This document shows positions 1 through 64,000 of a DNA stretch of 64,000 bases, one piece after another. Position 1 is the first letter of the stretch. The number at the start of each line of letters is the position of its first letter. The translations under genes were made by a program, and so were the position numbers. This stretch comes from a virus. The stretch lies in IMG/VR virus record IMGVR_UViG_3300027782_000044, positions 1-64,000 of that record, one strand, 5' to 3'. Below the pieces are notes generated by a model. That model ran no database searches and was not told the DNA's origin. It was given only the letters and a program-made list of their open reading frames with translations.

Positions 1-273
1 ATAAGATGCCTCTGCATCAATCCAAGCACATGTCTTTCCTTCTTTTTGTGCAAGAGCAATCATTTGTAGGCAAAAAGAAGACTTACCAGCAGACTTATTT
101 CCCCATACAAGAGCTTGTCTGCCATATCCTAGACCTCCACGCAATGCAAAGTTTAATCCGATGCTTGGAGTTAACTGCTTTTCAATCTTAACATCTTGAG
201 CAGACTGGACACGTGCTCTTGTTTTGGGATCCAGCTTTGATAAAATATTTTCAATTTCTGTAATAGGGATCAT
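1..273 (-). CDS. recA: RecA/UvsX-like recombinase, N-terminal part (runs off the window edge)
   Basis: Not in the ORF track. Manual translation from ATG at 273: MIPITEIENILSKLDPKTRARVQ...TPSIGLNFALRGGLGYGRQALVWGNKSAGKSSFCLQMIALAQKEGKTCAWIDAEASY. Contains Walker A GNKSAGKS and the RecA-type (W/F)IDAE motif. Confidence 0.92.
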   Translation of the reverse strand, partial: MIPITEIENILSKLDPKTRARVQSAQDVKIEKQLTPSIGLNFALRGGLGYGRQALVWGNKSAGKSSFCLQMIALAQKEGKTCAWIDAEASY

Positions 274-616
274 TGTAGTCTATATCTCCAACTCTTGTAT
301 CAGACCTAGTACACTGAAAGCCTATTAGGTGGTCTGGATAAGGCTTTTCGTCCATGTATCCAAGTTCAAAAAAGAACATATCTTTTGTTCTATCGTAAGT
401 AACTCTTGCCATACTTCCGTTTTTAGTTATAAAATCATTTGGGAAAACCTGTTCTTCTGTTAGCAACTCATCTAAAATTAATCTAGGCACCCCAAGCTTT
501 CCGTTGTGTTTAAGTATTGCTACTAAAATACTGGTTGCTCTCATTGCATCAAAGGTGTCAATAATTCTTTTTGGTGGCTGATGCCCAACAAACTTTAGCT
601 CTTCCGATGAATCCAT
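251..616 (-). CDS. hypothetical protein, paralog of 619..843
   Basis: 121-aa ORF tightly packed in the operon; similar by eye to the neighbouring ORF. Confidence 0.7.
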   Translation of the reverse strand: MDSSEELKFVGHQPPKRIIDTFDAMRATSILVAILKHNGKLGVPRLILDELLTEEQVFPNDFITKNGSMARVTYDRTKDMFFFELGYMDEKPYPDHLIGFQCTRSDTRVGDIDYNDPYYRN

Positions 617-618
617 AC

Positions 619-843
619 TTAGTATATTCTTCCAGTCAGTTTAATTTCTGGCTTAGAATCTTGCATTTTAAATGTAAATGACATATCTACATTGTCATAA
701 TCAACAGACAGTTGTCTGTCTTCAGAATTAATTTCCAAGAATTTACTTGTAGGTATTGTTATAGTACCTATTTGGTTTAGAACTGCAATTAATATTTTAG
801 TTGCGTTCATTGATTTAAATATTTCTTCATTTTCATTTGTCAT
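619..843 (-). CDS. hypothetical protein
   Basis: 74-aa ORF whose start overlaps the dnaE stop. Confidence 0.75.
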   Translation of the reverse strand: MTNENEEIFKSMNATKILIAVLNQIGTITIPTSKFLEINSEDRQLSVDYDNVDMSFTFKMQDSKPEIKLTGRIY

Positions 844-3800
844 TTTACGTCCTTAACCATAAGTGTTCCATCTTCTAAAGTCTTTAGAACTGGTTCGCAT
901 ATCATTCCCTCTCGCATTTTTGCCAAGGAAAGCGGGTACATGCTTGAGAAAACAATTGCTCTGTTTAAATTTTTGTCTTTGTCTGACATAACTAGGTGTG
1001 CCATAGTTTTGCCAGCTTTTGTCTTGTATGGTGTATAGCTTATCACAATTCTTTGATCTTCGTCAATAGGGTATGATTTTGCATACAAGTATTTTACAAA
1101 AGCATCTTCTGAGTCTTTATTGATTAAATCAACCTCTACGTATCTAGATATTCTATTATCACCAACAAGTACAAAGTACATCTTATTTGTTTCTATTTTT
1201 GTTTGCTCTACGTCAAACAACCCAACCGAACCACTTTCATCAACAATTTCTATTCTTGACCACCCATTGCCACGCTTTATAGATTTTGCCATTCCAAACA
1301 TAACAAATGATCCTAGCTCTTCAAACTCGTCAATAGGTCTAGCCTGTGCCTTAATTTTTGGGTCTAGGTTAGATAGGTTGAATGAAGGGATTCCTAAAAA
1401 TTCGTAATAAGACTCGGCTTCTTTACCGCTTCTAGCGTTATCATCAAAAGCAGCACCCCCAATAGCGTTAAGAGAAGCAATGGCCCTAGAATTAATACCG
1501 CTACCCTTCTTGGATGCCTTCTCAACGAGGTCTTTATAATTTTCATATGGTCTCTTTTCTATAATCTTGTTTGCAATGCTATCTGAAATAAATTTAATTT
1601 CTGCCAACCCAAACCTAATTGAATCTTTTTGTAGTGAAAAGTTTACATCAGATTCATTTACGTGGGGAAGCTTTACTTTTATGCCAAGTCTTTTTGCTTC
1701 AATTAAATAACCTGTTCTGGCGTCTTTGTCGCCTTCGTTTTTGAGGATCGAGAATAAAAATTCCAAAGGATAATAGCACTTAAGCCAAGCGGTATAATAA
1801 GAAAGCATAGAATAAGCGACAGCGTGACTACGATTGAATGAGTATCCAGCGTGAGCTTCGAATGTTTTCCAGAGATTGTCGGCTTCTTCTGCGCTGATAT
1901 GCTTTTTAGCGCCCTGAATAAATTTATCTTTGAATGGACTGAGTTCTTTTGCATCTTGCTTTTTACCAATAACCTTTCTAACCTTGTCAGCCTCTGACCA
2001 AGTCATTCCTCCTAGGTGTACGCATGCTTGCATAACCTGCTCTTGATATATAATCACCCCGTATGTATTTTCTGTAAAAGGTTTCATAATTGGATGGATA
2101 TAATTAACTGCTTCATTACCGTGCTTGCGCTTAATATAAGATGCTCCAACTGTATTCATAGCTCCTGGTCTAACCAAGGCATTTGATGCAGCCAAGTCTT
2201 CAAACTTATCTACACGCATTTTTATAAGTAGGTTAGTGTATGGAGTTGCTTCAGCTTGGAAGATACCCTTTGTGTAACCATCATTAAAAATCTTGTATAC
2301 ATTCTCATCATCTAAAGCAATATCGTAAAGATTTATATCTTTATTGTATCTATCTTTAATTGACTTTAATGTATCAGAGATCACAGATAAAGTCTTAAGA
2401 CCTAGGGCATCTAGCTTAATAAGACCTATATCTGCAACCGTATCCATATCGTATGCCACGACTGGAATTCTTCCAGACACTTCATCATTAGCATCAGCTC
2501 TGGACTCTATTGGTGCATACTTTCTTAAATCATCTTTTGCAACCACAACACCAGCAGCATGAACTCCAACACTTCGAATCTTTCCACGAAGTCTTTCTGC
2601 AAGCCAAGTTACCTCTGGATACTTTGCTCTAAATTCTTTTGTATTAGGAGAATCCATAAAGTCTTCGAAGGTGTCAATTGATTTCATTGCACGATTAACA
2701 TCAGATAGGGGCACCATAAACACACGGGCAGCATCTCTAATTACACCCTTGTCTTTAAAGTAGGTGTATGTGGAAATAGAAGCAACGTGCTTAAACTTCT
2801 TCTTTAAATAATCTTTAACTTCTTTACGGCGACGGTCTTCAAAGTCGGTATCAATATCTGGAAAGTCATTACGCTCAGGGTTAATAAATCGGAAGAAAAG
2901 TAGGTCATACTTAATTGGATCTACATCTGTAATACCAAGAGCGTAGCAAACCAATGAGCCAGCTGCAGAACCACGTCCTGGACCAACCATAATGTTGTTT
3001 GATTTTGCCCATGTAATCATATCGGCTACAACTAGGAAATATGAGGCAAATGCCTTATCTTTAATTATAGATAACTCTTCTGCAATTCTATCCAAGTAGA
3101 CCTGATCTTTGTCCAGAGATAGTCTTTTAAGGCCTTCTAAGGCCATATCAGACAGTTTCTTGTCAGCATTGGTCTTTGGGATAGGTAGCAGATCTAATCC
3201 TTTATGGAAGTCATATTCTTCAATCTTATTAGCAATTTCCATTGTATTATCATATATATCTGTACGACTAATACCTGCTTTATTAAAGTCCGCCTCAATT
3301 TCAGACCTGCTTTGAATAAATAGATTATAATCTTGAAATGATATTCTGCGGTCTGGATATAAGTAATTAAATCTATCCATCATATCTGGCATTTTTCTAG
3401 ACATTTCAAAGTCTGCATCTTTGTCTGACTTAGGGGATGTTGATAGAATAAGCATTGCCTCTTCTAATACTCTATCTTCTTTTTTAGCAAAGTGGGCATC
3501 TCCTGTTGCCACCGCTTTAATTTTTAATTCATCTGCAAGCTCTAAAAGCTTTGAGTTTATTTCTTCTGGATTGTGAGATTGAACCTCAACATAAAAATCT
3601 TTACCGAAAGTTTTCTGAAAATCTTTGAGAACCATCTTAGCTTCAGAGAACTCGCCTTTCTCGATAGCCTTAGAGATAAGCCCATTAAGGCATCCAGAGA
3701 GTACAATAATACCTTCCGCATATTCCTTAAGCACCTCCCTATCAATACGTGGCTTATGATAAAAGCCTTCTGTCCACGCAAGTTCTTGTAGGGTATTGAT

Positions 3801-4109
3801 ATTCTCTAGACCCTTTTTATTCTTAGCTAAAATAATAATATGATTATACGCCTGAATTGATTTATCTGTCTTAGAAGATCTATCAAATCTATCTGTTGGA
3901 GATATATAAGCTTCGACTCCAAGAATAGGCTTTACCCCTAGCTTCTTTGCTGCAATCTGCATATCACGATGAGAAGACAATGTGCCGTGGTCTGTTATAG
4001 CAATTGCTGTCTGTCCAGCATCTAAAGCTGCCTGACACAATTCTTCTGGAGAGTTTAGCCCATCCATAAGCGAGTAATAAGAGTGAACGTGTAAATGTGT
4101 AAAACTCAT
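840..4109 (-). CDS. dnaE: DNA polymerase III alpha subunit (C family)
   Basis: PHP motifs HLHVHS, AITDHG and GDAH; GRGSAAGS; catalytic FPDIDTDF and KLDALGL; C-terminal OB fold. Start moved to MSFTH at 4109 (TAATG overlap with the upstream stop). Confidence 0.97.
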   Translation of the reverse strand: MSFTHLHVHSYYSLMDGLNSPEELCQAALDAGQTAIAITDHGTLSSHRDMQIAAKKLGVKPILGVEAYISPTDRFDRSSKTDKSIQAYNHIIILAKNKKGLENINTLQELAWTEGFYHKPRIDREVLKEYAEGIIVLSGCLNGLISKAIEKGEFSEAKMVLKDFQKTFGKDFYVEVQSHNPEEINSKLLELADELKIKAVATGDAHFAKKEDRVLEEAMLILSTSPKSDKDADFEMSRKMPDMMDRFNYLYPDRRISFQDYNLFIQSRSEIEADFNKAGISRTDIYDNTMEIANKIEEYDFHKGLDLLPIPKTNADKKLSDMALEGLKRLSLDKDQVYLDRIAEELSIIKDKAFASYFLVVADMITWAKSNNIMVGPGRGSAAGSLVCYALGITDVDPIKYDLLFFRFINPERNDFPDIDTDFEDRRRKEVKDYLKKKFKHVASISTYTYFKDKGVIRDAARVFMVPLSDVNRAMKSIDTFEDFMDSPNTKEFRAKYPEVTWLAERLRGKIRSVGVHAAGVVVAKDDLRKYAPIESRADANDEVSGRIPVVAYDMDTVADIGLIKLDALGLKTLSVISDTLKSIKDRYNKDINLYDIALDDENVYKIFNDGYTKGIFQAEATPYTNLLIKMRVDKFEDLAASNALVRPGAMNTVGASYIKRKHGNEAVNYIHPIMKPFTENTYGVIIYQEQVMQACVHLGGMTWSEADKVRKVIGKKQDAKELSPFKDKFIQGAKKHISAEEADNLWKTFEAHAGYSFNRSHAVAYSMLSYYTAWLKCYYPLEFLFSILKNEGDKDARTGYLIEAKRLGIKVKLPHVNESDVNFSLQKDSIRFGLAEIKFISDSIANKIIEKRPYENYKDLVEKASKKGSGINSRAIASLNAIGGAAFDDNARSGKEAESYYEFLGIPSFNLSNLDPKIKAQARPIDEFEELGSFVMFGMAKSIKRGNGWSRIEIVDESGSVGLFDVEQTKIETNKMYFVLVGDNRISRYVEVDLINKDSEDAFVKYLYAKSYPIDEDQRIVISYTPYKTKAGKTMAHLVMSDKDKNLNRAIVFSSMYPLSLAKMREGMICEPVLKTLEDGTLMVKDVK

Positions 4110-4315
4110 TAGTATCCGCCTGTACATTCATTTCTAGTATGATATAACCTAATTTTAGTTAATATCTTTTTTGTTGGTGCGTATAAATCTTCTTTGCAAC
4201 ATCCGCATTTCATATGCCATTCTCTAGCAAAGAAATCATATACTGCTCCGACATAATTCTTATATTTATTAAAAACAAAAGTCTCAAATGGATCTGGTAT
4301 ATCGTATGTTCTCAT
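4109..4315 (-). CDS. small putative Zn-binding protein
   Basis: 68 aa with CGCC...H-x4-C; coupled to dnaE by a TAATG overlap; -10 element 6 nt upstream of its ATG. Confidence 0.7.
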   Translation of the reverse strand: MRTYDIPDPFETFVFNKYKNYVGAVYDFFAREWHMKCGCCKEDLYAPTKKILTKIRLYHTRNECTGGY

Positions 4316-4321
4316 TATGCT

Positions 4322-4350
4322 ATTTTACTAAATAATGTGGAGGCGGTCAA
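4322..4350 (-). promoter_or_regulatory. sigma70-type promoter for the Zn-protein/dnaE/recA transcript
   Basis: TTGACC-17 nt-TAAAAT on the minus strand. Confidence 0.65.
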
Positions 4351-4362
4351 TACCGCCTCCAC
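4337..4362 (-). terminator. GC-rich hairpin downstream of the SSB gene
   Basis: Perfect 11-bp stem gtggaggcggt-caat-accgcctccac followed by an AT-rich tract. Confidence 0.7.
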
Positions 4363-4371
4363 TATTTAATA

Positions 4372-5046
4372 TTACCAGTCTACGCTGCTGCTTGTTGAAG
4401 AAGATTCTCTTTCTTCTGGAGATGACTCTCCAGTGTAAAAAGCTTCCTGCTCTGCGTATGGTACATTTCTAACTGCTGTCTTCTCTAAATCAAAAAGCTC
4501 TACTGCAGAGAAATCAAACGGTTTTTCATCTTTAGCTAAAGGGATGATTGTATAGCTTGTATCTGTCTTAAGACCACTTCGCTTTACACGCCAAACCAAG
4601 TTGGTGATACTGCCCATTTCATTTGCATATTCAATTAGTGTTGGTGTAATGGTTTTACCGCTTACGCCTTGAGAAAGAATTGCTACATAAGGCTCATTCT
4701 TTCCATCATCAACCAATACGTTAACGTATAGACGCTTTCTTGCACCCCACCCAGCTTTAGGATCTTTTCGGTGCTGCTCTTGAGCCCAGTCACGGCCTTC
4801 GTCTTCCATTGTGTCTAGTGCTTTACGTCGATAATCTTTAGGGTTTGTATGCTCAATTGCAAAAAATCCGCAACCTGCTTTTTCATTATAGTGTGGTGAG
4901 TCTGGATCAAGCTCCTGCAAAAAACGAATCTTTACGGCTTCCCCATCTTCAATCTTTAACCACTTTGCTTTGCTATCTTCTGAACTAGTGTATGTAACCT
5001 TGTCCATTGCTTTTGTCATTCCTGACAATCCTTTTACTATTCCCAT
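4372..5046 (-). CDS. single-stranded DNA-binding protein (T4 gp32-like)
   Basis: WLKIEDGEAVKIRFL...KVKRSG-like/DTSYTI pattern; acidic Ser-rich tail ending in an aromatic residue (SSSVDW); lies between primase and polymerase. Confidence 0.75.
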   Translation of the reverse strand: MGIVKGLSGMTKAMDKVTYTSSEDSKAKWLKIEDGEAVKIRFLQELDPDSPHYNEKAGCGFFAIEHTNPKDYRRKALDTMEDEGRDWAQEQHRKDPKAGWGARKRLYVNVLVDDGKNEPYVAILSQGVSGKTITPTLIEYANEMGSITNLVWRVKRSGLKTDTSYTIIPLAKDEKPFDFSAVELFDLEKTAVRNVPYAEQEAFYTGESSPEERESSSTSSSVDW

Positions 5047-5097
5047 TTTTTCTCCTTATGTATGTAACGGTATATATCCGTTTGTAACCACGTATTT

Positions 5098-6087
5098 TTA
5101 AGTTCTATATTCAAAATTAGATATGGCATTTGTTATACAAGCTTTAATATCCTCATCAGACATATCACCTGCATCTTTTACACCCTCTGGATATATTCTA
5201 CCATAAGAATGCGATGCCCACAAGATGTTCTTATTGCTTAATTTATAAGCAATTGCTGAGCCTAAGTCTCTGCCAGCCTTGTCTGCATCAGTCATGATTA
5301 TAACTGTATTGAAATATCTATTTAAAAGACCTAGGTTGTCTCCAGATATATGACCTCCAAGGGTTGCCACAACATTAGGGAACCCAGCCTGATGCACACG
5401 GATTGCATCAAAGCTGGACTCTACGACTATAACTCTGTCGCCAATCTTTTTGGCACGATGAATATTAAACATTGTTTTGCTTCTTGGAAGATCCTTGCTA
5501 TTCTTAAATCTTTTATCAGATATAGATCTGCCAACAACTCCTACTGCAATTCCATCTGGACTATGCACTGGAACAGTTATCATATCCATATTTTCAGAAT
5601 ATCCTAAAGAGAAGTGTTCCATTGACTCTAAGTTAATTCCACGTGATTTTAAATATTCTTTTGCCTTATCGCTTTTGACCAGCCCATTGTATAAACTCTT
5701 TAATGTTTCTTCTGAAAACTCTACGAAGTCTGGCTTATCTTCAAGCATGTCTTTAAGAGATTCATCAAAGTTTTCTAATGCTTCGGACTGCTTTGATTCA
5801 ATAAACCTTAAAGACTGAAACTCATTTTTATTTAAAATTCTTTTAACTAGATCACTTAGAGTTCCTGCTTCTCCGCAAGAAGGGTTGAAGCAAATGTATG
5901 CACCTTTTGTTTTACTAATACTAAAACTTGAAGTATGTCTATTTGAATGGAATGGACAATATGATAGATAATCGTTAGACGTCTCACCAACCATATCAAT
6001 TCCAAGGCTTTGGATTATTGATTTAATATGGGCGGGGGTGTATTCCGAGCTATCAACTTGCCTTGAGTTATACCCTCTAATTGCCAT
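5098..6087 (-). CDS. dnaG: DNA primase (Zn finger + TOPRIM)
   Basis: CPFH...CFNPSC Zn finger; TOPRIM VVESSFD and DADKAG; KDAGD. Start placed at MAIRGY (6087) behind AAGAAGG. Confidence 0.92.
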   Translation of the reverse strand: MAIRGYNSRQVDSSEYTPAHIKSIIQSLGIDMVGETSNDYLSYCPFHSNRHTSSFSISKTKGAYICFNPSCGEAGTLSDLVKRILNKNEFQSLRFIESKQSEALENFDESLKDMLEDKPDFVEFSEETLKSLYNGLVKSDKAKEYLKSRGINLESMEHFSLGYSENMDMITVPVHSPDGIAVGVVGRSISDKRFKNSKDLPRSKTMFNIHRAKKIGDRVIVVESSFDAIRVHQAGFPNVVATLGGHISGDNLGLLNRYFNTVIIMTDADKAGRDLGSAIAYKLSNKNILWASHSYGRIYPEGVKDAGDMSDEDIKACITNAISNFEYRT

Positions 6088-6314
6088 GCCTTCTTCTTTC
6101 CTACATAGATTCCGTGGATAGTCATTAAGAACTTCCAAGTTTGTCCGTCAAATTCTACCGAAAAAGCTGGGTCTATGTCAAGCACCCTGGCATAACCAGA
6201 GTCTTTCATCTGACCAGTTAGTAGATCTTCGTACTGCTTTTTAATCCTAATCATATTAGAATCATCTAGAAACTCAACTTGTATTTGAAACCTTTTAATA
6301 TTTTGATGTGTCAC
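6015..6314 (-). CDS. hypothetical protein between helicase and primase
   Basis: 99 aa; GTGA overlap with the helicase stop; 3' end overlaps the primase start. Confidence 0.7.
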   Translation of the reverse strand: MTHQNIKRFQIQVEFLDDSNMIRIKKQYEDLLTGQMKDSGYARVLDIDPAFSVEFDGQTWKFLMTIHGIYVGKKKAWQLEGITQGKLIARNTPPPILNQ

Positions 6315-7546
6315 TTGCTCAACTCTGGAAGGTCTTCATAGATTGGAGTGATAACTCCTCTATTTATATCCCAGTCAAGGAAAAATCTAAAGTCATGTCC
6401 ATGCCTGTTTTTTCTAGATACAACCTCAATCAAATCTGTATTAGCATGCTTGTGAATAGCAATAGCCATGTCAGCATCATACTCAATAGCCTTTGACCAT
6501 GCAACTTGACTCATCATTGGTGGCTCTTTTTGATCTGAAATATCATCTGCAGTTGCTGCAGTAATATCAATGATTGGGATTCCGTTTGTAACTGCAAGCA
6601 GCTTAAAGTCTCTTGAGATATTTCTATTTCGCTCAACTTCAGAATTGCTTCGCTTGTTATCATTAAACAATTGATGATAGTCGAGAATTACAAGATCTGG
6701 TTTATGCTGATCAATCTTACCTTGAATAGTTGCTGGTGTTACTTCTCCAGCACCCTCATTAGAAACAAGAATAAAACTATTCTTTCCTTCAGTCTTCTTC
6801 TTACCCCATGTTTTAAAATCATCAATATTAATATCACCTTTTGAAAGATCGCTTGCTCTAAACAATCCAGAACCTAGCATTGTATAAATTCTATCTCGCA
6901 TATTTTCTGGGGCCATCTCAAGCGATACAATCATTGGCTTGAATCCTTGCTCCCATGCCTTGCATGCTAGGTATGACGTGAACCATGTCTTACCACGTCC
7001 AGGCCAACCTATAGCGACGATTAGATGTCCTGGAGCCATTCCAGTTGGGTACGCCTTATCAATAGCCTCAAAGCCTGTTAGGATTCCTGGGCTTCCTCCC
7101 ATTGCTAATGATCGAGTTCTTACTGACTCATAGTGTCTTTCTGCTGAATCTAAATCCGTAATGTCTAAGTCTTTAACATTATTTGTATATCGACTTAAGT
7201 TTGCCAACTGAGACTGCATTGTGCCAAGTACTCTTGATGGAGCATCGTCTTTTAAAGATGAGCCTGCCTGCAAAAGAATACCCTTAAGTTTGTTCCCAAC
7301 AAATTCATTTTTAAGCTTGTCTAAGTAGTATCCCGTCTCACCTTTAGTTTCAACTGGCTCAAAATCTTTAAACTTATCCTGAAGAATTGTTACTTCTGGG
7401 ACTGCTCTAAACTTATAGTAATATGACTTAAGGCCTTCCCAAATGTCTTTATGAGAAACAAATAGGTCGTCTGAGTTATCTGCAAGTATAGTGCTGATGT
7501 CTTTATTCTTGCATACCGCTGAGATTAGCTCGGCTTCCGTATTCAT
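6311..7546 (-). CDS. dnaB: DnaB-like replicative helicase
   Basis: Walker A GWPGRGKT, SLEM, Walker B VILDYHQL, IEYDAD, KNRHG. Confidence 0.95.
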   Translation of the reverse strand: MNTEAELISAVCKNKDISTILADNSDDLFVSHKDIWEGLKSYYYKFRAVPEVTILQDKFKDFEPVETKGETGYYLDKLKNEFVGNKLKGILLQAGSSLKDDAPSRVLGTMQSQLANLSRYTNNVKDLDITDLDSAERHYESVRTRSLAMGGSPGILTGFEAIDKAYPTGMAPGHLIVAIGWPGRGKTWFTSYLACKAWEQGFKPMIVSLEMAPENMRDRIYTMLGSGLFRASDLSKGDINIDDFKTWGKKKTEGKNSFILVSNEGAGEVTPATIQGKIDQHKPDLVILDYHQLFNDNKRSNSEVERNRNISRDFKLLAVTNGIPIIDITAATADDISDQKEPPMMSQVAWSKAIEYDADMAIAIHKHANTDLIEVVSRKNRHGHDFRFFLDWDINRGVITPIYEDLPELSK

Positions 7547-7860
7547 TCGTTACCCTCAATCATCTTTTTTGTTTCCTGCAACAGACGGCTTCTGTTAGCT
7601 TTATCTTCTTTAATCTGCATCATCATGTCTTCTATTCTTTCAAAGTTATTGTAGAAAAAATTAAGCGGATGCCTATTCTTACCAGTCTTAAAATAATACT
7701 CTAGTACATTCTTAGAACGCTCAAACCCTATGCTATCTAAAACATCTTGCATAGCCCACTTTTCTTTATATCTATTTATTGTTGGCTTTGTGTTATACAT
7801 GCCCTCATATAAATTAGAGTATAAAGAAAGAAGGATATAGGGTTCCTTATTTACTGCCAC
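7543..7860 (-). CDS. hypothetical protein (possible helicase loader, by position only)
   Basis: 105 aa; stop overlaps the dnaB start. Confidence 0.65.
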   Translation of the reverse strand: MAVNKEPYILLSLYSNLYEGMYNTKPTINRYKEKWAMQDVLDSIGFERSKNVLEYYFKTGKNRHPLNFFYNNFERIEDMMMQIKEDKANRSRLLQETKKMIEGNE

Positions 7861-8056
7861 GCAATTCCTCTTCCACTTCTTGTGTCTTTTGAATTAGCTT
7901 ATCTTCAACAAATTTATACACACGATCAGTTGCCGCATCTACGCTTTCGCCGTCTCTGACAAAATCGTCTACGCCAATGCCAATCTTAATGCTTTCAAAA
8001 TTTCCAAGGTTTCTGGTAAAAGATAAATCAACTCTAACCTGAGTCCCTCTATCCAT
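7847..8056 (-). CDS. hypothetical phage protein
   Basis: 69 aa, packed in the operon; TRNLGNFESIKI segment. Confidence 0.75.
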   Translation of the reverse strand: MDRGTQVRVDLSFTRNLGNFESIKIGIGVDDFVRDGESVDAATDRVYKFVEDKLIQKTQEVEEELRGSK

Positions 8057-8159
8057 TATGTGCCGCCTTTCTATGCCTAGTTAACGTGTCATGAGCAAAT
8101 ATGCCCCAACGTACTTCTATTTCTTTCTTACAAATATCACAAACAACAGCTCTGCTCAT
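8049..8159 (-). CDS. 36-aa C2H2-type zinc-finger microprotein
   Basis: Below the ORF-track cutoff: MSRAVVCDICKKEIEVRWGIFAHDTLTRHRKAAHNG*. Fills the gap between its neighbours exactly. Confidence 0.7.
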   Translation of the reverse strand: MSRAVVCDICKKEIEVRWGIFAHDTLTRHRKAAHNG

Positions 8160-8161
8160 AC

Positions 8162-8644
8162 CTATTCCGCCTTCCAAACTGGTACAAAATTTCCTTCAGT
8201 GGTCTTAGTATACAATATAGTGTTGTGTTTGAGAAGAGCCCTCATCTCATTTCTTGAAGGCATATTATTAGAATACCCTGATTCTAATATAAACTCATGA
8301 ATGTCCATAATGTCCGATTCACTATACATAAACTTATACCATGTGCTTTCTGGATTACCTATCGGATATACTTTTTGTGGGTACCTTATCTTCCCGTCCA
8401 AAATATAATCTTCTATAGTAACCTTATGCTTGCCAAGCATTTGAGCTACCTGACTAGTTGAATAAGCATTCTCCATAGTTTTTAATACTTGAGAATAAGA
8501 ATACAGCAATCTTTTTTTATCAGGATAGCACCAAGCAACCATCTGGTCTTTAGATCTTGAATGACTTAATACTTTATGTATTTTGTTATTTAAGAAGAAA
8601 TACCGAATGCTTTTAGCTGGCTGTTTTCTCTTTTTTCTATCCAT
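8162..8644 (-). CDS. HTH DNA-binding protein (MerR/excisionase-like)
   Basis: YSTSQVAQMLGKHKVTIEDYILDGKI helix-turn-helix, followed by a YSESDI wing segment. Confidence 0.75.
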   Translation of the reverse strand: MDRKKRKQPAKSIRYFFLNNKIHKVLSHSRSKDQMVAWCYPDKKRLLYSYSQVLKTMENAYSTSQVAQMLGKHKVTIEDYILDGKIRYPQKVYPIGNPESTWYKFMYSESDIMDIHEFILESGYSNNMPSRNEMRALLKHNTILYTKTTEGNFVPVWKAE

Positions 8645-8778
8645 TTACCTAGTGCACTCGTATCCTTATTAATCATCCATCTTTTACCGCACATCATGCA
8701 GAAAAGTTCTACGTGTAATTTTTGTGAGAATACTCTATCTACAAAAACTCTTCCTTGGCACTTATTGCATTTCATCAT
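8590..8778 (-). CDS. zinc-ribbon protein
   Basis: CNKC...CMMCG. Confidence 0.75.
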   Translation of the reverse strand: MMKCNKCQGRVFVDRVFSQKLHVELFCMMCGKRWMINKDTSALGKWIEKRENSQLKAFGISS

Positions 8779-18227: not shown

Positions 18228-21200
18228 TTAGATAGCTCTACACGAAATTGTGGTAGTAATCCCTTCTGAATATTCTAAAGTACACTTAGTTACTAGGTAT
18301 TTAGCGCTAGATTCTGACATCCCCAATATTGGATACTTTATGCTAACAATATCTCCAGCAGATATTAATGGGTTACCGAAAACTGTCATGTCAACAAACC
18401 TACCCTTATTTAAAGAGTTTGATTTAATCCAATTTGCAAGTTTTTCTGCATCTTGTTCATTCTGAATCCATGAAGACTCAAAGATTACAGATTCCTTATT
18501 TTGGGAATCTTCTGATTGGTCCGTCTTATATTCTATAGCAGAGGATCGGCTAATCTTATTTCCAAGTACATAGAAAGTTGTGTAATCGCTATCATGCAAA
18601 ACAACCGAGGTGGATGTGTTGTTTAAAATATAAGTCTCCGCAGAAAATGGCTGGAGCCTTTGATCAAGAACTGTGGCGTAAGGATTTTTGGAAGTTCTAA
18701 ACATAATAGGCAGAGCGGGCCTTTCGTCTGGGTCATAAGCAATTTTTACTTTTCTTATTTCTCTTGCAGTTGTTCCAAACTCAATTAGGGATCCATCTTG
18801 ATCTGCTACGGTGTTTGCATTGTTATAAATTAAATCTCCGTATAACATAGAGATTGTGTCGTCTGCATAAGAGCCAACATGTTTGTATGACGCCACTCTA
18901 TTTCTTTCATTATAAAGAGTTTCATCAATACTCTTCCCGTATAGAAAATCAAAGTAAACCTGGCCTTGACCGCAATGGACTGCTAAATTTTTTGTAACAG
19001 TAAGTGGTGGAATATATTGGCTTGTAGAATCGCTTCCAGCATCAACTGCTGTTAGTTTAAACCCATTAATAAAAACAGTAATTGTATTTTTAACCAATGT
19101 TCCTGATGTAGTTTGAGATTTAACAATCACATCTATATTGTAAGATTGACCTGCATACACTCCAGCCAAAGTTTTTGGAGATGTTTGCTGACCATCTTTT
19201 AAAACAGTAATCTTTCCATTTTGAACTTTTACAATCATTATATCGTTTTCTAAAAGAGCATAGGCTGTAGTACGGACTAGAACGTAGTAACCATTTTGGC
19301 CAGTTGAGTCTAAGCAAAATGCAATACCTCCAACCTGCGATGGGCTTACCAATTGACTATCAAAAAACATTCTAGTTCCACAAGCCATGTACAACGATCC
19401 TGTGTTAATTGTATTAAATGGCTTTAGTAACAGATTAAATGATTTTTTGTCTTTATCTAAACTTGATACCGTTATAAAGCTTTTAGCTATACTGTCAAGT
19501 TTTGAATTTGCTGGTGCTGTTATATATCCTGGAGGTACTGTTTCTTTTGCAATATCTGGAGTTGCCAGCTTAATTGAATAAGATTTAAATTTATTTGCAT
19601 CATTTTCACCTATACCATTAACATAAGAGGTTAAGCTTTTCTTATGATCTTTCTTAGATGTTCCAAGGGCATTTCTTGTTTTAATATTATATTCACCAGT
19701 TGGATAAAAATATTTAGACCCTGGTTTTGCCAAAGCTTCATACTTCCAAAAATCTGATTGGCTTTTCATTAGAACTCTAACTGGTGATCCACCTACTGCT
19801 GGTACATATTGATACCAAAGCCCGTCGTACTCAATAATCTCATCGTTAATTAAAACATAACCACTAAAAGCATCTAACACCTTATCAATTCTTTCTGAAT
19901 TTACTGTATTTGGAATTAGCTTAAACATTGGGCTGCTATCTACAATATCGTCAGCCAGCCTGCCAGCTCCAAGAAACGAATCGGAAGATGTCCAAAGAGG
20001 CTGGCTAGAGGTGCTATTTACTGAAGTAGATGCTGAAGAGTATCTAACGGTAACTTGATTTGCAGAAAATATTTCTCTTGATGACAAGCTGGCGATACTT
20101 GGTGCATAATCAACAACATCTCCGCTCTTAATTTCTTTGTCTGTAAACACCCAACTTGATGGAGTGGTTGCATCATAAATTACATTTCTGCTATAAAAGT
20201 TTAAAATATTATTTTCATCTACAAATGCGTTCATTTGAATATCTCTACATAATTCTTGTAATACTTCCCAAACTGTTTTATCACCGTCACACCACCAATA
20301 AAATAGAGATGGAATTGAATCATCATCAACTTTGCCATCAGTCATTTTTATATTAATATTATAAGTAGAAAAACCGACAGAATCAAGTACTCTTTTTATG
20401 ACTGAAGTTACTGGTGAATCTTGAACTAATAATTGTGGGCACATGGTATCTTGTAATATTTTTGCTGCATCAGTTGCATCAATAGAAGCTTCTCCAAATT
20501 CAGAAAGAGTCCATGAGTTAGTATAAAATACACCCTGAGTTACTTTTTCTAAAGACTCTCCTTCTCCAATATTAAGATATGGCTTTATAATTGCATTTTT
20601 AAATAAATACAGTTTTGTATTATCTATAGACTCTTTTACGTTATACTCCATAATTGATCTAGATGTATCACCATGTTGCCTAAATAAAGATAAGCTTAAA
20701 TAGTTTGCTGTAATTACTCCAACTGGAACAATAGAGTCGCTATCTGCTGTTGTTTCTTTATTGACAGTAAATGATACTATATCTGAATCTAACGATACTA
20801 CCCACCTTGGACTTAATTCAATTACACCTAGTAATTTACCATTCATTCTGTTTGTTGCAGTTAAAGTTATTTTCTTTAAATACTCAGTTGTAGTATATTC
20901 ATCAGGTTCATCTGTTGACCATGCAGTTCCATTATAATATATTACTGCCTCCCCGCTTGAATTAAGCGTAGTGCCAGAAACAGATATTACTGTATTGTCT
21001 TCTTTGACTCCACTTATTGTCCAAGATAATGGGGTGTCGTGATTAGTTTCAAACCTTGCAACAATTTTATTTGCAGGAACTAATTTCACTGTAGTCTTTG
21101 CTTCGTTTGAAAAGTATTCTAAAGAGACACTAATGTTTGTATTTTTAGGAGCAAGCCAGTATTTATACGTCATCTCTGAGCCAGGATAATATAGTCTAGG

Positions 21201-21524
21201 CTTGCCCAAAAAAGCTACATCCCTAGGATTTTCATACAAATCTTGACGTGGTGAGTCTGTTTGTTTTTTAGTTACAGGATCCTGTGTATAAACTAAATAT
21301 TTAATTCCTGGAGCTAATGGTCTAAAAGGTTTATATATTGTATCTATTGGAAACAACTTTTTAAAAGCAGCTGAATATGTATTAACTATATCTGCTGGGG
21401 TAGTTGTTGCTTTTATATATTCAACCATGGAGTTTAAGTTATATTCCATTGTTGCGCTTGCAGAAATTGGTATTGATGACCCCCGCTTAATTAAATTCTT
21501 AGTTGTATCGCTTACGGTTATCAT
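18228..21524 (-). CDS. minor tail protein (hub/central tail-tip-like)
   Basis: 1098 aa, second gene after the TMP; TVWEVLQEL...FVDENNIL and GNPLISAGDIV motifs typical of hub proteins. Confidence 0.75.
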   Translation of the reverse strand: MITVSDTTKNLIKRGSSIPISASATMEYNLNSMVEYIKATTTPADIVNTYSAAFKKLFPIDTIYKPFRPLAPGIKYLVYTQDPVTKKQTDSPRQDLYENPRDVAFLGKPRLYYPGSEMTYKYWLAPKNTNISVSLEYFSNEAKTTVKLVPANKIVARFETNHDTPLSWTISGVKEDNTVISVSGTTLNSSGEAVIYYNGTAWSTDEPDEYTTTEYLKKITLTATNRMNGKLLGVIELSPRWVVSLDSDIVSFTVNKETTADSDSIVPVGVITANYLSLSLFRQHGDTSRSIMEYNVKESIDNTKLYLFKNAIIKPYLNIGEGESLEKVTQGVFYTNSWTLSEFGEASIDATDAAKILQDTMCPQLLVQDSPVTSVIKRVLDSVGFSTYNINIKMTDGKVDDDSIPSLFYWWCDGDKTVWEVLQELCRDIQMNAFVDENNILNFYSRNVIYDATTPSSWVFTDKEIKSGDVVDYAPSIASLSSREIFSANQVTVRYSSASTSVNSTSSQPLWTSSDSFLGAGRLADDIVDSSPMFKLIPNTVNSERIDKVLDAFSGYVLINDEIIEYDGLWYQYVPAVGGSPVRVLMKSQSDFWKYEALAKPGSKYFYPTGEYNIKTRNALGTSKKDHKKSLTSYVNGIGENDANKFKSYSIKLATPDIAKETVPPGYITAPANSKLDSIAKSFITVSSLDKDKKSFNLLLKPFNTINTGSLYMACGTRMFFDSQLVSPSQVGGIAFCLDSTGQNGYYVLVRTTAYALLENDIMIVKVQNGKITVLKDGQQTSPKTLAGVYAGQSYNIDVIVKSQTTSGTLVKNTITVFINGFKLTAVDAGSDSTSQYIPPLTVTKNLAVHCGQGQVYFDFLYGKSIDETLYNERNRVASYKHVGSYADDTISMLYGDLIYNNANTVADQDGSLIEFGTTAREIRKVKIAYDPDERPALPIMFRTSKNPYATVLDQRLQPFSAETYILNNTSTSVVLHDSDYTTFYVLGNKISRSSAIEYKTDQSEDSQNKESVIFESSWIQNEQDAEKLANWIKSNSLNKGRFVDMTVFGNPLISAGDIVSIKYPILGMSESSAKYLVTKCTLEYSEGITTTISCRAI

Positions 21525-22117
21525 ACCTGCTCCATTGATATAGATACGCTCCAGAAGGTCTGCAAGCCTCTTTTAAGGACAGTAAAGTCACATGAGGTAA
21601 ACATTACCGTATAAGTATAATCATCAGCTAAGGTTCCAGCATCAGCAGTTATTAGGGATGGATTAAATACTGTTGGATTTAGTTTTATCCTAAAAGATCC
21701 TCTTCCTGCAGCTGATTCATAAAAATTCTTTATATCTTCTGCACCCCAGCCGCCATCTACTGTTTCATTTCTAAATGATGGCAGCATTTCCCAAGATGCA
21801 CTTATGTTTAGCTTATCAGCAATAAAATATTTTCTTAGAGTTCCATTTGACATTCTTTGGCTAGACTCAATTCTATTTGTAGTTATAGCAAGTGGGTCTC
21901 TATTATGCTCTGTAACTCTTCTAAATTTTAAAACCGCTCTATCCTCGTATGGTATCGGCCAAGTTTTTGTTAGAGCATCATAGGCAGGATAAACATTTCC
22001 TGGTGGAGTAATTGTTTCACCCTTGTAGTTAAAAGTATTGTTTGCAGTATTAATTGCAAATGGGTCAAGTGCTTCAATATATAGCACAGATCCTTTTCCT
22101 AAGTTTTGAAAACTCAT
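21521..22117 (-). CDS. distal-tail-like minor tail protein
   Basis: Immediately follows the TMP; RMSNGTLRKY...WSVSISMEQV. Confidence 0.7.
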   Translation of the reverse strand: MSFQNLGKGSVLYIEALDPFAINTANNTFNYKGETITPPGNVYPAYDALTKTWPIPYEDRAVLKFRRVTEHNRDPLAITTNRIESSQRMSNGTLRKYFIADKLNISASWEMLPSFRNETVDGGWGAEDIKNFYESAAGRGSFRIKLNPTVFNPSLITADAGTLADDYTYTVMFTSCDFTVLKRGLQTFWSVSISMEQV

Positions 22118-25100
22118 TGCCCACCAACCCTTCTATTTACTCCTGCTGCCATTTCCTTTAATCTCATTTCTCTATGTATTTGAGTTGCAACATCTTGTGC
22201 TGTTACATTAGTTCCATTTAATTCTACGTTAATATTATATACTGAACCTGATACAGCCGCCGATGCATTTGGATTAAATGGGTTCATATTGGCTGGGATA
22301 ACAGCTTCATCTTTATGAAGCATTGCCAACATATTTGCAGGAACCATATTAATTCCATTTTCAAATTGAGGTACTCCCAATCTAGAAAATGCAGTGCTTA
22401 TAGAGTTAGTAAGGTTTAATCCAGTGTTGTTTATGTATCCGCCAGCTGCATCACTTGTGTGCCCATAATTATTTTCTGACCAGATGTTTGACCCTGGGCG
22501 TGAATGTGGTGCCCTATTTGCAATCGGTGGGAGATAAGGGTTTTCCCAAGCCCAAGTAGCTGGGACATCGTTGCCTTGTTTCATCAAGCGAAGTAAGTCT
22601 TTGTTATCTATCATTTCTACATAGCTTCCGTGACCAAACGGGTACGAATTGTATGTGCGATTTGGATTTTTTCTCCATGCCATTAATGACTCGTAATGCG
22701 CTTGATCTGCTGCTTTTATAGCTAGCCTCTGCTTTTCCATACGAGCTGCATGTTGTGCATCATAGGCTAACTGAGCTTCGCTTGGTTTTGGAACAGAATA
22801 TGGTGTAGGAGTATAAGGTTTTCCAGGTATTAATTTTGAACGCAATGCTGCCAGCCTGCTATTTGCAGCATTAGATACCAGGGAGGCTAAAGTAACTTTG
22901 CCAGGGGATATGAATGGCATGTTAGGCATAATTCCTCCAATTGCTTCGGAGTAACCTACACCATCTGATGTTCTTTGCTTAGAATGCTTTATTCTAGTAA
23001 TAGATGCGCCGTATTCATTCATAAATCTTGCTATGCCAAGCTTTCGGTGGTTGTGGTTTACTCCTATCAATCTAATTGTTCCAGTTATAGAATCCCAAGT
23101 TATATTGCCTGCAACTGAGCCGTCTGGAGCATACACTTCGATATTGTGCATTGGGCCAACCCACTCGTTTCCGTACATATTTTCTTGGATTCCTGAAATT
23201 CCGCTTTTAAAAGTTGACTCTGGTGGGTACTGATCTATTTGAGCTGGCTTAAATTTAAATGAATAATCTCCTTTAGGTGTTGGAAATGTTCCAGTATGCT
23301 CTGTAAGATTTCTAGCTTCTTTCAAAAGATCTTCATATTTAACAGTACCTAATTTTTCAATTGGCGTAAACTTGCCAGCCTTTGCAAGCTTCTCTGCTTT
23401 AATCATTGCTGATTCATATGGGGATAATGCAGATGGCCCTAGTAAAGTTTCTTTAATCTTGGCATTTACTTTTATAGGAGTAAAAGCATCTACTGCAATT
23501 TTTGACGTGATTGGCTTAGTGATAGGCCTTGTAAGTTTTGATGCCAGCCCAAGTCCTGGCAATACTCCAAGAACGTCTGCAGCTACACCCAGATTCTGAC
23601 TTCCAAAAATTTCTGGGCTTGTTTTATTTTTTAAATTGAATGCTGAAGTGTATCCAGTTAACATTTGTGCTGTTTGTAATGCCGCTAAATCTGTTTCAGA
23701 TTGATCTATTTTAGGAGCTGATATATTTTTATTAAATGCCTTACTTGCTCCAAATCCAAACATGCCATTTGTAATTGATGCAAACACGTTTGCTGGATTA
23801 AATCTGCTAAAGAAGTTTCCATGCTTATGTCCTACTGGACCGCCTTTATGGTATCCCTTGGCTTTATCTAGGTTATAACTAGTAATATAGTCTTTGAATT
23901 TTTTATATTGTACAGAATTTGGGAGCTCTTCTGGTTTAGATACATAAGCTGCTGGATTAAATTCTTGAAGTCCTTCTTGCCACATCTGGTAAATAGTTTT
24001 TGTTTTTTCAGGCATATTTGGAGAATTATCTATAAAGCCTTTTAGGAATTGTGGATTAAGTCTTAAAGGAAGAGCTAAAGCATTTTGCTCAAACATTCTA
24101 AAAGTTTTAAAGTATCCTCTTAAATTATCTGTTCCTAGGCCTGGACCGTATGTATTGCCAATTTTTGAAGCCAGCATTTTATCTTTTAGGCTCTTGCTAT
24201 TTACAAAGTTTAGGTATGCTTTAAATGTATTTTCGTCAGCAAAGGCTTCAGCTGCTCCGTTACTCCAAGCAATGCTATCAATGTCTTTTTGGCCAATTGC
24301 ATAATCTTCCCAGGTTGCAAAACCAAGACCCTTTTGCTGTTTTTCTGCATTTACATAGACAGATTCGTATCTATCTGCTAAATCATATTTACCAGATTTG
24401 CGTAACATTTCAAGTGTTCTTTTAAATGTGTTGTGCGTTTCAAAATCAAAATGATGCATTGTTTCATGCACTGCAGTTTGACCACTTGTTTTATGATTTG
24501 AATTAAGAAGAATATGCGGAAGCAAATTTTCATAATTAGAAGATTTATCTGCAAACCTAGGGACATACTGCCCTGCAACGTTCCATGGTAATTTTTCTTC
24601 TTTTATTGCTGGTAAAGATACATCTCCAAGCACATCTGATAAAAACTTTTGCATGTTCTTAGCACTTATATTTTTGCCCTCATACTTAGCAGCATTAAAA
24701 CTAGATAAAGGACCAGTTGGTGTTAGATTAATATCTGGTGTAACTAATTTAGATTTTGCAGCAAGACCTGGTAATTTAGTTATCTTGCTAAGCCCTCCAA
24801 TAAGTGGAAGTACGCCCAATACGTCTGCTGCGGTTCCTAGCTTCTGGCTTCCAGCAATTTCTGGGCTTGTGCTATTTTTTAAATTAAAAGCAGATGTATA
24901 TCCAGAAAGAAGCTGTGCTGTTTGAAGAAGCGCTCTATCTTTTTCTTGCTGAGTCATAGTAGACTGAACATTAACATTCTGGTTTACAGCCTTAGATGCA
25001 CCAAAGCTAAACATGCCAGAAAGCATTGAGGATATTGAATTTACTGGATTAAATCTGCTAAACCAATTACCGTTTTTATTTTTATTGCCTACTGGGCCGC

Positions 25101-28100
25101 CATTAGCAAAGGTTAGCCATGAACCAGCGCCATAAACACCGTTTCCAATTCCGCTCATAGAAGCACCAGAGCCTGCGTAACGCATTGGATCCTTGTCAAG
25201 ACCCATTCCTGGTCCACTATACTTAACAGGCTGCTCGGCTATCTGATGCCAGTAATCTGAACGATTAGCTATTTTTCCGTCAAACCTAAGACCTGGTATC
25301 TCTGTTCCGCCCCAGATATCTTTACCCTTAGCAGGACCGTATCTTAGCGCTCCCCATCTTTGAGTATAAGGGCTTCCTGATGGGCTTCCATCACTCCAGT
25401 AATCTGGCATATCTTCAGGATATGACTTCCATTTGAATAGAGACCCTGGTAAATTTCTTCCGTGTCTATGACCAACTGGCCCTCCCTTATGCAACCTTTG
25501 TGCGTTTAATGCATCAAGTGTCTCTACGCCGTACTTTGCAACAGAAGATGCTTTAATTACATATTCACCATCTGAAAGCATTGCTGGAATAGAATCTGAT
25601 GTTCCAGTTCCTGGGCCTGTAACCTTACCGCCGATGGCATATGTTGGACTAGTATTTTTTACAAACTTAACAGTTCCATCATTTAAAACTATGAATTCTT
25701 TTAGAATTCCATTAGACTCTTTTAAAGTAAATTGCTGTCCTGCTTTATATCCCTTTTCTTTTGCAAACTTATTGATCTTTCCTTGTTGGGACGGTAGCAA
25801 TGTGTTTATAAGCATATCCATACCGAATACATCCTTTGATTTTCCGCCATATACTGTTTTAGAGGTACCTTTTAGTGCAGCAACAATTTCTTCAGTCATT
25901 GTTTTTATCGAGTAGCCTTTACCTCCAGTAATCTGAGTAGCCATACTTGATACCAAAGCAACATCTCTATCAAGGATCTTCAATATATCTTTATTTAGAG
26001 TGGTAATTGTTGTTGAGGTTACACCACTGGTTGTAGAGGCAGGTGAACCAGGAGATTCAACATAAACTTTCTTTATTGTTCCATCTTTATTAAAGTACTG
26101 GGCAAAAGATTCTCTTATGGCTTTTGCAGTTTCACTTGATCCAGTTCCTGCTGCGCCTACTTTTTTAAGCAGGTCGCTTAGCTTACCAACAAGCTCTCCC
26201 TCCGCTTTTCTTTTTGCTTCGCTTTCTGGCATCATGCTATTTGTTATTCTTAAAGCGGTTATCTCATCGTAAGTTGCTTTAAATCCTTTAACTACATCCA
26301 TAACTGCAGCAGCACTTGTTGCATTATCTTGTCTGTTTTGGAAAGCAATTGCTTTTTTATCAGCTGCAGCTTGCTTTGCATCTATTTTCTTTTGCTCAAT
26401 AGCTTTTAGTCTAGCTGCTTCATCTTGTATTGCTTTTTCAGCTAAGTCTGCCTGTCTATTAGATGTAAGCTGGTCAATGTTTATTCTTGCTCTGGCTGCA
26501 CCAGAAACATCTCCACGAGCAACAGCGTCTGCATACTCTATTTGAAGTTTTTGCAATTCTAATGCATAGTTAGATGCGTCTTGAGTTGCTCTTAAAGATT
26601 CTAATTTTTTATTTTTTTCATCTTCAATAAGGCTAATTTTTTTAGCAATTAATTTTATTTCTTCTTGAATGTTTCTTTGTGAAACAGCAGCTGCTTTTTG
26701 TGAAGCAGCAGAGGTAGCTAAAATTGATTCTTGTAGTCTTTTTAATACTTTACCAGTTGCTCCATATGTATTTTCACTATTGCCAGCAGCAGTTAAATCA
26801 GCAATTCCTGATCCAATTGCTGCAGTAAATCCAGCTAGCTTTATAGCTAAATCAGCATCAATACTCTTTAAGTCAATACTGATTCCAGAAGTAAACAGTT
26901 TAGTTTTTGCTATAATTGACTTTAATGTATCAAACTCATTTATAATCTTTTCTAGCTCTGGGCTCATCTCTTTCAAAGTCTGGTAAGTATCTTTGCCAAT
27001 TGGAATATTAAATTCAGGTATATTCTTTTCTGTGCTTGCCAACATTGTTTGATATGCTTCAAACTCATCAATAAGATCTCCTTGAGCATTTTTTGTTCCA
27101 ATGAGCGCTTGAGTGCCTGCGTTAACTATGCCAATCATGCTTTCAAAACCAGATACCACCGCCTTTTTCTGTGCGTTAGCATCTGCAAAAGTTTGACCAT
27201 AGCTATCAAATAGGTTCGTTGAGAAACTAATTGGATTAAGCAGATCGCTTGGTTGAAAGTCAATATTGTCTTTCCACAAAGAAAATGATGATTTATTTCC
27301 ATTTATGGTTTTTACTAAGTTGCCAACAGCAAATTCTGCCGCAGAAGATTTGTCTTCAATTGCGCCGAAGCCTTGATCGGCTAGCAACTTATAAGCCTGG
27401 GAGGCCTTTTTACTATTAGCAATAGCTCCATAAATCATCGAGTTTGCTTGCTCTACGCTTAATCCTCCTGCAACATATTGTGCTTTTTGATTATTTATTA
27501 ATCTTTGAAGTTCTCCTGTGCTTGAAGTTCTATTAATTGATTCAATTAAGTCTTTAAGAACCTTGCCCTCTTCTTTTGCTTTTTTCATTTCATCTACAGA
27601 CTGAGGTATGCCAGGCATACCGATTGAGTTATTTTTTGATCCCTGAGCAGCAGCATTTGCTAATTTTTGCTTTTCAATATAGTCTGAAAGGTACTGATTA
27701 AGATTAAAGTATTTAATTCCAGCTTGTTCGGCACCATCTGCAGTAATAGATAAACCCATTGCAGCATCTTGCTGAGCATTGTTGTATTTCTTCCATACAT
27801 CAAGCCCTGTCAAAACAATTGCTAGAACTGTACCAAGGGCTTTAAACTTTGTAACAAAGTTACTGGCAGAAGCGCCTACTGCAGAAATTGCATCTTTAAC
27901 ACTTTTAAAAGCTTTAATTGATGCCACTACAGAAGTTGTGGTTGACTTTACTGCGCTTCCCATTGTTTTCCATGGCAACATAGGAATTATAGTGGTGGCA
28001 CCCATAAGAGCTAATCCAGCCGTCATCCCGCTCATACCCAAAACTTTTTCCTGTTGCATTAATGACATGGCGCCCATAGAGCCAGCCATTCCGATACCCA

Positions 28101-31100
28101 TTTGGGCACCCATGCCCATTCCGCCTCTTACCCTAGTGTCAATTCCTGCGGCTTTTGCAGCCTTTGTGTCATAGATCTTGCCACTTGCATCCATGAACTC
28201 TCTGCGTCTATAGCCATAAGTTCCTACTTTACGACTCTTGACTCCATCTTCTCCAGAGTCTTTCCAAGCGCCAACTGCTCCAACGTTTCCTACACCAGCG
28301 CCTGGGCCAGACATATACATAGGCATCATTTGTCCTGGATATGCGGCAGACAGCCTCTTAGACTGCTCTCTTAAAATTCCTTCTCTAATAGTTCTTGTAG
28401 TTGTTCTTGCAGAGTTTATTCGTTCTTTTGCATAATCTGCATAAGCTGAACTCAGATATTTTCCTGAATTCATAATTCCGTATCTTAATCCTACTGTGCC
28501 TAATTTAATTGAGTCAGTTAAAGATTTAAAAGATTTAGTTATTCCTGCTGGAAGCTGACCAATTTGTGAAAGTCTTAAGGTGTTTATAGCCTGCTGAGAT
28601 TGTCCAGTTTGCGATGCACCAAATGCGTTTCCAAAAACTCCAGCTCCGCCAACATAAGGAATTTGTTGTACTTGCATTTGAGGATTACCCGAAGCTGTAT
28701 ATCCAGATCTAGATACAGGTGTTACTGATCGCTCAGCCTTTAATCTTTCCTGCTGAGCTCTTTTTGCTGGATTTCCTGATACTCTAGATCCATCTTTTTT
28801 ACGTCCATAAGCATATCTACTTCTTTGAACAGGGCCTCCACCAACTGGGCCTCCAGCATTAAGATATTTTGGATTAACGTGCATTGCATGATACTTAGAC
28901 CAATCAACATCCATTCCTTCTTCAAATCTCTTAAGCAATGCATCATAAGGCTTTCTATCTTTTTTAGGAAGAGACTTGATATATGACTTTAATTGTGGAT
29001 ATGCGGCTTCCATCTTTTCTTTAATCTTATCGCCATATTCTTTTGCAGTCATCTTTGCAATAATAGGAGCGGTATCACGAGCAAAATCTTTTCTAGATCC
29101 ACCCTTGACTTGCAACAAGTTTGCCAGCGCCATCTCTTCCATAGAAGGCATAGTTTTTGCAAAATCATCATTCATAGATGCTTTAGCTAGGACCCCACCA
29201 TTACCAACATCTGACAATCTTCTTCCGTGAACATTTGATCTAGACAAATCTTTATTTGCAAGAATCATAGAAGCAATAAATTGATCCAGAACTTCATCTT
29301 GACTAAACTTTCCAGGCACTGATGTATTTGGATTAATGAAGCCTTCATCGTAATCTGACTCTGCTCCAAGAAATCTAGACTTGCCAGTTGGGTCCAGTGG
29401 ATTGCGAATTGATTTTGCAACTTGAACTGGAGTTTCAAGACCTAGGATTCTTCCAATTTCTGTTCCACGCATTTCTGCTGTTAAGCTAGGTTCATTTGGA
29501 ACCGCTTTAAAGAACACCTTTTTCTTTTCTTCGTTTTGATAAACCCCAGCAACTCCAGGAACTGGGAAACTTCTTCCTGTGCTTGGTGTTAGCAAATGAC
29601 TATACGATGCTGGAATATATCCAGCAGGCGTTACAGCTGACATTTCACGAGCTTGCTGCAAAATCTTAAGTTGTTGTGCTGGTGCTAATAGTCTTAGAGC
29701 TGGTGATACAAATCCATAATTTTTTCTGCTTCTTGATATATGACCACCTGGAATCATTCCGCCAGAATTCCATGCTCCCGATACAAGAACTGGTCTTGGA
29801 GGTCTTCCAGCCAATATCCATTTTGATCTTTTTACTGCTGCTTCTAAAAGCATGCCTAAAGAATTTTTTTGATCTTTATTTGCTCTTACTACTCTGCCAG
29901 ATTCCCAGTCAGCCTTGCTTTTAATTTTCCCATCATCTTGTAGTGCTGCATATATATCGTCTACGCTTGCAAACTTGTCCAAACCTGTTTTCTTTAATGC
30001 TATGGCAAGGTTTTCTTTTGCATCTGCTGAACTTAAGTTTAAAACATCTCTTGATAACCCTATAGTTTCAAGTGTGCTCATTACATTATTTATACCAGCA
30101 GGTATTACAGCACCAACCCCCATATAACCACTGGTTGTATACCCAACTAAATCTTTACGTGCAAAATGTGCTTTGTCGTGCAGTCCACCAATAGATGGGG
30201 ACCCATCAGATGCATTTAAAAATGTTGTTGGAGCAATTGCTGCTATAAGATCATGCACTCCAGCAAATTTTTTATTTGCTAGCATTGCTTTTCTAACGTC
30301 ATTTAGTTGCCAGTTTAAAGCTTTGCTACTACTTCTTGGGTATACCGTTTTCCCATCTTTTTCGAAGCCCTCTGCATCTTTAACACGGGGAACCATGCCA
30401 TCTCTTTCTAGTCCCTGGACCTGCTTAATTCTTATTTTTACAAAATTTTCATCGCTTCCGCCAGCTTGAGCCTTAGCCTTATCAAAATTGCTTGTTGCAA
30501 TATTTATAGCTTTATCAATTGGCAACTTATTGTGATAAGATAATTCAGCGGCGTCAAGCATGATCATTCTTACTCTTATATCATCTTCATATCTTGGGTT
30601 ATTAATAAACTTTAGATACTCTCTATACTGTCTCTTAAAGTTTTGTTCTTTCATTCTAGCTTGAGCAGATTTAGACATCTTTTTACCGTATGAATTTACG
30701 CCCTTCATTATCTGCCCGCCAAAACTATATCCGTTATTGGCTGCATCCACTGCTGCATATAGATCAGGCATTCTTTGTATCTGAGGACCAAAGACTGTTT
30801 CCCGTGGAGTAAGTGCTGCTGTTATGCTTCCGCCATCGTTTAAGTAGGTAGATGGAGCCATTGCAACTAATGCAGCATTTGCTGGATCCATTGAGGCTTG
30901 CTGATTTAAAACATATCCGCCTAGAGGAACGCTTCCCAATCTATCATCATAACCAATTGAAGAAGGTCCAGAAACCATAGTCTTGCTTGGACCAAATGAT
31001 TCTATGTCTCCACCGATGTTAAACTTAGGCAGCCTTGTTGTCTGAATACTATATGGTGCTCCAAAAGTTCTAACACCACGTAGTCTTCCAAATTCTTCCA

Positions 31101-33717
31101 TGACAGAAGCATTTGTTTTTTTCTTATAAAGATCTCTTAATGTAAACTGACCATTTGCATCAACAACTGGTTGGTCCATCATAGGAGCTCTTGTTAAATC
31201 AATTCTTCTTCCTCGACCAGCGGCATATGCTGTTACTGCAGAGCCCATATCTGCTTCTATCTGTGCATTAAGTGCAAGTATTCTTGCCTTAGCTTGCTCA
31301 ACTGTTATTTCTGCATTTCTCATTTGTTGCACAATAGATGCTGATTGCGTTGCGGCACTATCTGCAAATCTTTTAGTTATAGGCAGAATATCATCAAATG
31401 TGTCTAGCAGCTCTGCGCTTACAGTTCCACCCATAGCAATTGTCTTTTTGAGCATTGCAACTTCTTGTTCTGTCTGCATTCCTAGTGTTGCCATTAATGC
31501 ATGGAACTTAGCTGCTTCTCCTGGAACAATTCCTGTTGATATTCCCTTTACGCTTGTTAGTCCTTCAATGTTTGGAAGCCTATCGTGCATGTACATTTGA
31601 GGAGTTCTTGATATGCCTCTATTAACTGGGATAGCTCCTGGGACTCCGCCAAATATAGTTGCAGGATTATTTAGATCTCTTGGTCTAATATGAGACATTG
31701 CTCTAGTGTTAGGATCTCCAACATATGGATCGTTAGGGTCTACAACTCTTCTTCCGCCAACCATCACTGGGTTACCAGCAACAGTGCTAACTCCTCCATT
31801 TACTGGAACTGCATTTTTCATTGATGCCGCTTGTAGACTTTGATAATCTAAAACAAGCTTTTGTAACGCATTGTGAAGAACTTGAGCTGCTGCTGCATCT
31901 GAATAAAATGCATTTTCAACCATAAGTGCTGCTTTTTCAGCAGCAATAATTTCTGGAGTAAGCATCTTCCAGCCATTGGCCTTCATAAAGAATGCTCTTA
32001 GTTGAACAACTCCCTTAGTTATATATCCAAAGAAGTTTGCAAGCACACCAGTTAACATAATAAGAGGACCAACCAGTGCTGTAAATCCAGCTAAAAATGT
32101 TAATCCCTTTTTAATTGGGTCAGGCAACTTAGTAAAGAAATCTAAAATCTTTGTAGCTGCGCTTATAAGCTTGGTAGCAACTCCAAGAAACTCTTCTCCA
32201 ACATCTGCAAGCTCTGCTTTAAGGCCTTCTATAGCCCTCTTGTATTTACCAGATGCGGACTCTGTAACCATTTTTAATTCTCGGCTAGCAACTGCTGCTA
32301 AATCTGAAGTGCTTGCTTTCATTAAATCTAAAACTTGAAGAGTCTGGCTACCCTGCTTTCCTAAGTTGTTAAGCAATGCGCTCATTCTTGCAAATTGGAA
32401 CTTACCAAACATTTGCTCCATTGCTCTTGCTTTACTTAATGGATCTAAACCATCAAGAGCTTTCTGCAAATCCATAAGCAAGCCAGTTGTATTTCCAGTA
32501 TTTTTTGCAACCATTCCCATTACATCTATGCCAAAATCTGACATCATGCCAACTGTTTGTTTTGTTGGGTTAATAAGTGATGCTAGACCAGACTTTAAAG
32601 CATTGGCGCCTTCTGATGCGCTAATTCCACCTTCTCTCATTGCAGTTAAATAGAGAGCTAAATCTTTAACACTTCCTCCAAGCTGTTGAATTACTGGTCC
32701 AGCTTTTGGGATAGCCTCTACTAGGTCATTAAGAGTTGTTGAAGTTTGGTTTTCAACTGCGTTGAGAAAGTTAATTGATTCAGTTAGTTGTTGAGTATTT
32801 TGCTTAAAAGCTGTCTGAATAGAAAGAGTTGCTTTCATTGCATCTTGTCTATCTACTTCACCGAGTATTGCTAGTCTTGTTGTTTCTGCAATTGATCCAA
32901 GGAGCTCGTCACCAGTTTGTCCTGTTGCCGCGATATCAGCACCTAGCGCAATAGTTTCTTTAAAAGATGCACCCATTGTCTTAGATAAAACTTTTGCTGT
33001 TTCAACAACTTCTTCTCTAATTGCTCTTAAATCTGAAGCGGATGTAGCTGCAAGACCGCCATAAACTTTTGTTAATCTTACAAGCTCTGCGTCTGCTTCT
33101 CTAAATGCTTTTCCAGCTGCCGCTCCAAACATAGTTAGAGGAACTGTGAGTCCTACGGTAAGCTGTCTACCTGCCCACTGAGTATTTTTACCCCAGTTAA
33201 TTAAAGACCCTGCTCCTTCAGATAATGCACGATTCATAATCTGCATTTCCATGCGAGCTAATTTTCCGCTATTTGCTATTGCATCTAAGCCTCTAGGAAT
33301 CATTACATTGTATTGCATTAAACCTTGAGCATTTCTGCCCAGAGGTTGCAGTACTGAATTTTGAAGCATTACCTGTTCTTTGGCAAGCTCCCTGATCATA
33401 CCCTTTTGAGTTGTAGAGTGCTCTCTAAATGTTTGGAAATAGTTCTTAAGCTTTAGTCTACCAGCATCTAAGTTTTTACCAAATTTATCTACATCAGAAT
33501 TAAGGTTTACAAAGTGGCTGGAGAACTGTCCGCTTCCAGTTAAGGTATCTCTGAATAGATTATTTGCTAATTTTGTTGAAGAAGATATTGCTTTGTTTGA
33601 TGCAAGGAGTTCTCTTTGTAGTTGCTGGAGACTAGCACTAGCCCTGTGTACTTCAGACACAAGGCTAGACAAGTCGGCTTTGGCGACTATACTGGTTACA
33701 ATTTGTTCGTCAGCCAT
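22114..33717 (-). CDS. tape measure protein (3867 aa) with appended enzymatic cassettes
   Basis: Follows the tail chaperones; N-terminal TP901-type TMP core (GANALKSGLASLINPT); hydrophobic segments; GPGTGTSDSIPAMLSDGEYV motif; extra domains described in findings. Confidence 0.93.
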   Translation of the reverse strand: MADEQIVTSIVAKADLSSLVSEVHRASASLQQLQRELLASNKAISSSTKLANNLFRDTLTGSGQFSSHFVNLNSDVDKFGKNLDAGRLKLKNYFQTFREHSTTQKGMIRELAKEQVMLQNSVLQPLGRNAQGLMQYNVMIPRGLDAIANSGKLARMEMQIMNRALSEGAGSLINWGKNTQWAGRQLTVGLTVPLTMFGAAAGKAFREADAELVRLTKVYGGLAATSASDLRAIREEVVETAKVLSKTMGASFKETIALGADIAATGQTGDELLGSIAETTRLAILGEVDRQDAMKATLSIQTAFKQNTQQLTESINFLNAVENQTSTTLNDLVEAIPKAGPVIQQLGGSVKDLALYLTAMREGGISASEGANALKSGLASLINPTKQTVGMMSDFGIDVMGMVAKNTGNTTGLLMDLQKALDGLDPLSKARAMEQMFGKFQFARMSALLNNLGKQGSQTLQVLDLMKASTSDLAAVASRELKMVTESASGKYKRAIEGLKAELADVGEEFLGVATKLISAATKILDFFTKLPDPIKKGLTFLAGFTALVGPLIMLTGVLANFFGYITKGVVQLRAFFMKANGWKMLTPEIIAAEKAALMVENAFYSDAAAAQVLHNALQKLVLDYQSLQAASMKNAVPVNGGVSTVAGNPVMVGGRRVVDPNDPYVGDPNTRAMSHIRPRDLNNPATIFGGVPGAIPVNRGISRTPQMYMHDRLPNIEGLTSVKGISTGIVPGEAAKFHALMATLGMQTEQEVAMLKKTIAMGGTVSAELLDTFDDILPITKRFADSAATQSASIVQQMRNAEITVEQAKARILALNAQIEADMGSAVTAYAAGRGRRIDLTRAPMMDQPVVDANGQFTLRDLYKKKTNASVMEEFGRLRGVRTFGAPYSIQTTRLPKFNIGGDIESFGPSKTMVSGPSSIGYDDRLGSVPLGGYVLNQQASMDPANAALVAMAPSTYLNDGGSITAALTPRETVFGPQIQRMPDLYAAVDAANNGYSFGGQIMKGVNSYGKKMSKSAQARMKEQNFKRQYREYLKFINNPRYEDDIRVRMIMLDAAELSYHNKLPIDKAINIATSNFDKAKAQAGGSDENFVKIRIKQVQGLERDGMVPRVKDAEGFEKDGKTVYPRSSSKALNWQLNDVRKAMLANKKFAGVHDLIAAIAPTTFLNASDGSPSIGGLHDKAHFARKDLVGYTTSGYMGVGAVIPAGINNVMSTLETIGLSRDVLNLSSADAKENLAIALKKTGLDKFASVDDIYAALQDDGKIKSKADWESGRVVRANKDQKNSLGMLLEAAVKRSKWILAGRPPRPVLVSGAWNSGGMIPGGHISRSRKNYGFVSPALRLLAPAQQLKILQQAREMSAVTPAGYIPASYSHLLTPSTGRSFPVPGVAGVYQNEEKKKVFFKAVPNEPSLTAEMRGTEIGRILGLETPVQVAKSIRNPLDPTGKSRFLGAESDYDEGFINPNTSVPGKFSQDEVLDQFIASMILANKDLSRSNVHGRRLSDVGNGGVLAKASMNDDFAKTMPSMEEMALANLLQVKGGSRKDFARDTAPIIAKMTAKEYGDKIKEKMEAAYPQLKSYIKSLPKKDRKPYDALLKRFEEGMDVDWSKYHAMHVNPKYLNAGGPVGGGPVQRSRYAYGRKKDGSRVSGNPAKRAQQERLKAERSVTPVSRSGYTASGNPQMQVQQIPYVGGAGVFGNAFGASQTGQSQQAINTLRLSQIGQLPAGITKSFKSLTDSIKLGTVGLRYGIMNSGKYLSSAYADYAKERINSARTTTRTIREGILREQSKRLSAAYPGQMMPMYMSGPGAGVGNVGAVGAWKDSGEDGVKSRKVGTYGYRRREFMDASGKIYDTKAAKAAGIDTRVRGGMGMGAQMGIGMAGSMGAMSLMQQEKVLGMSGMTAGLALMGATTIIPMLPWKTMGSAVKSTTTSVVASIKAFKSVKDAISAVGASASNFVTKFKALGTVLAIVLTGLDVWKKYNNAQQDAAMGLSITADGAEQAGIKYFNLNQYLSDYIEKQKLANAAAQGSKNNSIGMPGIPQSVDEMKKAKEEGKVLKDLIESINRTSSTGELQRLINNQKAQYVAGGLSVEQANSMIYGAIANSKKASQAYKLLADQGFGAIEDKSSAAEFAVGNLVKTINGNKSSFSLWKDNIDFQPSDLLNPISFSTNLFDSYGQTFADANAQKKAVVSGFESMIGIVNAGTQALIGTKNAQGDLIDEFEAYQTMLASTEKNIPEFNIPIGKDTYQTLKEMSPELEKIINEFDTLKSIIAKTKLFTSGISIDLKSIDADLAIKLAGFTAAIGSGIADLTAAGNSENTYGATGKVLKRLQESILATSAASQKAAAVSQRNIQEEIKLIAKKISLIEDEKNKKLESLRATQDASNYALELQKLQIEYADAVARGDVSGAARARINIDQLTSNRQADLAEKAIQDEAARLKAIEQKKIDAKQAAADKKAIAFQNRQDNATSAAAVMDVVKGFKATYDEITALRITNSMMPESEAKRKAEGELVGKLSDLLKKVGAAGTGSSETAKAIRESFAQYFNKDGTIKKVYVESPGSPASTTSGVTSTTITTLNKDILKILDRDVALVSSMATQITGGKGYSIKTMTEEIVAALKGTSKTVYGGKSKDVFGMDMLINTLLPSQQGKINKFAKEKGYKAGQQFTLKESNGILKEFIVLNDGTVKFVKNTSPTYAIGGKVTGPGTGTSDSIPAMLSDGEYVIKASSVAKYGVETLDALNAQRLHKGGPVGHRHGRNLPGSLFKWKSYPEDMPDYWSDGSPSGSPYTQRWGALRYGPAKGKDIWGGTEIPGLRFDGKIANRSDYWHQIAEQPVKYSGPGMGLDKDPMRYAGSGASMSGIGNGVYGAGSWLTFANGGPVGNKNKNGNWFSRFNPVNSISSMLSGMFSFGASKAVNQNVNVQSTMTQQEKDRALLQTAQLLSGYTSAFNLKNSTSPEIAGSQKLGTAADVLGVLPLIGGLSKITKLPGLAAKSKLVTPDINLTPTGPLSSFNAAKYEGKNISAKNMQKFLSDVLGDVSLPAIKEEKLPWNVAGQYVPRFADKSSNYENLLPHILLNSNHKTSGQTAVHETMHHFDFETHNTFKRTLEMLRKSGKYDLADRYESVYVNAEKQQKGLGFATWEDYAIGQKDIDSIAWSNGAAEAFADENTFKAYLNFVNSKSLKDKMLASKIGNTYGPGLGTDNLRGYFKTFRMFEQNALALPLRLNPQFLKGFIDNSPNMPEKTKTIYQMWQEGLQEFNPAAYVSKPEELPNSVQYKKFKDYITSYNLDKAKGYHKGGPVGHKHGNFFSRFNPANVFASITNGMFGFGASKAFNKNISAPKIDQSETDLAALQTAQMLTGYTSAFNLKNKTSPEIFGSQNLGVAADVLGVLPGLGLASKLTRPITKPITSKIAVDAFTPIKVNAKIKETLLGPSALSPYESAMIKAEKLAKAGKFTPIEKLGTVKYEDLLKEARNLTEHTGTFPTPKGDYSFKFKPAQIDQYPPESTFKSGISGIQENMYGNEWVGPMHNIEVYAPDGSVAGNITWDSITGTIRLIGVNHNHRKLGIARFMNEYGASITRIKHSKQRTSDGVGYSEAIGGIMPNMPFISPGKVTLASLVSNAANSRLAALRSKLIPGKPYTPTPYSVPKPSEAQLAYDAQHAARMEKQRLAIKAADQAHYESLMAWRKNPNRTYNSYPFGHGSYVEMIDNKDLLRLMKQGNDVPATWAWENPYLPPIANRAPHSRPGSNIWSENNYGHTSDAAGGYINNTGLNLTNSISTAFSRLGVPQFENGINMVPANMLAMLHKDEAVIPANMNPFNPNASAAVSGSVYNINVELNGTNVTAQDVATQIHREMRLKEMAAGVNRRVGGQ
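23540..25105 (-). repeat. two diverged copies of a ~90-100-aa module inside the TMP (about 23540-23855 and 24800-25105)
   Basis: GGPVG...FSRFNP.N...GMF.FGASKA.N.N...LQTAQ.L.GYTSAFNLKN.TSPEI.GSQ.LG.AADVLGVLP..G occurs twice. Confidence 0.9.
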
Positions 33718-34094
33718 TAATTACTCCTAGAATATCCTAACCCTGCGCCAATTCCAAATCCAGCTTGTGCTGCGAATGGCCCTTGTAATCCAACAACATC
33801 ATCTGCTGATGCTGTTATACCAAGTGCTCTTCTTTGGATATCTTCAAAGGTAGAACCTTTTTTTTCTTCTTCTACATCATCATCTAATTGTATTCCTTTT
33901 AGTGATGCTGCAAACTTTCTTTGGTTGTGCTCTTTTAGGTTTATCGCTGTTATGGTTTGAACCAACTCTGGCATCGATAAATTTTCTTCTAGCTCTTCAT
34001 AATTCTTCCAGTGTCCCAGAAGAAAAACTTGGCCTTCTAAAGCGGCTAAATCTAGTTCTGACCAGCCAGTACTGCTGCCGCTATCAGGTTTGGG
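33717..34094 (-). CDS. tail assembly chaperone, -1 frameshift extension (gpGT-like C-terminal part)
   Basis: The -1 frame is open from the slippery site (PDSGSTGWSELDLAALEGQVFLLGHWKNYEELEENLSMPEL...) to the stop at 33717. Confidence 0.8.
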   Translation of the reverse strand, partial: PKPDSGSSTGWSELDLAALEGQVFLLGHWKNYEELEENLSMPELVQTITAINLKEHNQRKFAASLKGIQLDDDVEEEKKGSTFEDIQRRALGITASADDVVGLQGPFAAQAGFGIGAGLGYSRSN

Positions 34095-34384
34095 TCGTCC
34101 ATCTTAATTCCTCCGCAAACTTCAAGGATGCGGTTAATTGTTGGAACGTCTAATGCTTCTTCTAGCTTGTCTAGGTCTGCAACTAGATCTGGTAGCTGAG
34201 TTTCTATTGCAACTCCGCATGCTTCTACCAAAATACCAAGTGTTGCAGCTTCGTCTTCTGCGTCTTGAACTTTTTTAATTACTTCCATAAACTTTCGTAG
34301 TTGCTTGATTGATAATGGCTTGAGCTTTACTTTAGCTCCGCTTTGTAGTTCAATCTCTTCTACGTCATATACTGTTGTTGCCAT
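34052..34384 (-). CDS. tail assembly chaperone (gpG-like)
   Basis: Between tail tube and TMP; acidic 110 aa; KLKPLSIKQLR; AGGAGG RBS. Confidence 0.85.
   Translation of the reverse strand: MATTVYDVEEIELQSGAKVKLKPLSIKQLRKFMEVIKKVQDAEDEAATLGILVEACGVAIETQLPDLVADLDKLEEALDVPTINRILEVCGGIKMDDPNLIAAAVLAGQN
34088..34094 (-). other. programmed -1 ribosomal frameshift site C CCA AAC
   Basis: X XXY YYZ heptamer in the correct register near the chaperone 3' end. Confidence 0.8.
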
Positions 34385-34412
34385 TGTATCCTCCTTAAGG
34401 ATCGTCTAAATT

Positions 34413-34441
34413 ATTATAGCATAATCATTATAAGGGTACAA
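34413..34441 (-). promoter_or_regulatory. sigma70-type promoter for chaperone/TMP
   Basis: TTGTAC-17 nt-TATAAT with extended TG. Confidence 0.65.
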
Positions 34442-34445
34442 CAGC

Positions 34446-34471
34446 AAAGCCCCCAATTTCTTGGGGGCTTT
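34446..34471 (-). terminator. intrinsic terminator after the major tail gene
   Basis: aaagcccccaa-tttc-ttgggggcttt inverted repeat. Confidence 0.85.
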
Positions 34472-34491
34472 GATATTAATTATTAATATAA

Positions 34492-35265
34492 TTAAGCTGA
34501 TAGAACACGGTCAATAATTTTACCGTACTCTGAACCAATGTGGCTTGCTTCACCTGATGGGAGAAGACGGAATGTCACTGGGAATGTTGTTGCTGCTGTA
34601 CGAGCCAAAGAGAACTGTGACTGCTCAACAGACAAAACACGACGTGCATAGTATACACGCTCTGTTGTTATATTAGCGCCTGAATCATCTCTTGTTGGAG
34701 CTTGTCCAATTGCAATTAGTTGACGCTCTGTTGGAGCTGCACCTAGTGCGCCTGCTTCCAAGCCTAGTACGTCAACGTCAGAACCCTTTACTAGCGTTGA
34801 TCCCTTTTGTCCAAATACTGCTAGGATATTTTCTAGAGTACCTTCTGCCATTTCTGTTGAAATTTGAACCTGCATAGCAGACTTGAAAAGCTTAGCTGTA
34901 TCGAGCAACTGATCAACAGTTACTGAATCGAATGTTGGCTGGTAGCTGATCTGAAGACCGTTATTTGTGTAACCTACGTTACGATATGCTCCACCCTTTT
35001 TTGGGTTAGATGCTGTAAACGGAGCTGTTGCTTGTGTAGTAGCTGTGTCTACAGATACCTTATTTAATGTATCTGTGTAAGACTCTCCTGCTAAGAATGC
35101 TGGTACGTAACGGTTTTTATCTGCAACGAAAGCATTTTCTGGGGTTGCCCCTGCTTCCATGCTATTATCATAACCATTTACGGTTGAATCTTCTACTGAC
35201 AAAAATAGTGGTGATGCTCCAACAAGAATGTTGCGGGCGTCTCCTGTATTTTGATATGTTGCCAT
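34492..35265 (-). CDS. major tail (tube) protein
   Basis: VGYTNNGLQISYQPTF..V.VDQ tube signature; flanked by its own promoter and terminator; start MATYQ at 35265 behind GGAGG. Confidence 0.88.
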   Translation of the reverse strand: MATYQNTGDARNILVGASPLFLSVEDSTVNGYDNSMEAGATPENAFVADKNRYVPAFLAGESYTDTLNKVSVDTATTQATAPFTASNPKKGGAYRNVGYTNNGLQISYQPTFDSVTVDQLLDTAKLFKSAMQVQISTEMAEGTLENILAVFGQKGSTLVKGSDVDVLGLEAGALGAAPTERQLIAIGQAPTRDDSGANITTERVYYARRVLSVEQSQFSLARTAATTFPVTFRLLPSGEASHIGSEYGKIIDRVLSA

Positions 35266-35339
35266 AATTGTATTGCCTCCTGATTTCATATGAAATTAAT
35301 ATATATATTTTGGCTGGCTAGGCCCTTTCCTCTGTTCTA

Positions 35340-35368
35340 ATTTTACTCTACTATATTATAAAAGGCAA
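35340..35368 (-). promoter_or_regulatory. sigma70-type promoter for the major tail gene
   Basis: TTGCCT-17 nt-TAAAAT. Confidence 0.6.
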
Positions 35369-35369
35369 A

Positions 35370-35879
35370 TTAGGCAAACCTGCCCTGGCCATTTGTTATC
35401 CTTGAATATTTGACCTCTAATATGACATCTGCTGCATAGAATCCTTGGATTTCTTCTGATGGAGCTGTAGATGATATGTCTGCTATATGGATACTATGGA
35501 ATTTGAATTTATCTGATAACCCCGCCCATTTATTCACATCTCTGGCAGATTCATCCATTCTTCTGAATTCATCTGTTAGGAAGTTTCTTATTTCAACAAT
35601 ATCGATAAGTTCTGGAGAATATAGTGTTAGCAGTATTTGCTCGCAGCATATCATCCAGTTATTCTCATAAGACATTCCTATCTTGTCGTAGACTATATGC
35701 TTCTTACCGCTTAAAAACTGATTCATCTCTGGTTGTTGCTGGACTGGAACAATTGGCACAAGAGTCTCATTTAGATTATCTGAATAATATTCTTCCTCGT
35801 TGAATATGCCTAACCATGTAAGCCTGTTCCAAAGGAACTTTCTTATTTCAAACATTGCATCTAATTTATAATTAGCCAT
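35370..35879 (-). CDS. tail terminator/completion protein
   Basis: Directly before the tail tube gene; start moved to MANYKL (35879) behind GAGG. Confidence 0.65.
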   Translation of the reverse strand: MANYKLDAMFEIRKFLWNRLTWLGIFNEEEYYSDNLNETLVPIVPVQQQPEMNQFLSGKKHIVYDKIGMSYENNWMICCEQILLTLYSPELIDIVEIRNFLTDEFRRMDESARDVNKWAGLSDKFKFHSIHIADISSTAPSEEIQGFYAADVILEVKYSRITNGQGRFA

Positions 35880-36663
35880 GTGATAACCTCGCAAATGCTG
35901 ATGATGTTGCAGCCTCAGCTTCACTTGCCAATTGATTTGGTGAGAAACTATATTTAACTGATTTAACTTGTGCTGGTACACCCAGCGCTCTAGACAATGA
36001 TGAATTAAATAATCTCTGGAATCCCGATTTTTTTATAGACATATTGACTAGCTGTCCAGTAAAGAAATATCTATACTGTGCAAAGAAGGCGTTTTTGGTT
36101 GCCGCACCTCCTGGTTTTCTAACAGTAACGGATTCGCCTTTTGGCATAAATATTGTGTATCCGTCTACATCAAATACCAGCCTTTCAGAAAATCTTGGCC
36201 TTATGACTACAGTCTTTCCCTCTTCCATAACAGAAGCTTTTTTTACAAAGACGTGTTTATTGTTAGAGTTTTCAGATGGTACAAAAGACTTTGAGTCAGT
36301 TAGTTCGTAATTAATTTTTAATGATAATCCATCTGCAGGAAGCTTATTTAATTTAAATAGTCTTGCCTCGCTATCTCCTACTCTTCCCCATTCGTAAACA
36401 TGGTGAAAAGATTTTGGAGATGTTCTTGCTTTTGCGTCTATATAGTCTGCAAAGTCGATCTGAACCTGATCAAATATGACACTTCTAAATGCTGATTGAA
36501 ACTGTGGGTTAGCAGCAAGCTTAGCCATAACATTTGTTTTATAAAATAAAGCTGCAGATATCTGAGCAACTGTGCTGTCTTTTATTGCACCACTTACTGG
36601 CTTATTAGACATTAAATTAACTAATCCGCTTGCTGCTTTAATTGCTAAAATTTCAGATGCCAA
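35872..36663 (-). CDS. neck/tail-completion protein (HK97 gp10-like position)
   Basis: Synteny; likely TTG start at 36663; basic protein with FHHVYEWG. Confidence 0.6.
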   Translation of the reverse strand: MASEILAIKAASGLVNLMSNKPVSGAIKDSTVAQISAALFYKTNVMAKLAANPQFQSAFRSVIFDQVQIDFADYIDAKARTSPKSFHHVYEWGRVGDSEARLFKLNKLPADGLSLKINYELTDSKSFVPSENSNNKHVFVKKASVMEEGKTVVIRPRFSERLVFDVDGYTIFMPKGESVTVRKPGGAATKNAFFAQYRYFFTGQLVNMSIKKSGFQRLFNSSLSRALGVPAQVKSVKYSFSPNQLASEAEAATSSAFARLSHG

Positions 36664-37078
36664 TTTGTTGATTCTCCGCTCTTTCCAATGAAGAATTGTA
36701 TCCAACAACATTTCCAAAAGGATCTGCTATTGGGGTTGTTCCCATAACATCAAATACAGTATCTGTATCATTTGGGTAATTTAATTCATACCATATTGGT
36801 TTCCCATTGACATCTCTAATATTCTTAACTTTATCTCTAGCAGTAAGTCTTTCAGATGTTCTAACTTCTATAGACTGATCATTAGAATATTTGTTAGAAA
36901 ATTTTTGCTTGTCATTTCCTTTAGCCCCGCCCTGCGTAATAATTCCACGAGCATAACAATCTAATGTTTTAATATAAGAAAACTCTCTAACCATTGCACC
37001 AGTGTTTGGATCCTGCCGTTCTGATTGACGGTAGACATCCATTTTCATGGTCATTAAACCATCAACCACGTCAAACAT
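36653..37078 (-). CDS. head closure/stopper protein
   Basis: 141-aa beta-rich protein after the adaptor; SPP1 gp16-like position. Confidence 0.65.
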   Translation of the reverse strand: MFDVVDGLMTMKMDVYRQSERQDPNTGAMVREFSYIKTLDCYARGIITQGGAKGNDKQKFSNKYSNDQSIEVRTSERLTARDKVKNIRDVNGKPIWYELNYPNDTDTVFDVMGTTPIADPFGNVVGYNSSLERAENQQIGI

Positions 37079-38061
37079 TACACCAGTACCATTTGTGTTA
37101 TAACATAGTCTGCTAAAAGTTTATCTGCGTAAGAAGATCCTGTTCCGCTAAAAGCTTCAGAAGAATACTCAAAGTCCCAGTCTGTTGTGGAGATCTTTTT
37201 AACGTATCTATCTCTCCATACACGGTCTTTTGCAAAGTACATCTTCATTAGCTCAACTGCTGCGTCTCTAACTTCATTTGGAATATAATCCCAGCCGAAT
37301 CTTGCATAAACTTTATACGACTTTGATCTTCTAAAAATATTTGGGGAAGAGTCATTTATTGAAGGCGGTACCATTCCATTTGCAATATATACATCGTCAT
37401 TAACGCCAGAAAAATGATTGGCTCTTATTCCAAATCCACTTACTGTATTTTCAACAACTATGCCTAAGTTGTTAATGCTATTGATATTGTCTATAAGCAA
37501 TTCATCATTGGCATATAGGGTATGTAGCCTATTTATTTTTTTAGGCATTGAAAGTGTATCTGAATCACTTCCTATTGTAAAGAATCTATCATCATGCAAA
37601 TAAAACTTTTGCCCTGTATGCCCTTCAATTATGTTTCTTGCGTATCTTTCTGCTAGCTTTAATTCCTGATGTGTTTTATGATTTGGATCATTTGCATCTG
37701 AACCAAGTCCCATTTCTTGTGCTGCTTCTTGTATATCGACATACGGAGTAATAACATCAAGGTAGGTTGTATTTGAATAGGATACGGAGTCGTATTGCCA
37801 ATCCCATATTAATTTAAACTTTCTGTTTCTTGTTGTATGCTGTATTGGAAGGTATACGCTAAATGAGCCCTGATCTACTTCACTTGCTTCTGCTGTAACA
37901 GTAGCAATAATTGTTGAAGGACTAATTTGTGGAGAGACAACTGGATCACCAGTTATATCATAAAATTTTACGATTACTGATGCGGTAGGCGTAACTGCTT
38001 CACCTTTTACGTAAAGCTTTGTTGTGGCTGCCGTGCTTGTATTCTGGTATATCTCTGCCAT
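37078..38061 (-). CDS. head-to-tail adaptor
   Basis: ARNIIEGHTGQKF...FGWDYIPNEVRDAAVELM...ADKLLADY adaptor pattern, with an extra N-terminal beta domain. Confidence 0.75.
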   Translation of the reverse strand: MAEIYQNTSTAATTKLYVKGEAVTPTASVIVKFYDITGDPVVSPQISPSTIIATVTAEASEVDQGSFSVYLPIQHTTRNRKFKLIWDWQYDSVSYSNTTYLDVITPYVDIQEAAQEMGLGSDANDPNHKTHQELKLAERYARNIIEGHTGQKFYLHDDRFFTIGSDSDTLSMPKKINRLHTLYANDELLIDNINSINNLGIVVENTVSGFGIRANHFSGVNDDVYIANGMVPPSINDSSPNIFRRSKSYKVYARFGWDYIPNEVRDAAVELMKMYFAKDRVWRDRYVKKISTTDWDFEYSSEAFSGTGSSYADKLLADYVITQMVLV

Positions 38062-38070
38062 TTGTTAGGC

Positions 38071-38469
38071 TTAGTTGTAATACTCCTGTACTTCTCTAGG
38101 TGTAGCCAATCTAAACCCTTCCTCCTTATCAAAAATTTCTTGAGCCACATCGGGCTTCATTGCTACAAATGGGTGCTCTATTGTAAATGTAAACCCTAGC
38201 GCATCATATCTATAGTTTGGTCGATCCATCTTTACAAGAACCATATCTTCATCAAGTTTTTGATTTGGATCCAGTCTAGGAAGAATTTCATCTGAGTCTT
38301 CTTTTGCATTTTCTATGTTCTTAAGTGTTCCTTGGTAAACTGACCAAGTTACTCCTTCTTCTGCAAGTGATGCGATAATATCTGCTTTGTTTTTTAGGCC
38401 GTCCACGTCAACTGCGAAGTCCGCTGCTAATGTTTTTAGTTCCTTGACCTTAAGTGTGTCAAATGACAT
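38071..38469 (-). CDS. hypothetical protein with an N-terminal HeH/Rho-N-like motif
   Basis: FDTLKVKELKTLA...KNKADIIASL; start MSFD at 38469 behind AAGGAG. Confidence 0.65.
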   Translation of the reverse strand: MSFDTLKVKELKTLAADFAVDVDGLKNKADIIASLAEEGVTWSVYQGTLKNIENAKEDSDEILPRLDPNQKLDEDMVLVKMDRPNYRYDALGFTFTIEHPFVAMKPDVAQEIFDKEEGFRLATPREVQEYYN

Positions 38470-38522
38470 ATATATACTCCTTTGGTATGTATACAAATTA
38501 TAGCACTATAAAATTAAAATGA

Positions 38523-38551
38523 AAAGCCCCTAAAATTAATTAGGGGCCTTT
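38523..38551 (-). terminator. intrinsic terminator after the major capsid gene
   Basis: gcccctaa...ttaggggc stem with a U tract on the minus strand. Confidence 0.8.
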
Positions 38552-38571
38552 CCAGCAAGTTATTTCTTAAA

Positions 38572-39621
38572 TTAAGAAGCAACCTTAACGTCTTTAACGA
38601 CTACCCATGCGTCTGCCTGCTCAATTTGGGTACCCACGCGAGTATACATTGTATATTCGATTGAGTCCTTCTTTGGCCAGAAGAAGCGGTAAACAGTTAC
38701 ATCACGCTTGATACCAATAACAACGTTATTTGGGAATGTCAAGTGGACGTCTCCGTGCTCTCCTGTTGGTGTTGCATATGATCCTACCTGAGTTTCCTTA
38801 AGTAGTGGAACTTCAACAATTGGAATACCAAATGCAAATGGTGCAACATATCCTGCTGGACCACCTAGACCACCCTGGTCTCCACGGATGATGCTTGAAG
38901 CAATATCCTGTGGGTTAACGTTCTGGATGTTCTGTGAAGTTGAATACAAGTAATCTTGTATAAGGTTTGAGCCTGCAAGGAAGCGTAGGTCTGGACGACG
39001 CTGCTTGTACTTACGTGGCATTGCCTTAAGGGCCTTGTTGAAGATGTCACGGGAAATTGCTGCACCCGCTCCAGCTACTACACGACCATTTGTCTTTGCA
39101 ATCTTAACAACACCGTCGAATGACTTGTAAAGTGCATCTCCAGTTAGAGCTGTGTTACCGTTAAGAACTACGTCCTCAAGGTCGTTACCAGCCTGTGTTG
39201 CCATAAGTCTTGCAATGTGATCTTCTAGATCTGCACCTTCAATGTTATCTTCTAGAGACTCAGTTGAAAGCTCCCAATCTAGACGAAGCTTCTTTGTTGT
39301 GAGAGAAATCTTTGAGAACTGTACAGCTGCATTTGAGCCAGTGTTCTCTGCTTCAGCTGCAAGCTTCATAAGCTTCTCACCGACGCCAATACGATCAATC
39401 TCTGTAGTGTCAGCTCTCATTCGAACTGTACGTGCTACCTTACCAATTACTGTTGCATCGAACATGTAATCGAGGAATCTTGCGGATTGCTCAGGATTGA
39501 GCAAGCCTCCCTTACCCTCGGAACCTACGTGAATTCCGTTGGTAGGGTCCGCAGCGCCAGTCATTCCACCTGTTAGTGTTGTGCCTGCTTCTGCTGCTTT
39601 TGCTAATAGTTCATTACTCAT
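38572..39621 (-). CDS. major capsid protein (HK97 fold)
   Basis: GGLLNPEQSARF; ELSTESLEDNIEG; follows the protease; terminator immediately downstream. Confidence 0.92.
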   Translation of the reverse strand: MSNELLAKAAEAGTTLTGGMTGAADPTNGIHVGSEGKGGLLNPEQSARFLDYMFDATVIGKVARTVRMRADTTEIDRIGVGEKLMKLAAEAENTGSNAAVQFSKISLTTKKLRLDWELSTESLEDNIEGADLEDHIARLMATQAGNDLEDVVLNGNTALTGDALYKSFDGVVKIAKTNGRVVAGAGAAISRDIFNKALKAMPRKYKQRRPDLRFLAGSNLIQDYLYSTSQNIQNVNPQDIASSIIRGDQGGLGGPAGYVAPFAFGIPIVEVPLLKETQVGSYATPTGEHGDVHLTFPNNVVIGIKRDVTVYRFFWPKKDSIEYTMYTRVGTQIEQADAWVVVKDVKVAS

Positions 39622-39638
39622 TAGTTTTCACCATACCC

Positions 39639-40952
39639 TTATTTTGTTAATTCGCTAACGGAACCGAGGAAAGTGCCGTTCCATTTTGATTTTTTGATTG
39701 TTACTCCTGTTGACCCGCCAAGGTCAGAGGACTTCTTGATTGCAGTGTCTGATTCTACTGCGTCTACTCTTTTTTCAACTGTGTCCATGATGGACTTGAT
39801 TGAATCAACTGCTGTTGAGAGTTCTGTGTGCTTTTCTGCTAATTCTGAAATTCTCAAATCGACATTCTTGCTAAAAGCTTCGACTGTTTCCTTGATTGTT
39901 GAAACCTGAGCAGCGTTTGCCTCAGAGGCCTTTTCCAAAGTCTCTGAGAAGAAACCCTTAAGGTCGCCTAGCATTTTAACAAAGTCAGGTGACTCCTGAG
40001 ATGTTAGTTCTGCTGATTTTTCCAGAACTTCGGCAGAAGTTTCTTCAGCTACAACTTCAGCAGACTCTTGTTCTACTGGGGCAACTTCTAGAATAATTTC
40101 TGCAGGTGTTTCTACAACTGCTTCTTCTACTACTGGAGTTGCTTCTGTTACATTAAGCTTTTCCACTTCATTTCCTCCTTCTGCAATTGCCGTATTTATA
40201 TTTTGTGTTTCAGGCAATGTTTGCAATCTTGATCTACGTGAATCAAGAATCTTCTCTATTTCTTTTCCTTTGTTTACGTCGTTTGACTCTACCCATCCAA
40301 TGAGCTCTGTCTTTTTTCCAGTAACTGGAGACAAGTATTCTGATTCTGTTGACATAAAAACAGAATCGCTGTCTGCACAATAAAATATATTTTCCATTTT
40401 AACATCTGCTGCGATGCCTTTAAAAATCATTTGTCCGTTTACTTTTTCAATAGAAAAAATGTTACATAGTTCGTTTGCTGGTGAATCAACGATTGATAGT
40501 TCAACTAGTGCATAATCTTTAATAAATCTTACTGATGCTCCTGTTGATTTGTTTACTTCGTTATCTGATTCAAGAATCTTTCCGCCGATTGAGAAACCAG
40601 TTAAAGTTCCGTCTAGAACTTTTTCCCATGTATCCTGGGCGCCTTTTGAAATGTATGCATCAACGTAAACTCCGTTGTAAAATTCTTTTGTTATTGGGTC
40701 GTAAAAAGTTTCTGGTCTGAATGAAGCAACCTTGCCAACTGCAAGTGGCTGATGCATTTCTCTTAGGTTTCCTCTGAAACCTTCAAACGCTTTCATACTT
40801 GCTTCTTGCGTAACGACGTCACCAGTCTGATCTAGGTTATCTAATGTTGCAAAACCTGAGACTGTTCTTTTTTCTCGATTGACCTTTGTAAATGGAACAG
40901 CTAAATTAATAGCATTTCCATTTGAAGACCAATGTGACTTTTCGATAATCAT
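39639..40952 (-). CDS. prohead protease fused to scaffold
   Basis: VSGFAT..NLDQTGD, EMHQ, GFSIGG, ELSIVDSPAN; acidic coiled-coil C-terminal half. Confidence 0.9.
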   Translation of the reverse strand: MIIEKSHWSSNGNAINLAVPFTKVNREKRTVSGFATLDNLDQTGDVVTQEASMKAFEGFRGNLREMHQPLAVGKVASFRPETFYDPITKEFYNGVYVDAYISKGAQDTWEKVLDGTLTGFSIGGKILESDNEVNKSTGASVRFIKDYALVELSIVDSPANELCNIFSIEKVNGQMIFKGIAADVKMENIFYCADSDSVFMSTESEYLSPVTGKKTELIGWVESNDVNKGKEIEKILDSRRSRLQTLPETQNINTAIAEGGNEVEKLNVTEATPVVEEAVVETPAEIILEVAPVEQESAEVVAEETSAEVLEKSAELTSQESPDFVKMLGDLKGFFSETLEKASEANAAQVSTIKETVEAFSKNVDLRISELAEKHTELSTAVDSIKSIMDTVEKRVDAVESDTAIKKSSDLGGSTGVTIKKSKWNGTFLGSVSELTK

Positions 40953-40961
40953 ATGTTATAT

Positions 40962-40990
40962 ATTATAGAGATTATTGTATCAAAAGGCAA
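40962..40990 (-). promoter_or_regulatory. sigma70-type promoter for protease/capsid
   Basis: TTGCCT-17 nt-TATAAT; shares ATTTGCCTTTT with the major-tail promoter. Confidence 0.65.
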
Positions 40991-41008
40991 ATAACTAGTT
41001 GAGTAGGA

Positions 41009-42589
41009 CTAGTTGACTTGTCTTCCATCTCCTTTTGCATTTCTGCCCTCCCCAGATTTATCTGGGGAATTTGCTGATCTCTCTTGGTCACGAGTTCTAC
41101 TTTGAGTAGCCTGAGCCTTAATTTCGGCTGCCTGGGCTGCAAGGTCTACTGGGACATCTCCACCTTCTCGTGGGACCATTCCCATTCTTACTCTAATTTC
41201 ATTTGGAGTAATTACCTGGAATCTAAGATATCTTTCATCTATTTTAGACTGAGTATCTGCATCTGTTAGAGAAAGCTCATTGAACTTTAGATCCATTGCA
41301 TCAGTCATTTCTTGAATTATTTTACTTAGCTTTTTTTCTAGATTTTGCTGTGCTGGAAGACAAACTTGCTCTTTAAATGTCTTATCTGCGTCTCTAGCTG
41401 CAGCCAAGTTAATCCCTGCTGGGGTGCCAATTTTATTAATTGGTACTCTGTGAGCCATTAATATTTCATCTCTATTTGAATTCCTATACTTTTCAAATGA
41501 ACCTTCTTGCGCCCCTGCTTCAATTGGCTCCATTTTAAATTCAGTTTTTGAGTCTGGTGAGTCTGGTGGAAGTGGTATATATAAAGATCTGTGGTTCTTT
41601 CCCTTTAATCCGACCTGGAAAAATTCAAGCAATTTTCTTTCAGATTCTGGAGAAAGCTTTGCTCCCTTTACTGTAATAATGTATCGAGGGACCGCTTTAT
41701 TTTCAAAATAATCTAAGTTATATTTACCAGCAAATTCGTTTCCAGCCATTGCATTTTGTGCAGCAATTATATCTGGGATTCCATAATAGTTATTTTTTGG
41801 GGTGTACTTTTTTAAATGAATAATTTCGTTAGGTCTATCTTCTTGTCCTGCTATAGGGTTTATTGTTTCTGTATCCCCAAAGTTTCTAAAGAATACAGCC
41901 TTGCCGTAAAGAAGCTGTATAAAACCGTCTCTAAGGCGTCTCACACGCATTGTCTTTGAGGGTATGTGGCCAATGTACCCAATCTTTCCAGTCGTCGTTC
42001 TACCGACCTCCAGATAGCCATTACCAGTAGCCTCTACGTCAGTATAGAACTTAATAAGTGTTTCTTTAAAAGTTTCATCTTCGTTACAATCTTCAAGCCA
42101 TTTATGCAAGTCTTGCTTAATTCTATTCAGCTTCTTACGTGCTCTTTCTAATTGCTTTTCATCATTAATTTCATCTAAGGCATCCGTTGTCTTTTTTGAT
42201 TCAATAAAATCAAATCCAAGACCGACTATGTTTGCTACCTTTGCATTTATAGCAGCGTAGTTGTATGGAGAAATTTCATAAATTGTTGATAGATAATCTA
42301 AGTTGTATTCTGGTTGAATTAGATCAAACGTGGCGTACCCGCTAACTGCTTGTTGATGTTGAAGCTGCTGGCTTACTGCGCCGTCTTTTCCAACAAAAGA
42401 TTTTTGCAGATCTCTAGAAACTTTTCTTCTAAATGAAGCTCCCAGTCCTGAAAGCTTTAAAATATCTTCGCCCTCTATATCAAATAGATCGTCTGATTTT
42501 TGAGTGGTTGGATTATTAAATCTCATCCAGTCCGCCACGTTAGAAACCTCTATGTTATTAATAAGCATATCGTCTTCATTCTCAATCAT
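41009..42589 (-). CDS. portal protein (PBSX/HK97-like)
   Basis: TGNGYLEV, EIIHLK...YYGIP, YFENKAVP, EILMAHRVP, ITPNEIR. Confidence 0.93.
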   Translation of the reverse strand: MIENEDDMLINNIEVSNVADWMRFNNPTTQKSDDLFDIEGEDILKLSGLGASFRRKVSRDLQKSFVGKDGAVSQQLQHQQAVSGYATFDLIQPEYNLDYLSTIYEISPYNYAAINAKVANIVGLGFDFIESKKTTDALDEINDEKQLERARKKLNRIKQDLHKWLEDCNEDETFKETLIKFYTDVEATGNGYLEVGRTTTGKIGYIGHIPSKTMRVRRLRDGFIQLLYGKAVFFRNFGDTETINPIAGQEDRPNEIIHLKKYTPKNNYYGIPDIIAAQNAMAGNEFAGKYNLDYFENKAVPRYIITVKGAKLSPESERKLLEFFQVGLKGKNHRSLYIPLPPDSPDSKTEFKMEPIEAGAQEGSFEKYRNSNRDEILMAHRVPINKIGTPAGINLAAARDADKTFKEQVCLPAQQNLEKKLSKIIQEMTDAMDLKFNELSLTDADTQSKIDERYLRFQVITPNEIRVRMGMVPREGGDVPVDLAAQAAEIKAQATQSRTRDQERSANSPDKSGEGRNAKGDGRQVN

Positions 42590-42930
42590 TTTTTACCACC
42601 ATTCAGCTTAGCCATCTCTTCTTTATGTACACTAATATCTAAAGGATCTGGAGTAAGTCCCCATCTTAATCTTTGCTTTTGATACTCAAACTCTTCGTCG
42701 TCAATTTGTCTGCTTCCCTCAATAAACTTAGGCTGGCCGACGTCAATTCCATAGTGAGCAACTGCTGATGCTAGCAGAGCAATTCTTTCTTTATTACCAA
42801 TCATTGATGCTATTGATAGGAAGTTGTTGTCTTCATCTCCAACCCATCTGCCATCTGGCATCTCCCAGACATAAACACCCAATCTGGTATCCCCAGATTT
42901 CATTTGAGCATTAATTCTTTTTATGTCCAT
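42586..42930 (-). CDS. hypothetical protein upstream of portal
   Basis: 114 aa; ATGA overlap with portal; promoter TGGACT-17 nt-TAAAAT at 42939-42967. Confidence 0.75.
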   Translation of the reverse strand: MDIKRINAQMKSGDTRLGVYVWEMPDGRWVGDEDNNFLSIASMIGNKERIALLASAVAHYGIDVGQPKFIEGSRQIDDEEFEYQKQRLRWGLTPDPLDISVHKEEMAKLNGGKK

Positions 42931-42993
42931 AGTTAATTATTTTACCATCTTTATGTCTACAAGTCCAGCCTTTTGTCACCTGACCTGACAAAA

Positions 42994-44757
42994 TTACAGA
43001 GTTTGGAACACTACCCTGTCTCTTGAATATGTTGACACGGGGCCTTGTGTCAATGACATTGACGATCCTTGCCCAACAGATAAAGGCTTTCCTATATAGA
43101 GGTCGTAATGCTCTTGGTGGCTAATTAGAGGATTTGTGTACAGTGCAATATTTTGATATAAATTATCTTCGAGGACTCCAGTTCTTACTCCCAAAAGCTG
43201 CTTGCCATTAAACCAGATCTGACCACTTACTATTGAATTGGTTTTTATTAATATATAGTTAGGCTCATCTATATATAAGTATGAGGATATATTTGTTGCT
43301 GAGGATGCATCTTGGCCATTAATATAGATATTGCTTATATTGGCTTTTGATATTGCTCCGCCTGCCGCCCAAGAAAGGTAGGTTTCTGTAGATCCAGTTT
43401 TGTTAAATATTAAGTGGCCACTAGATAATGATTTTGGAGTAAATATCATTTCAATATTTCTAACATCTTCTGCTGAGTTTATAAAAAATGCTGAAGATTT
43501 TGGCCTTATACCGTTGTCATAGTTTCTGGTTCTAATTGGATATTTATTGTTGGACACATCAAAATCCCAAGTGCCCCCAATGGTTGGTTGCGAAGTAGAT
43601 AGAGTACTTCCTCCATTATGAGAAAACATCTTCTTCTCAGAATGAAAATAAATCTTTAAAGAGTAAAGTTCTGGCAAGTAAATGTCTGAGTTTGTAGATG
43701 TAAATACAAATCTAAAGTATAGTATTTTGGTTGAAGAAAATGCAGAACCTTGAGAAAAGCCTGGTATTGATGATCCATTTACACACGGTGTCCACGGTCC
43801 AGTTTCAGATGTTTCCGACACATATACTGAGACTCCTTTTGAAGCTACCCACTCTATCTTTGAAGATACATATTGATTTGTAATGTTTAAAACTATATCT
43901 TCTACAAATTCTCCGCTAGTAAATCCTGAATTTAAATAAATGCTATTGTTATTTTGATTATACGAAATTGCTGCATTATCATATATGAGGTCTTTCCAAG
44001 GTACCTGAACTGGATAAACATATTTTGTTGTTATGTCTTGGTATCTTTCTGCGCCTCTAAATAACTCACCTAACTCTGGAACTGCAATCTGCTCATCATT
44101 ATTTAAAAATAAATTATTGTAGTGTGATAGTATTGAGTTTCCAGAAAGAGCATATCTGTAAACTGCTGGGCAGTCTATTATAAAATGTTCACCTGCTGGC
44201 GCTGGTCCACATGATAGTGTTATACTTGTATTTGTAAAAGATATGGATATAGGTTTGCTTTCAACTAAAACTCCATCTATATACAAACTCATTGAGCTTA
44301 TAGAATACACTCCAACAATATGAAGCACTCTATTTGGATTAGGAACAGAGTAATCAAGCCTTTCATTTTCTAATTTAAATACTACGTTGCCATTATCCCA
44401 ATACAAACCAATTCCGTCTATGTCTGCAAATATTGGAGTTATAGATGTTAGCGTTTTTGGATGAAACCATGCTTCAAGCGTAAAGTCATTGTCATATGTT
44501 GATGGTGTTCCAAAACCTCCTGTGCCTGTGGTTCCAGAAAAATCTTTTGAAATAACAAACTGAATTGATTTAGTGCTATCTATTTTATTTGAATGTCGGC
44601 CACCAGAAACTATTGGCATGCCCGATATTTCAATTCCACCTACATAAGATCCATTATTACCGCAACCAGAAATATCATAAGCAACAGAACCTGAAGTCTC
44701 ATCAAGCTTCCATAGTCCAGTAGGTAAATCTTTTATTGTAGAAAGATAGTATGACAT
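42994..44757 (-). CDS. LamG/concanavalin-like domain virion protein
   Basis: LWKLDETSGSVAYDISG, FTLEAWF, HIVGVY, LYIDG, AVYRYALS...ILSHY. Confidence 0.8.
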   Translation of the reverse strand: MSYYLSTIKDLPTGLWKLDETSGSVAYDISGCGNNGSYVGGIEISGMPIVSGGRHSNKIDSTKSIQFVISKDFSGTTGTGGFGTPSTYDNDFTLEAWFHPKTLTSITPIFADIDGIGLYWDNGNVVFKLENERLDYSVPNPNRVLHIVGVYSISSMSLYIDGVLVESKPISISFTNTSITLSCGPAPAGEHFIIDCPAVYRYALSGNSILSHYNNLFLNNDEQIAVPELGELFRGAERYQDITTKYVYPVQVPWKDLIYDNAAISYNQNNNSIYLNSGFTSGEFVEDIVLNITNQYVSSKIEWVASKGVSVYVSETSETGPWTPCVNGSSIPGFSQGSAFSSTKILYFRFVFTSTNSDIYLPELYSLKIYFHSEKKMFSHNGGSTLSTSQPTIGGTWDFDVSNNKYPIRTRNYDNGIRPKSSAFFINSAEDVRNIEMIFTPKSLSSGHLIFNKTGSTETYLSWAAGGAISKANISNIYINGQDASSATNISSYLYIDEPNYILIKTNSIVSGQIWFNGKQLLGVRTGVLEDNLYQNIALYTNPLISHQEHYDLYIGKPLSVGQGSSMSLTQGPVSTYSRDRVVFQTL

Positions 44758-44924
44758 TATTTCCTAAAAAATATCTTTTTAAATTTCCTTAACATATTAG
44801 AGGCAGATTGTTTATTTTTTTCATAAGCAGCGTCTGTTCTTTCAGTAAAGGCATGGCTCTTAAAGTACGGGTTGAATTGAAGGTCTGTAAAGTGCCTTCT
44901 AGGGATTCTTTTATAAGGAGTCAT
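44757..44924 (-). CDS. 55-aa basic protein
   Basis: Not in the track: MTPYKRIPRRHFTDLQFNPYFKSHAFTERTDAAYEKNKQSASNMLRKFKKIFFRK*; TAATG coupling to the LamG gene; TTGATT-16 nt-TATAAT promoter 7 nt before ATG. Confidence 0.7.
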   Translation of the reverse strand: MTPYKRIPRRHFTDLQFNPYFKSHAFTERTDAAYEKNKQSASNMLRKFKKIFFRK

Positions 44925-44955
44925 ATTTAATATTATACTACAACAACTGCCAAAA

Positions 44956-45420
44956 TCAAGAGTCTAGTTTTTTATCAATTCCCAGATTTGATAAGAATCT
45001 TTCTGGGTCAAATCTCCAATTATCTTTGGCAAATGAGGTCATTATTTCCATGCAGGTATCTTCGTATGCTTGAATTGAGATTAAAGGCTTTAATTTCAAT
45101 AGGGTCTCTGTGACATCAATATAATTTGTTCTTAAAAAGCTAGGGTCTCCAGCCTGATTTCTCTTAAAGACCTTTTCATTAATTCTTCCATTGGGCTCAT
45201 ACAATCTAACTGTTAGATACTGCTTTGCAAAGCCCCAGTCTTCATACATATTATATGCTTCTGCTGCTTCAATTGCGTTAGGAAAGAAGATAATTGATCT
45301 TGCTGGTTCTTCCCCGTCTCTTGCAATTGTAAGCATATAGGCATCACCTTTTTTATTAGCTACCGCTTCAAGATACTCTTTAACTACATCGTGATGCTCT
45401 TGCTTTAGTTGTCCGCTCAT
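44956..45420 (-). CDS. hypothetical protein
   Basis: Start MSGQL at 45420 via TAATG overlap with the methyltransferase stop. Confidence 0.7.
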   Translation of the reverse strand: MSGQLKQEHHDVVKEYLEAVANKKGDAYMLTIARDGEEPARSIIFFPNAIEAAEAYNMYEDWGFAKQYLTVRLYEPNGRINEKVFKRNQAGDPSFLRTNYIDVTETLLKLKPLISIQAYEDTCMEIMTSFAKDNWRFDPERFLSNLGIDKKLDS

Positions 45421-46007
45421 TACGTCCATCCCATGTTAAAATGTTCTCTATATTCTAGATAATCAATTGCATACGGGTCTACCCACCAGTCTTCATGCCA
45501 TTGCCTTACAACTAGCTTATAGCCGAGAGAGGATAAGATTTCTCGTTGGGCTTCTCTCATGCCTTTATTATTATATTCAATTTGGGCATCATGCTCAAAA
45601 GTTATTATAGAGTATCTGTATTTGCTTAATGGAACTGCTAATAGTCCATGCAGTGTTAGATAGGGATTTCCTACAGCATTTCCTTGTGGCGTATATCCAG
45701 CATCAATATCTACTTGCAGGTAATCAATTTGTTTTGGGAAATTATTTTCTTCAAAATATGAAAGGTAATTAAAATGCGTAGCATCTCCAAGGATACATGG
45801 GTTTTTTCTATTTGATACAAACTCTGCGTGTCTTTGCTTGTCTATCTCAAATGATACGCCGTTCCAATTATAGTCTGTTTCTAGATGATAGGTGTTGCTT
45901 CCTTGCTTTGAATCAAAAGCACCAAGCTCTACGTAAAACCCATTTTCTTTATTTTTAAGTAACTGAGTAACAAATCTTTCTTGACCACTATTACCTTTAT
46001 ATTCCAT
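45420..46007 (-). CDS. FkbM-family SAM-dependent methyltransferase-like protein
   Basis: GQE.FV...GFYVELGAFD...SNT..LE...NWNGVSFEID...IDYLQVDID...IITFEHD. Confidence 0.8.
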   Translation of the reverse strand: MEYKGNSGQERFVTQLLKNKENGFYVELGAFDSKQGSNTYHLETDYNWNGVSFEIDKQRHAEFVSNRKNPCILGDATHFNYLSYFEENNFPKQIDYLQVDIDAGYTPQGNAVGNPYLTLHGLLAVPLSKYRYSIITFEHDAQIEYNNKGMREAQREILSSLGYKLVVRQWHEDWWVDPYAIDYLEYREHFNMGWT

Positions 46008-46587
46008 TTATTTCTCCAAAAACATCTTTATTCAAAGACACAACTTCATTTAGTTTATGCTTTGCAAACATTGTAGATATGTATCTAGTTATATTATCTT
46101 GAACTGGAAGTGTTCCATGAAGTATCTCTCCAGCATGCAGAAGCAATGATCCTGCAATTGGTTTATGGGTTATCCCAAGATCTGGATACCTTAGCTCTCC
46201 GCCTTTATAGTCATCATTATAATAAATAACTACTCCATAAAAAACCTGTTCTCCATTAAGTCTGTGGCCATCATGATCATCTGTATGCTCACCAAGGGCA
46301 TCGTTTAGCATATATCTTTGAAGATTTATTCCAGTTACTTCTAGATTTCCATTAAATAAATTACAGACTCTTTTATATATATCACTAAATATAGACTCTT
46401 TATTTACTAAACTGCTATTTAAAACTTTGTCTGTCCAAAAATCATACTGTATACCCTCTTCAGACCAATCTAAATTATCTTTAGATTCAGCAAACTGCAT
46501 TACCTGATCAAGCTCGTCTTGTGTTATAAAATTTTGTATTTCATAAACTTGATCAGATAACTTTGCAATTTTATAGTCTAACATCAA
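45997..46587 (-). CDS. 2OG-Fe(II) oxygenase, prolyl-4-hydroxylase-like
   Basis: HTD...YYNDDYKGGEL...HGT...RY. Confidence 0.9.
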   Translation of the reverse strand: MMLDYKIAKLSDQVYEIQNFITQDELDQVMQFAESKDNLDWSEEGIQYDFWTDKVLNSSLVNKESIFSDIYKRVCNLFNGNLEVTGINLQRYMLNDALGEHTDDHDGHRLNGEQVFYGVVIYYNDDYKGGELRYPDLGITHKPIAGSLLLHAGEILHGTLPVQDNITRYISTMFAKHKLNEVVSLNKDVFGEINGI

Positions 46588-46592
46588 CTACA

Positions 46593-47351
46593 TTATTCTT
46601 GGTTTTGTTCGTGATAGGCCTTTATGTATTCTTCTGATGGTCCACCTGGGCCACCTACAACATAACCATCAACAAATATAAATCCAGGAGTAATAAACTT
46701 TTCTCCTTCTTTCATAATATGAACTTGGTGCTTGTATGGATCTGTAGATGGGAAAATTAATGCGCTTCCAGCTTTTGGCTTTGCAGTAAATGTGACCATG
46801 TCTTTAGTCCTTGGGTCTAGCGCATCATCTGGTGGTCTAAGATGACCATTCATTTCTAATCTTAGATCTTCTGGTCTAATAACAAACGATATTTCTCCGC
46901 CTTCATAGTCATCATTCCAGTAAATAATAATTGACCACTCTAGGCTATTATCTCCAGCTTGTCTATCAAAGTGAGCTCCCATTGCACAGCCTGGAATATA
47001 CTTTTGTATACCAACAAACGGTGATACGTTTGGAACTCCCTTAAGGCCTCGATCAACAATAAAAGACTCTGATATATTCTTAATAGCATTTCTAATTGTT
47101 GATATAATTAGGTCGACATCTTTTCTTAAATCATCATCTAGGTTTTCTACTTCAGAAAGGTTAAAATCTTTTTTCTTTCCAAAGATGTTGCCGTCTCTGC
47201 TACTTGAATTCCAGTTTTTCCAGCTTGGAATAACCTTATGAACTCTTTCATCAGAATCAAGCTTATTAACTAAATCAATAATTGCCTGGGGGTTCTCAAT
47301 TACATCTGAATACATGTAAACATTTTCATGTAATTTTTCTTCTAGCTTCAT
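46593..47351 (-). CDS. 2OG-Fe(II) oxygenase, prolyl-4-hydroxylase-like
   Basis: HFD...YWNDDYEGGEI...HQV...KF. Confidence 0.9.
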   Translation of the reverse strand: MKLEEKLHENVYMYSDVIENPQAIIDLVNKLDSDERVHKVIPSWKNWNSSSRDGNIFGKKKDFNLSEVENLDDDLRKDVDLIISTIRNAIKNISESFIVDRGLKGVPNVSPFVGIQKYIPGCAMGAHFDRQAGDNSLEWSIIIYWNDDYEGGEISFVIRPEDLRLEMNGHLRPPDDALDPRTKDMVTFTAKPKAGSALIFPSTDPYKHQVHIMKEGEKFITPGFIFVDGYVVGGPGGPSEEYIKAYHEQNQE

Positions 47352-48094
47352 TTGTCGTTCTCCTCTATTTTATATTTATTTCCATCTAGATCTATTCGGT
47401 ATCCTTCTTTTAATGCATCTTGCCATTCTGACTTTATAACTTCCTGCTCTTCTCTAATTTTTTTCATTTCTGCATCCCAAGCGTCTATTGTTTCTTGTGG
47501 ATATGATTCTGGTGACCGATCATCCCAAAATGAACCTAGGGTGTATCTTATTCCAGAAGTTATCATTGTAACCTCATGAGTATTATCAAAGCCTCCTGCA
47601 AAAGCTGCTAGCGTTCCAGTCTCTGGGACAAGTGTATGATTTTGCTTGTTAAATATTAACTGACCGCCCTCAAACTCATCATTTAAATACAAGAAGGCTG
47701 CGTATCTACTTCTTTCAAATGGGCCAGTGTTTCCCTGCAAATCTGTATTGTCAGAATGCTCTTTAGCATAAGCTCCTGGCTCCCACTTTTGAGCATGAAA
47801 TCCAATTTTATGAATATCAAATGAAGAATTTCCATGCACCTCAGCTACAGCATCAATAATTCTATTTTGAAGAACTGAAAAAAAATCTGATGGCAAGCCG
47901 AACTGCTCTAGTTCTTCATCTCCGTCTTGGGGCAAAACTGATGAGTATGATTCATAGAAAGTGATAGGTGTCCAAGATAGCTTTTCATTTGCAACCTGCG
48001 CTTCTAAAACTTTTATAATTGCGGAAGATTCTTCTTTTGTTAAAAAGTTTTTAAACACTAAAATATCTGGCGTTAATCTTTCTGAAATACTCAT
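47348..48094 (-). CDS. 2OG-Fe(II) oxygenase, prolyl-4-hydroxylase-like
   Basis: HSD...YLNDEFEGGQL...HEV...RY. Confidence 0.9.
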   Translation of the reverse strand: MSISERLTPDILVFKNFLTKEESSAIIKVLEAQVANEKLSWTPITFYESYSSVLPQDGDEELEQFGLPSDFFSVLQNRIIDAVAEVHGNSSFDIHKIGFHAQKWEPGAYAKEHSDNTDLQGNTGPFERSRYAAFLYLNDEFEGGQLIFNKQNHTLVPETGTLAAFAGGFDNTHEVTMITSGIRYTLGSFWDDRSPESYPQETIDAWDAEMKKIREEQEVIKSEWQDALKEGYRIDLDGNKYKIEENDK

Positions 48095-48822
48095 TTATTT
48101 ATATCTCCATCTAGTAGTGTTCTATGATATTTTTTATTTGGATCTGGTTGGTTTTCTCCAGTATGCTCTAAAATTTCCCAGAAAAATGGACAAGTGTATC
48201 TTATAGCACCTTTAATTTCAGTTACTCCGTGGATATAATTCATATCGCCTGGGAAAAAATAAGCTGCTCCCTTTTTAGGTTTAAATTGAACTCCCTGTAG
48301 TGGAAAATATAATTCCCCACCTTCGTAATCATCATTCAAATAAAATAAGCTTGATAGATCGTAGTATGGAAAATCATTTGGCAATCCAATATCTGGAAGT
48401 TCATGAAGCTCTTTATCTGCATGTGGTTTCTGGAACTGTCCAGGAAGCCAACGAACAATTGTTGTTCCAGTTGGAGTTACTTTAACTTTATAAAAATCTT
48501 CAACAATTGGTTTTAGTCTTTCAAACAAACCCTGGAGAACGGGCCTAATTGCTGGATCATTTTTGTCTAAAGATGGGCTTGTGCAGACTCTATCTTTCCA
48601 ATAATTATGATCATATACGGTTGTACCATTTTCATTTACATGGCTCTCCGTTACATCCCAAATGGTAATCTTTCTAGCAGCTGCTTCAAGAAACTCTATT
48701 TCTTCTTGTGTCATAAAGTTTTCTAGCTCAACTATCATGTCCTTGCCAGATCCAAAAAATCCAGATGGGGTTAAAGATGGAGTCTTGTATACGACTGAAG
48801 CGTCTTGATTTGTTTGATTCAT
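48091..48822 (-). CDS. 2OG-Fe(II) oxygenase, prolyl-4-hydroxylase-like
   Basis: HAD...YLNDDYEGGEL...HGV...RY. Confidence 0.9.
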   Translation of the reverse strand: MNQTNQDASVVYKTPSLTPSGFFGSGKDMIVELENFMTQEEIEFLEAAARKITIWDVTESHVNENGTTVYDHNYWKDRVCTSPSLDKNDPAIRPVLQGLFERLKPIVEDFYKVKVTPTGTTIVRWLPGQFQKPHADKELHELPDIGLPNDFPYYDLSSLFYLNDDYEGGELYFPLQGVQFKPKKGAAYFFPGDMNYIHGVTEIKGAIRYTCPFFWEILEHTGENQPDPNKKYHRTLLDGDINK

Positions 48823-48834
48823 ATTCTTATTATA

Positions 48835-49551
48835 TCATTTCTCATTGCTTGAAGTAAGGTCAGTAATTTTTAACTTTAAAGACTTAACCTCATGGCTTCC
48901 AAGGACGGTGCCATCGTAATCTACTGCATCTCTATAGAAATTTGTGAATCCACCTGATTGAGTAATTTTATCCCAGGCCTTAAGTCTCGCTTGTCTACGT
49001 ATATGCTCTGACTCAGTAAATACTTTATCTTTTACTTCGAGCTCTACATTTTGATACTCTGACAAAGATATAGGGATAAATGTTGCCACTGGCATGCCCG
49101 CTGGAATCTTTATAACAGTATTCGGTCTTGTTATTTTCCATGCAATTGGTATGCCCTCTTTTAAAACAGATGTTGAAATAATTGTTGTAAATGGAGTAGC
49201 TCCATCTACAAAAAAATTAGGAGGAACTATTTGAAGCATTGAAACATTTGGATCCGTCTCAAAGAAAAACCCAGAGTAAAAACTAATTGTGCCATTTGCT
49301 CTTTGGCCAGTAGCAACTTGTGCTGGATCCGATATTATCTTTACATGATCTGGAGTCGTATCTGAAATACCATCCCAACTGAACTCAATATCATCTAAAA
49401 ATGAGATTGACCAACCAATTGTATTTGCCAAAGAAACTGGAAAACATTTGTATGCATGGGCATTTAGAGTTTCATCCATCCAGTCTCTTTTAACTTTAGT
49501 TTGTTCTATTTTAGACCTAGTCTGTTTATTTTTATAGGCTGTTATTTTCAT
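48835..49551 (-). CDS. DUF6065-like protein
   Basis: RDWMD...HAYKCFPVSLANTIGW motif; IPAGMPVATFIP; start moved to MKITAY (49551). Confidence 0.7.
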   Translation of the reverse strand: MKITAYKNKQTRSKIEQTKVKRDWMDETLNAHAYKCFPVSLANTIGWSISFLDDIEFSWDGISDTTPDHVKIISDPAQVATGQRANGTISFYSGFFFETDPNVSMLQIVPPNFFVDGATPFTTIISTSVLKEGIPIAWKITRPNTVIKIPAGMPVATFIPISLSEYQNVELEVKDKVFTESEHIRRQARLKAWDKITQSGGFTNFYRDAVDYDGTVLGSHEVKSLKLKITDLTSSNEK

Positions 49552-50242
49552 TGATTTCGTTATCCCATTTTGGATCATACATCTCTTGAGTATGAAATTT
49601 TTTACTATAGTCAAGCATAGTTACTATAGAATATTTTGTTCCTTTGGTTACAGCTTTTGCTTGATGAGGGTACATAAAGTTAGATGGGAAAATATAAAGG
49701 TCTCCAGCTCTTGGCTTAATATCTAGGCCCTGAAGTCTAAAATACAATCCTCCATCATCATAGTCATCGTTAACATAACCAACCAAGGACACAACGCAAT
49801 TATAAGAATATCCGTGGTCTTGGTGCTCCATAAAATGTTGGCTTTCTCCATATTTAATAAAATTAAAAGCTTCCCAATATTTAAGCTCCATAATATTATG
49901 CGCTTTGCAGTAATCTACAACTACTGGATATTGAGCATCATAAACATCTTGCCATAGAGATTTTAACTTTTCAGCATCTTCACTTTTATCAAGAGCTATA
50001 TCGCTTTTTTTAAATTTGAAATCTACGCAATCTCTATAGTCTGGCATTAACTGTTGATACCCAACATAAGCTGGCTGATAAGAATATCTTTTTTCTTTAC
50101 TGCCAACTGGACCAACTGAGCCTTCAAGTCTATTTATAATGTCAAATTCTTTTTTTAATACGTCTCTATATACAAATATTCCAGGAGCCAACTCTTCTTT
50201 GCTACTCCATGTTGGAGATGTGCTTTTCTTTTCTGTTGTCAT
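49532..50242 (-). CDS. 2OG-Fe(II) oxygenase, prolyl-4-hydroxylase-like
   Basis: HQD...YVNDDYDDGGL...FPSNFMYPHQA...KYS. Confidence 0.9.
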   Translation of the reverse strand: MTTEKKSTSPTWSSKEELAPGIFVYRDVLKKEFDIINRLEGSVGPVGSKEKRYSYQPAYVGYQQLMPDYRDCVDFKFKKSDIALDKSEDAEKLKSLWQDVYDAQYPVVVDYCKAHNIMELKYWEAFNFIKYGESQHFMEHQDHGYSYNCVVSLVGYVNDDYDDGGLYFRLQGLDIKPRAGDLYIFPSNFMYPHQAKAVTKGTKYSIVTMLDYSKKFHTQEMYDPKWDNEINENNSL

Positions 50243-51000
50243 TTATATTCTCTCTTTTTCCAAATTTTTGACTTATACACTCCACCGTCGGGCTGACGAT
50301 AAAACTTTGCATTATCCATTAGTTTTTTTTGCATTTCTTTTACATCAAGATACTCAACTTCGTGGCTCCAGTCTTCTCTTTTAAATGGAAGTACTTGTAG
50401 AAATGGTGTGCCTTTTGGGACAGTTCCTTCCCAATCTTTTGCAATAAAAAATGGAAATGTACCAAGTAAGTGGACCTCATCATTATCAACAATACCGCTG
50501 GTATTCAAGAAAGGCAAATCAAATCTATTCATTGGTGTCATAAATAATGCACTGTATCCTTTTGGAACTTGAATTCCCCATTCTGGGTACCAAGCAAAAT
50601 GATCTTCGTGATAACCAACTGGAGATGGAAATTGCTGCATAGGAGGTCTTTCTGTTACAAAGCCTACATGCTTTTTATCTTTTATCTCTACAGATATTTT
50701 TCCCTTTTTATTTTTTGAAAAAAATAAATCGCATGGCGTGCTTAATACATATCCAGTCATAAATGCATCTAGTATTGCTGGGCAAGCCTTCCATGTTGGA
50801 ATTTTACCATAGTCATCTTTTGTGCCTTCCCTTGGGATAGGGCAAACCTCTTTAGTGGCTTTATAGTATTCTCCATTTGGCATTTTTGCAAATCTGTCCG
50901 CCTCTTTGTACCATTCAGGAATACTGCCCTGAGTTGGCTTTGGTAAAGAAGGGCTGAATTTATCTAGCCATGGTCTAAAAGATTGAAATAGTATTTTAAT
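50239..51000 (-). CDS. DUF6065-related protein (possible dUTPase-like beta fold); start uncertain
   Basis: TWKACPAILDAFMTGY, SGIVDND, VPKGTPFLQVLPFKRE. The frame is open upstream of the first ATG (50883) and reads IKILFQSFRPW...PKPTQGSIPEWYK. Confidence 0.65.
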   Translation of the reverse strand: MKILFQSFRPWLDKFSPSLPKPTQGSIPEWYKEADRFAKMPNGEYYKATKEVCPIPREGTKDDYGKIPTWKACPAILDAFMTGYVLSTPCDLFFSKNKKGKISVEIKDKKHVGFVTERPPMQQFPSPVGYHEDHFAWYPEWGIQVPKGYSALFMTPMNRFDLPFLNTSGIVDNDEVHLLGTFPFFIAKDWEGTVPKGTPFLQVLPFKREDWSHEVEYLDVKEMQKKLMDNAKFYRQPDGGVYKSKIWKKREYK

Positions 51001-51700
51001 ATTTTTGTCCAGTCTCTTCTTTATGATAGAGATCGTTATAATCCATCATAATAACTACAGAATATTTTGTTCCAGATGATATATTTAAAGAAGCATGCTC
51101 GTAAACAAAGTTAGATGGAAACAGTATTATATCTCCTGCTTTTGGTTTTAAAATCATATCATGTCTTGGAAATTCAATTTCTCCGCCCACGTAATCATCA
51201 TTTAAATATACAACTGCTGATACCGTACATGTGTAATATGGACCATGGTCAGCATGTATTTTAAAAAACTCTCCTGGTAAATATTTTACAAAGTTAAATG
51301 CTTCTTTATAATTAATATTAAAATTCCATTCTGATTCATAATGTCTTAATGCTTTATTTAATCCAATATCAACAATATCATAGCATTCTCTTAAAACATC
51401 ACTGTCAGAAATATATTTACCAATTTGATCTTTTTTAAATTTTAAATCATAACAATTTCTGGCATGAGTAGTTCTATCTTTTCCATTAACTCTTGCGCCA
51501 TTCCATTGAATTCCAACTTTTTCTAAAGATATTTCTTCTTCAAGCATGGCAATTAGATTTTGGCAGTCTTCTTTACTTATTGCATTTCTATAAAGATTTA
51601 TCCCGTATTCAAGGTTTTCAACAACAATGTTTTCATCAATTTTTTTTGATTCAACTCTTGAAGTTGTTTTTTCAATTCTTGGTAGGTCATACCATTCCAT
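50996..51700 (-). CDS. 2OG-Fe(II) oxygenase, prolyl-4-hydroxylase-like
   Basis: HAD...YLNDDYVGGEI...FPSNFVYEHAS...KYS. Confidence 0.9.
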   Translation of the reverse strand: MEWYDLPRIEKTTSRVESKKIDENIVVENLEYGINLYRNAISKEDCQNLIAMLEEEISLEKVGIQWNGARVNGKDRTTHARNCYDLKFKKDQIGKYISDSDVLRECYDIVDIGLNKALRHYESEWNFNINYKEAFNFVKYLPGEFFKIHADHGPYYTCTVSAVVYLNDDYVGGEIEFPRHDMILKPKAGDIILFPSNFVYEHASLNISSGTKYSVVIMMDYNDLYHKEETGQKY

Positions 51701-51762
51701 AGTATCTCATTTCTACTATAACATCTTATCATACTATTCAAGAAAAGAAAAGTATATTTTAT

Positions 51763-53361
51763 TTAGTATCCTCTAAAGTATGGGAAGTACGGTCCGCCGC
51801 CAAAACTTGGGAAGAACGGTGGGAAGAACGGTCCAAATGATGGGAAGTATGGTGGGAAGAACGGTCCAAATAATGGGAAGAACGGGAAGCTTGGTCCCTT
51901 AAAGAACGGGAAGTATGGTGGGAAGAACGGCGGGAAGAATGGTGGGAAGAATGGGAAGAACGGTGGGAAGAACGGCGGGAAGAATGGTGGGAAGAATGGT
52001 GGGAAGAATGGGAAGAAGGGTGGGAAGAACGGTGGGAAGAACGGTGGGAAGAACGGTGGGAAGAATGGGAAGAACGGTGGGAAGAACGGTGGGAAGAACG
52101 GGAAGAACGGTGGGAAGAATGGTGGGAAGAATGGGAAGAACGGTGGGAAGAACGGTGGGAAGAACGGTGGGAAGAACGGTGGGAAGAACGGCGGGAAGAA
52201 TGGGAAAAACGGAGCTATGGTAGTAATATTAGCACTATTATTTGAAGCTAAAGATGTTCCATTAGCATTAGTTGCTGTAGCTGAATATGTTTGAGAAGTA
52301 TTTGCTGTATCAGCAATAATAGTAGTTGTTGCATTTGCTGCTAGGTTTCCAGATACAGAAGCATCTGATCCAGTAACATTGTGCCGTGTTAATGCAGATC
52401 CTCCAGAAGCTCCTATTTGCCAGTTAATTGTATTTTGATTAACGCCAGCTGTTGCTGTTAAGTTTTGTGGTGCTTGAGGAACTGTAGTTGCCGTAACTGA
52501 ACTTGATGTTGTGGCTTCTGATGTTCCATTAGCATTTGTTGCTGTTACGCTAAAAGTATAAGCTGTTGCTGAGCTAAGACTTTGAATGGTTATTGGGGAA
52601 GCTCCAGAACCAGTAAGAGCGCCAGATGTGGCAGTATAAGAGGTAATTGCAGAACCACCAGTAGCGCCGCCAGTTGCTGTAATGGTTACTGCACCATTAT
52701 TATATGCTCGACCAATTCCTACGTCTGCTACTGTTACAGTTGGTGCTTGAGGAACTGTAGTTGCCGTAACTGAACTTGATGTTGTGGCTGCTGATATTCC
52801 ATTAGCATTTGTTGCTGTTACGCTAAAAGTATAAGCTGTTGCTGATGCAAGGCCTCCAATAGTTAATGGAAGTAATCCCGAACCACTAAGAGCTCCAGAT
52901 GTAACAGTGTAAGCGGTAATTGCAGAACCACCAGTGGCGCCACCTGTTGATGCTAAAGTTATTGCACCATCATTATATGCTCGTCCTGTTCCTACATTTG
53001 TTGCTGTTATTGTTGGTGCTTGAGGAACTGTAGTAACGGTAATAGCTCCAGTTGCTGCTGAAACAATTGAGGTTCCTGCTGCATTTGATGCTGTCATGCT
53101 AAATGTTGGAGTTGCTCCAGAAGCAATTCCTTCAACAGTAATTGGTGAAGAAGATCCTGTTCCTGTTTGGCCAGTACTTGCTGTTACTGTAAAAGATGTT
53201 GCTGCAGGGGATGCTGCTGGTAAAGTAAAGGTTATTGTCACCGCTCCATTATTAAATGGTCGAGATGTTCCAACGTTTGAAGCTCCAGTAATTGTTGGTT
53301 GGCTTGGCTCTAAGAAATTATCTTGAGCCGATGATTTTATACCTCTTCTTTTACTTGCCAT
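51763..53361 (-). CDS. FN3-repeat virion-type protein with a C-terminal Pro/Phe repeat tail
   Basis: About four FN3-like units (PQAPT...GGSAIT.YT...YTFSVTATNANG.S), then 146 aa almost entirely P/F/Y/G/S. Confidence 0.85.
   Translation of the reverse strand: MASKRRGIKSSAQDNFLEPSQPTITGASNVGTSRPFNNGAVTITFTLPAASPAATSFTVTASTGQTGTGSSSPITVEGIASGATPTFSMTASNAAGTSIVSAATGAITVTTVPQAPTITATNVGTGRAYNDGAITLASTGGATGGSAITAYTVTSGALSGSGLLPLTIGGLASATAYTFSVTATNANGISAATTSSSVTATTVPQAPTVTVADVGIGRAYNNGAVTITATGGATGGSAITSYTATSGALTGSGASPITIQSLSSATAYTFSVTATNANGTSEATTSSSVTATTVPQAPQNLTATAGVNQNTINWQIGASGGSALTRHNVTGSDASVSGNLAANATTTIIADTANTSQTYSATATNANGTSLASNNSANITTIAPFFPFFPPFFPPFFPPFFPPFFPPFFPFFPPFFPPFFPFFPPFFPPFFPFFPPFFPPFFPPFFPPFFPFFPPFFPPFFPPFFPPFFPFFPPFFPPFFPPYFPFFKGPSFPFFPLFGPFFPPYFPSFGPFFPPFFPSFGGGPYFPYFRGY
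51775..52212 (-). repeat. 12/9-bp tandem repeat encoding (PPFF)/(PFF)n
   Basis: Plus-strand units (t/c)gggaagaa(c/t)gg and gggaagaa(t/c); degenerates to PPYF/GPFF/PSF at the C terminus. Confidence 0.98.
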
Positions 53362-53388
53362 TCATTTAACCCCTATCCATTTATTTTA

Positions 53389-56300
53389 TTATGCGCTTAG
53401 ATCTCCAGCAAGTAACCATGTGTCTGTTGCGACCTTAGTTAATGTTGCTGATGAGTATGTTGTTCTTAATTTTAAACCTGGTGTACGAAGAATTGTGACT
53501 CCTACTGCTTCAACAAAGTTTGCACCTGTTCCAGCTGATTGATAGAAATCAATTGATGTTCCAATTGGGAAAGCTAATGTTGCATTTGTTGGCACTGTCA
53601 CTGCAAATGTTCCTGAAATTGGAATTAACTGATCTCTTAATGTAAGACCATGAGTTGGACCTGAAACTCCACCTGTTCCTAGGTTATATGCTGCTCCAAT
53701 TGTTGTTCCAATTGTTGTAAGTGATGGTACGCCAGCTTTTGTTTGTGTTCCATCTGTAAATGCTACGCCTGCTGCTGCAACTGTTACTGTACCAGTAAAT
53801 GTTGGTGAAGCAAGTGGAGCTTTTAGGCCAATGCTATTTGTAATTGTTGTTGAGAATGATGCATCATTTCCAAGAGCAGTTGCCAACTCATTAAGAGTAT
53901 TAAGAGCTGCTGGTGCTGATGCTACAAGATCTGACACTGCTGTTCCTACAAATGCTGTAGTTGCAACTTGTGTAGTATTTGTTCCAGCTGTTGCTGTTGG
54001 GGCTGTTGGAACACCTGTAAGTGCTGGTGAGGAAAGCGGTGCTTTCAAATCAAGTGCGGATGTTAGCCCTGAAATTTTAGATTGTGCAATTGCGGCTGAG
54101 GCGCTTATGTCTCCATCTACAATTGTTAAATCTGCAATCTTTGCTGAAGTAACTGCAGAATCTGCAATTTTTGCAGTTGATACAGCTACGTCTGCAATAT
54201 CTGCTGTTGCAACTGCTCCGTCAGCAATCATTCCAGTAGTAATTGTTCCAGTAGGAAGAGTTACTGTACCAGTAAATGTTGGTGATGCTAGTGGGGCATA
54301 TGTTGAGGCTGCAGTTGCTGAAGATAACTTAGTATCAATCTGAGTTTGAATGGCTGATGTTACTCCATTTACATATCCAAGTTCTGTTGCATCAACTGTT
54401 GAAGAGATTGCTAACTTAGTCCAATCAATTGCTGCTGTGGCATTTATATCAGAGTTAACAATTGTGCCTGCAACAATTTTTGCAGAAGTAATTGAATCGT
54501 CTGCAATTTTAGCAGTAGTTATTGCTGCATCTGCAATTTTTGCAGTTGATACAGCTACGTCTGCAATATCTGCTGTTGCAACTGCTCCGTCAGCAATCAT
54601 TCCAGTAGTAATTGTTCCAGTAGGAAGAGTTACTGTACCAGTAAATGTTGGTGAGGCTAATGGTGCTTTAAGATCAAGCGCTGTCTGAGTAGCAGTTGAT
54701 ATTGGCTTAGCTGCGTCTGAAGTATCGTCAGCATTTGTTAATCCTACCATTGCTTTAGTAACACCAGATACTGTACCAGTAAATGTTGGTGATGCAATTG
54801 GTGCTTTGAGGTCAAGTGCTGTCTGAGTAGCAGTTGATATTGGCTTTCCCAAATCTGATGTATTATTAACATTTGATAAGCCAACATCTGACTTTACAAT
54901 TCCAGTTGGTGTAGTAATTGATGGAGATGTAAGTGTTTTGTTAGTTAATGTTTGTGTACCAGATAGCGTTGCTACTGTTGAATCAATATCAATTGTAATT
55001 GTATTTGCTACATCATCATATACTTTATCTAAACCATTTCCAGCAATTATTGCTGTATTAACAGCATCTTGAGCCAGCTCTGTTATAGCAGAAGAATCTG
55101 CTTTTAGGTCAAGCGCTGTCTGAGTAGCAGTTGATATTGGCTTAGCTGCGTCTGAAGTGTTATCTACAGATCCAAGACCAACCATTGCTTTAGTAACACC
55201 AGATACTGTACCAGTAAATGTTGGTGATGCAATTGGTGCTTTAGAGTCAATTTGAGTTTGAATAGCTGAAGTAACTCCATTTACATATCCAAGTTCTGTT
55301 GAATCAACTAAACCTATTGATGTTGTCGAAGGCAGTGTAACTGTACCAGTAAATGTTGGTGCTGCTAATGGTGCCTTAAGATCAAGCGCTGTCTGAGTAT
55401 CAGTTGATATTGGCTTAGCTGCGTCTGAAGTGTTATCTACAGATCCAAGACCAACGTCTGCTTTAACTAAGCCAGATGGAGAGGTAATTGTTTTATTTGT
55501 AAGAGTTTGAGTTTCAGTTGTTCCAACAACTACTCCTGGAAGGCTTTTGCCTAAAACAGTAGTTAATGTCAGGATATCAATATTATTTATTTTAACTGTT
55601 TTATCAGCAGGAAGATTAATGTTTTCTGAAAAATCCCATGCCGATTTTGCAACACTATATTTAATTGACTTATCTGTTGTTCCCTTTAATATAATTCCAC
55701 CAGTATCTGCTCCTGCATCAGTTGGACTTGATGTTTGTCCTAAAACAATATCCTTGTCTTGAACAGTAAGGGTTGTTGAGTTAATTGTTGATGTCGTTCC
55801 ATTTACTGTCAAGTTGCCAGAAAGTGTTAGATTAACTGCAGTTGCATCTCCAGTAATTGCTGGTGAATTTAGTGGAGCTTTTAAGTCTAAAGCTACAAGA
55901 GTAGCATTTGATACTGGCTTCAAGGCATCTGATGTATTATCTACATTTGAAAGTCCTACTGAAGATTTTGTAAGTGCTGATACTGCAGTTGATATTTTAG
56001 TGTCTGCTGCAGTTCCAGATGAGGCAATTGCTTCTGATTTAGCAGTAGCTACGTTTGCTGTAGTTGCTAGTAGTGAAGTATTTGCAATTCCGTGAATATT
56101 AGTAGTATCTAATTCGTGTGTTGAAAGTGCTGATGCTGCTGCGGCAATTGCTGCATCTTGAGCTGTATTAGCTTTTGCAGTTGCATCAGTTCCCGCTGCT
56201 GTAATGGCTTCTGATTTAGCAGTAGCTACATTTGTTGTAGTTGCAAGAGCGGCTGTATCTGCAATACCGTGTACGCCAGTTGTATCAGATTCGTGAGTTG

Positions 56301-56748
56301 CGATTGCAGCAGAAATAGCTGCTGTTGCTGATATTTCCCGCCAGTTACCATTTGTACTTGCAGGGGAAGAAGCAAGTACATATGTTGTGCCGTTGTCTGA
56401 CTGAATTGCAATATCTCCAGGTTCTGCTGTTAAAGCCAAACGTGCAGCTTGGTTAGCTGCTGAAGAAACTGTTACTTTAGCAAGTGGGGGTAGCTGTGCT
56501 GAAGGAATAAATCCTGATGAGTCTAATGAGGCAACTCCATTTGCAACACCTTTAGTGCTTAAAAGAATATAATCGTCTACCGTTTGTGAGAGAGCATAAC
56601 TTAATGAATTCCAAGGGGTGCTTCCATCTCCAAATTTAAATGTGTTGGTATCTGTTTCAATACCAATTTCTCCTGCTGCTAGTGTTGGGTTGGCGGCATC
56701 CCATTGATCTGCTTCGCCTCTTCTTAATTGTAATCTAACTGTTGCCAT
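53389..56748 (-). CDS. long fibre protein with an Mtd-N-like N-terminal domain
   Basis: LQLRRG...W.AANPTLAAGEIGIETDT..FKFGDG..PWNSL; repeated KAPLASPTFTGTV and DNTSDAAKPISTATQTALDLK; C-terminal DTWLLAGDL. Confidence 0.85.
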   Translation of the reverse strand: MATVRLQLRRGEADQWDAANPTLAAGEIGIETDTNTFKFGDGSTPWNSLSYALSQTVDDYILLSTKGVANGVASLDSSGFIPSAQLPPLAKVTVSSAANQAARLALTAEPGDIAIQSDNGTTYVLASSPASTNGNWREISATAAISAAIATHESDTTGVHGIADTAALATTTNVATAKSEAITAAGTDATAKANTAQDAAIAAAASALSTHELDTTNIHGIANTSLLATTANVATAKSEAIASSGTAADTKISTAVSALTKSSVGLSNVDNTSDALKPVSNATLVALDLKAPLNSPAITGDATAVNLTLSGNLTVNGTTSTINSTTLTVQDKDIVLGQTSSPTDAGADTGGIILKGTTDKSIKYSVAKSAWDFSENINLPADKTVKINNIDILTLTTVLGKSLPGVVVGTTETQTLTNKTITSPSGLVKADVGLGSVDNTSDAAKPISTDTQTALDLKAPLAAPTFTGTVTLPSTTSIGLVDSTELGYVNGVTSAIQTQIDSKAPIASPTFTGTVSGVTKAMVGLGSVDNTSDAAKPISTATQTALDLKADSSAITELAQDAVNTAIIAGNGLDKVYDDVANTITIDIDSTVATLSGTQTLTNKTLTSPSITTPTGIVKSDVGLSNVNNTSDLGKPISTATQTALDLKAPIASPTFTGTVSGVTKAMVGLTNADDTSDAAKPISTATQTALDLKAPLASPTFTGTVTLPTGTITTGMIADGAVATADIADVAVSTAKIADAAITTAKIADDSITSAKIVAGTIVNSDINATAAIDWTKLAISSTVDATELGYVNGVTSAIQTQIDTKLSSATAASTYAPLASPTFTGTVTLPTGTITTGMIADGAVATADIADVAVSTAKIADSAVTSAKIADLTIVDGDISASAAIAQSKISGLTSALDLKAPLSSPALTGVPTAPTATAGTNTTQVATTAFVGTAVSDLVASAPAALNTLNELATALGNDASFSTTITNSIGLKAPLASPTFTGTVTVAAAGVAFTDGTQTKAGVPSLTTIGTTIGAAYNLGTGGVSGPTHGLTLRDQLIPISGTFAVTVPTNATLAFPIGTSIDFYQSAGTGANFVEAVGVTILRTPGLKLRTTYSSATLTKVATDTWLLAGDLSA
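54161..54654. repeat. ~125-bp exact direct repeat inside the fibre gene (54161-54285 and 54530-54654)
   Basis: tctgcaatttttgcagttgatacagctacg...ccagtaaatgttggtga occurs twice. Confidence 0.9.
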
Positions 56749-56801
56749 TTTGTTACCCCTTATATATTTTATTTATACTGCTTATTGTATCATTTATTGC
56801 T

Positions 56802-57167
56802 TTAAGATATGACTCCAGAGTCAAAAACCATAGAAACGTCGGCATCTGTAGAAGATGGAGACCCACCATCTACAAACTTGCTTGTTCCAGCAGGGTTTAC
56901 TCCATTTGCTTGAACTGTATAGATTGGTTGACCATTATAATCAATAGCTAAGCCAATATCCATAAAACTAACCTGTGAAGCTATGTCTGGAATCTCTGAA
57001 TTAAGTGCAATTGGAACCCAAGTTCCATTTATCTGAAGTTGCAACTTATTTGTTACTGTATCAAATCTAAGGGGTGTTTCGCCTAAAATGACATTAGACC
57101 CAAATGTGGCAGTGCCTGCTACATTGAGTCCGTTCTTTACTTTAAAATTCTTATTTTCTGTTGCCAT
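56802..57167 (-). CDS. small fibre-associated protein
   Basis: N terminus MATENKNFKVKNGL paralogous to 57237..58727; DGG motif. Confidence 0.7.
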   Translation of the reverse strand: MATENKNFKVKNGLNVAGTATFGSNVILGETPLRFDTVTNKLQLQINGTWVPIALNSEIPDIASQVSFMDIGLAIDYNGQPIYTVQANGVNPAGTSKFVDGGSPSSTDADVSMVFDSGVIS

Positions 57168-57197
57168 TTAAGTTCACATATCCCCTAAGTGTTTTGG

Positions 57198-57220
57198 TGG
57201 GGTTTTTAAAAGGAACCCCA
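57198..57220 (-). terminator. intergenic hairpin
   Basis: tggggtt...aacccca stem. Confidence 0.5.
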
Positions 57221-57236
57221 TAACCTTGTTATTTAA

Positions 57237-58727
57237 TTATTTAATAAGTGTTGCTACTACGGTTACTGTTGTATTTGCATAAACAGTATTTACTTCTATT
57301 CCAATGTTTCCCGCCACATATGAGGCAGTAATTGTTCCAAGGGAACCATTTGTGCCAGTCTCAGCAAAATCAGTAATTGCTATGTTATTTGATGAGTCTG
57401 TAGTTAGTAGAATTTCTGAAATTTGTGAATGTGTTGCTGTTGCAAACTTTACCCACAATTTAGCTGTTGGATAGTCTGACTTAGCCCATGACATTACAGA
57501 AGAGCCTGTTGCTATTGAAGCAAGAACTGCCTGGGCTGCCCGCTGTGAAACTAGGTCATTTACGTTTACTGCTGTAAACTTTGTAGTACCATTCTTTACT
57601 GCAGTAAGTGCTGATGCTGCTGTAGCCTCTGCTGCTGCCTGAGCTGCGTTAGCTTTTGTAGTAGCATCTGTTGCTGCTGCTGTAGTTGCTGCTGACTGAG
57701 CTGCATTAGCTTTTGTAGTAGCATCTGTTGCTGCTGCTGTAGTTGCTGCTGACTGAGCTGCATTAGCTTTTGTAGTAGCATCTGCTGCTGCTGTGGCTTC
57801 TGCTGCTGCTTGAGATGCATCTGCTTCTGCTTTTGCAAATGCTGTAGTTGCAATCTGAGTTGTGTCAGTGTTTGCTGCTGCAGTAGGTGCTGTTGGCACA
57901 CCAGTAAGTGCTGGTGAAGCAAGAGGGGCCTTTGTTCCCAAGGCTGTGGTAATAGTTGTTGTGTAATTGGCATCATCATTAATTGCTGCTGCTAATTCAT
58001 TTAATGTATTAAGAAGTGATGGTGCTCCGTCAACAAGGTTGTCTACTGCAGTTGAAATTGCTGTATTTCGGTTTGAAACTTCTGTTGAAATTGCAGAGGT
58101 TAATGCTGAGTTTGCTGCTGTTGCTGCTGCTGAAATTGCTGCTGCCTGGGCTGCGTTAGCTTTTGTAGTAGCATCTGCTGCTGCTGTGGCCTCTGCTGCT
58201 GCCTGGGCTGCGTTAGCCTTTGTAGTAGCATCTGTTGCTGCTGCAGTCTGTGCTGCTGAAGCTGCACCGTATGCATCATAAGTATTTGCAGTTACAGATA
58301 TTGCACCTGTTGCATCATTGTATGAAAGACCAGTACCTAAAGAATTACCTATAGCATCTTGAGCTCTTTCATCTGTGTAATATTTATTTGTTGATCCTTC
58401 TGAGATCTCGTCTGAACTATGTCCTGAAAGGCTTGATACTGTTCCAGCTTGACCGCTTACGTTACCAGTTACATCACCAGTTACGTTACCAGTAAGGTTA
58501 CCCGTAAATGTTGCAGTAATTGTTCCTGCAGCAAAATTTCCGTTGGCATCTCTTTTTACAACAGTATTAGCTGTATTGGCTGAGGTTGCTGTACCACCAA
58601 TAATACTAACAATGTAGTCTTGGTCCGCTTGTGCCTTTGTTAATACATCAAAACCATTAACGGTGGCTGAACCACCTTCAACGATAAGACCATTTTTAAC
58701 TCTAAAATTCTTATTTACTGTTGCCAT
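57237..58727 (-). CDS. Ala/Thr-rich coiled-coil fibre protein
   Basis: VKRDANGNFAAG, EGSTNKYYTDERA, APSLLNTLNELAAAI and repeated DATTKANAAQ. Confidence 0.8.
   Translation of the reverse strand: MATVNKNFRVKNGLIVEGGSATVNGFDVLTKAQADQDYIVSIIGGTATSANTANTVVKRDANGNFAAGTITATFTGNLTGNVTGDVTGNVSGQAGTVSSLSGHSSDEISEGSTNKYYTDERAQDAIGNSLGTGLSYNDATGAISVTANTYDAYGAASAAQTAAATDATTKANAAQAAAEATAAADATTKANAAQAAAISAAATAANSALTSAISTEVSNRNTAISTAVDNLVDGAPSLLNTLNELAAAINDDANYTTTITTALGTKAPLASPALTGVPTAPTAAANTDTTQIATTAFAKAEADASQAAAEATAAADATTKANAAQSAATTAAATDATTKANAAQSAATTAAATDATTKANAAQAAAEATAASALTAVKNGTTKFTAVNVNDLVSQRAAQAVLASIATGSSVMSWAKSDYPTAKLWVKFATATHSQISEILLTTDSSNNIAITDFAETGTNGSLGTITASYVAGNIGIEVNTVYANTTVTVVATLIK
57649..57784. 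repeat. 57-bp tandem repeat (19 aa: DATTKANAAQSAATTAAAT)
   Basis: Two identical units plus a partial third; related copies near 58140-58260. Confidence 0.85.
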
Positions 58728-58753
58728 TGATATGACTCCCTTTTACTGCTTTT

Positions 58754-59305
58754 TTATGCTTTTAGTGCTGTTCTAAAATATCTTACTCTTATTGAGCCTG
58801 ATATCGGCGCAACACATAGACTTATTATACCGCTATTTTCTTCAAAAGTTATATTACCCAAAACATCATTTGTATTTGAAATAACATTAGATTCGGACAT
58901 GTAGACATTCGTTCCATCATTTAGAATCAGTACTGTTGAGCTTGTAGTTGAGTTTCCAGCCTGCTTATCAATCTGAATTTTATACTCAACTGTTTTGTAA
59001 ACATTTTTAGAAAACGAATCAATAGTTGTTTTGTTCTCTATACCGTTTATAGTTAAATCATTATTGCCATCTAGTCCTAAAATCTCTGAAGCATTTTCAG
59101 AATCTAGAATAGCAAGATTTTGTTCAAGTTGTGTAACTTTATAGTCTATTGAGTTTGTATCAGTTGACCCATTTACGCCAAGCTTGTTTTCAATTGCTTC
59201 AATTGCATCATTTACATTGCCATGCAGCGTTGCGTGGCCCTCCATTGATTCACTTGATGCGGGATTTGTAAGGTTATCTTTTGATGTAGGATAATTAGTC
59301 GCCAA
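58754..59305 (-). CDS. virion structural protein
   Basis: ATNYPTSKD...VNDAIEAIENKLG N terminus; C-terminal beta domain resembling that of 57237..58727. Confidence 0.7.
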   Translation of the reverse strand: MATNYPTSKDNLTNPASSESMEGHATLHGNVNDAIEAIENKLGVNGSTDTNSIDYKVTQLEQNLAILDSENASEILGLDGNNDLTINGIENKTTIDSFSKNVYKTVEYKIQIDKQAGNSTTSSTVLILNDGTNVYMSESNVISNTNDVLGNITFEENSGIISLCVAPISGSIRVRYFRTALKA

Positions 59306-59669
59306 TTTGGCCTCCGTCCAACAATGTTAACTGCGTGTAACTTGCATTTACATACGATGATGTTGGAGTACCACCGTCTATGCCTATTATAGCAGGACTT
59401 GTTTCTACAACTCCTGCGTTATTGTTAATATCAGAAAAATCAATTGTTTGTTGTAAATTAACTGTATGTACATTTCCATCATAAGAGTGAGTGTGCATAT
59501 AAAATGGAGCGGGATCAGTAGAACCAGGAGTTAAGTCAACCCAAATTGCACCATTGTATATCTTAATGTTTTTACTTGTAACATTAAAGTATACATCTCC
59601 AGATGAGCCAACAAGTGGATCTTCTGCAAGTGTAAGGAGATTGAGTAATGACTTAAACTTTTTGGCCAT
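59295..59669 (-). CDS. small virion/fibre-associated protein
   Basis: GDVYFN...KIYNGAIW motif; HTH; DGG motifs. Confidence 0.7.
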   Translation of the reverse strand: MAKKFKSLLNLLTLAEDPLVGSSGDVYFNVTSKNIKIYNGAIWVDLTPGSTDPAPFYMHTHSYDGNVHTVNLQQTIDFSDINNNAGVVETSPAIIGIDGGTPTSSYVNASYTQLTLLDGGQIGD

Positions 59670-59678
59670 TTTAAATCC

Positions 59679-60974
59679 TTATCCTATTACAACTACTCTA
59701 TATTCTCCAGCTGTTGGGGCAACTGCAAATCTAATAGTTACTACTGAATCTGATGTGTGCTCAACATCTGTTTCTATCTGTGCAAATGGAGAAGCAACTT
59801 CATAAATAGCAGTTACTACGTCTTTTGTTCCTAAATTATGAGTTATTGTATAAGATGTTGCGGATGTGCCAAGAGTAGTTTTATATTTTCTTGTTATTTC
59901 GTGGTAATTTGTGCCATCATTTGTTAATGTCCACTGATCTGATGTTTCATTCCACAAAATTTCTGTATCTGGAGATGTTCCTCGTTCAACACGAATTCCA
60001 GCATCAACTGTTGGAGCTCCAGCAAAATCTGTATTAAGATTAATCTTATTATCAACAATATTTACTTGAGTAGTGTTTACTGAGTTAATTGTTCCAGTTA
60101 CATTTAAGTTACCACCAACTGTTAAGTTATTAGCAATTGTTACGTCATCTGGGAGTCCAATTGTTACAGCTGCTGATTCTCCGCTATTTGGAGAAACGGT
60201 AACTTCATTGGCTGTGCCAACAATTGTGGCTACATAGTCTCCAGTTGTATCTGTTCCAAGAGCGACTGAGTTTGGCTGAATTGTGGTTGATATTGTTACA
60301 TCACCCAAATTGGTCATTGTTGCAGAACCAGTCACATCTCCTGAGAGTGTAATTACTGGATCTTTATTAAGCGATACCGCTCCTGCTGTTACTGTAAAAT
60401 CTGTTGAGCTAAATGAAGCAACACCCTTATTTGTATATGTTGCATCTTCTGCAGATACAGTAATAGTGTTATTTGTTACTGCTACATCTATTCCTTCCCC
60501 GCCAGCTACTGTAAGAGTATCTGTAAGAAGGTCTACGGTGTCGGTTCCAGTATCTCCAGCAACCGAAAGATTGGTTGCTACGTTTACTGTTCCTGCTGCA
60601 GTCAAACGACCTTGAGCGTCAACTGTAAATGTCGGAATTGCTGTGGTTGATCCATATGATCCAGCAGTTACAGCTGTATCATTAAGTTTTAATGTTGTTG
60701 TGCCTGCGGCATCATCATATGTTGCTGTTAATGCTGTACCAGCAAGTACGGATGCACCAATAACGTCTTGAATGACCTCTGTAGATCCAGACATTGCCAT
60801 CCATGGACCATTAGGTGAGGATAGTCCATTGTAGTAGTACATCGTTTGATTTGATGTATCATAATAAATTTGACCAGATACTGGATTTGATGGTGCTGCG
60901 CCTAAGTTTTGGATTCTAGCATTGAGCAACTCATTCTTGTTGAGATCAACGCTAACTAAAAATTTTCTTGCCAT
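59679..60974 (-). CDS. fibre-like virion protein
   Basis: GQIYYDT, VTAGSYG...VDAQGRLT, ITLSGDVTGS and a C-terminal ITHNLGT domain. Confidence 0.8.
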   Translation of the reverse strand: MARKFLVSVDLNKNELLNARIQNLGAAPSNPVSGQIYYDTSNQTMYYYNGLSSPNGPWMAMSGSTEVIQDVIGASVLAGTALTATYDDAAGTTTLKLNDTAVTAGSYGSTTAIPTFTVDAQGRLTAAGTVNVATNLSVAGDTGTDTVDLLTDTLTVAGGEGIDVAVTNNTITVSAEDATYTNKGVASFSSTDFTVTAGAVSLNKDPVITLSGDVTGSATMTNLGDVTISTTIQPNSVALGTDTTGDYVATIVGTANEVTVSPNSGESAAVTIGLPDDVTIANNLTVGGNLNVTGTINSVNTTQVNIVDNKINLNTDFAGAPTVDAGIRVERGTSPDTEILWNETSDQWTLTNDGTNYHEITRKYKTTLGTSATSYTITHNLGTKDVVTAIYEVASPFAQIETDVEHTSDSVVTIRFAVAPTAGEYRVVVIG

Positions 60975-60985
60975 TTGCTATCTCC

Positions 60986-61426
60986 TTATGACAGGTATGC
61001 TGTCCCTGAAAATGGTTGAGCCATTGTCAGTGTTATTTGGTTAGTACTATTGTAATCTATTCCAGTTTCTAAAATATCTCCAGCACTAGATTTTACGGTA
61101 ACATTTGGTTGATACCCTAATCCATGGCTAATAGCAACAGAATATACTCCTAGAGTTGGCCCAGTAACCTGAGTAAGCTCCCATGAATAAGCTAATGTGT
61201 TATTTGTTAAAAATATTTTATTTGAACCAGACCATGTTAGATCTGAAACTTTTGGACCGTGAAATGCTGAAGAAACTGTATCGTAATAAAAATCTCCAGA
61301 AAGTCCTAAATTTGGTGAAGGATTTCCAGAGCCATTAAGAATGGTTCTTCCTCTAGGGCCTTGTGGACCTGGAGAGGATACGACAACTTTATTTATTTGC
61401 TCTCTAACAACTACGGAATCAACCAT
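60986..61426 (-). CDS. virion protein with a short collagen-like stretch
   Basis: PGPQGPRG, GDFYYD, ISHGLGYQPNV, FSGTAYLS. Confidence 0.75.
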   Translation of the reverse strand: MVDSVVVREQINKVVVSSPGPQGPRGRTILNGSGNPSPNLGLSGDFYYDTVSSAFHGPKVSDLTWSGSNKIFLTNNTLAYSWELTQVTGPTLGVYSVAISHGLGYQPNVTVKSSAGDILETGIDYNSTNQITLTMAQPFSGTAYLS

Positions 61427-61773
61427 TATATAGTTACCGATCTATTTAGGGTGAGAAACCCTTCAAGGAGCTTGATCTTATTCGCATTAGAATCTACAAC
61501 CATAATGTCATATACTGATTTTGGATAAAAGAGTTTATTTGTTTGAGTTGGTGTAAGTGTTACAGTTACTTTTCCAAGTGTGCCGTTTATTACTATTCCG
61601 CCGCTTGGAGATGTTAAAGTTACTGCTAACTTTGTTCCACCTTTTACATCACGCACCTGCATTTTTGCAGATGCGCCAGTAAGATCAATCGCATTACCAT
61701 TATCGTCTTTATATTCTACTACAAAGCTAAATGTTGCATTCTGATCTACTTCAAAATTCTTTTGTCCTGCCAT
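61426..61773 (-). CDS. virion structural protein (BppU-N/Ig-like)
   Basis: DQNATFS...IDLTGASAKMQVR...VYDI...LLEG. Confidence 0.7.
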   Translation of the reverse strand: MAGQKNFEVDQNATFSFVVEYKDDNGNAIDLTGASAKMQVRDVKGGTKLAVTLTSPSGGIVINGTLGKVTVTLTPTQTNKLFYPKSVYDIMVVDSNANKIKLLEGFLTLNRSVTI

Positions 61774-61795
61774 TTGCCATAGTCTCCTAAATAGG

Positions 61796-61829
61796 AATAC
61801 TCCTGTACTAATTTTAGCACAGGAGTATT
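61796..61829 (-). terminator. inverted repeat after the holin-like gene, enclosing a -10 element
   Basis: aatactcctgt...acaggagtatt 11-bp stem; TGCTAAAAT (minus strand) at its centre. Confidence 0.65.
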
Positions 61830-61846
61830 TCTAATCGACTATATTT

Positions 61847-62080
61847 TTACTTTTTTGTAAAACCGAACGATGCTTCGTTTGGGTTGAGTGCTTTTAAAAT
61901 TACGGGTGCTGTGGCAGCAAAACCGCCCATTAGTAGGTCTCTTGGACTAGTGTTGCCAGTCATGTATAGAGCAATTGCGGCTCCCAAGAAATGACGTCCG
62001 TAACTTGCCAGTGCTGCTAGAATTTTCTCTTGCATTGTAACCTTTCCATCTCCATTAAGATCTTCTTTAGCTTTTGCCAT
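61847..62080 (-). CDS. holin-like membrane protein with an N-terminal EF-hand-like loop
   Basis: DLNGDGKVTMQE, then two hydrophobic helices and ALNPNE..FG; AAGGAGG RBS. Confidence 0.6.
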   Translation of the reverse strand: MAKAKEDLNGDGKVTMQEKILAALASYGRHFLGAAIALYMTGNTSPRDLLMGGFAATAPVILKALNPNEASFGFTKK

Positions 62081-62152
62081 TTTTGATCCTCCTTATTTCT
62101 AGGCGGGAAGCCTAGGAATTTTGAGCCTTAGCCCAATTCTATAATTGTACCA

Positions 62153-64000: not shown

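Follow-up and report, generated by a model that had tools for sequence, protein, structure and literature searches.

Related phages gain, lose and swap whole modules within their tape measure proteins (TMPs), and comparisons among these proteins support the view that a short peptide motif built around two glycines marks the module boundaries. The TMP at the centre of this analysis belongs to an uncultured lake siphophage with a genome of about 116 kb (a 116.5-kb record); the window examined here is a 64,000-nucleotide stretch of that record. The gene (P0001; 22114..33717, minus strand) is one uninterrupted frame of 3,867 aa. The original prediction took its product for a TMP, and this assignment is borne out by PF10145, which matches aa 240-438 (E 3.2e-26; 92.9 bits against a cut-off of 33.2), and by matches to 12 TMP PHROGs (best 3.8e-118). 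Judging by these profile matches, the protein is of the PF10145 (TP901-1 / PhageMin_Tail) type. Its position, between small genes in the chaperone position and distal or minor tail genes, is that expected of a TMP. Upstream, the chaperone position is taken by two small ORFs that match function-unassigned PHROGs, and an Ig-domain protein is encoded at 34492-35289; downstream are a minor tail protein (18228-21524; phrog_10359, 2.6e-81) and a further tail protein (17003-17869).

Ten copies of a GG peptide had been predicted along this protein, and all ten are present, their first codons within about 10 nt of where they were expected. The strict pattern [FYWLA]xxGGx[VI] accounts for nine of them, against 0.93 +/- 0.95 in 2,000 residue shuffles (maximum 7), none of which reached nine; the tenth, AAGGYI, fits more loosely, and half-copies occur additionally at aa 933, 1324 and 1627. 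The shorter pattern GGx[VI] is found 15 times, against 3.5 +/- 1.8 (maximum 11). Bare GG is not enriched in the TMP (34 copies versus 31.8 expected by shuffling), so it is the context of the glycine pair that is special. From 833 unique GG contexts in 46 related TMPs we drew a consensus of roughly [G/K/R]-[F/Y]-[N/A]-x-G-G-x-[V/I]: G/K/R at position -4 in 43%, F/Y at -3 in 29%, N/A at -2 in 32%, and V/I as the second residue past GG in 45%. In the window's TMP, K/R stands at -4 in only two of the nine strict copies. We refer to each copy of the motif as a joint.

The joints divide the protein as follows, all parts being on the minus strand. The TMP core (aa 1-898; 31024..33717) contains the PF10145 region (window 32404-33000) and a hydrophobic segment (aa 537-567; 32017-32109), and is 60-99% identical to its relatives over aa 1-850. 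It ends at joint FNIGGDI (aa 899; 31003..31023), which is followed by LNDGGSI (aa 959; 30823..30843) and YSFGGQI (aa 997; 30709..30729). The last of these is the left edge of module D (aa 997-1315; 29773..30729), a helical domain; WNSGGMI (aa 1316; 29752..29772) is both the right edge of D and the left edge of module E (aa 1316-1618; 28864..29772). Joint LNAGGPV (aa 1619; 28843..28863) opens segment F (aa 1619-2692; 25642..28863), a second ruler-like part. It is rich in Gly and Met over one stretch and hydrophobic over another (aa 1954-1972; window 27802-27858), and has a long charged region that we read as helical. Next is a canonical TMP module (aa 2693-2741; 25495..25641), in which joint YAIGGKV (aa 2693; 25641) is followed by GPGTGTSDSIPAMLSDGEYVIKASSVAKYG..LDALN. 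Matches to this module occur in 172 phage records, in lambda gpH (aa 750-779) and in the TMPs of Douge (PDB 8zdo) and 8rk3; the joint is the start element of a widespread 'GG..GPGTGTSDSIPA.LS.GE.V' module in actinophage TMPs and lambda gpH.

The variable C-terminal array begins at joint LHKGGPV (aa 2742; 25474..25494) with module H (aa 2742-2869; 25111..25494), a member of a conserved spacer family of about 130 aa (F4, 18 segments). Joint FANGGPV (aa 2870; 25090..25110) leads into module I (aa 2870-3288; 23854..25110) and YHKGGPV (aa 3289; 23833..23853) into module J (aa 3289-3756; 22450..23853). A leader module of about 110 aa is duplicated ahead of these two different modules: copy 1 (aa 2870-2989; 24751-25110) precedes an HExxH core in module I (aa 3004-3300; 23818-24708), and copy 2 (23527-23847) precedes a mini-GNAT core (aa 3463-3609; 22891-23331) and a helical part (aa 3647-3728) in module J. 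The C-terminal segment K (aa 3757-3867; 22117..22449) opens with AAGGYI (aa 3757; 22449), is kept in most relatives and, by analogy with Douge, T5 and lambda, is presumed to be the end that docks at the tail tip. The predicted bracketing of globular segments by the motif is confirmed for the parts that were modelled with AlphaFold: all five joints covered by two models lie between confident domains, in stretches with pLDDT below 50, a weak sign of disorder because the underlying alignments are shallow.

To place these boundaries in an evolutionary setting, we compared related TMPs. A total of 173 related phages were found in IMG/VR, and 80 loci were kept. Complete TMPs range from 2,119 to 3,937 aa, and four loci are still open at 3,993 aa, where the locus stops. 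The 34 distinct complete TMPs carry 16 C-terminal module architectures, with 32 segment families behind segment F. An all-against-all comparison of these 34 proteins gave 937 internal clusters of HSP ends, of which 144 are no more than 3 aa from a motif (35.1 expected) and 235 no more than 10 aa (69.0 expected); the other 702 are more than 10 aa away, many of them in divergent helical parts. Along the window's TMP, homology is lost at aa 902 (in L077), at aa 2748-2750 (in many relatives) and at aa 2876-2878 (in L039, L008 and L023), and is regained at aa 3287-3289 and 3757. One exchange involves L066, whose TMP shares 89-100% identity with the window's in all segments except D (24%). Identity of both protein and DNA stops directly past ..YSFGGQIM and resumes at GGMIPGG, such that the swap of one module is bounded exactly by two motifs. 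Alleles of module D are thus deeply divergent; those of L028, L049 and L027 are 91-92% identical to the window's, yet the cores of these three are only 90% identical. The core of module I recurs in another TMP lineage at 58-60% identity, again with joints on both sides. An apparent replacement of module E by a segment termed F11 was rejected as an artefact of segment splitting. Cassette boundaries in related TMPs thus coincide with the motif as had been anticipated, and we found no published description of motif-fenced cassette TMPs in the literature.

Because identity between the window and L066 is lost and regained inside the roughly 20 nt that encode the joints, the motif could in principle act at the DNA level, as a stretch of microhomology that drives cassette shuffling. 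We consider this the least probable of the explanations weighed here, and the suggestion of recombination junctions in the original prediction is not upheld at the DNA level. The ten copies in the TMP gene differ in their glycine and flanking codons and have at most nine identical nucleotides in common. The peptide is also conserved in very distant TMPs, including those of lambda and cultured actinophages, and selection for working recombinants would leave breakpoints at domain edges in any case. Given that it is conserved as protein and not as DNA, the motif is better regarded as a domain joint.

Kinase-, peptidase- and GNAT-like segments had been predicted between the joints, and the first of these is well matched by module E. 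In an AlphaFold model with a pLDDT of 70, all 50 entries listed by VIA for this module are kinases (Z 9.6-5.1; model residues 370-622), headed by PI4KIIalpha (Z 9.6; 212 aa, rmsd 4.9), CotH (9.4), MavQ (9.2) and CtkA (8.8). The best Foldseek matches are CtkA, PI4KIIalpha and Fam20, with E from 2e-3, and the fold match covers aa 1366-1618. Across 25 module E sequences, K1404, E1415, D1490, N1495 and D1503 never vary and G1505 is kept in at least 90%; these residues correspond to the strand-3 Lys, the helix-C Glu, the catalytic D..N and the Mg-binding DxG. None of the 25 members matches a Pfam kinase family at E up to 0.05, or any other Pfam family, and the Atlas leads (PI3_PI4_kinase, HipA_2 and Act-Frag_cataly) all score below 0.9. 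Fold and invariant catalytic residues together point to an atypical protein-kinase-like domain with a bilobal kinase fold.

The core of module J is predicted to adopt a mini-GNAT fold. The second AlphaFold model is poor overall (pLDDT 55.7), and its residues at about 594-740 match named acetyl- or acyltransferases in 42 of 50 VIA entries at middling Z scores (7.4-5.2); the top Foldseek matches are likewise GNATs, with E from 1.4e-2. The window's own module J segment has no Pfam GNAT match. Five free-standing homologues among ten small proteins scanned (P0032, P0034, P0035, P0039 and P0041) pass the Acetyltransf_1 cut-off, and they align to aa 3491-3607 at 28-38% identity. Acetyl-CoA motif A of GNATs reads Q/R-x-x-G-x-G/A, which is fitted by RKLGIA at aa 3558. 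The GNAT-like reading is thus sustained by the fold and by the Pfam matches of the free-standing homologues.

The peptidase reading of module I stands in part. The HExxH residues H3084, E3085 and H3088 (HETMH; window 24454-24468) are invariant in seven of seven sequences, and a second signature, AEAFA[DE]E (AEAFADE at aa 3156), is present in six close homologues, its Glu being a candidate downstream metal ligand. No match to the module was found in Pfam, nothing better than E 0.67 was returned by a profile search against PDB sequences, and no fold match emerged, the fold-search list of the same model being filled by the GNAT domain. A zincin domain might be the protease that cuts the polyprotein at its joints, a role proposed for such domains of polyvalent proteins by Iyer et al. 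2017 (PMC5512222), and the invariance of HExxH would suit it. We hold this to be very unlikely here, as neither profile nor fold searches matched module I and 28 of the 34 distinct complete TMPs lack HExxH, while 27 of these 28 keep 6-14 motifs; the zincin therefore cannot be a general processing enzyme.

Taken as a whole, these observations incline us, by a little more than an even chance, to view the TMP as a ruler interrupted by two arrays of exchangeable modules that are fenced by joints and delivered into the host. The ruler would consist of aa 1-898 and 1619-2692, and the joints would fence each module in stretches that the models leave unstructured. Recombination within the clade adds, drops or replaces whole modules between joints, this phage having a set of five: helical D, the atypical kinase E, spacer H, HExxH module I and mini-GNAT J. 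The TMP would exit the tail before the DNA, and the modules would thereby reach the host envelope and cytoplasm, passing unfolded through the tail lumen. It counts against this view that the lumen, at about 4 nm, is too narrow for three copies of domains of 250-300 aa in folded form, so storage in unfolded form would be needed. ATP and acetyl-CoA are the cofactors of kinase and GNAT folds, and modules E and J would therefore act inside the cell. Since enzyme-like modules are swapped exactly at the motif, and by analogy with TMP biology, the tail probably carries ready-made enzymes into the host.

The modules might instead serve only to breach the envelope or set host range, working outside the cytoplasm in the manner of T5 pb2C and of the hydrolase motifs that mycobacteriophage TMPs carry, and not as effectors against host physiology or defence. 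Several relatives do have such tools in the same array, with CHAP modules, alone or together with LysM, in seven (L059, L028, L015, L010, L017, L049 and L027) and a tail lysozyme (PF18013) in L069, and in Aegeus an NlpC/P60 domain sits between two joints. The metallopeptidase motif of T5 pb2C is described as muralytic (PMC10038345), by which module I could be a wall peptidase. We give this explanation little credence for the window's TMP, because its kinase-like module retains all ATP and Mg catalytic residues, its GNAT core retains the R-x-x-G-x-A acetyl-CoA motif, ATP and acetyl-CoA are found only within cells, and a Pfam search of the segments recognised no wall hydrolase in this phage's own array.

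For possible cutting at the joints, two known systems provide leads, by analogy. T5 pb2 is cut after R1127 (PMC10038345), at ..VPR/AEGGMM.. (slash, cut), one of two xxxGGx[VILM] sites in 1,219 aa; the basic residue at the cut is one position off the K/R of our motif. Lambda gpH loses a piece of about 14 kDa 'from the glycine-rich region', with cut site and enzyme described as unknown (PMC12617516). That region contains AIGGAV, FATGGFT and YATGGYV, and the module HMM scores 10.6 bits against gpH aa 750-779 (no more than 3.7 in any of 500 shuffles), the lambda cut being unmapped. On this basis at least some joints may be cut during tail maturation, as in T5 pb2 and lambda gpH, which would free modules from the ruler; we put the chance of this somewhat below even.

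We regard it as doubtful, though still a serious contender, that the joint is never cut and instead has a structural role, as a tight turn flanked by hydrophobic residues that serves in packing of the trimeric TMP in the tube, in chaperone binding or as a hinge, so that any working modules would remain tethered. A simple linker would have no need of the conserved aromatic and V/I positions, and while some relatives have an array without any modules, their short TMPs retain three or four tandem joints near the C terminus (the 2,119-aa TMP of L077 has no strict copy). In addition, T5 and lambda are the only TMPs that PMC12617516, in the portion available, gives as known to be cut, and neither HMM nor BLAST searches relate the T5 cut site to the module. 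Against a purely structural role, in T5 and lambda alike the known cut appears to lie at or next to a GG joint, and the modelled joints fall in low-confidence stretches and not in ordered structure. A bolder extension of the cleavage reading, which we think unlikely, is that [F/Y]-x-x-G-G-x-[V/I] is a general maturation-cleavage signal of siphophage TMPs (lambda gpH to gpH*/gpHC, and T5 pb2), used about ten times here to make an injected polyprotein. Before the DNA enters, this polyprotein would set free enzymes that act in the cytoplasm (a new kinase family and a mini-GNAT), and near-identical phages would differ through reshuffling of its modules.

Similar to T5 pb2 (pb2*/pb2C) and lambda gpH (gpH*/gpHC), the window's TMP has the same gene position and a PF10145-type core, and as in other siphophage TMPs with embedded enzymes, enzymatic domains lie C-terminal to the ruler. 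T5 pb2 is cut between ruler and enzyme at ..R/AEGG.. (PMC10038345), lambda gpH contains a match to the same GG module, and the NlpC/P60 domain of Aegeus is likewise fenced. The known cases each have a single cut and a single small domain that degrades the wall, whereas the window's TMP has five modules and about ten joints; two of the modules have predicted folds dependent on cytoplasmic cofactors, and the clade shows rapid module turnover between near-identical phages.

Polyvalent proteins of phages and conjugative elements (PMC5512222) are also giant polypeptides with disparate enzymes (kinase, GNAT, zincin, lysozyme) that are presumed to accompany the DNA into the host, and the window's TMP resembles them in having at least two domains of disparate predicted activity in one polypeptide (kinase-like fold, GNAT fold and HExxH). 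They differ in being mostly packaged in the head or secreted by a type IV secretion system; the word 'tape' does not occur in the main text of that paper, which mentions polymorphic toxin systems and, in the portion available, no repeated fencing motif such as the one found here. Pfam LPD families gave no match at E up to 1 with the whole TMP or up to 10 with its segments, and there is a weak Atlas lead to LPD23 (0.86; 18% of members). Polymorphic toxins such as CdiA and Rhs combine a conserved delivery part with variable C-terminal cassettes, with a short conserved peptide as the border. The duplicated leader ahead of two different modules is reminiscent of these systems; unlike them, the modules stand in series and not singly at the tip, and there are no spare cassettes, as the leader has two matches in the 116.5-kb record, both within the TMP. 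Sle1-type TMP-related effectors (Nagakubo et al. 2026, PMC13277306) share the actinobacterial setting, and have a TMP-like helical N-terminal part and an exchangeable C-terminal domain, ejected from a tail-like tube. As described in the accessible text (PMC13277306), each of them has a single functional domain and a partner, Sle2, and is carried as cargo by intracellular contractile particles, whereas the present protein serves as ruler in an infectious siphophage and has module arrays and a fencing motif.

With 16 architectures among 34 TMPs, and one swap in a pair of phages whose TMPs are 89-100% identical in the remaining segments, module turnover is fast, which suggests selection by the diversity of host envelopes or defences. 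TMPs are rulers and channel formers, sometimes with one wall-degrading domain; what would be new here is a ruler doubling as a rack of interchangeable enzymes, including two that could be useful only within a host cell. If this is true, pre-made proteins would be delivered by way of the tail lumen as well as the phage head. The fencing peptide is a concrete candidate for the processing site of lambda gpH and T5 pb2, and the joints, as natural insertion points, could serve to load cargo into laboratory phage tails.

The tape measure protein (TMP) gene at window 22114-33717 (-) is a single uninterrupted frame of 3867 amino acids. Two small ORFs in the chaperone position lie upstream of it, and a minor tail protein (phrog_10359) and a tail protein follow downstream; the source virus record has 116.5 kb and is rated 97% complete. 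The tape-measure core PF10145 (aa 240-438, E 3.2e-26) is the sole Pfam match on the whole protein; twelve tape-measure PHROGs match aa ~15-860, and phrog_23013 matches aa 2697-2744. Megablast of the entire gene against 50,697 phage records gave no match. The start codon is ATG in the window and GTG, right after TTA, in 6 of the 12 relatives checked (L008-L013 and others).

The original prediction quoted ten peptides with a recurring double-glycine motif behind the TMP core, and all ten lie where it had placed them. In its strict form, [FYWLA]xxGGx[VI], this motif, hereafter the joint, is present in 9 copies against 0.93 +/- 0.95 expected (2000 shuffles, maximum 7), and the shorter GGx[VI] in 15 against 3.5; GG by itself shows no enrichment (34 observed, 31.8 expected). 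From 833 unique GG contexts in 46 related TMPs, 34 of them distinct and complete and 12 cut, we obtained the consensus [G/K/R]-[F/Y]-[N/A]-x-G-G-x-[V/I]. All five joints covered by our two AlphaFold models sit where pLDDT is below 50. The joint at aa 2693 begins a longer conserved module, GG..GPGTGTSDSIPAMLSDGEYV...YG..LDALN, which matches the solved-structure TMPs 8zdo (mycobacteriophage Douge, two copies) and 8rk3. No other part of aa 2673-3867 has a match among the 50,697 phage records; the module is common to 172 of them, 151 being phages of Gordonia, Mycobacterium or Rhodococcus. Cultured phages carry the same joint element in fewer copies: three in the Aegeus TMP (aa 993, 1332 and 1384), of which the first and second flank an NlpC/P60 domain, and three in that of BigShaq. 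The shortest relative (L077, with a TMP of 2119 aa) has neither the first array (window aa 902-1672) nor a strict joint, and still has a GG..IPALLEPGESV module.

With the TMP core (aa 1-660) as query, IMG/VR yielded 173 relatives; the loci of 80 formed the comparison set. TMP fragments shorter than 900 aa were excluded from the BLASTP comparison onward, among them L072 and L081, whose TMP matches (aa 1-496 and 1-511) are truncated by the contig end and whose longest frames map to other parts of the loci; for counts of HSP ends, GG contexts, segment families, architectures and HExxH, sequences shorter than 2000 aa and duplicates were also excluded, leaving 34 distinct complete TMPs, or 46 with the 12 cut ones. 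Cores among the relatives are 64-99% identical. The complete TMPs are 2119 to 3937 aa long, and four loci are still open at 3993 aa, where their retrieved sequence stops. In BLASTP per relative, homology to the window's TMP stops at aa 902, 2748-2750 (in many loci) and 2876-2878 and restarts at aa 3287-3289 and 3757, all of them joint positions; further breaks lie outside joints, at aa 1019, 1656-1724, 2802 and 3010-3018. When the 34 complete TMPs were compared all against all, 144 of 937 clusters of internal HSP ends fell within 3 aa of a joint (35.1 expected) and 235 within 10 aa (69.0 expected), the other 702 lying farther away and the events not being independent of one another.

The exchange of a single module is seen most clearly in the relative L066, which matches the window's TMP at 89-100% identity in all segments apart from D (aa 997-1315), at 24%. 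At the protein level, identity extends through ..GYSFGGQIM, is then lost, and is back at GGMIPGG, and DNA identity stops and restarts inside the ~20 nt that encode these two joints. D of L028, L049 and L027 shares 91-92% identity with the window's D, against only 90% for the cores of these relatives; together with the L066 pattern, this shows that D was exchanged between lineages as a unit. Thus, both the D swap bounded by two joints and the excess of HSP ends within 3 aa bear out the proposal that modules are exchanged at the motif. The prediction had also allowed that the motifs are recombination junctions. A signal at the DNA level is contradicted by the ten copies, which differ in their codons and have no more than 9 identical nucleotides; the joint is therefore not a DNA recombination signal and is conserved as a peptide. 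Selection for working recombinants would itself leave breakpoints at joints.

Module D (window 29773-30729 (-)) has at least two allele classes, ~24% identical between the window and L066, L004, L005 and L006, with flanks 95-100% identical in the same comparison. Splitting at the joint gave 262 segments of at least 60 aa in 48 families. The 34 complete TMPs combine 32 families into 16 architectures behind the second ruler part (segment F); in 11 of these TMPs, that region consists of the short C-terminal end alone. Arrays of the relatives include CHAP with or without LysM, plus the PF18013 tail lysozyme. Family F11 was considered as a replacement of the kinase-like module in L008, L051, L009 and L010; in the alignment it proved to be a divergent kinase with an additional motif inside it. 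Many C-terminal arrays open with module H (window 25111-25494 (-)), a conserved family of ~130 aa with 18 segments and the pattern ..DIWGGTEIPGL.F.GK....SDYWHQ.AEQP..GPGMG.DKDP.RYAGSGASM.GIGNG.YG. A trimer prediction for three copies of the short C-terminal tail of L012 scored 0.01 and 0.00, which is evidence neither way.

Kinase-, GNAT- and peptidase-like segments had been proposed between the joints, and the first two readings hold. In module E (aa 1316-1618), K1404, E1415, D1490, N1495 and D1503 are invariant and G1505 is present in at least 90% of a 25-sequence alignment. Foldseek matched its AlphaFold model (pLDDT 70) best to CtkA, PI4KIIalpha, Golgi casein kinase and HipA (E from 2e-3). 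In an independent VIA search, all 50 among the matches listed were kinases, covering aa 1366-1618, with PI4KIIalpha best (Z 9.6 over 212 aa, rmsd 4.9), then CotH (9.4), MavQ (9.2) and CtkA (8.8). Pfam scans of the 25 members of the D+E alignment returned no kinase and no other meaningful family, and the matches listed by the fold search with the model over D and E were all to the kinase domain. The predicted kinase fold and the invariant catalytic residues together argue for a kinase-like segment.

Searched exhaustively with HMMER against 1.84 billion representatives, aa 2870-3756 had no more than 41 matches at E ≤ 1e-3, mostly proteins of 2000-4400 aa. The small free-standing ones, of 111-164 aa, align to module J at aa 3491-3607, and 5 of the 10 small proteins scanned pass the Pfam GNAT cut-off. 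The AlphaFold model over I and J is poor overall (pLDDT 55.7) and confident at aa 3414-3603; its J core has GNATs as top Foldseek matches, and in the VIA search 42 of 50 among the matches listed carry acetyl- or acyl-transferase names (Z 5.2-7.4). The predicted fold thus agrees with the Pfam matches of the free-standing homologues in identifying J as GNAT-like. The very small GNAT-like proteins (P0032, P0034, P0039, P0041; 111-164 aa) have the pattern ..W...G.I..I.V...H.R.G.AT.M......HS.DRT..G..W...VGG, and their family is also repeated in other giant proteins without GG joints, with seven matching stretches in P0026 (3303 aa).

The peptidase-like reading is partly supported, by conserved residues in the core of module I (aa 3004-3300). 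HExxH is strictly conserved in all 7 homologues, and the six close ones also have AEAFA[DE]E. Pfam on nine separate TMP segments (E up to 10) found nothing over any cut-off, a profile search against PDB sequences gave chance-level rows alone (E 0.67 and 1.3), and the matches listed by the fold search with the model over I and J went to the GNAT domain. Against the Atlas, the I core scored 0.87 at best, to unnamed clusters, with a weak lead to a polyvalent-protein domain. With HExxH absent from 28 of the 34 complete TMPs, 27 of which keep 6-14 joints, this module cannot serve as a general processing enzyme.

A leader of ~110 aa precedes modules I and J (window 24751-25110 and 23527-23847, both (-), 65% identical) and is found nowhere else in the 116.5-kb genome. 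Its sequence is ..NWFSRFNP..LQTAQ.LSGYTSAFNLKN.TSPEI..ADVLGVLP..GG.., it is unstructured in the AlphaFold model, and it also precedes unrelated sequences in the giant TMPs P0010-P0014, P0016 and P0017. A second giant-TMP lineage (P0003, P0006, P0013, P0015, P0016, P0018, P0021, P0023; up to 4435 aa) has other termini (N-terminal MADVQSNI.., C-terminal ..KNNKTNKVGG). The I core with its HExxH recurs there at 58-60% identity in P0003 and P0006, again fenced by joints, and other members have the leader or the J module in common. Judged from sequence, the single modules common to both lineages point to module transfer between them.

Wall hydrolases within TMPs, and cutting at a single site, are already known. 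According to PMC10038345, T5 pb2 is cut after R1127, between a hydrophobic stretch and a muralytic metallopeptidase; the sequence there, ..VPR before and AEGGMMYPG.. after the cut, is one of two xxxGGx[VILM] sites in pb2. The window's module did not align to the pb2 C terminus in BLASTP, and a module HMM from 49 modules harvested by local alignment had no match at the cut site. For lambda gpH, PMC12617516 describes the loss of a ~14-kDa fragment out of the glycine-rich region, calls the cut site and enzyme unknown, and names only the T5 and lambda TMPs as known to be cut. The GG sites of gpH are AIGGAV (aa 707), FATGGFT (aa 733) and YATGGYV (aa 778), and a cut at aa 710-720 would yield a calculated 78 + 14 kDa. 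The module HMM scores 10.6 bits on lambda aa 750-779, with 0 of 500 shuffles above 3.7. These similarities are leads to cutting at the joint, not proof of it.

Polyvalent proteins, as presented in the main text of PMC5512222, combine kinase, GNAT and zincin domains, but tape measures are never mentioned in that main text. In actinobacterial contractile particles, the C-terminal domains of Sle1-type TMP-like effectors are exchangeable (PMC13277306). Searches of PMC open-access and bioRxiv main texts found no published account of this joint, nor of a phage TMP with kinase or GNAT modules. The original prediction is thus confirmed in its underlying observation, and its interpretation is partly supported: module exchange at the joint and two of the three enzyme readings hold, and the TMP may in addition be cut at its joints and its modules delivered into the host.

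What the first reader, a model, noticed from the sequence alone, without database searches (positions are those of the whole stretch)
45420..53361. Candidate virion-protein modification system: (PPFF)n substrate gene followed by six prolyl-hydroxylase-like oxygenases, two DUF6065-like proteins and a methyltransferase
Seen: an FN3 protein ends in 146 residues of PPFF/PFF repeats. The next nine genes are co-oriented and mostly overlapping: six 2OG-Fe(II) oxygenases, each with an intact HxD...H triad and basic 2OG-binding residue, two DUF6065-like proteins and an FkbM-type methyltransferase. Established: this oxygenase class includes prolyl 4-hydroxylases acting on Pro-rich repeats (collagen, extensins), and FkbM-type enzymes are O-methyltransferases. 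Inference: the layout resembles a RiPP cluster (repetitive substrate plus tailoring enzymes), but the substrate is a structural protein. The six divergent paralogs could hydroxylate different Pro or Phe positions, followed by methylation or glycosylation, giving a chemically modified virion-surface polymer (adhesion, stiffness or protease resistance). Oxygenase arrays beside fibre genes are known in aquatic phages, but to my knowledge without an assigned substrate; here a candidate sits next to them.
Basis: partly seen in the sequence, partly recalled or inferred. Interest (0 to 1): 0.92.

Follow-up and report, generated by a model that had tools for sequence, protein, structure and literature searches.

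The report
Phage Pro-Phe fibre with hydroxylase array
An uncultured lake phage encodes a fibre-like protein ending in a long proline-phenylalanine repeat, followed directly by six prolyl-hydroxylase-like enzymes; the same pairing recurs in many related phage contigs, which gives the abundant but unexplained phage prolyl hydroxylases a candidate substrate.

Summary
A 532-aa FN3 protein (51763-53361, minus strand) ends in about 147 residues of PPFF/PFF repeats. Nine tightly packed co-oriented genes follow: six PF13640 oxygenases with an invariant HxD...H, two homologous DUF6065-like proteins, and a 195-aa protein whose FkbM assignment is only weakly supported.

- Forward: among viral contigs found only by a (PPFF)4 DNA pattern, 60 of 74 repeat genes have an oxygenase within 3 kb downstream, against 1 of 47 upstream.
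- Reverse: among contigs found only by DUF6065 homology, 52 of 52 have a Pro/aromatic-repeat gene just upstream.
- Joint absence: a sister clade (portal 77-80% identical) has neither.

The ox6 model matches protein prolyl hydroxylases (Z 16-18). The DUF6065 model has a dUTPase-like fold. In relatives the module also carries AspH-like, sulfotransferase, GlcNAc-transferase and radical-SAM/SPASM genes.

The best reading is a conserved phage module that hydroxylates, and in some lineages further tailors, Pro-Phe repeats of virion fibre proteins. No chemistry has been shown, and no cultured phage with a duf1-type or near-identical module was found in the phage collection searched. An earlier scan note on this same genome made the same reading (e1-6150005). 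I found nothing in print on it.

The parts
51763..53361 (-). FN3-(PPFF)n protein, 532 aa. N-terminal FN3-like repeats are followed by a C-terminal Pro/Phe polymer of about 147 residues. This is the candidate substrate.
   Evidence: ORF and translation; fn3 39.5 bits; homologs with the same architecture in many viral contigs.
51766..52212 (-). DNA that encodes the PPFF/PFF repeat tail: 12-nt units with 9-nt variants, all in frame.
   Evidence: Tandem Repeats Finder period 12, 25.7 copies; sequence; Pro/aromatic-rich segment at residues 372-532; a 3-nt in-frame length variant at 52109 in contigs of two runs.
50996..51700 (-). ox6, a P4H-like 2OG-Fe(II) oxygenase next to the repeat gene (62-nt gap).
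   Evidence: PF13640 42.2 bits. In alignment A5, H149/D151/H202 are invariant and K212 nearly invariant. Model pLDDT 83.7. Foldseek top hits are algal P4H with (Ser-Pro)5 at 7e-11 and PBCV-1 vCPH at 1e-10. VIA Z is 18.4-16 to prolyl hydroxylases.
50239..50883 (-). duf2, a DUF6065-like protein of the remote subfamily.
   Evidence: PHROG 7084 at 6e-32; no Pfam hit; hhalign 95% to the duf1 subfamily; orthologs in 27 of 118 (PPFF)n loci.
49532..50242 (-). ox5, a P4H-like oxygenase in the same subfamily as ox6 (36% identity).
   Evidence: PF13640 45.9 bits; alignments A5 and A7.
48835..49614 (-). duf1, a DUF6065 protein with a predicted dUTPase-like beta-barrel. Its start codon is uncertain.
   Evidence: PF19541 117 bits. 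Model pLDDT 77.8. VIA wide search gives Z 11.0 to EIAV dUTPase; of the 13 chains at Z 8 or more, 12 are dUTPases and one is the HCMV tegument protein pp71. Foldseek 2.5e-4.
48091..48822 (-). ox4, a P4H-like oxygenase. Its subfamily is the commonest one next to short PPxF proteins in relatives.
   Evidence: PF13640 34.7 bits; PDB phmmer hits to B. anthracis P4H, PBCV-1 P4H and P3H1; census.
47348..48094 (-). ox3, a P4H-like oxygenase.
   Evidence: PF13640 37.4 bits; triad in A7.
46593..47351 (-). ox2, a P4H-like oxygenase with an insertion of about 27 residues in the barrel.
   Evidence: PF13640 36.7 bits; A7.
45997..46587 (-). ox1, a P4H-like oxygenase and the most divergent of the six (21% identity to ox6).
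   Evidence: PF13640 30.0 bits; A7.
45420..46007 (-). 195-aa accessory protein, possibly an FkbM-like methyltransferase. The assignment is weak.
   Evidence: No family hit for the window protein. 8 of 14 homologs hit PF05050 weakly, best E 0.0067. Atlas lead scores 0.97 to a cluster with 52% PF05050. Present in 4 of 118 (PPFF)n loci.
10562..13315 (-). Second Pro/Phe-repeat protein of the same genome, 917 aa, in the tail module. An internal run of eight PFFP units links two domains, 38 kb from the enzyme array.
   Evidence: Genome-wide scan found two Pro/aromatic-repeat ORFs among 1752 ORFs; translation. A homologous family of 9 large proteins in other contigs is never adjacent to the array.
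53389..56748 (-). Tail-fibre protein directly upstream, 1119 aa. It is context that places the module inside the virion structural block.
   Evidence: PHROG tail-fibre families; homologs upstream of the repeat gene in 74 of 118 loci.

Best explanation
This is a conserved phage module for post-translational tailoring of a virion fibre protein.

Proposed working:
- The FN3-(PPFF)n protein, and probably the second Pro/Phe-linker tail protein of the genome, is made late with the tail fibres.
- The adjacent P4H-like 2OG-Fe(II) oxygenases hydroxylate prolines of the Pro-Pro-aromatic-Phe repeats while these are in an extended polyproline-II-like state. They use Fe(II), 2-oxoglutarate and O2.
- The two DUF6065 proteins have a dUTPase-like beta-barrel and no evident dUTPase motifs. 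They act as non-catalytic or unknown-chemistry partners, perhaps holding the very hydrophobic repeat.
- Lineage-specific accessory enzymes add further groups. Here that is a possible methyltransferase. In relatives they are sulfotransferase, AspH-like hydroxylase, GlcNAc-transferase and radical-SAM/SPASM genes.
- The likely result is a stiffer, more soluble or more adhesive stalk or linker on the virion.

Shown: gene content, catalytic residues, fold class, and a very tight, directional, evolutionarily retained linkage of repeat gene and enzymes.

Inferred: that the repeat is the substrate, that the reaction is prolyl hydroxylation, the role of DUF6065, and the effect on the virion.
For: 1. 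Linkage, forward. 117 of 118 read it as PPFF inside an ORF. 60 of 74 repeat ORFs with 3 kb or more of downstream flank have an oxygenase within 3 kb downstream. The internal control is 1 of 47 upstream.
2. Linkage, reverse. DUF6065 homology alone found at least 585 contigs. In the best 80, 52 of 52 with 1.5 kb or more upstream carry a Pro/aromatic-rich ORF on the same strand within 3 kb, mostly under 100 nt away. Only 191 of 29,271 ORFs pass that detector.
3. The linkage survives change of repeat type (PPFF/PFF, PP[YHW]F, xFFAPP, CPFFPNF) and enzyme divergence. The 230 DUF proteins fall into 73 clusters at 70% identity and 10 at 50%.
4. Concordant absence. Of 39 portal-anchored loci, 28 have 3 or more oxygenases and the repeat is seen in 25 of them. 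The other 11 (portal 77-80% identical) have no repeat ORF and carry Gly-rich proteins instead. Five whole records of that clade have 0/5 PF13640 and 0/5 FFPPFFP pattern.
5. Enzyme class. All six pass PF13640 and keep HxD...H. The ox5/ox6 profile hits B. anthracis P4H at 9.5e-7, LH3 at 1e-5, and P3H1. The ox6 model best matches peptide-bound prolyl hydroxylases.
6. Accessory genes inside the module in relatives belong to families with members that act on proteins or peptides. They are AspH PF05118, Sulfotransfer_2, GlcNAc-T PF11397, and a radical-SAM/SPASM gene that sits between a repeat gene with a Cys-rich tail and ox6.
7. Position inside the structural block, right after tail-fibre genes.
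8. Precedent. [quoted passage not shown]
Against: - No chemical evidence of any kind exists.
- The counts are not phylogenetically independent. Most linked repeat proteins share one FN3-type N-terminal family (106 of 133), and the presence/absence split is essentially one clade boundary.
- The module also holds AMG-like genes: glutathione-peroxidase-like (the commonest accessory), TauD, PhyH, SDR, IMPDH and Trp halogenase. This fits a hypervariable metabolic island.
- 14 of 74 repeat ORFs lack an oxygenase within 3 kb downstream. When the whole records of 14 such loci were searched, 8 had no PF13640; all 8 are fragments, 4-48% complete.
- Some sister-clade loci keep DUF6065-like genes with few or no oxygenases and no repeat (L294, L295, L297, L300).
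- In the five bacterial DUF6065 loci examined, no oxygenase lies within about 6 kb.
- A halovirus homolog of duf2 lies beside thymidylate synthase and DNA polymerase.
- For the PBCV-1 precedent, hydroxyproline was not detected in virions (PMC7019647).
Confidence: 0.55

Rival explanations
1. Metabolic or host-takeover island. The oxygenases and neighbours are auxiliary genes that act on host proteins (for example translation factors) or small metabolites. They sit next to the repeat gene only because this is the insertion-tolerant end of the tail-fibre block in one phage lineage.
For: - Relatives carry glutathione-peroxidase-like, TauD, PhyH, SDR, IMPDH and Trp-halogenase genes in the same stretch.
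- Three more oxygenase-like ORFs lie elsewhere in this genome.
- Phage P4H genes are usually listed as AMGs of cryptic use (PMC9301287, passages seen).
- Structural matches include P. putida P4H bound to EF-Tu.
- The counts are phylogenetically non-independent.
Against: - Adjacency is mostly under 100 nt and directional: 60/74 downstream against 1/47 upstream.
- The reverse test is 52/52.
- The pairing is retained down to about 44-50% DUF6065 identity and across different repeat types.
- Repeat and enzymes are lost together in the sister clade.
- Downstream flanks vary while the repeat-plus-enzyme core stays: LamG in 6, the 157-aa gene in 4 and the MT-like gene in 4 of 118 loci.
Confidence: 0.2
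2. The enzymes modify other virion proteins, such as the large tail fibres upstream. The Pro/Phe-repeat protein is a bystander, or a scaffold or adaptor for those enzymes.
For: - Tail-fibre homologs lie upstream of the repeat gene in 74 of 118 loci.
- The module is inside the structural block.
- The enzymes must act in trans anyway if the second repeat protein at 10562-13315 is also a target.
Against: - The sister clade keeps fibre-like and LamG-like genes upstream of the portal but has neither the enzymes nor the repeat.
- The feature that co-varies with the enzymes is the Pro/aromatic repeat.
- The fibre at 53389-56748 carries no Pro/aromatic-rich segment; only two ORFs of the genome do.
Confidence: 0.1
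3. Nucleotide or DNA modification system. DUF6065 is a dUTPase-family nucleotide enzyme and the oxygenases act on bases or nucleotides, as TET/JBP enzymes do.
For: - The DUF6065 model has a dUTPase-like fold, Z 11.0.
- The halovirus duf2 homolog lies next to thymidylate synthase and DNA polymerase.
- ox1 and ox4 give weak sub-threshold Tet_JBP hits: 20.1 and 17.7 bits against a cut-off of 34.9.
Against: - Across the 20-sequence alignment A1 only C57, G67 and P175 are invariant, and I saw no dUTPase motif (the motifs are recalled, not formally tested).
- The ox6 fold and profile match protein prolyl/lysyl hydroxylases first.
- The module sits among structural genes, not replication genes.
- It co-varies with a repeat protein.
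Confidence: 0.05

Closest known systems
PBCV-1 (chlorovirus) prolyl 4-hydroxylase and its proline-rich repeat peptide substrates
   Same: It is a virus-encoded small P4H of the same fold class. PBCV-1 vCPH 5c5t is the second Foldseek hit for ox6 at 1e-10, with VIA Z 16.4. [quoted passage not shown]
   Different: PBCV-1 is a eukaryotic giant virus with one enzyme. As far as I recall there is no adjacent substrate gene, no DUF6065 partner, and repeats of another type (PAPK-like, recalled). Hydroxyproline was not detected in its virions. Here a bacteriophage has 2-9 paralogs per module, and the candidate substrate gene lies directly upstream.
Collagen / hydroxyproline-rich glycoprotein maturation: collagen P4H, P3H and lysyl hydroxylase LH3; plant and algal P4H with extensin-type repeats followed by O-glycosylation
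   Same: Repetitive Pro-rich structural proteins are hydroxylated by several 2OG oxygenases of this clan, then glycosylated. The ox5/ox6 profile hits B. anthracis P4H, LH3 and P3H1. The top structural hit is algal P4H with a (Ser-Pro)5 peptide. Two related modules carry a PF11397 GlcNAc-transferase.
   Different: There is no Gly-X-Y or Ser-Pro(n) motif. The repeat is Pro-Pro-aromatic-Phe, half aromatic. I saw no PDI-like subunit or peptide-substrate-binding domain. The setting is the cytoplasm of a bacterium.
RiPP biosynthetic gene clusters
   Same: The candidate substrate gene is followed by a co-oriented, overlapping set of tailoring enzymes, with a conserved core and variable accessory enzymes. 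One relative has a radical-SAM/SPASM gene next to a repeat gene with a Cys-rich tail.
   Different: The substrate is a 120-1500 aa structural protein with folded domains, not a leader-core peptide. No leader, protease or exporter was identified. This is an analogy of layout, not membership.
2OG-Fe(II) oxygenase / P4HA 'auxiliary metabolic genes' of cyanophages and other aquatic phages
   Same: Same Pfam family. The nearest cultured-phage relatives of ox6 are cyanophage, Methylophilales-phage and pelagiphage oxygenases at 24-29% identity. Their role is described as cryptic (PMC9301287).
   Different: Those genes are usually scattered, with no proposed substrate. Here they form an array with DUF6065 proteins next to a repeat protein. 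Whether cyanophage oxygenases have similar repeat partners was not tested.

Membership tests
2OG-Fe(II) oxygenase, P4H-type (Pfam PF13640 2OG-FeII_Oxy_3) | Sequence match above the curated gathering score | tested here: met
   6 of 6 array genes score 30.0-45.9 bits against a cut-off of 27. A six-frame search of the genome finds 7 places over the cut-off, 5 of them in the array; the sixth array gene, ox1, was not among them.
2OG-Fe(II) oxygenase, P4H-type (Pfam PF13640 2OG-FeII_Oxy_3) | HxD...H iron-binding triad | tested here: met
   H149, D151 and H202 (ox6 numbering) are invariant in the six paralogs and in 24 ox5/ox6-type sequences.
2OG-Fe(II) oxygenase, P4H-type (Pfam PF13640 2OG-FeII_Oxy_3) | Basic residue after the distal His that binds the 2OG C5 carboxylate. 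That Lys at His+10 is the collagen P4H arrangement is recalled. | tested here: met
   K212 (His+10) is nearly invariant in A5. K or R stands at the matching place in five of the six paralogs in A7; in ox1 an R lies nearby but out of register.
Protein prolyl hydroxylase (functional class) | Double-stranded beta-helix fold closest to peptide-bound prolyl hydroxylases | tested here: met
   ox6 model pLDDT 83.7. Foldseek gives 3gze 7e-11, 5c5t 1e-10 and PHD2 2e-10. VIA Z is 18.4 (6f0w), 18.2 (3gze) and 17.9 (4iw3). Only ox6 was modelled.
Protein prolyl hydroxylase (functional class) | Hydroxylation of peptidyl proline | not testable with these tools
   Needs an enzyme assay or mass spectrometry.
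DUF6065 (Pfam PF19541) | Sequence match above the gathering score | tested here: met
   duf1 scores 117 bits against 26.6. duf2 has no Pfam hit even at E 10, but it is a remote homolog by profile comparison: hhalign 95%, E 3.7e-8.
dUTPase / dCTP deaminase superfamily | Jelly-roll beta-barrel fold of dUTPase | tested here: met
   duf1 model: Z 11.0, rmsd 3.9, 118 residues aligned to 1dun. Of the 13 chains at Z 8 or more, 12 are dUTPases and one is HCMV pp71.
dUTPase / dCTP deaminase superfamily | Conserved dUTPase catalytic motifs | tested here: inconclusive
   Only C57, G67 and P175 are invariant in the 20-sequence alignment. I saw no motif resembling those I recall for dUTPases, but no formal motif test was run.
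FkbM-family methyltransferase (Pfam PF05050 Methyltransf_21) | Sequence match above the gathering score | tested here: not met
   The window protein has no hit at E up to 10. 8 of 14 homologs give only sub-threshold hits, best E 0.0067. NCBIfam gives none. The Atlas feature lead scores 0.97 to a cluster in which 52% carry PF05050. It may work like one, but membership is not shown.
Fibronectin type III domain (PF00041) | Sequence match above the gathering score | tested here: met
   39.5 bits against 25 for the repeat protein. FN3 is also found in repeat proteins of relatives.
Collagen-like protein | Gly-X-Y triplet repeats | tested here: not met
   The tail is PPFF/PFF with no regular Gly. One relative gave a sub-threshold Collagen hit: 19.3 bits against 27.2.
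RiPP biosynthetic cluster | Short precursor with a leader and core peptide, recognised by tailoring enzymes | tested here: not met
   The candidate substrates are 120-1566 aa proteins with folded domains. No leader was identified. The resemblance is one of layout only.

The most novel reading that the evidence does not exclude
Phages of freshwater bacteria build a hydroxyproline-rich, aromatic 'synthetic-looking' polymer on their virions, a prokaryotic-virus counterpart of extensins or mussel adhesive proteins.
- Pro-Pro-aromatic-Phe repeats in fibre proteins are multiply hydroxylated by a dedicated array of P4H-like paralogs working with dUTPase-fold DUF6065 partners.
- Depending on lineage, the repeats are then methylated, sulfated, GlcNAc-ylated or thioether-crosslinked.
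- In some lineages a Hint-like domain processes them at the C terminus.

If so, this would explain a share of the abundant, unexplained phage 'P4HA' genes as virion-maturation enzymes rather than metabolic genes.
Probability: 0.25. Interest if true: 0.9.

Novelty: new variant of a known kind. Interest (0 to 1): 0.8.

Why it matters
P4H-like 2OG oxygenases are among the most frequent 'auxiliary' genes in aquatic viromes. One survey found P4HA in 62% of water stations and called its use by viruses cryptic (PMC9301287, passages seen).

If the repeat is hydroxylated, three things follow.
- Part of this gene class moves from 'host metabolism' to 'virion protein maturation'.
- Enzymatic hydroxylation joins the known chemistry of phage particles.
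- A new kind of Pro-aromatic structural repeat is defined, together with a first functional context for DUF6065.

It is also a simple system for enzymology: short repetitive peptides and small soluble enzymes.

Tried and rejected
- Near-identical DNA in cultured phages: none (megablast). duf1 protein against cultured phages: none. So I found no cultured phage with a duf1-type or near-identical module on which to test virions. duf2 has only 25-31% identical homologs in 49 haloarchaeal virus records.
- Complex prediction of ox6 (alignment A5) with residues 378-425 of the repeat protein: verdict 'no answer', score 0.00, controls not run. This is evidence neither way.
- Promoter/terminator scan of 44700-57000: 43 promoter-like sites against 42.0 expected and 7 terminator-like sites against 8.4 expected. 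Uninformative.
- PDB searches for the 195-aa protein: no convincing hit by sequence and none by profile.
It worked with the closer alignment A3, so the reverse test samples only the duf1-type subfamily and the 80 best of at least 585 hits.
- RNA libraries: two lake-water metatranscriptome runs hold a few 60-331 nt contigs that match ox3, duf2, ox6 and the repeat gene, at a small share (0.06) of the sampled words. Contigs in an RNA library do not prove transcription, so I draw no conclusion.
- (PPFF)4 pattern in 185,579 species genomes: 10 stretches, all in MAG contigs. Six look phage-like, and five of these carry oxygenase or DUF6065 genes in the stretch held. Four are short ORFs without enzymes. 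No host could be read from this.
- Bacterial DUF6065 context: 19 of 301 Pseudomonadota genomes have the family over the cut-off. In the five loci examined no oxygenase lay within about 6 kb, so bacterial context gave no functional clue.
- First strict regex for the reverse test, (P1-2[FYHW]F) three or more times, wrongly scored many loci as lacking a repeat. Inspection showed variant repeats, and I replaced it with a composition detector. The detector thresholds were chosen after seeing these cases.
- Literature: 'DUF6065' gave 0 papers. 'PPFF'+'phage' gave 2 irrelevant papers. A search on repeat strings returned 412 papers; none of the 25 listed was relevant. Five-term searches on phage prolyl hydroxylase and structural-protein modification gave 0 and nothing relevant. 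Subscription journals are not covered and supplementary files were not consulted.
I reran it in two parts.

Full report
**What is there**

The window is the first 64 kb of a 116.5-kb viral record, estimated 97% complete. The region sits in the virion structural block, all on the minus strand. Tail-fibre genes lie at 53389-56748 and 57237-58727. The portal, protease/scaffold and capsid genes lie at 38.5-42.6 kb. The genome carries a WhiB gene. That fits the earlier scan note calling it a lake phage of actinobacteria, which I did not test further.

The ORF 51763-53361 encodes 532 aa. It has FN3-like repeats (fn3 39.5 bits) and a C-terminal tail of about 147 residues made of PPFF and PFF units. 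The tail degenerates to PPYF, GPFF and GPYF at the end. At DNA level it is a 12-nt tandem array with 25.7 copies at 86% matches, and its 9-nt variants keep the frame.

Nine co-oriented genes follow, with 4-11 nt overlaps or short gaps:
- six oxygenases, each over the PF13640 gathering score;
- two DUF6065-like proteins;
- a 195-aa protein.

The six oxygenases are only 21-36% identical to ox6, yet H149, D151 and H202 are invariant. In 24 members of the ox5/ox6 subfamily the Lys ten residues after the distal His is nearly invariant. I recall this as the collagen P4H arrangement.

duf1 matches PF19541 at 1e-33. duf2 does not reach any Pfam model, but it shares PHROG 7084, and its profile aligns to the duf1 profile with 95% probability.

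The FkbM label of the last gene is weak:
- the window protein has no family hit;
- 8 of 14 homologs give sub-threshold PF05050 hits;
- there is one feature-based Atlas lead.

**Is the repeat linked to the enzymes beyond this genome?**

I scanned IMG/VR for DNA that can encode (PPFF)4, without regard to gene calls. In 117 of them the PPFF frame lies in an ORF, usually as the C-terminal tail of a 120-1566 aa protein.

I then built an HMM from the window's oxygenases and their hits. With it, 60 of 74 repeat ORFs that have 3 kb or more of downstream DNA have an oxygenase within 3 kb downstream. Only 1 of 47 with 3 kb or more upstream has one upstream. At 5 kb the figures are 41/47 and 1/21.

The 14 exceptions include repeat ORFs that stand far from the array in contigs that do carry one (L051, L085, L116), loci where DUF6065-like genes come first (L017, L023), and large tail proteins with the repeat as an internal linker. 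I searched the whole records of 14 loci without an adjacent oxygenase. Ten of these are among the 14 exceptions. L020, L102 and L122 have under 3 kb of downstream flank, and L067 is a further locus without an oxygenase in the stretch held. Six records have PF13640 elsewhere. The eight without are fragments, 4-48% complete.

For the reverse direction I searched by DUF6065 (duf1-type) homology alone. At least 585 contigs encode a relative. Each of the best 80 has 2-8 oxygenases and 1-3 DUF6065 genes. My first strict regex missed many repeats. Inspection showed variant units: xFFAPP, CPFFPNF/CPAF, and repeats followed by another domain.

With a composition detector, all 52 loci that have 1.5 kb or more upstream of the first enzyme carry a Pro/aromatic-rich ORF. 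The detector asks for a 30-aa window with at least 30% Pro, at least 30% F/Y/W/H and at least 20% Phe. The ORF is on the same strand, within 3 kb and mostly within 100 nt. The detector is specific: 191 of 29,271 ORFs pass it. Its thresholds were set after I had seen the variants.

For a presence/absence test I anchored on the portal gene. Of the 39 loci with 9 kb or more upstream:
- 28 (portal 81% identical or more) have 3 or more oxygenases. A repeat ORF is seen in 25 of them. In the other three the array runs to, or close to, the edge of the fetched DNA.
- 11 (portal 77-80% identical) have 0-1 oxygenase and no repeat ORF. Gly-rich proteins occupy the corresponding place in several of them.

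Five whole records of that clade, 33-72% complete, have neither PF13640 nor an FFPPFFP-coding pattern.

So repeat and enzymes are present together and absent together. The caveat is that this is essentially one clade boundary. Most linked repeat proteins also share one FN3-type N-terminal family (106 of 133). The numbers therefore overstate the count of independent events. Against pure inheritance of synteny, three points stand:
- the DUF6065 proteins of these loci fall into 73 clusters at 70% identity and 10 at 50%;
- gene order and strand of the first oxygenase vary;
- downstream flanks vary while the repeat-enzyme core persists.

**What the proteins look like**

A profile of the ox5/ox6 subfamily finds B. 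anthracis P4H (9.5e-7), collagen lysyl hydroxylase LH3 (1e-5), PKHD hydroxylases and P3H1. The ox6 model (pLDDT 83.7) matches algal P4H bound to (Ser-Pro)5, PBCV-1 P4H, PHD2 with HIF peptides, and bacterial P4Hs. Foldseek E-values start at 7e-11 and VIA Z is 18.4-16.

The duf1 model (pLDDT 77.8) has a dUTPase-like beta-barrel. Z is 11.0, and of the 13 chains at Z 8 or more, 12 are dUTPases and one is the HCMV tegument protein pp71. The family keeps very few invariant residues, and I saw none of the dUTPase motifs I recall. I read it as an exapted scaffold of unknown role.

The wider context of DUF6065 is not informative. It occurs in 19 of 301 sampled Pseudomonadota genomes, with no oxygenase nearby in the five loci examined. 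A halovirus duf2 homolog lies beside thymidylate synthase, at the border with baseplate genes.

**More context**

The genome holds a second repeat protein, at 10562-13315, 917 aa, in the tail module. Eight PFFP units link two domains in it. Homologous large proteins in other contigs are never next to the array. So if the enzymes act on the repeat, they act in trans on a motif.

In relatives the module also carries:
- AspH-family and Sulfotransfer_2 genes between the repeat gene and the array;
- PF11397 GlcNAc-transferases. I recall this family as the Skp1 hydroxyproline GlcNAc-transferase family;
- a radical-SAM/SPASM gene between a repeat gene with a Cys-rich tail and ox6.

The same stretches also hold glutathione-peroxidase-like, TauD, PhyH, SDR and other genes typical of phage metabolic islands.

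Some repeat proteins continue into a C-terminal domain with sub-threshold Hint/intein hits.

**Reading**

The best-supported explanation is a conserved virion-protein tailoring module. P4H-like enzymes hydroxylate prolines of Pro-Pro-aromatic-Phe repeats in fibre or linker proteins, with DUF6065 partners and lineage-specific extra enzymes. I put this at 0.55. The rivals are:
- a metabolic island beside the fibre genes (0.2);
- other virion proteins as the targets (0.1);
- nucleotide chemistry (0.05).

The complex prediction gave no answer. RNA-library contigs were too sparse to use.

**Known and new**

Viral P4H acting on Pro-rich repeats is known from PBCV-1, though hydroxyproline was not found in its virions (PMC7019647, passages). 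Multi-enzyme hydroxylation of repetitive structural proteins is textbook for collagen and plant or algal hydroxyproline-rich glycoproteins. In phages, P4H-like genes are abundant and their use is called cryptic (PMC9301287, passages).

I found nothing in print on Pro-Phe repeat proteins of phages, on DUF6065, or on this pairing. The library lacks most subscription journals, and I saw no supplements.

I class it as a new variant of a known kind: a phage version with a new repeat type, a multi-paralog array and a new partner family. It is of high interest because it makes the function of phage P4H genes directly testable.

Noticed in passing
window 10562-13315 (-): A 917-aa tail-module protein carries eight PFFP units as an internal linker before a C-terminal FN3-like domain, 38 kb from the enzyme array. 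Homologs in other contigs (L015, L016, L022, L068, L077, L080) use the repeat the same way.
   Followed up: partly
L013, L038, L055, L056, L072, L075, L089, L163, L164, L170-L176, L183, L188, L190, L195, L201, L203 (repeat ORFs): In many relatives the Pro/Phe repeat is followed by a C-terminal domain of about 150 aa that starts with Cys and ends in HN-like residues. It gives sub-threshold Intein_splicing, PT-HINT and Hint_2 hits. This suggests autoproteolytic processing, or ligation, at the end of the repeat.
   Followed up: partly
L163, L164, L183, L188, L201, L203 (between repeat gene and array): Two extra genes recur between Hint-type repeat genes and the oxygenase array. One is a Sulfotransfer_2 protein (31 bits against 22) and the other an AspH-family hydroxylase (44.4 bits against 22.6).
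   Followed up: partly
L054:9174-10172 (-): A radical-SAM/SPASM gene sits between a repeat gene whose tail ends in a Cys-rich stretch and the first oxygenase. Several other repeat proteins also end in Cys-rich domains.
   Followed up: no
L079:2565-3584 (-), L149:3366-4376 (+): PF11397 'GlcNAc' glycosyltransferases lie inside two related modules: 90.8 and 54.4 bits against a cut-off of 21.
   Followed up: no
L109:9271-9912, L059:10365-10979, L081:8519-9406 and their clusters: Glutathione-peroxidase-like (thioredoxin-fold) genes are the most frequent non-oxygenase accessory genes inside the modules. Their clusters hold 13, 8 and 6 ORFs.
   Followed up: no
L294-L311 (portal 77-80% identical): A sister clade lacks both the oxygenases and the Pro/Phe repeat. 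In several of its loci (L296, L302, L307) one or more Gly-rich proteins (long GGGxG runs) lie upstream of the portal instead. L294, L297 and L300 keep a single DUF6065-like gene without oxygenases, and L295 has three with one oxygenase.
   Followed up: partly
L216 (halovirus HSTV-2, gene 40) and 48 other haloarchaeal virus records: duf2 has 25-31% identical homologs in cultured haloarchaeal tailed viruses. In HSTV-2 the homolog is annotated hypothetical and lies beside thymidylate synthase and DNA polymerase, next to the baseplate block.
   Followed up: partly
window 52109: Contigs of two lake metatranscriptome runs show the same 3-nt in-frame deletion inside the repeat. So repeat length varies in natural populations without breaking the frame.
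   Followed up: no
G000:C1:66405-67064 (+), 85643-86446 (-), 88507-89346 (-): Three further oxygenase-like ORFs lie outside the array, beyond the window. They are not next to any Pro/Phe-repeat gene.
   Followed up: no
window 42994-44757 (-): A 587-aa LamG/concanavalin-like protein (Laminin_G_3, 55.3 bits) lies between the array and the portal. Homologs occur in 6 of 118 (PPFF)n loci, and LamG-sized proteins of 582-612 aa sit at the same place in the sister clade.
   Followed up: no
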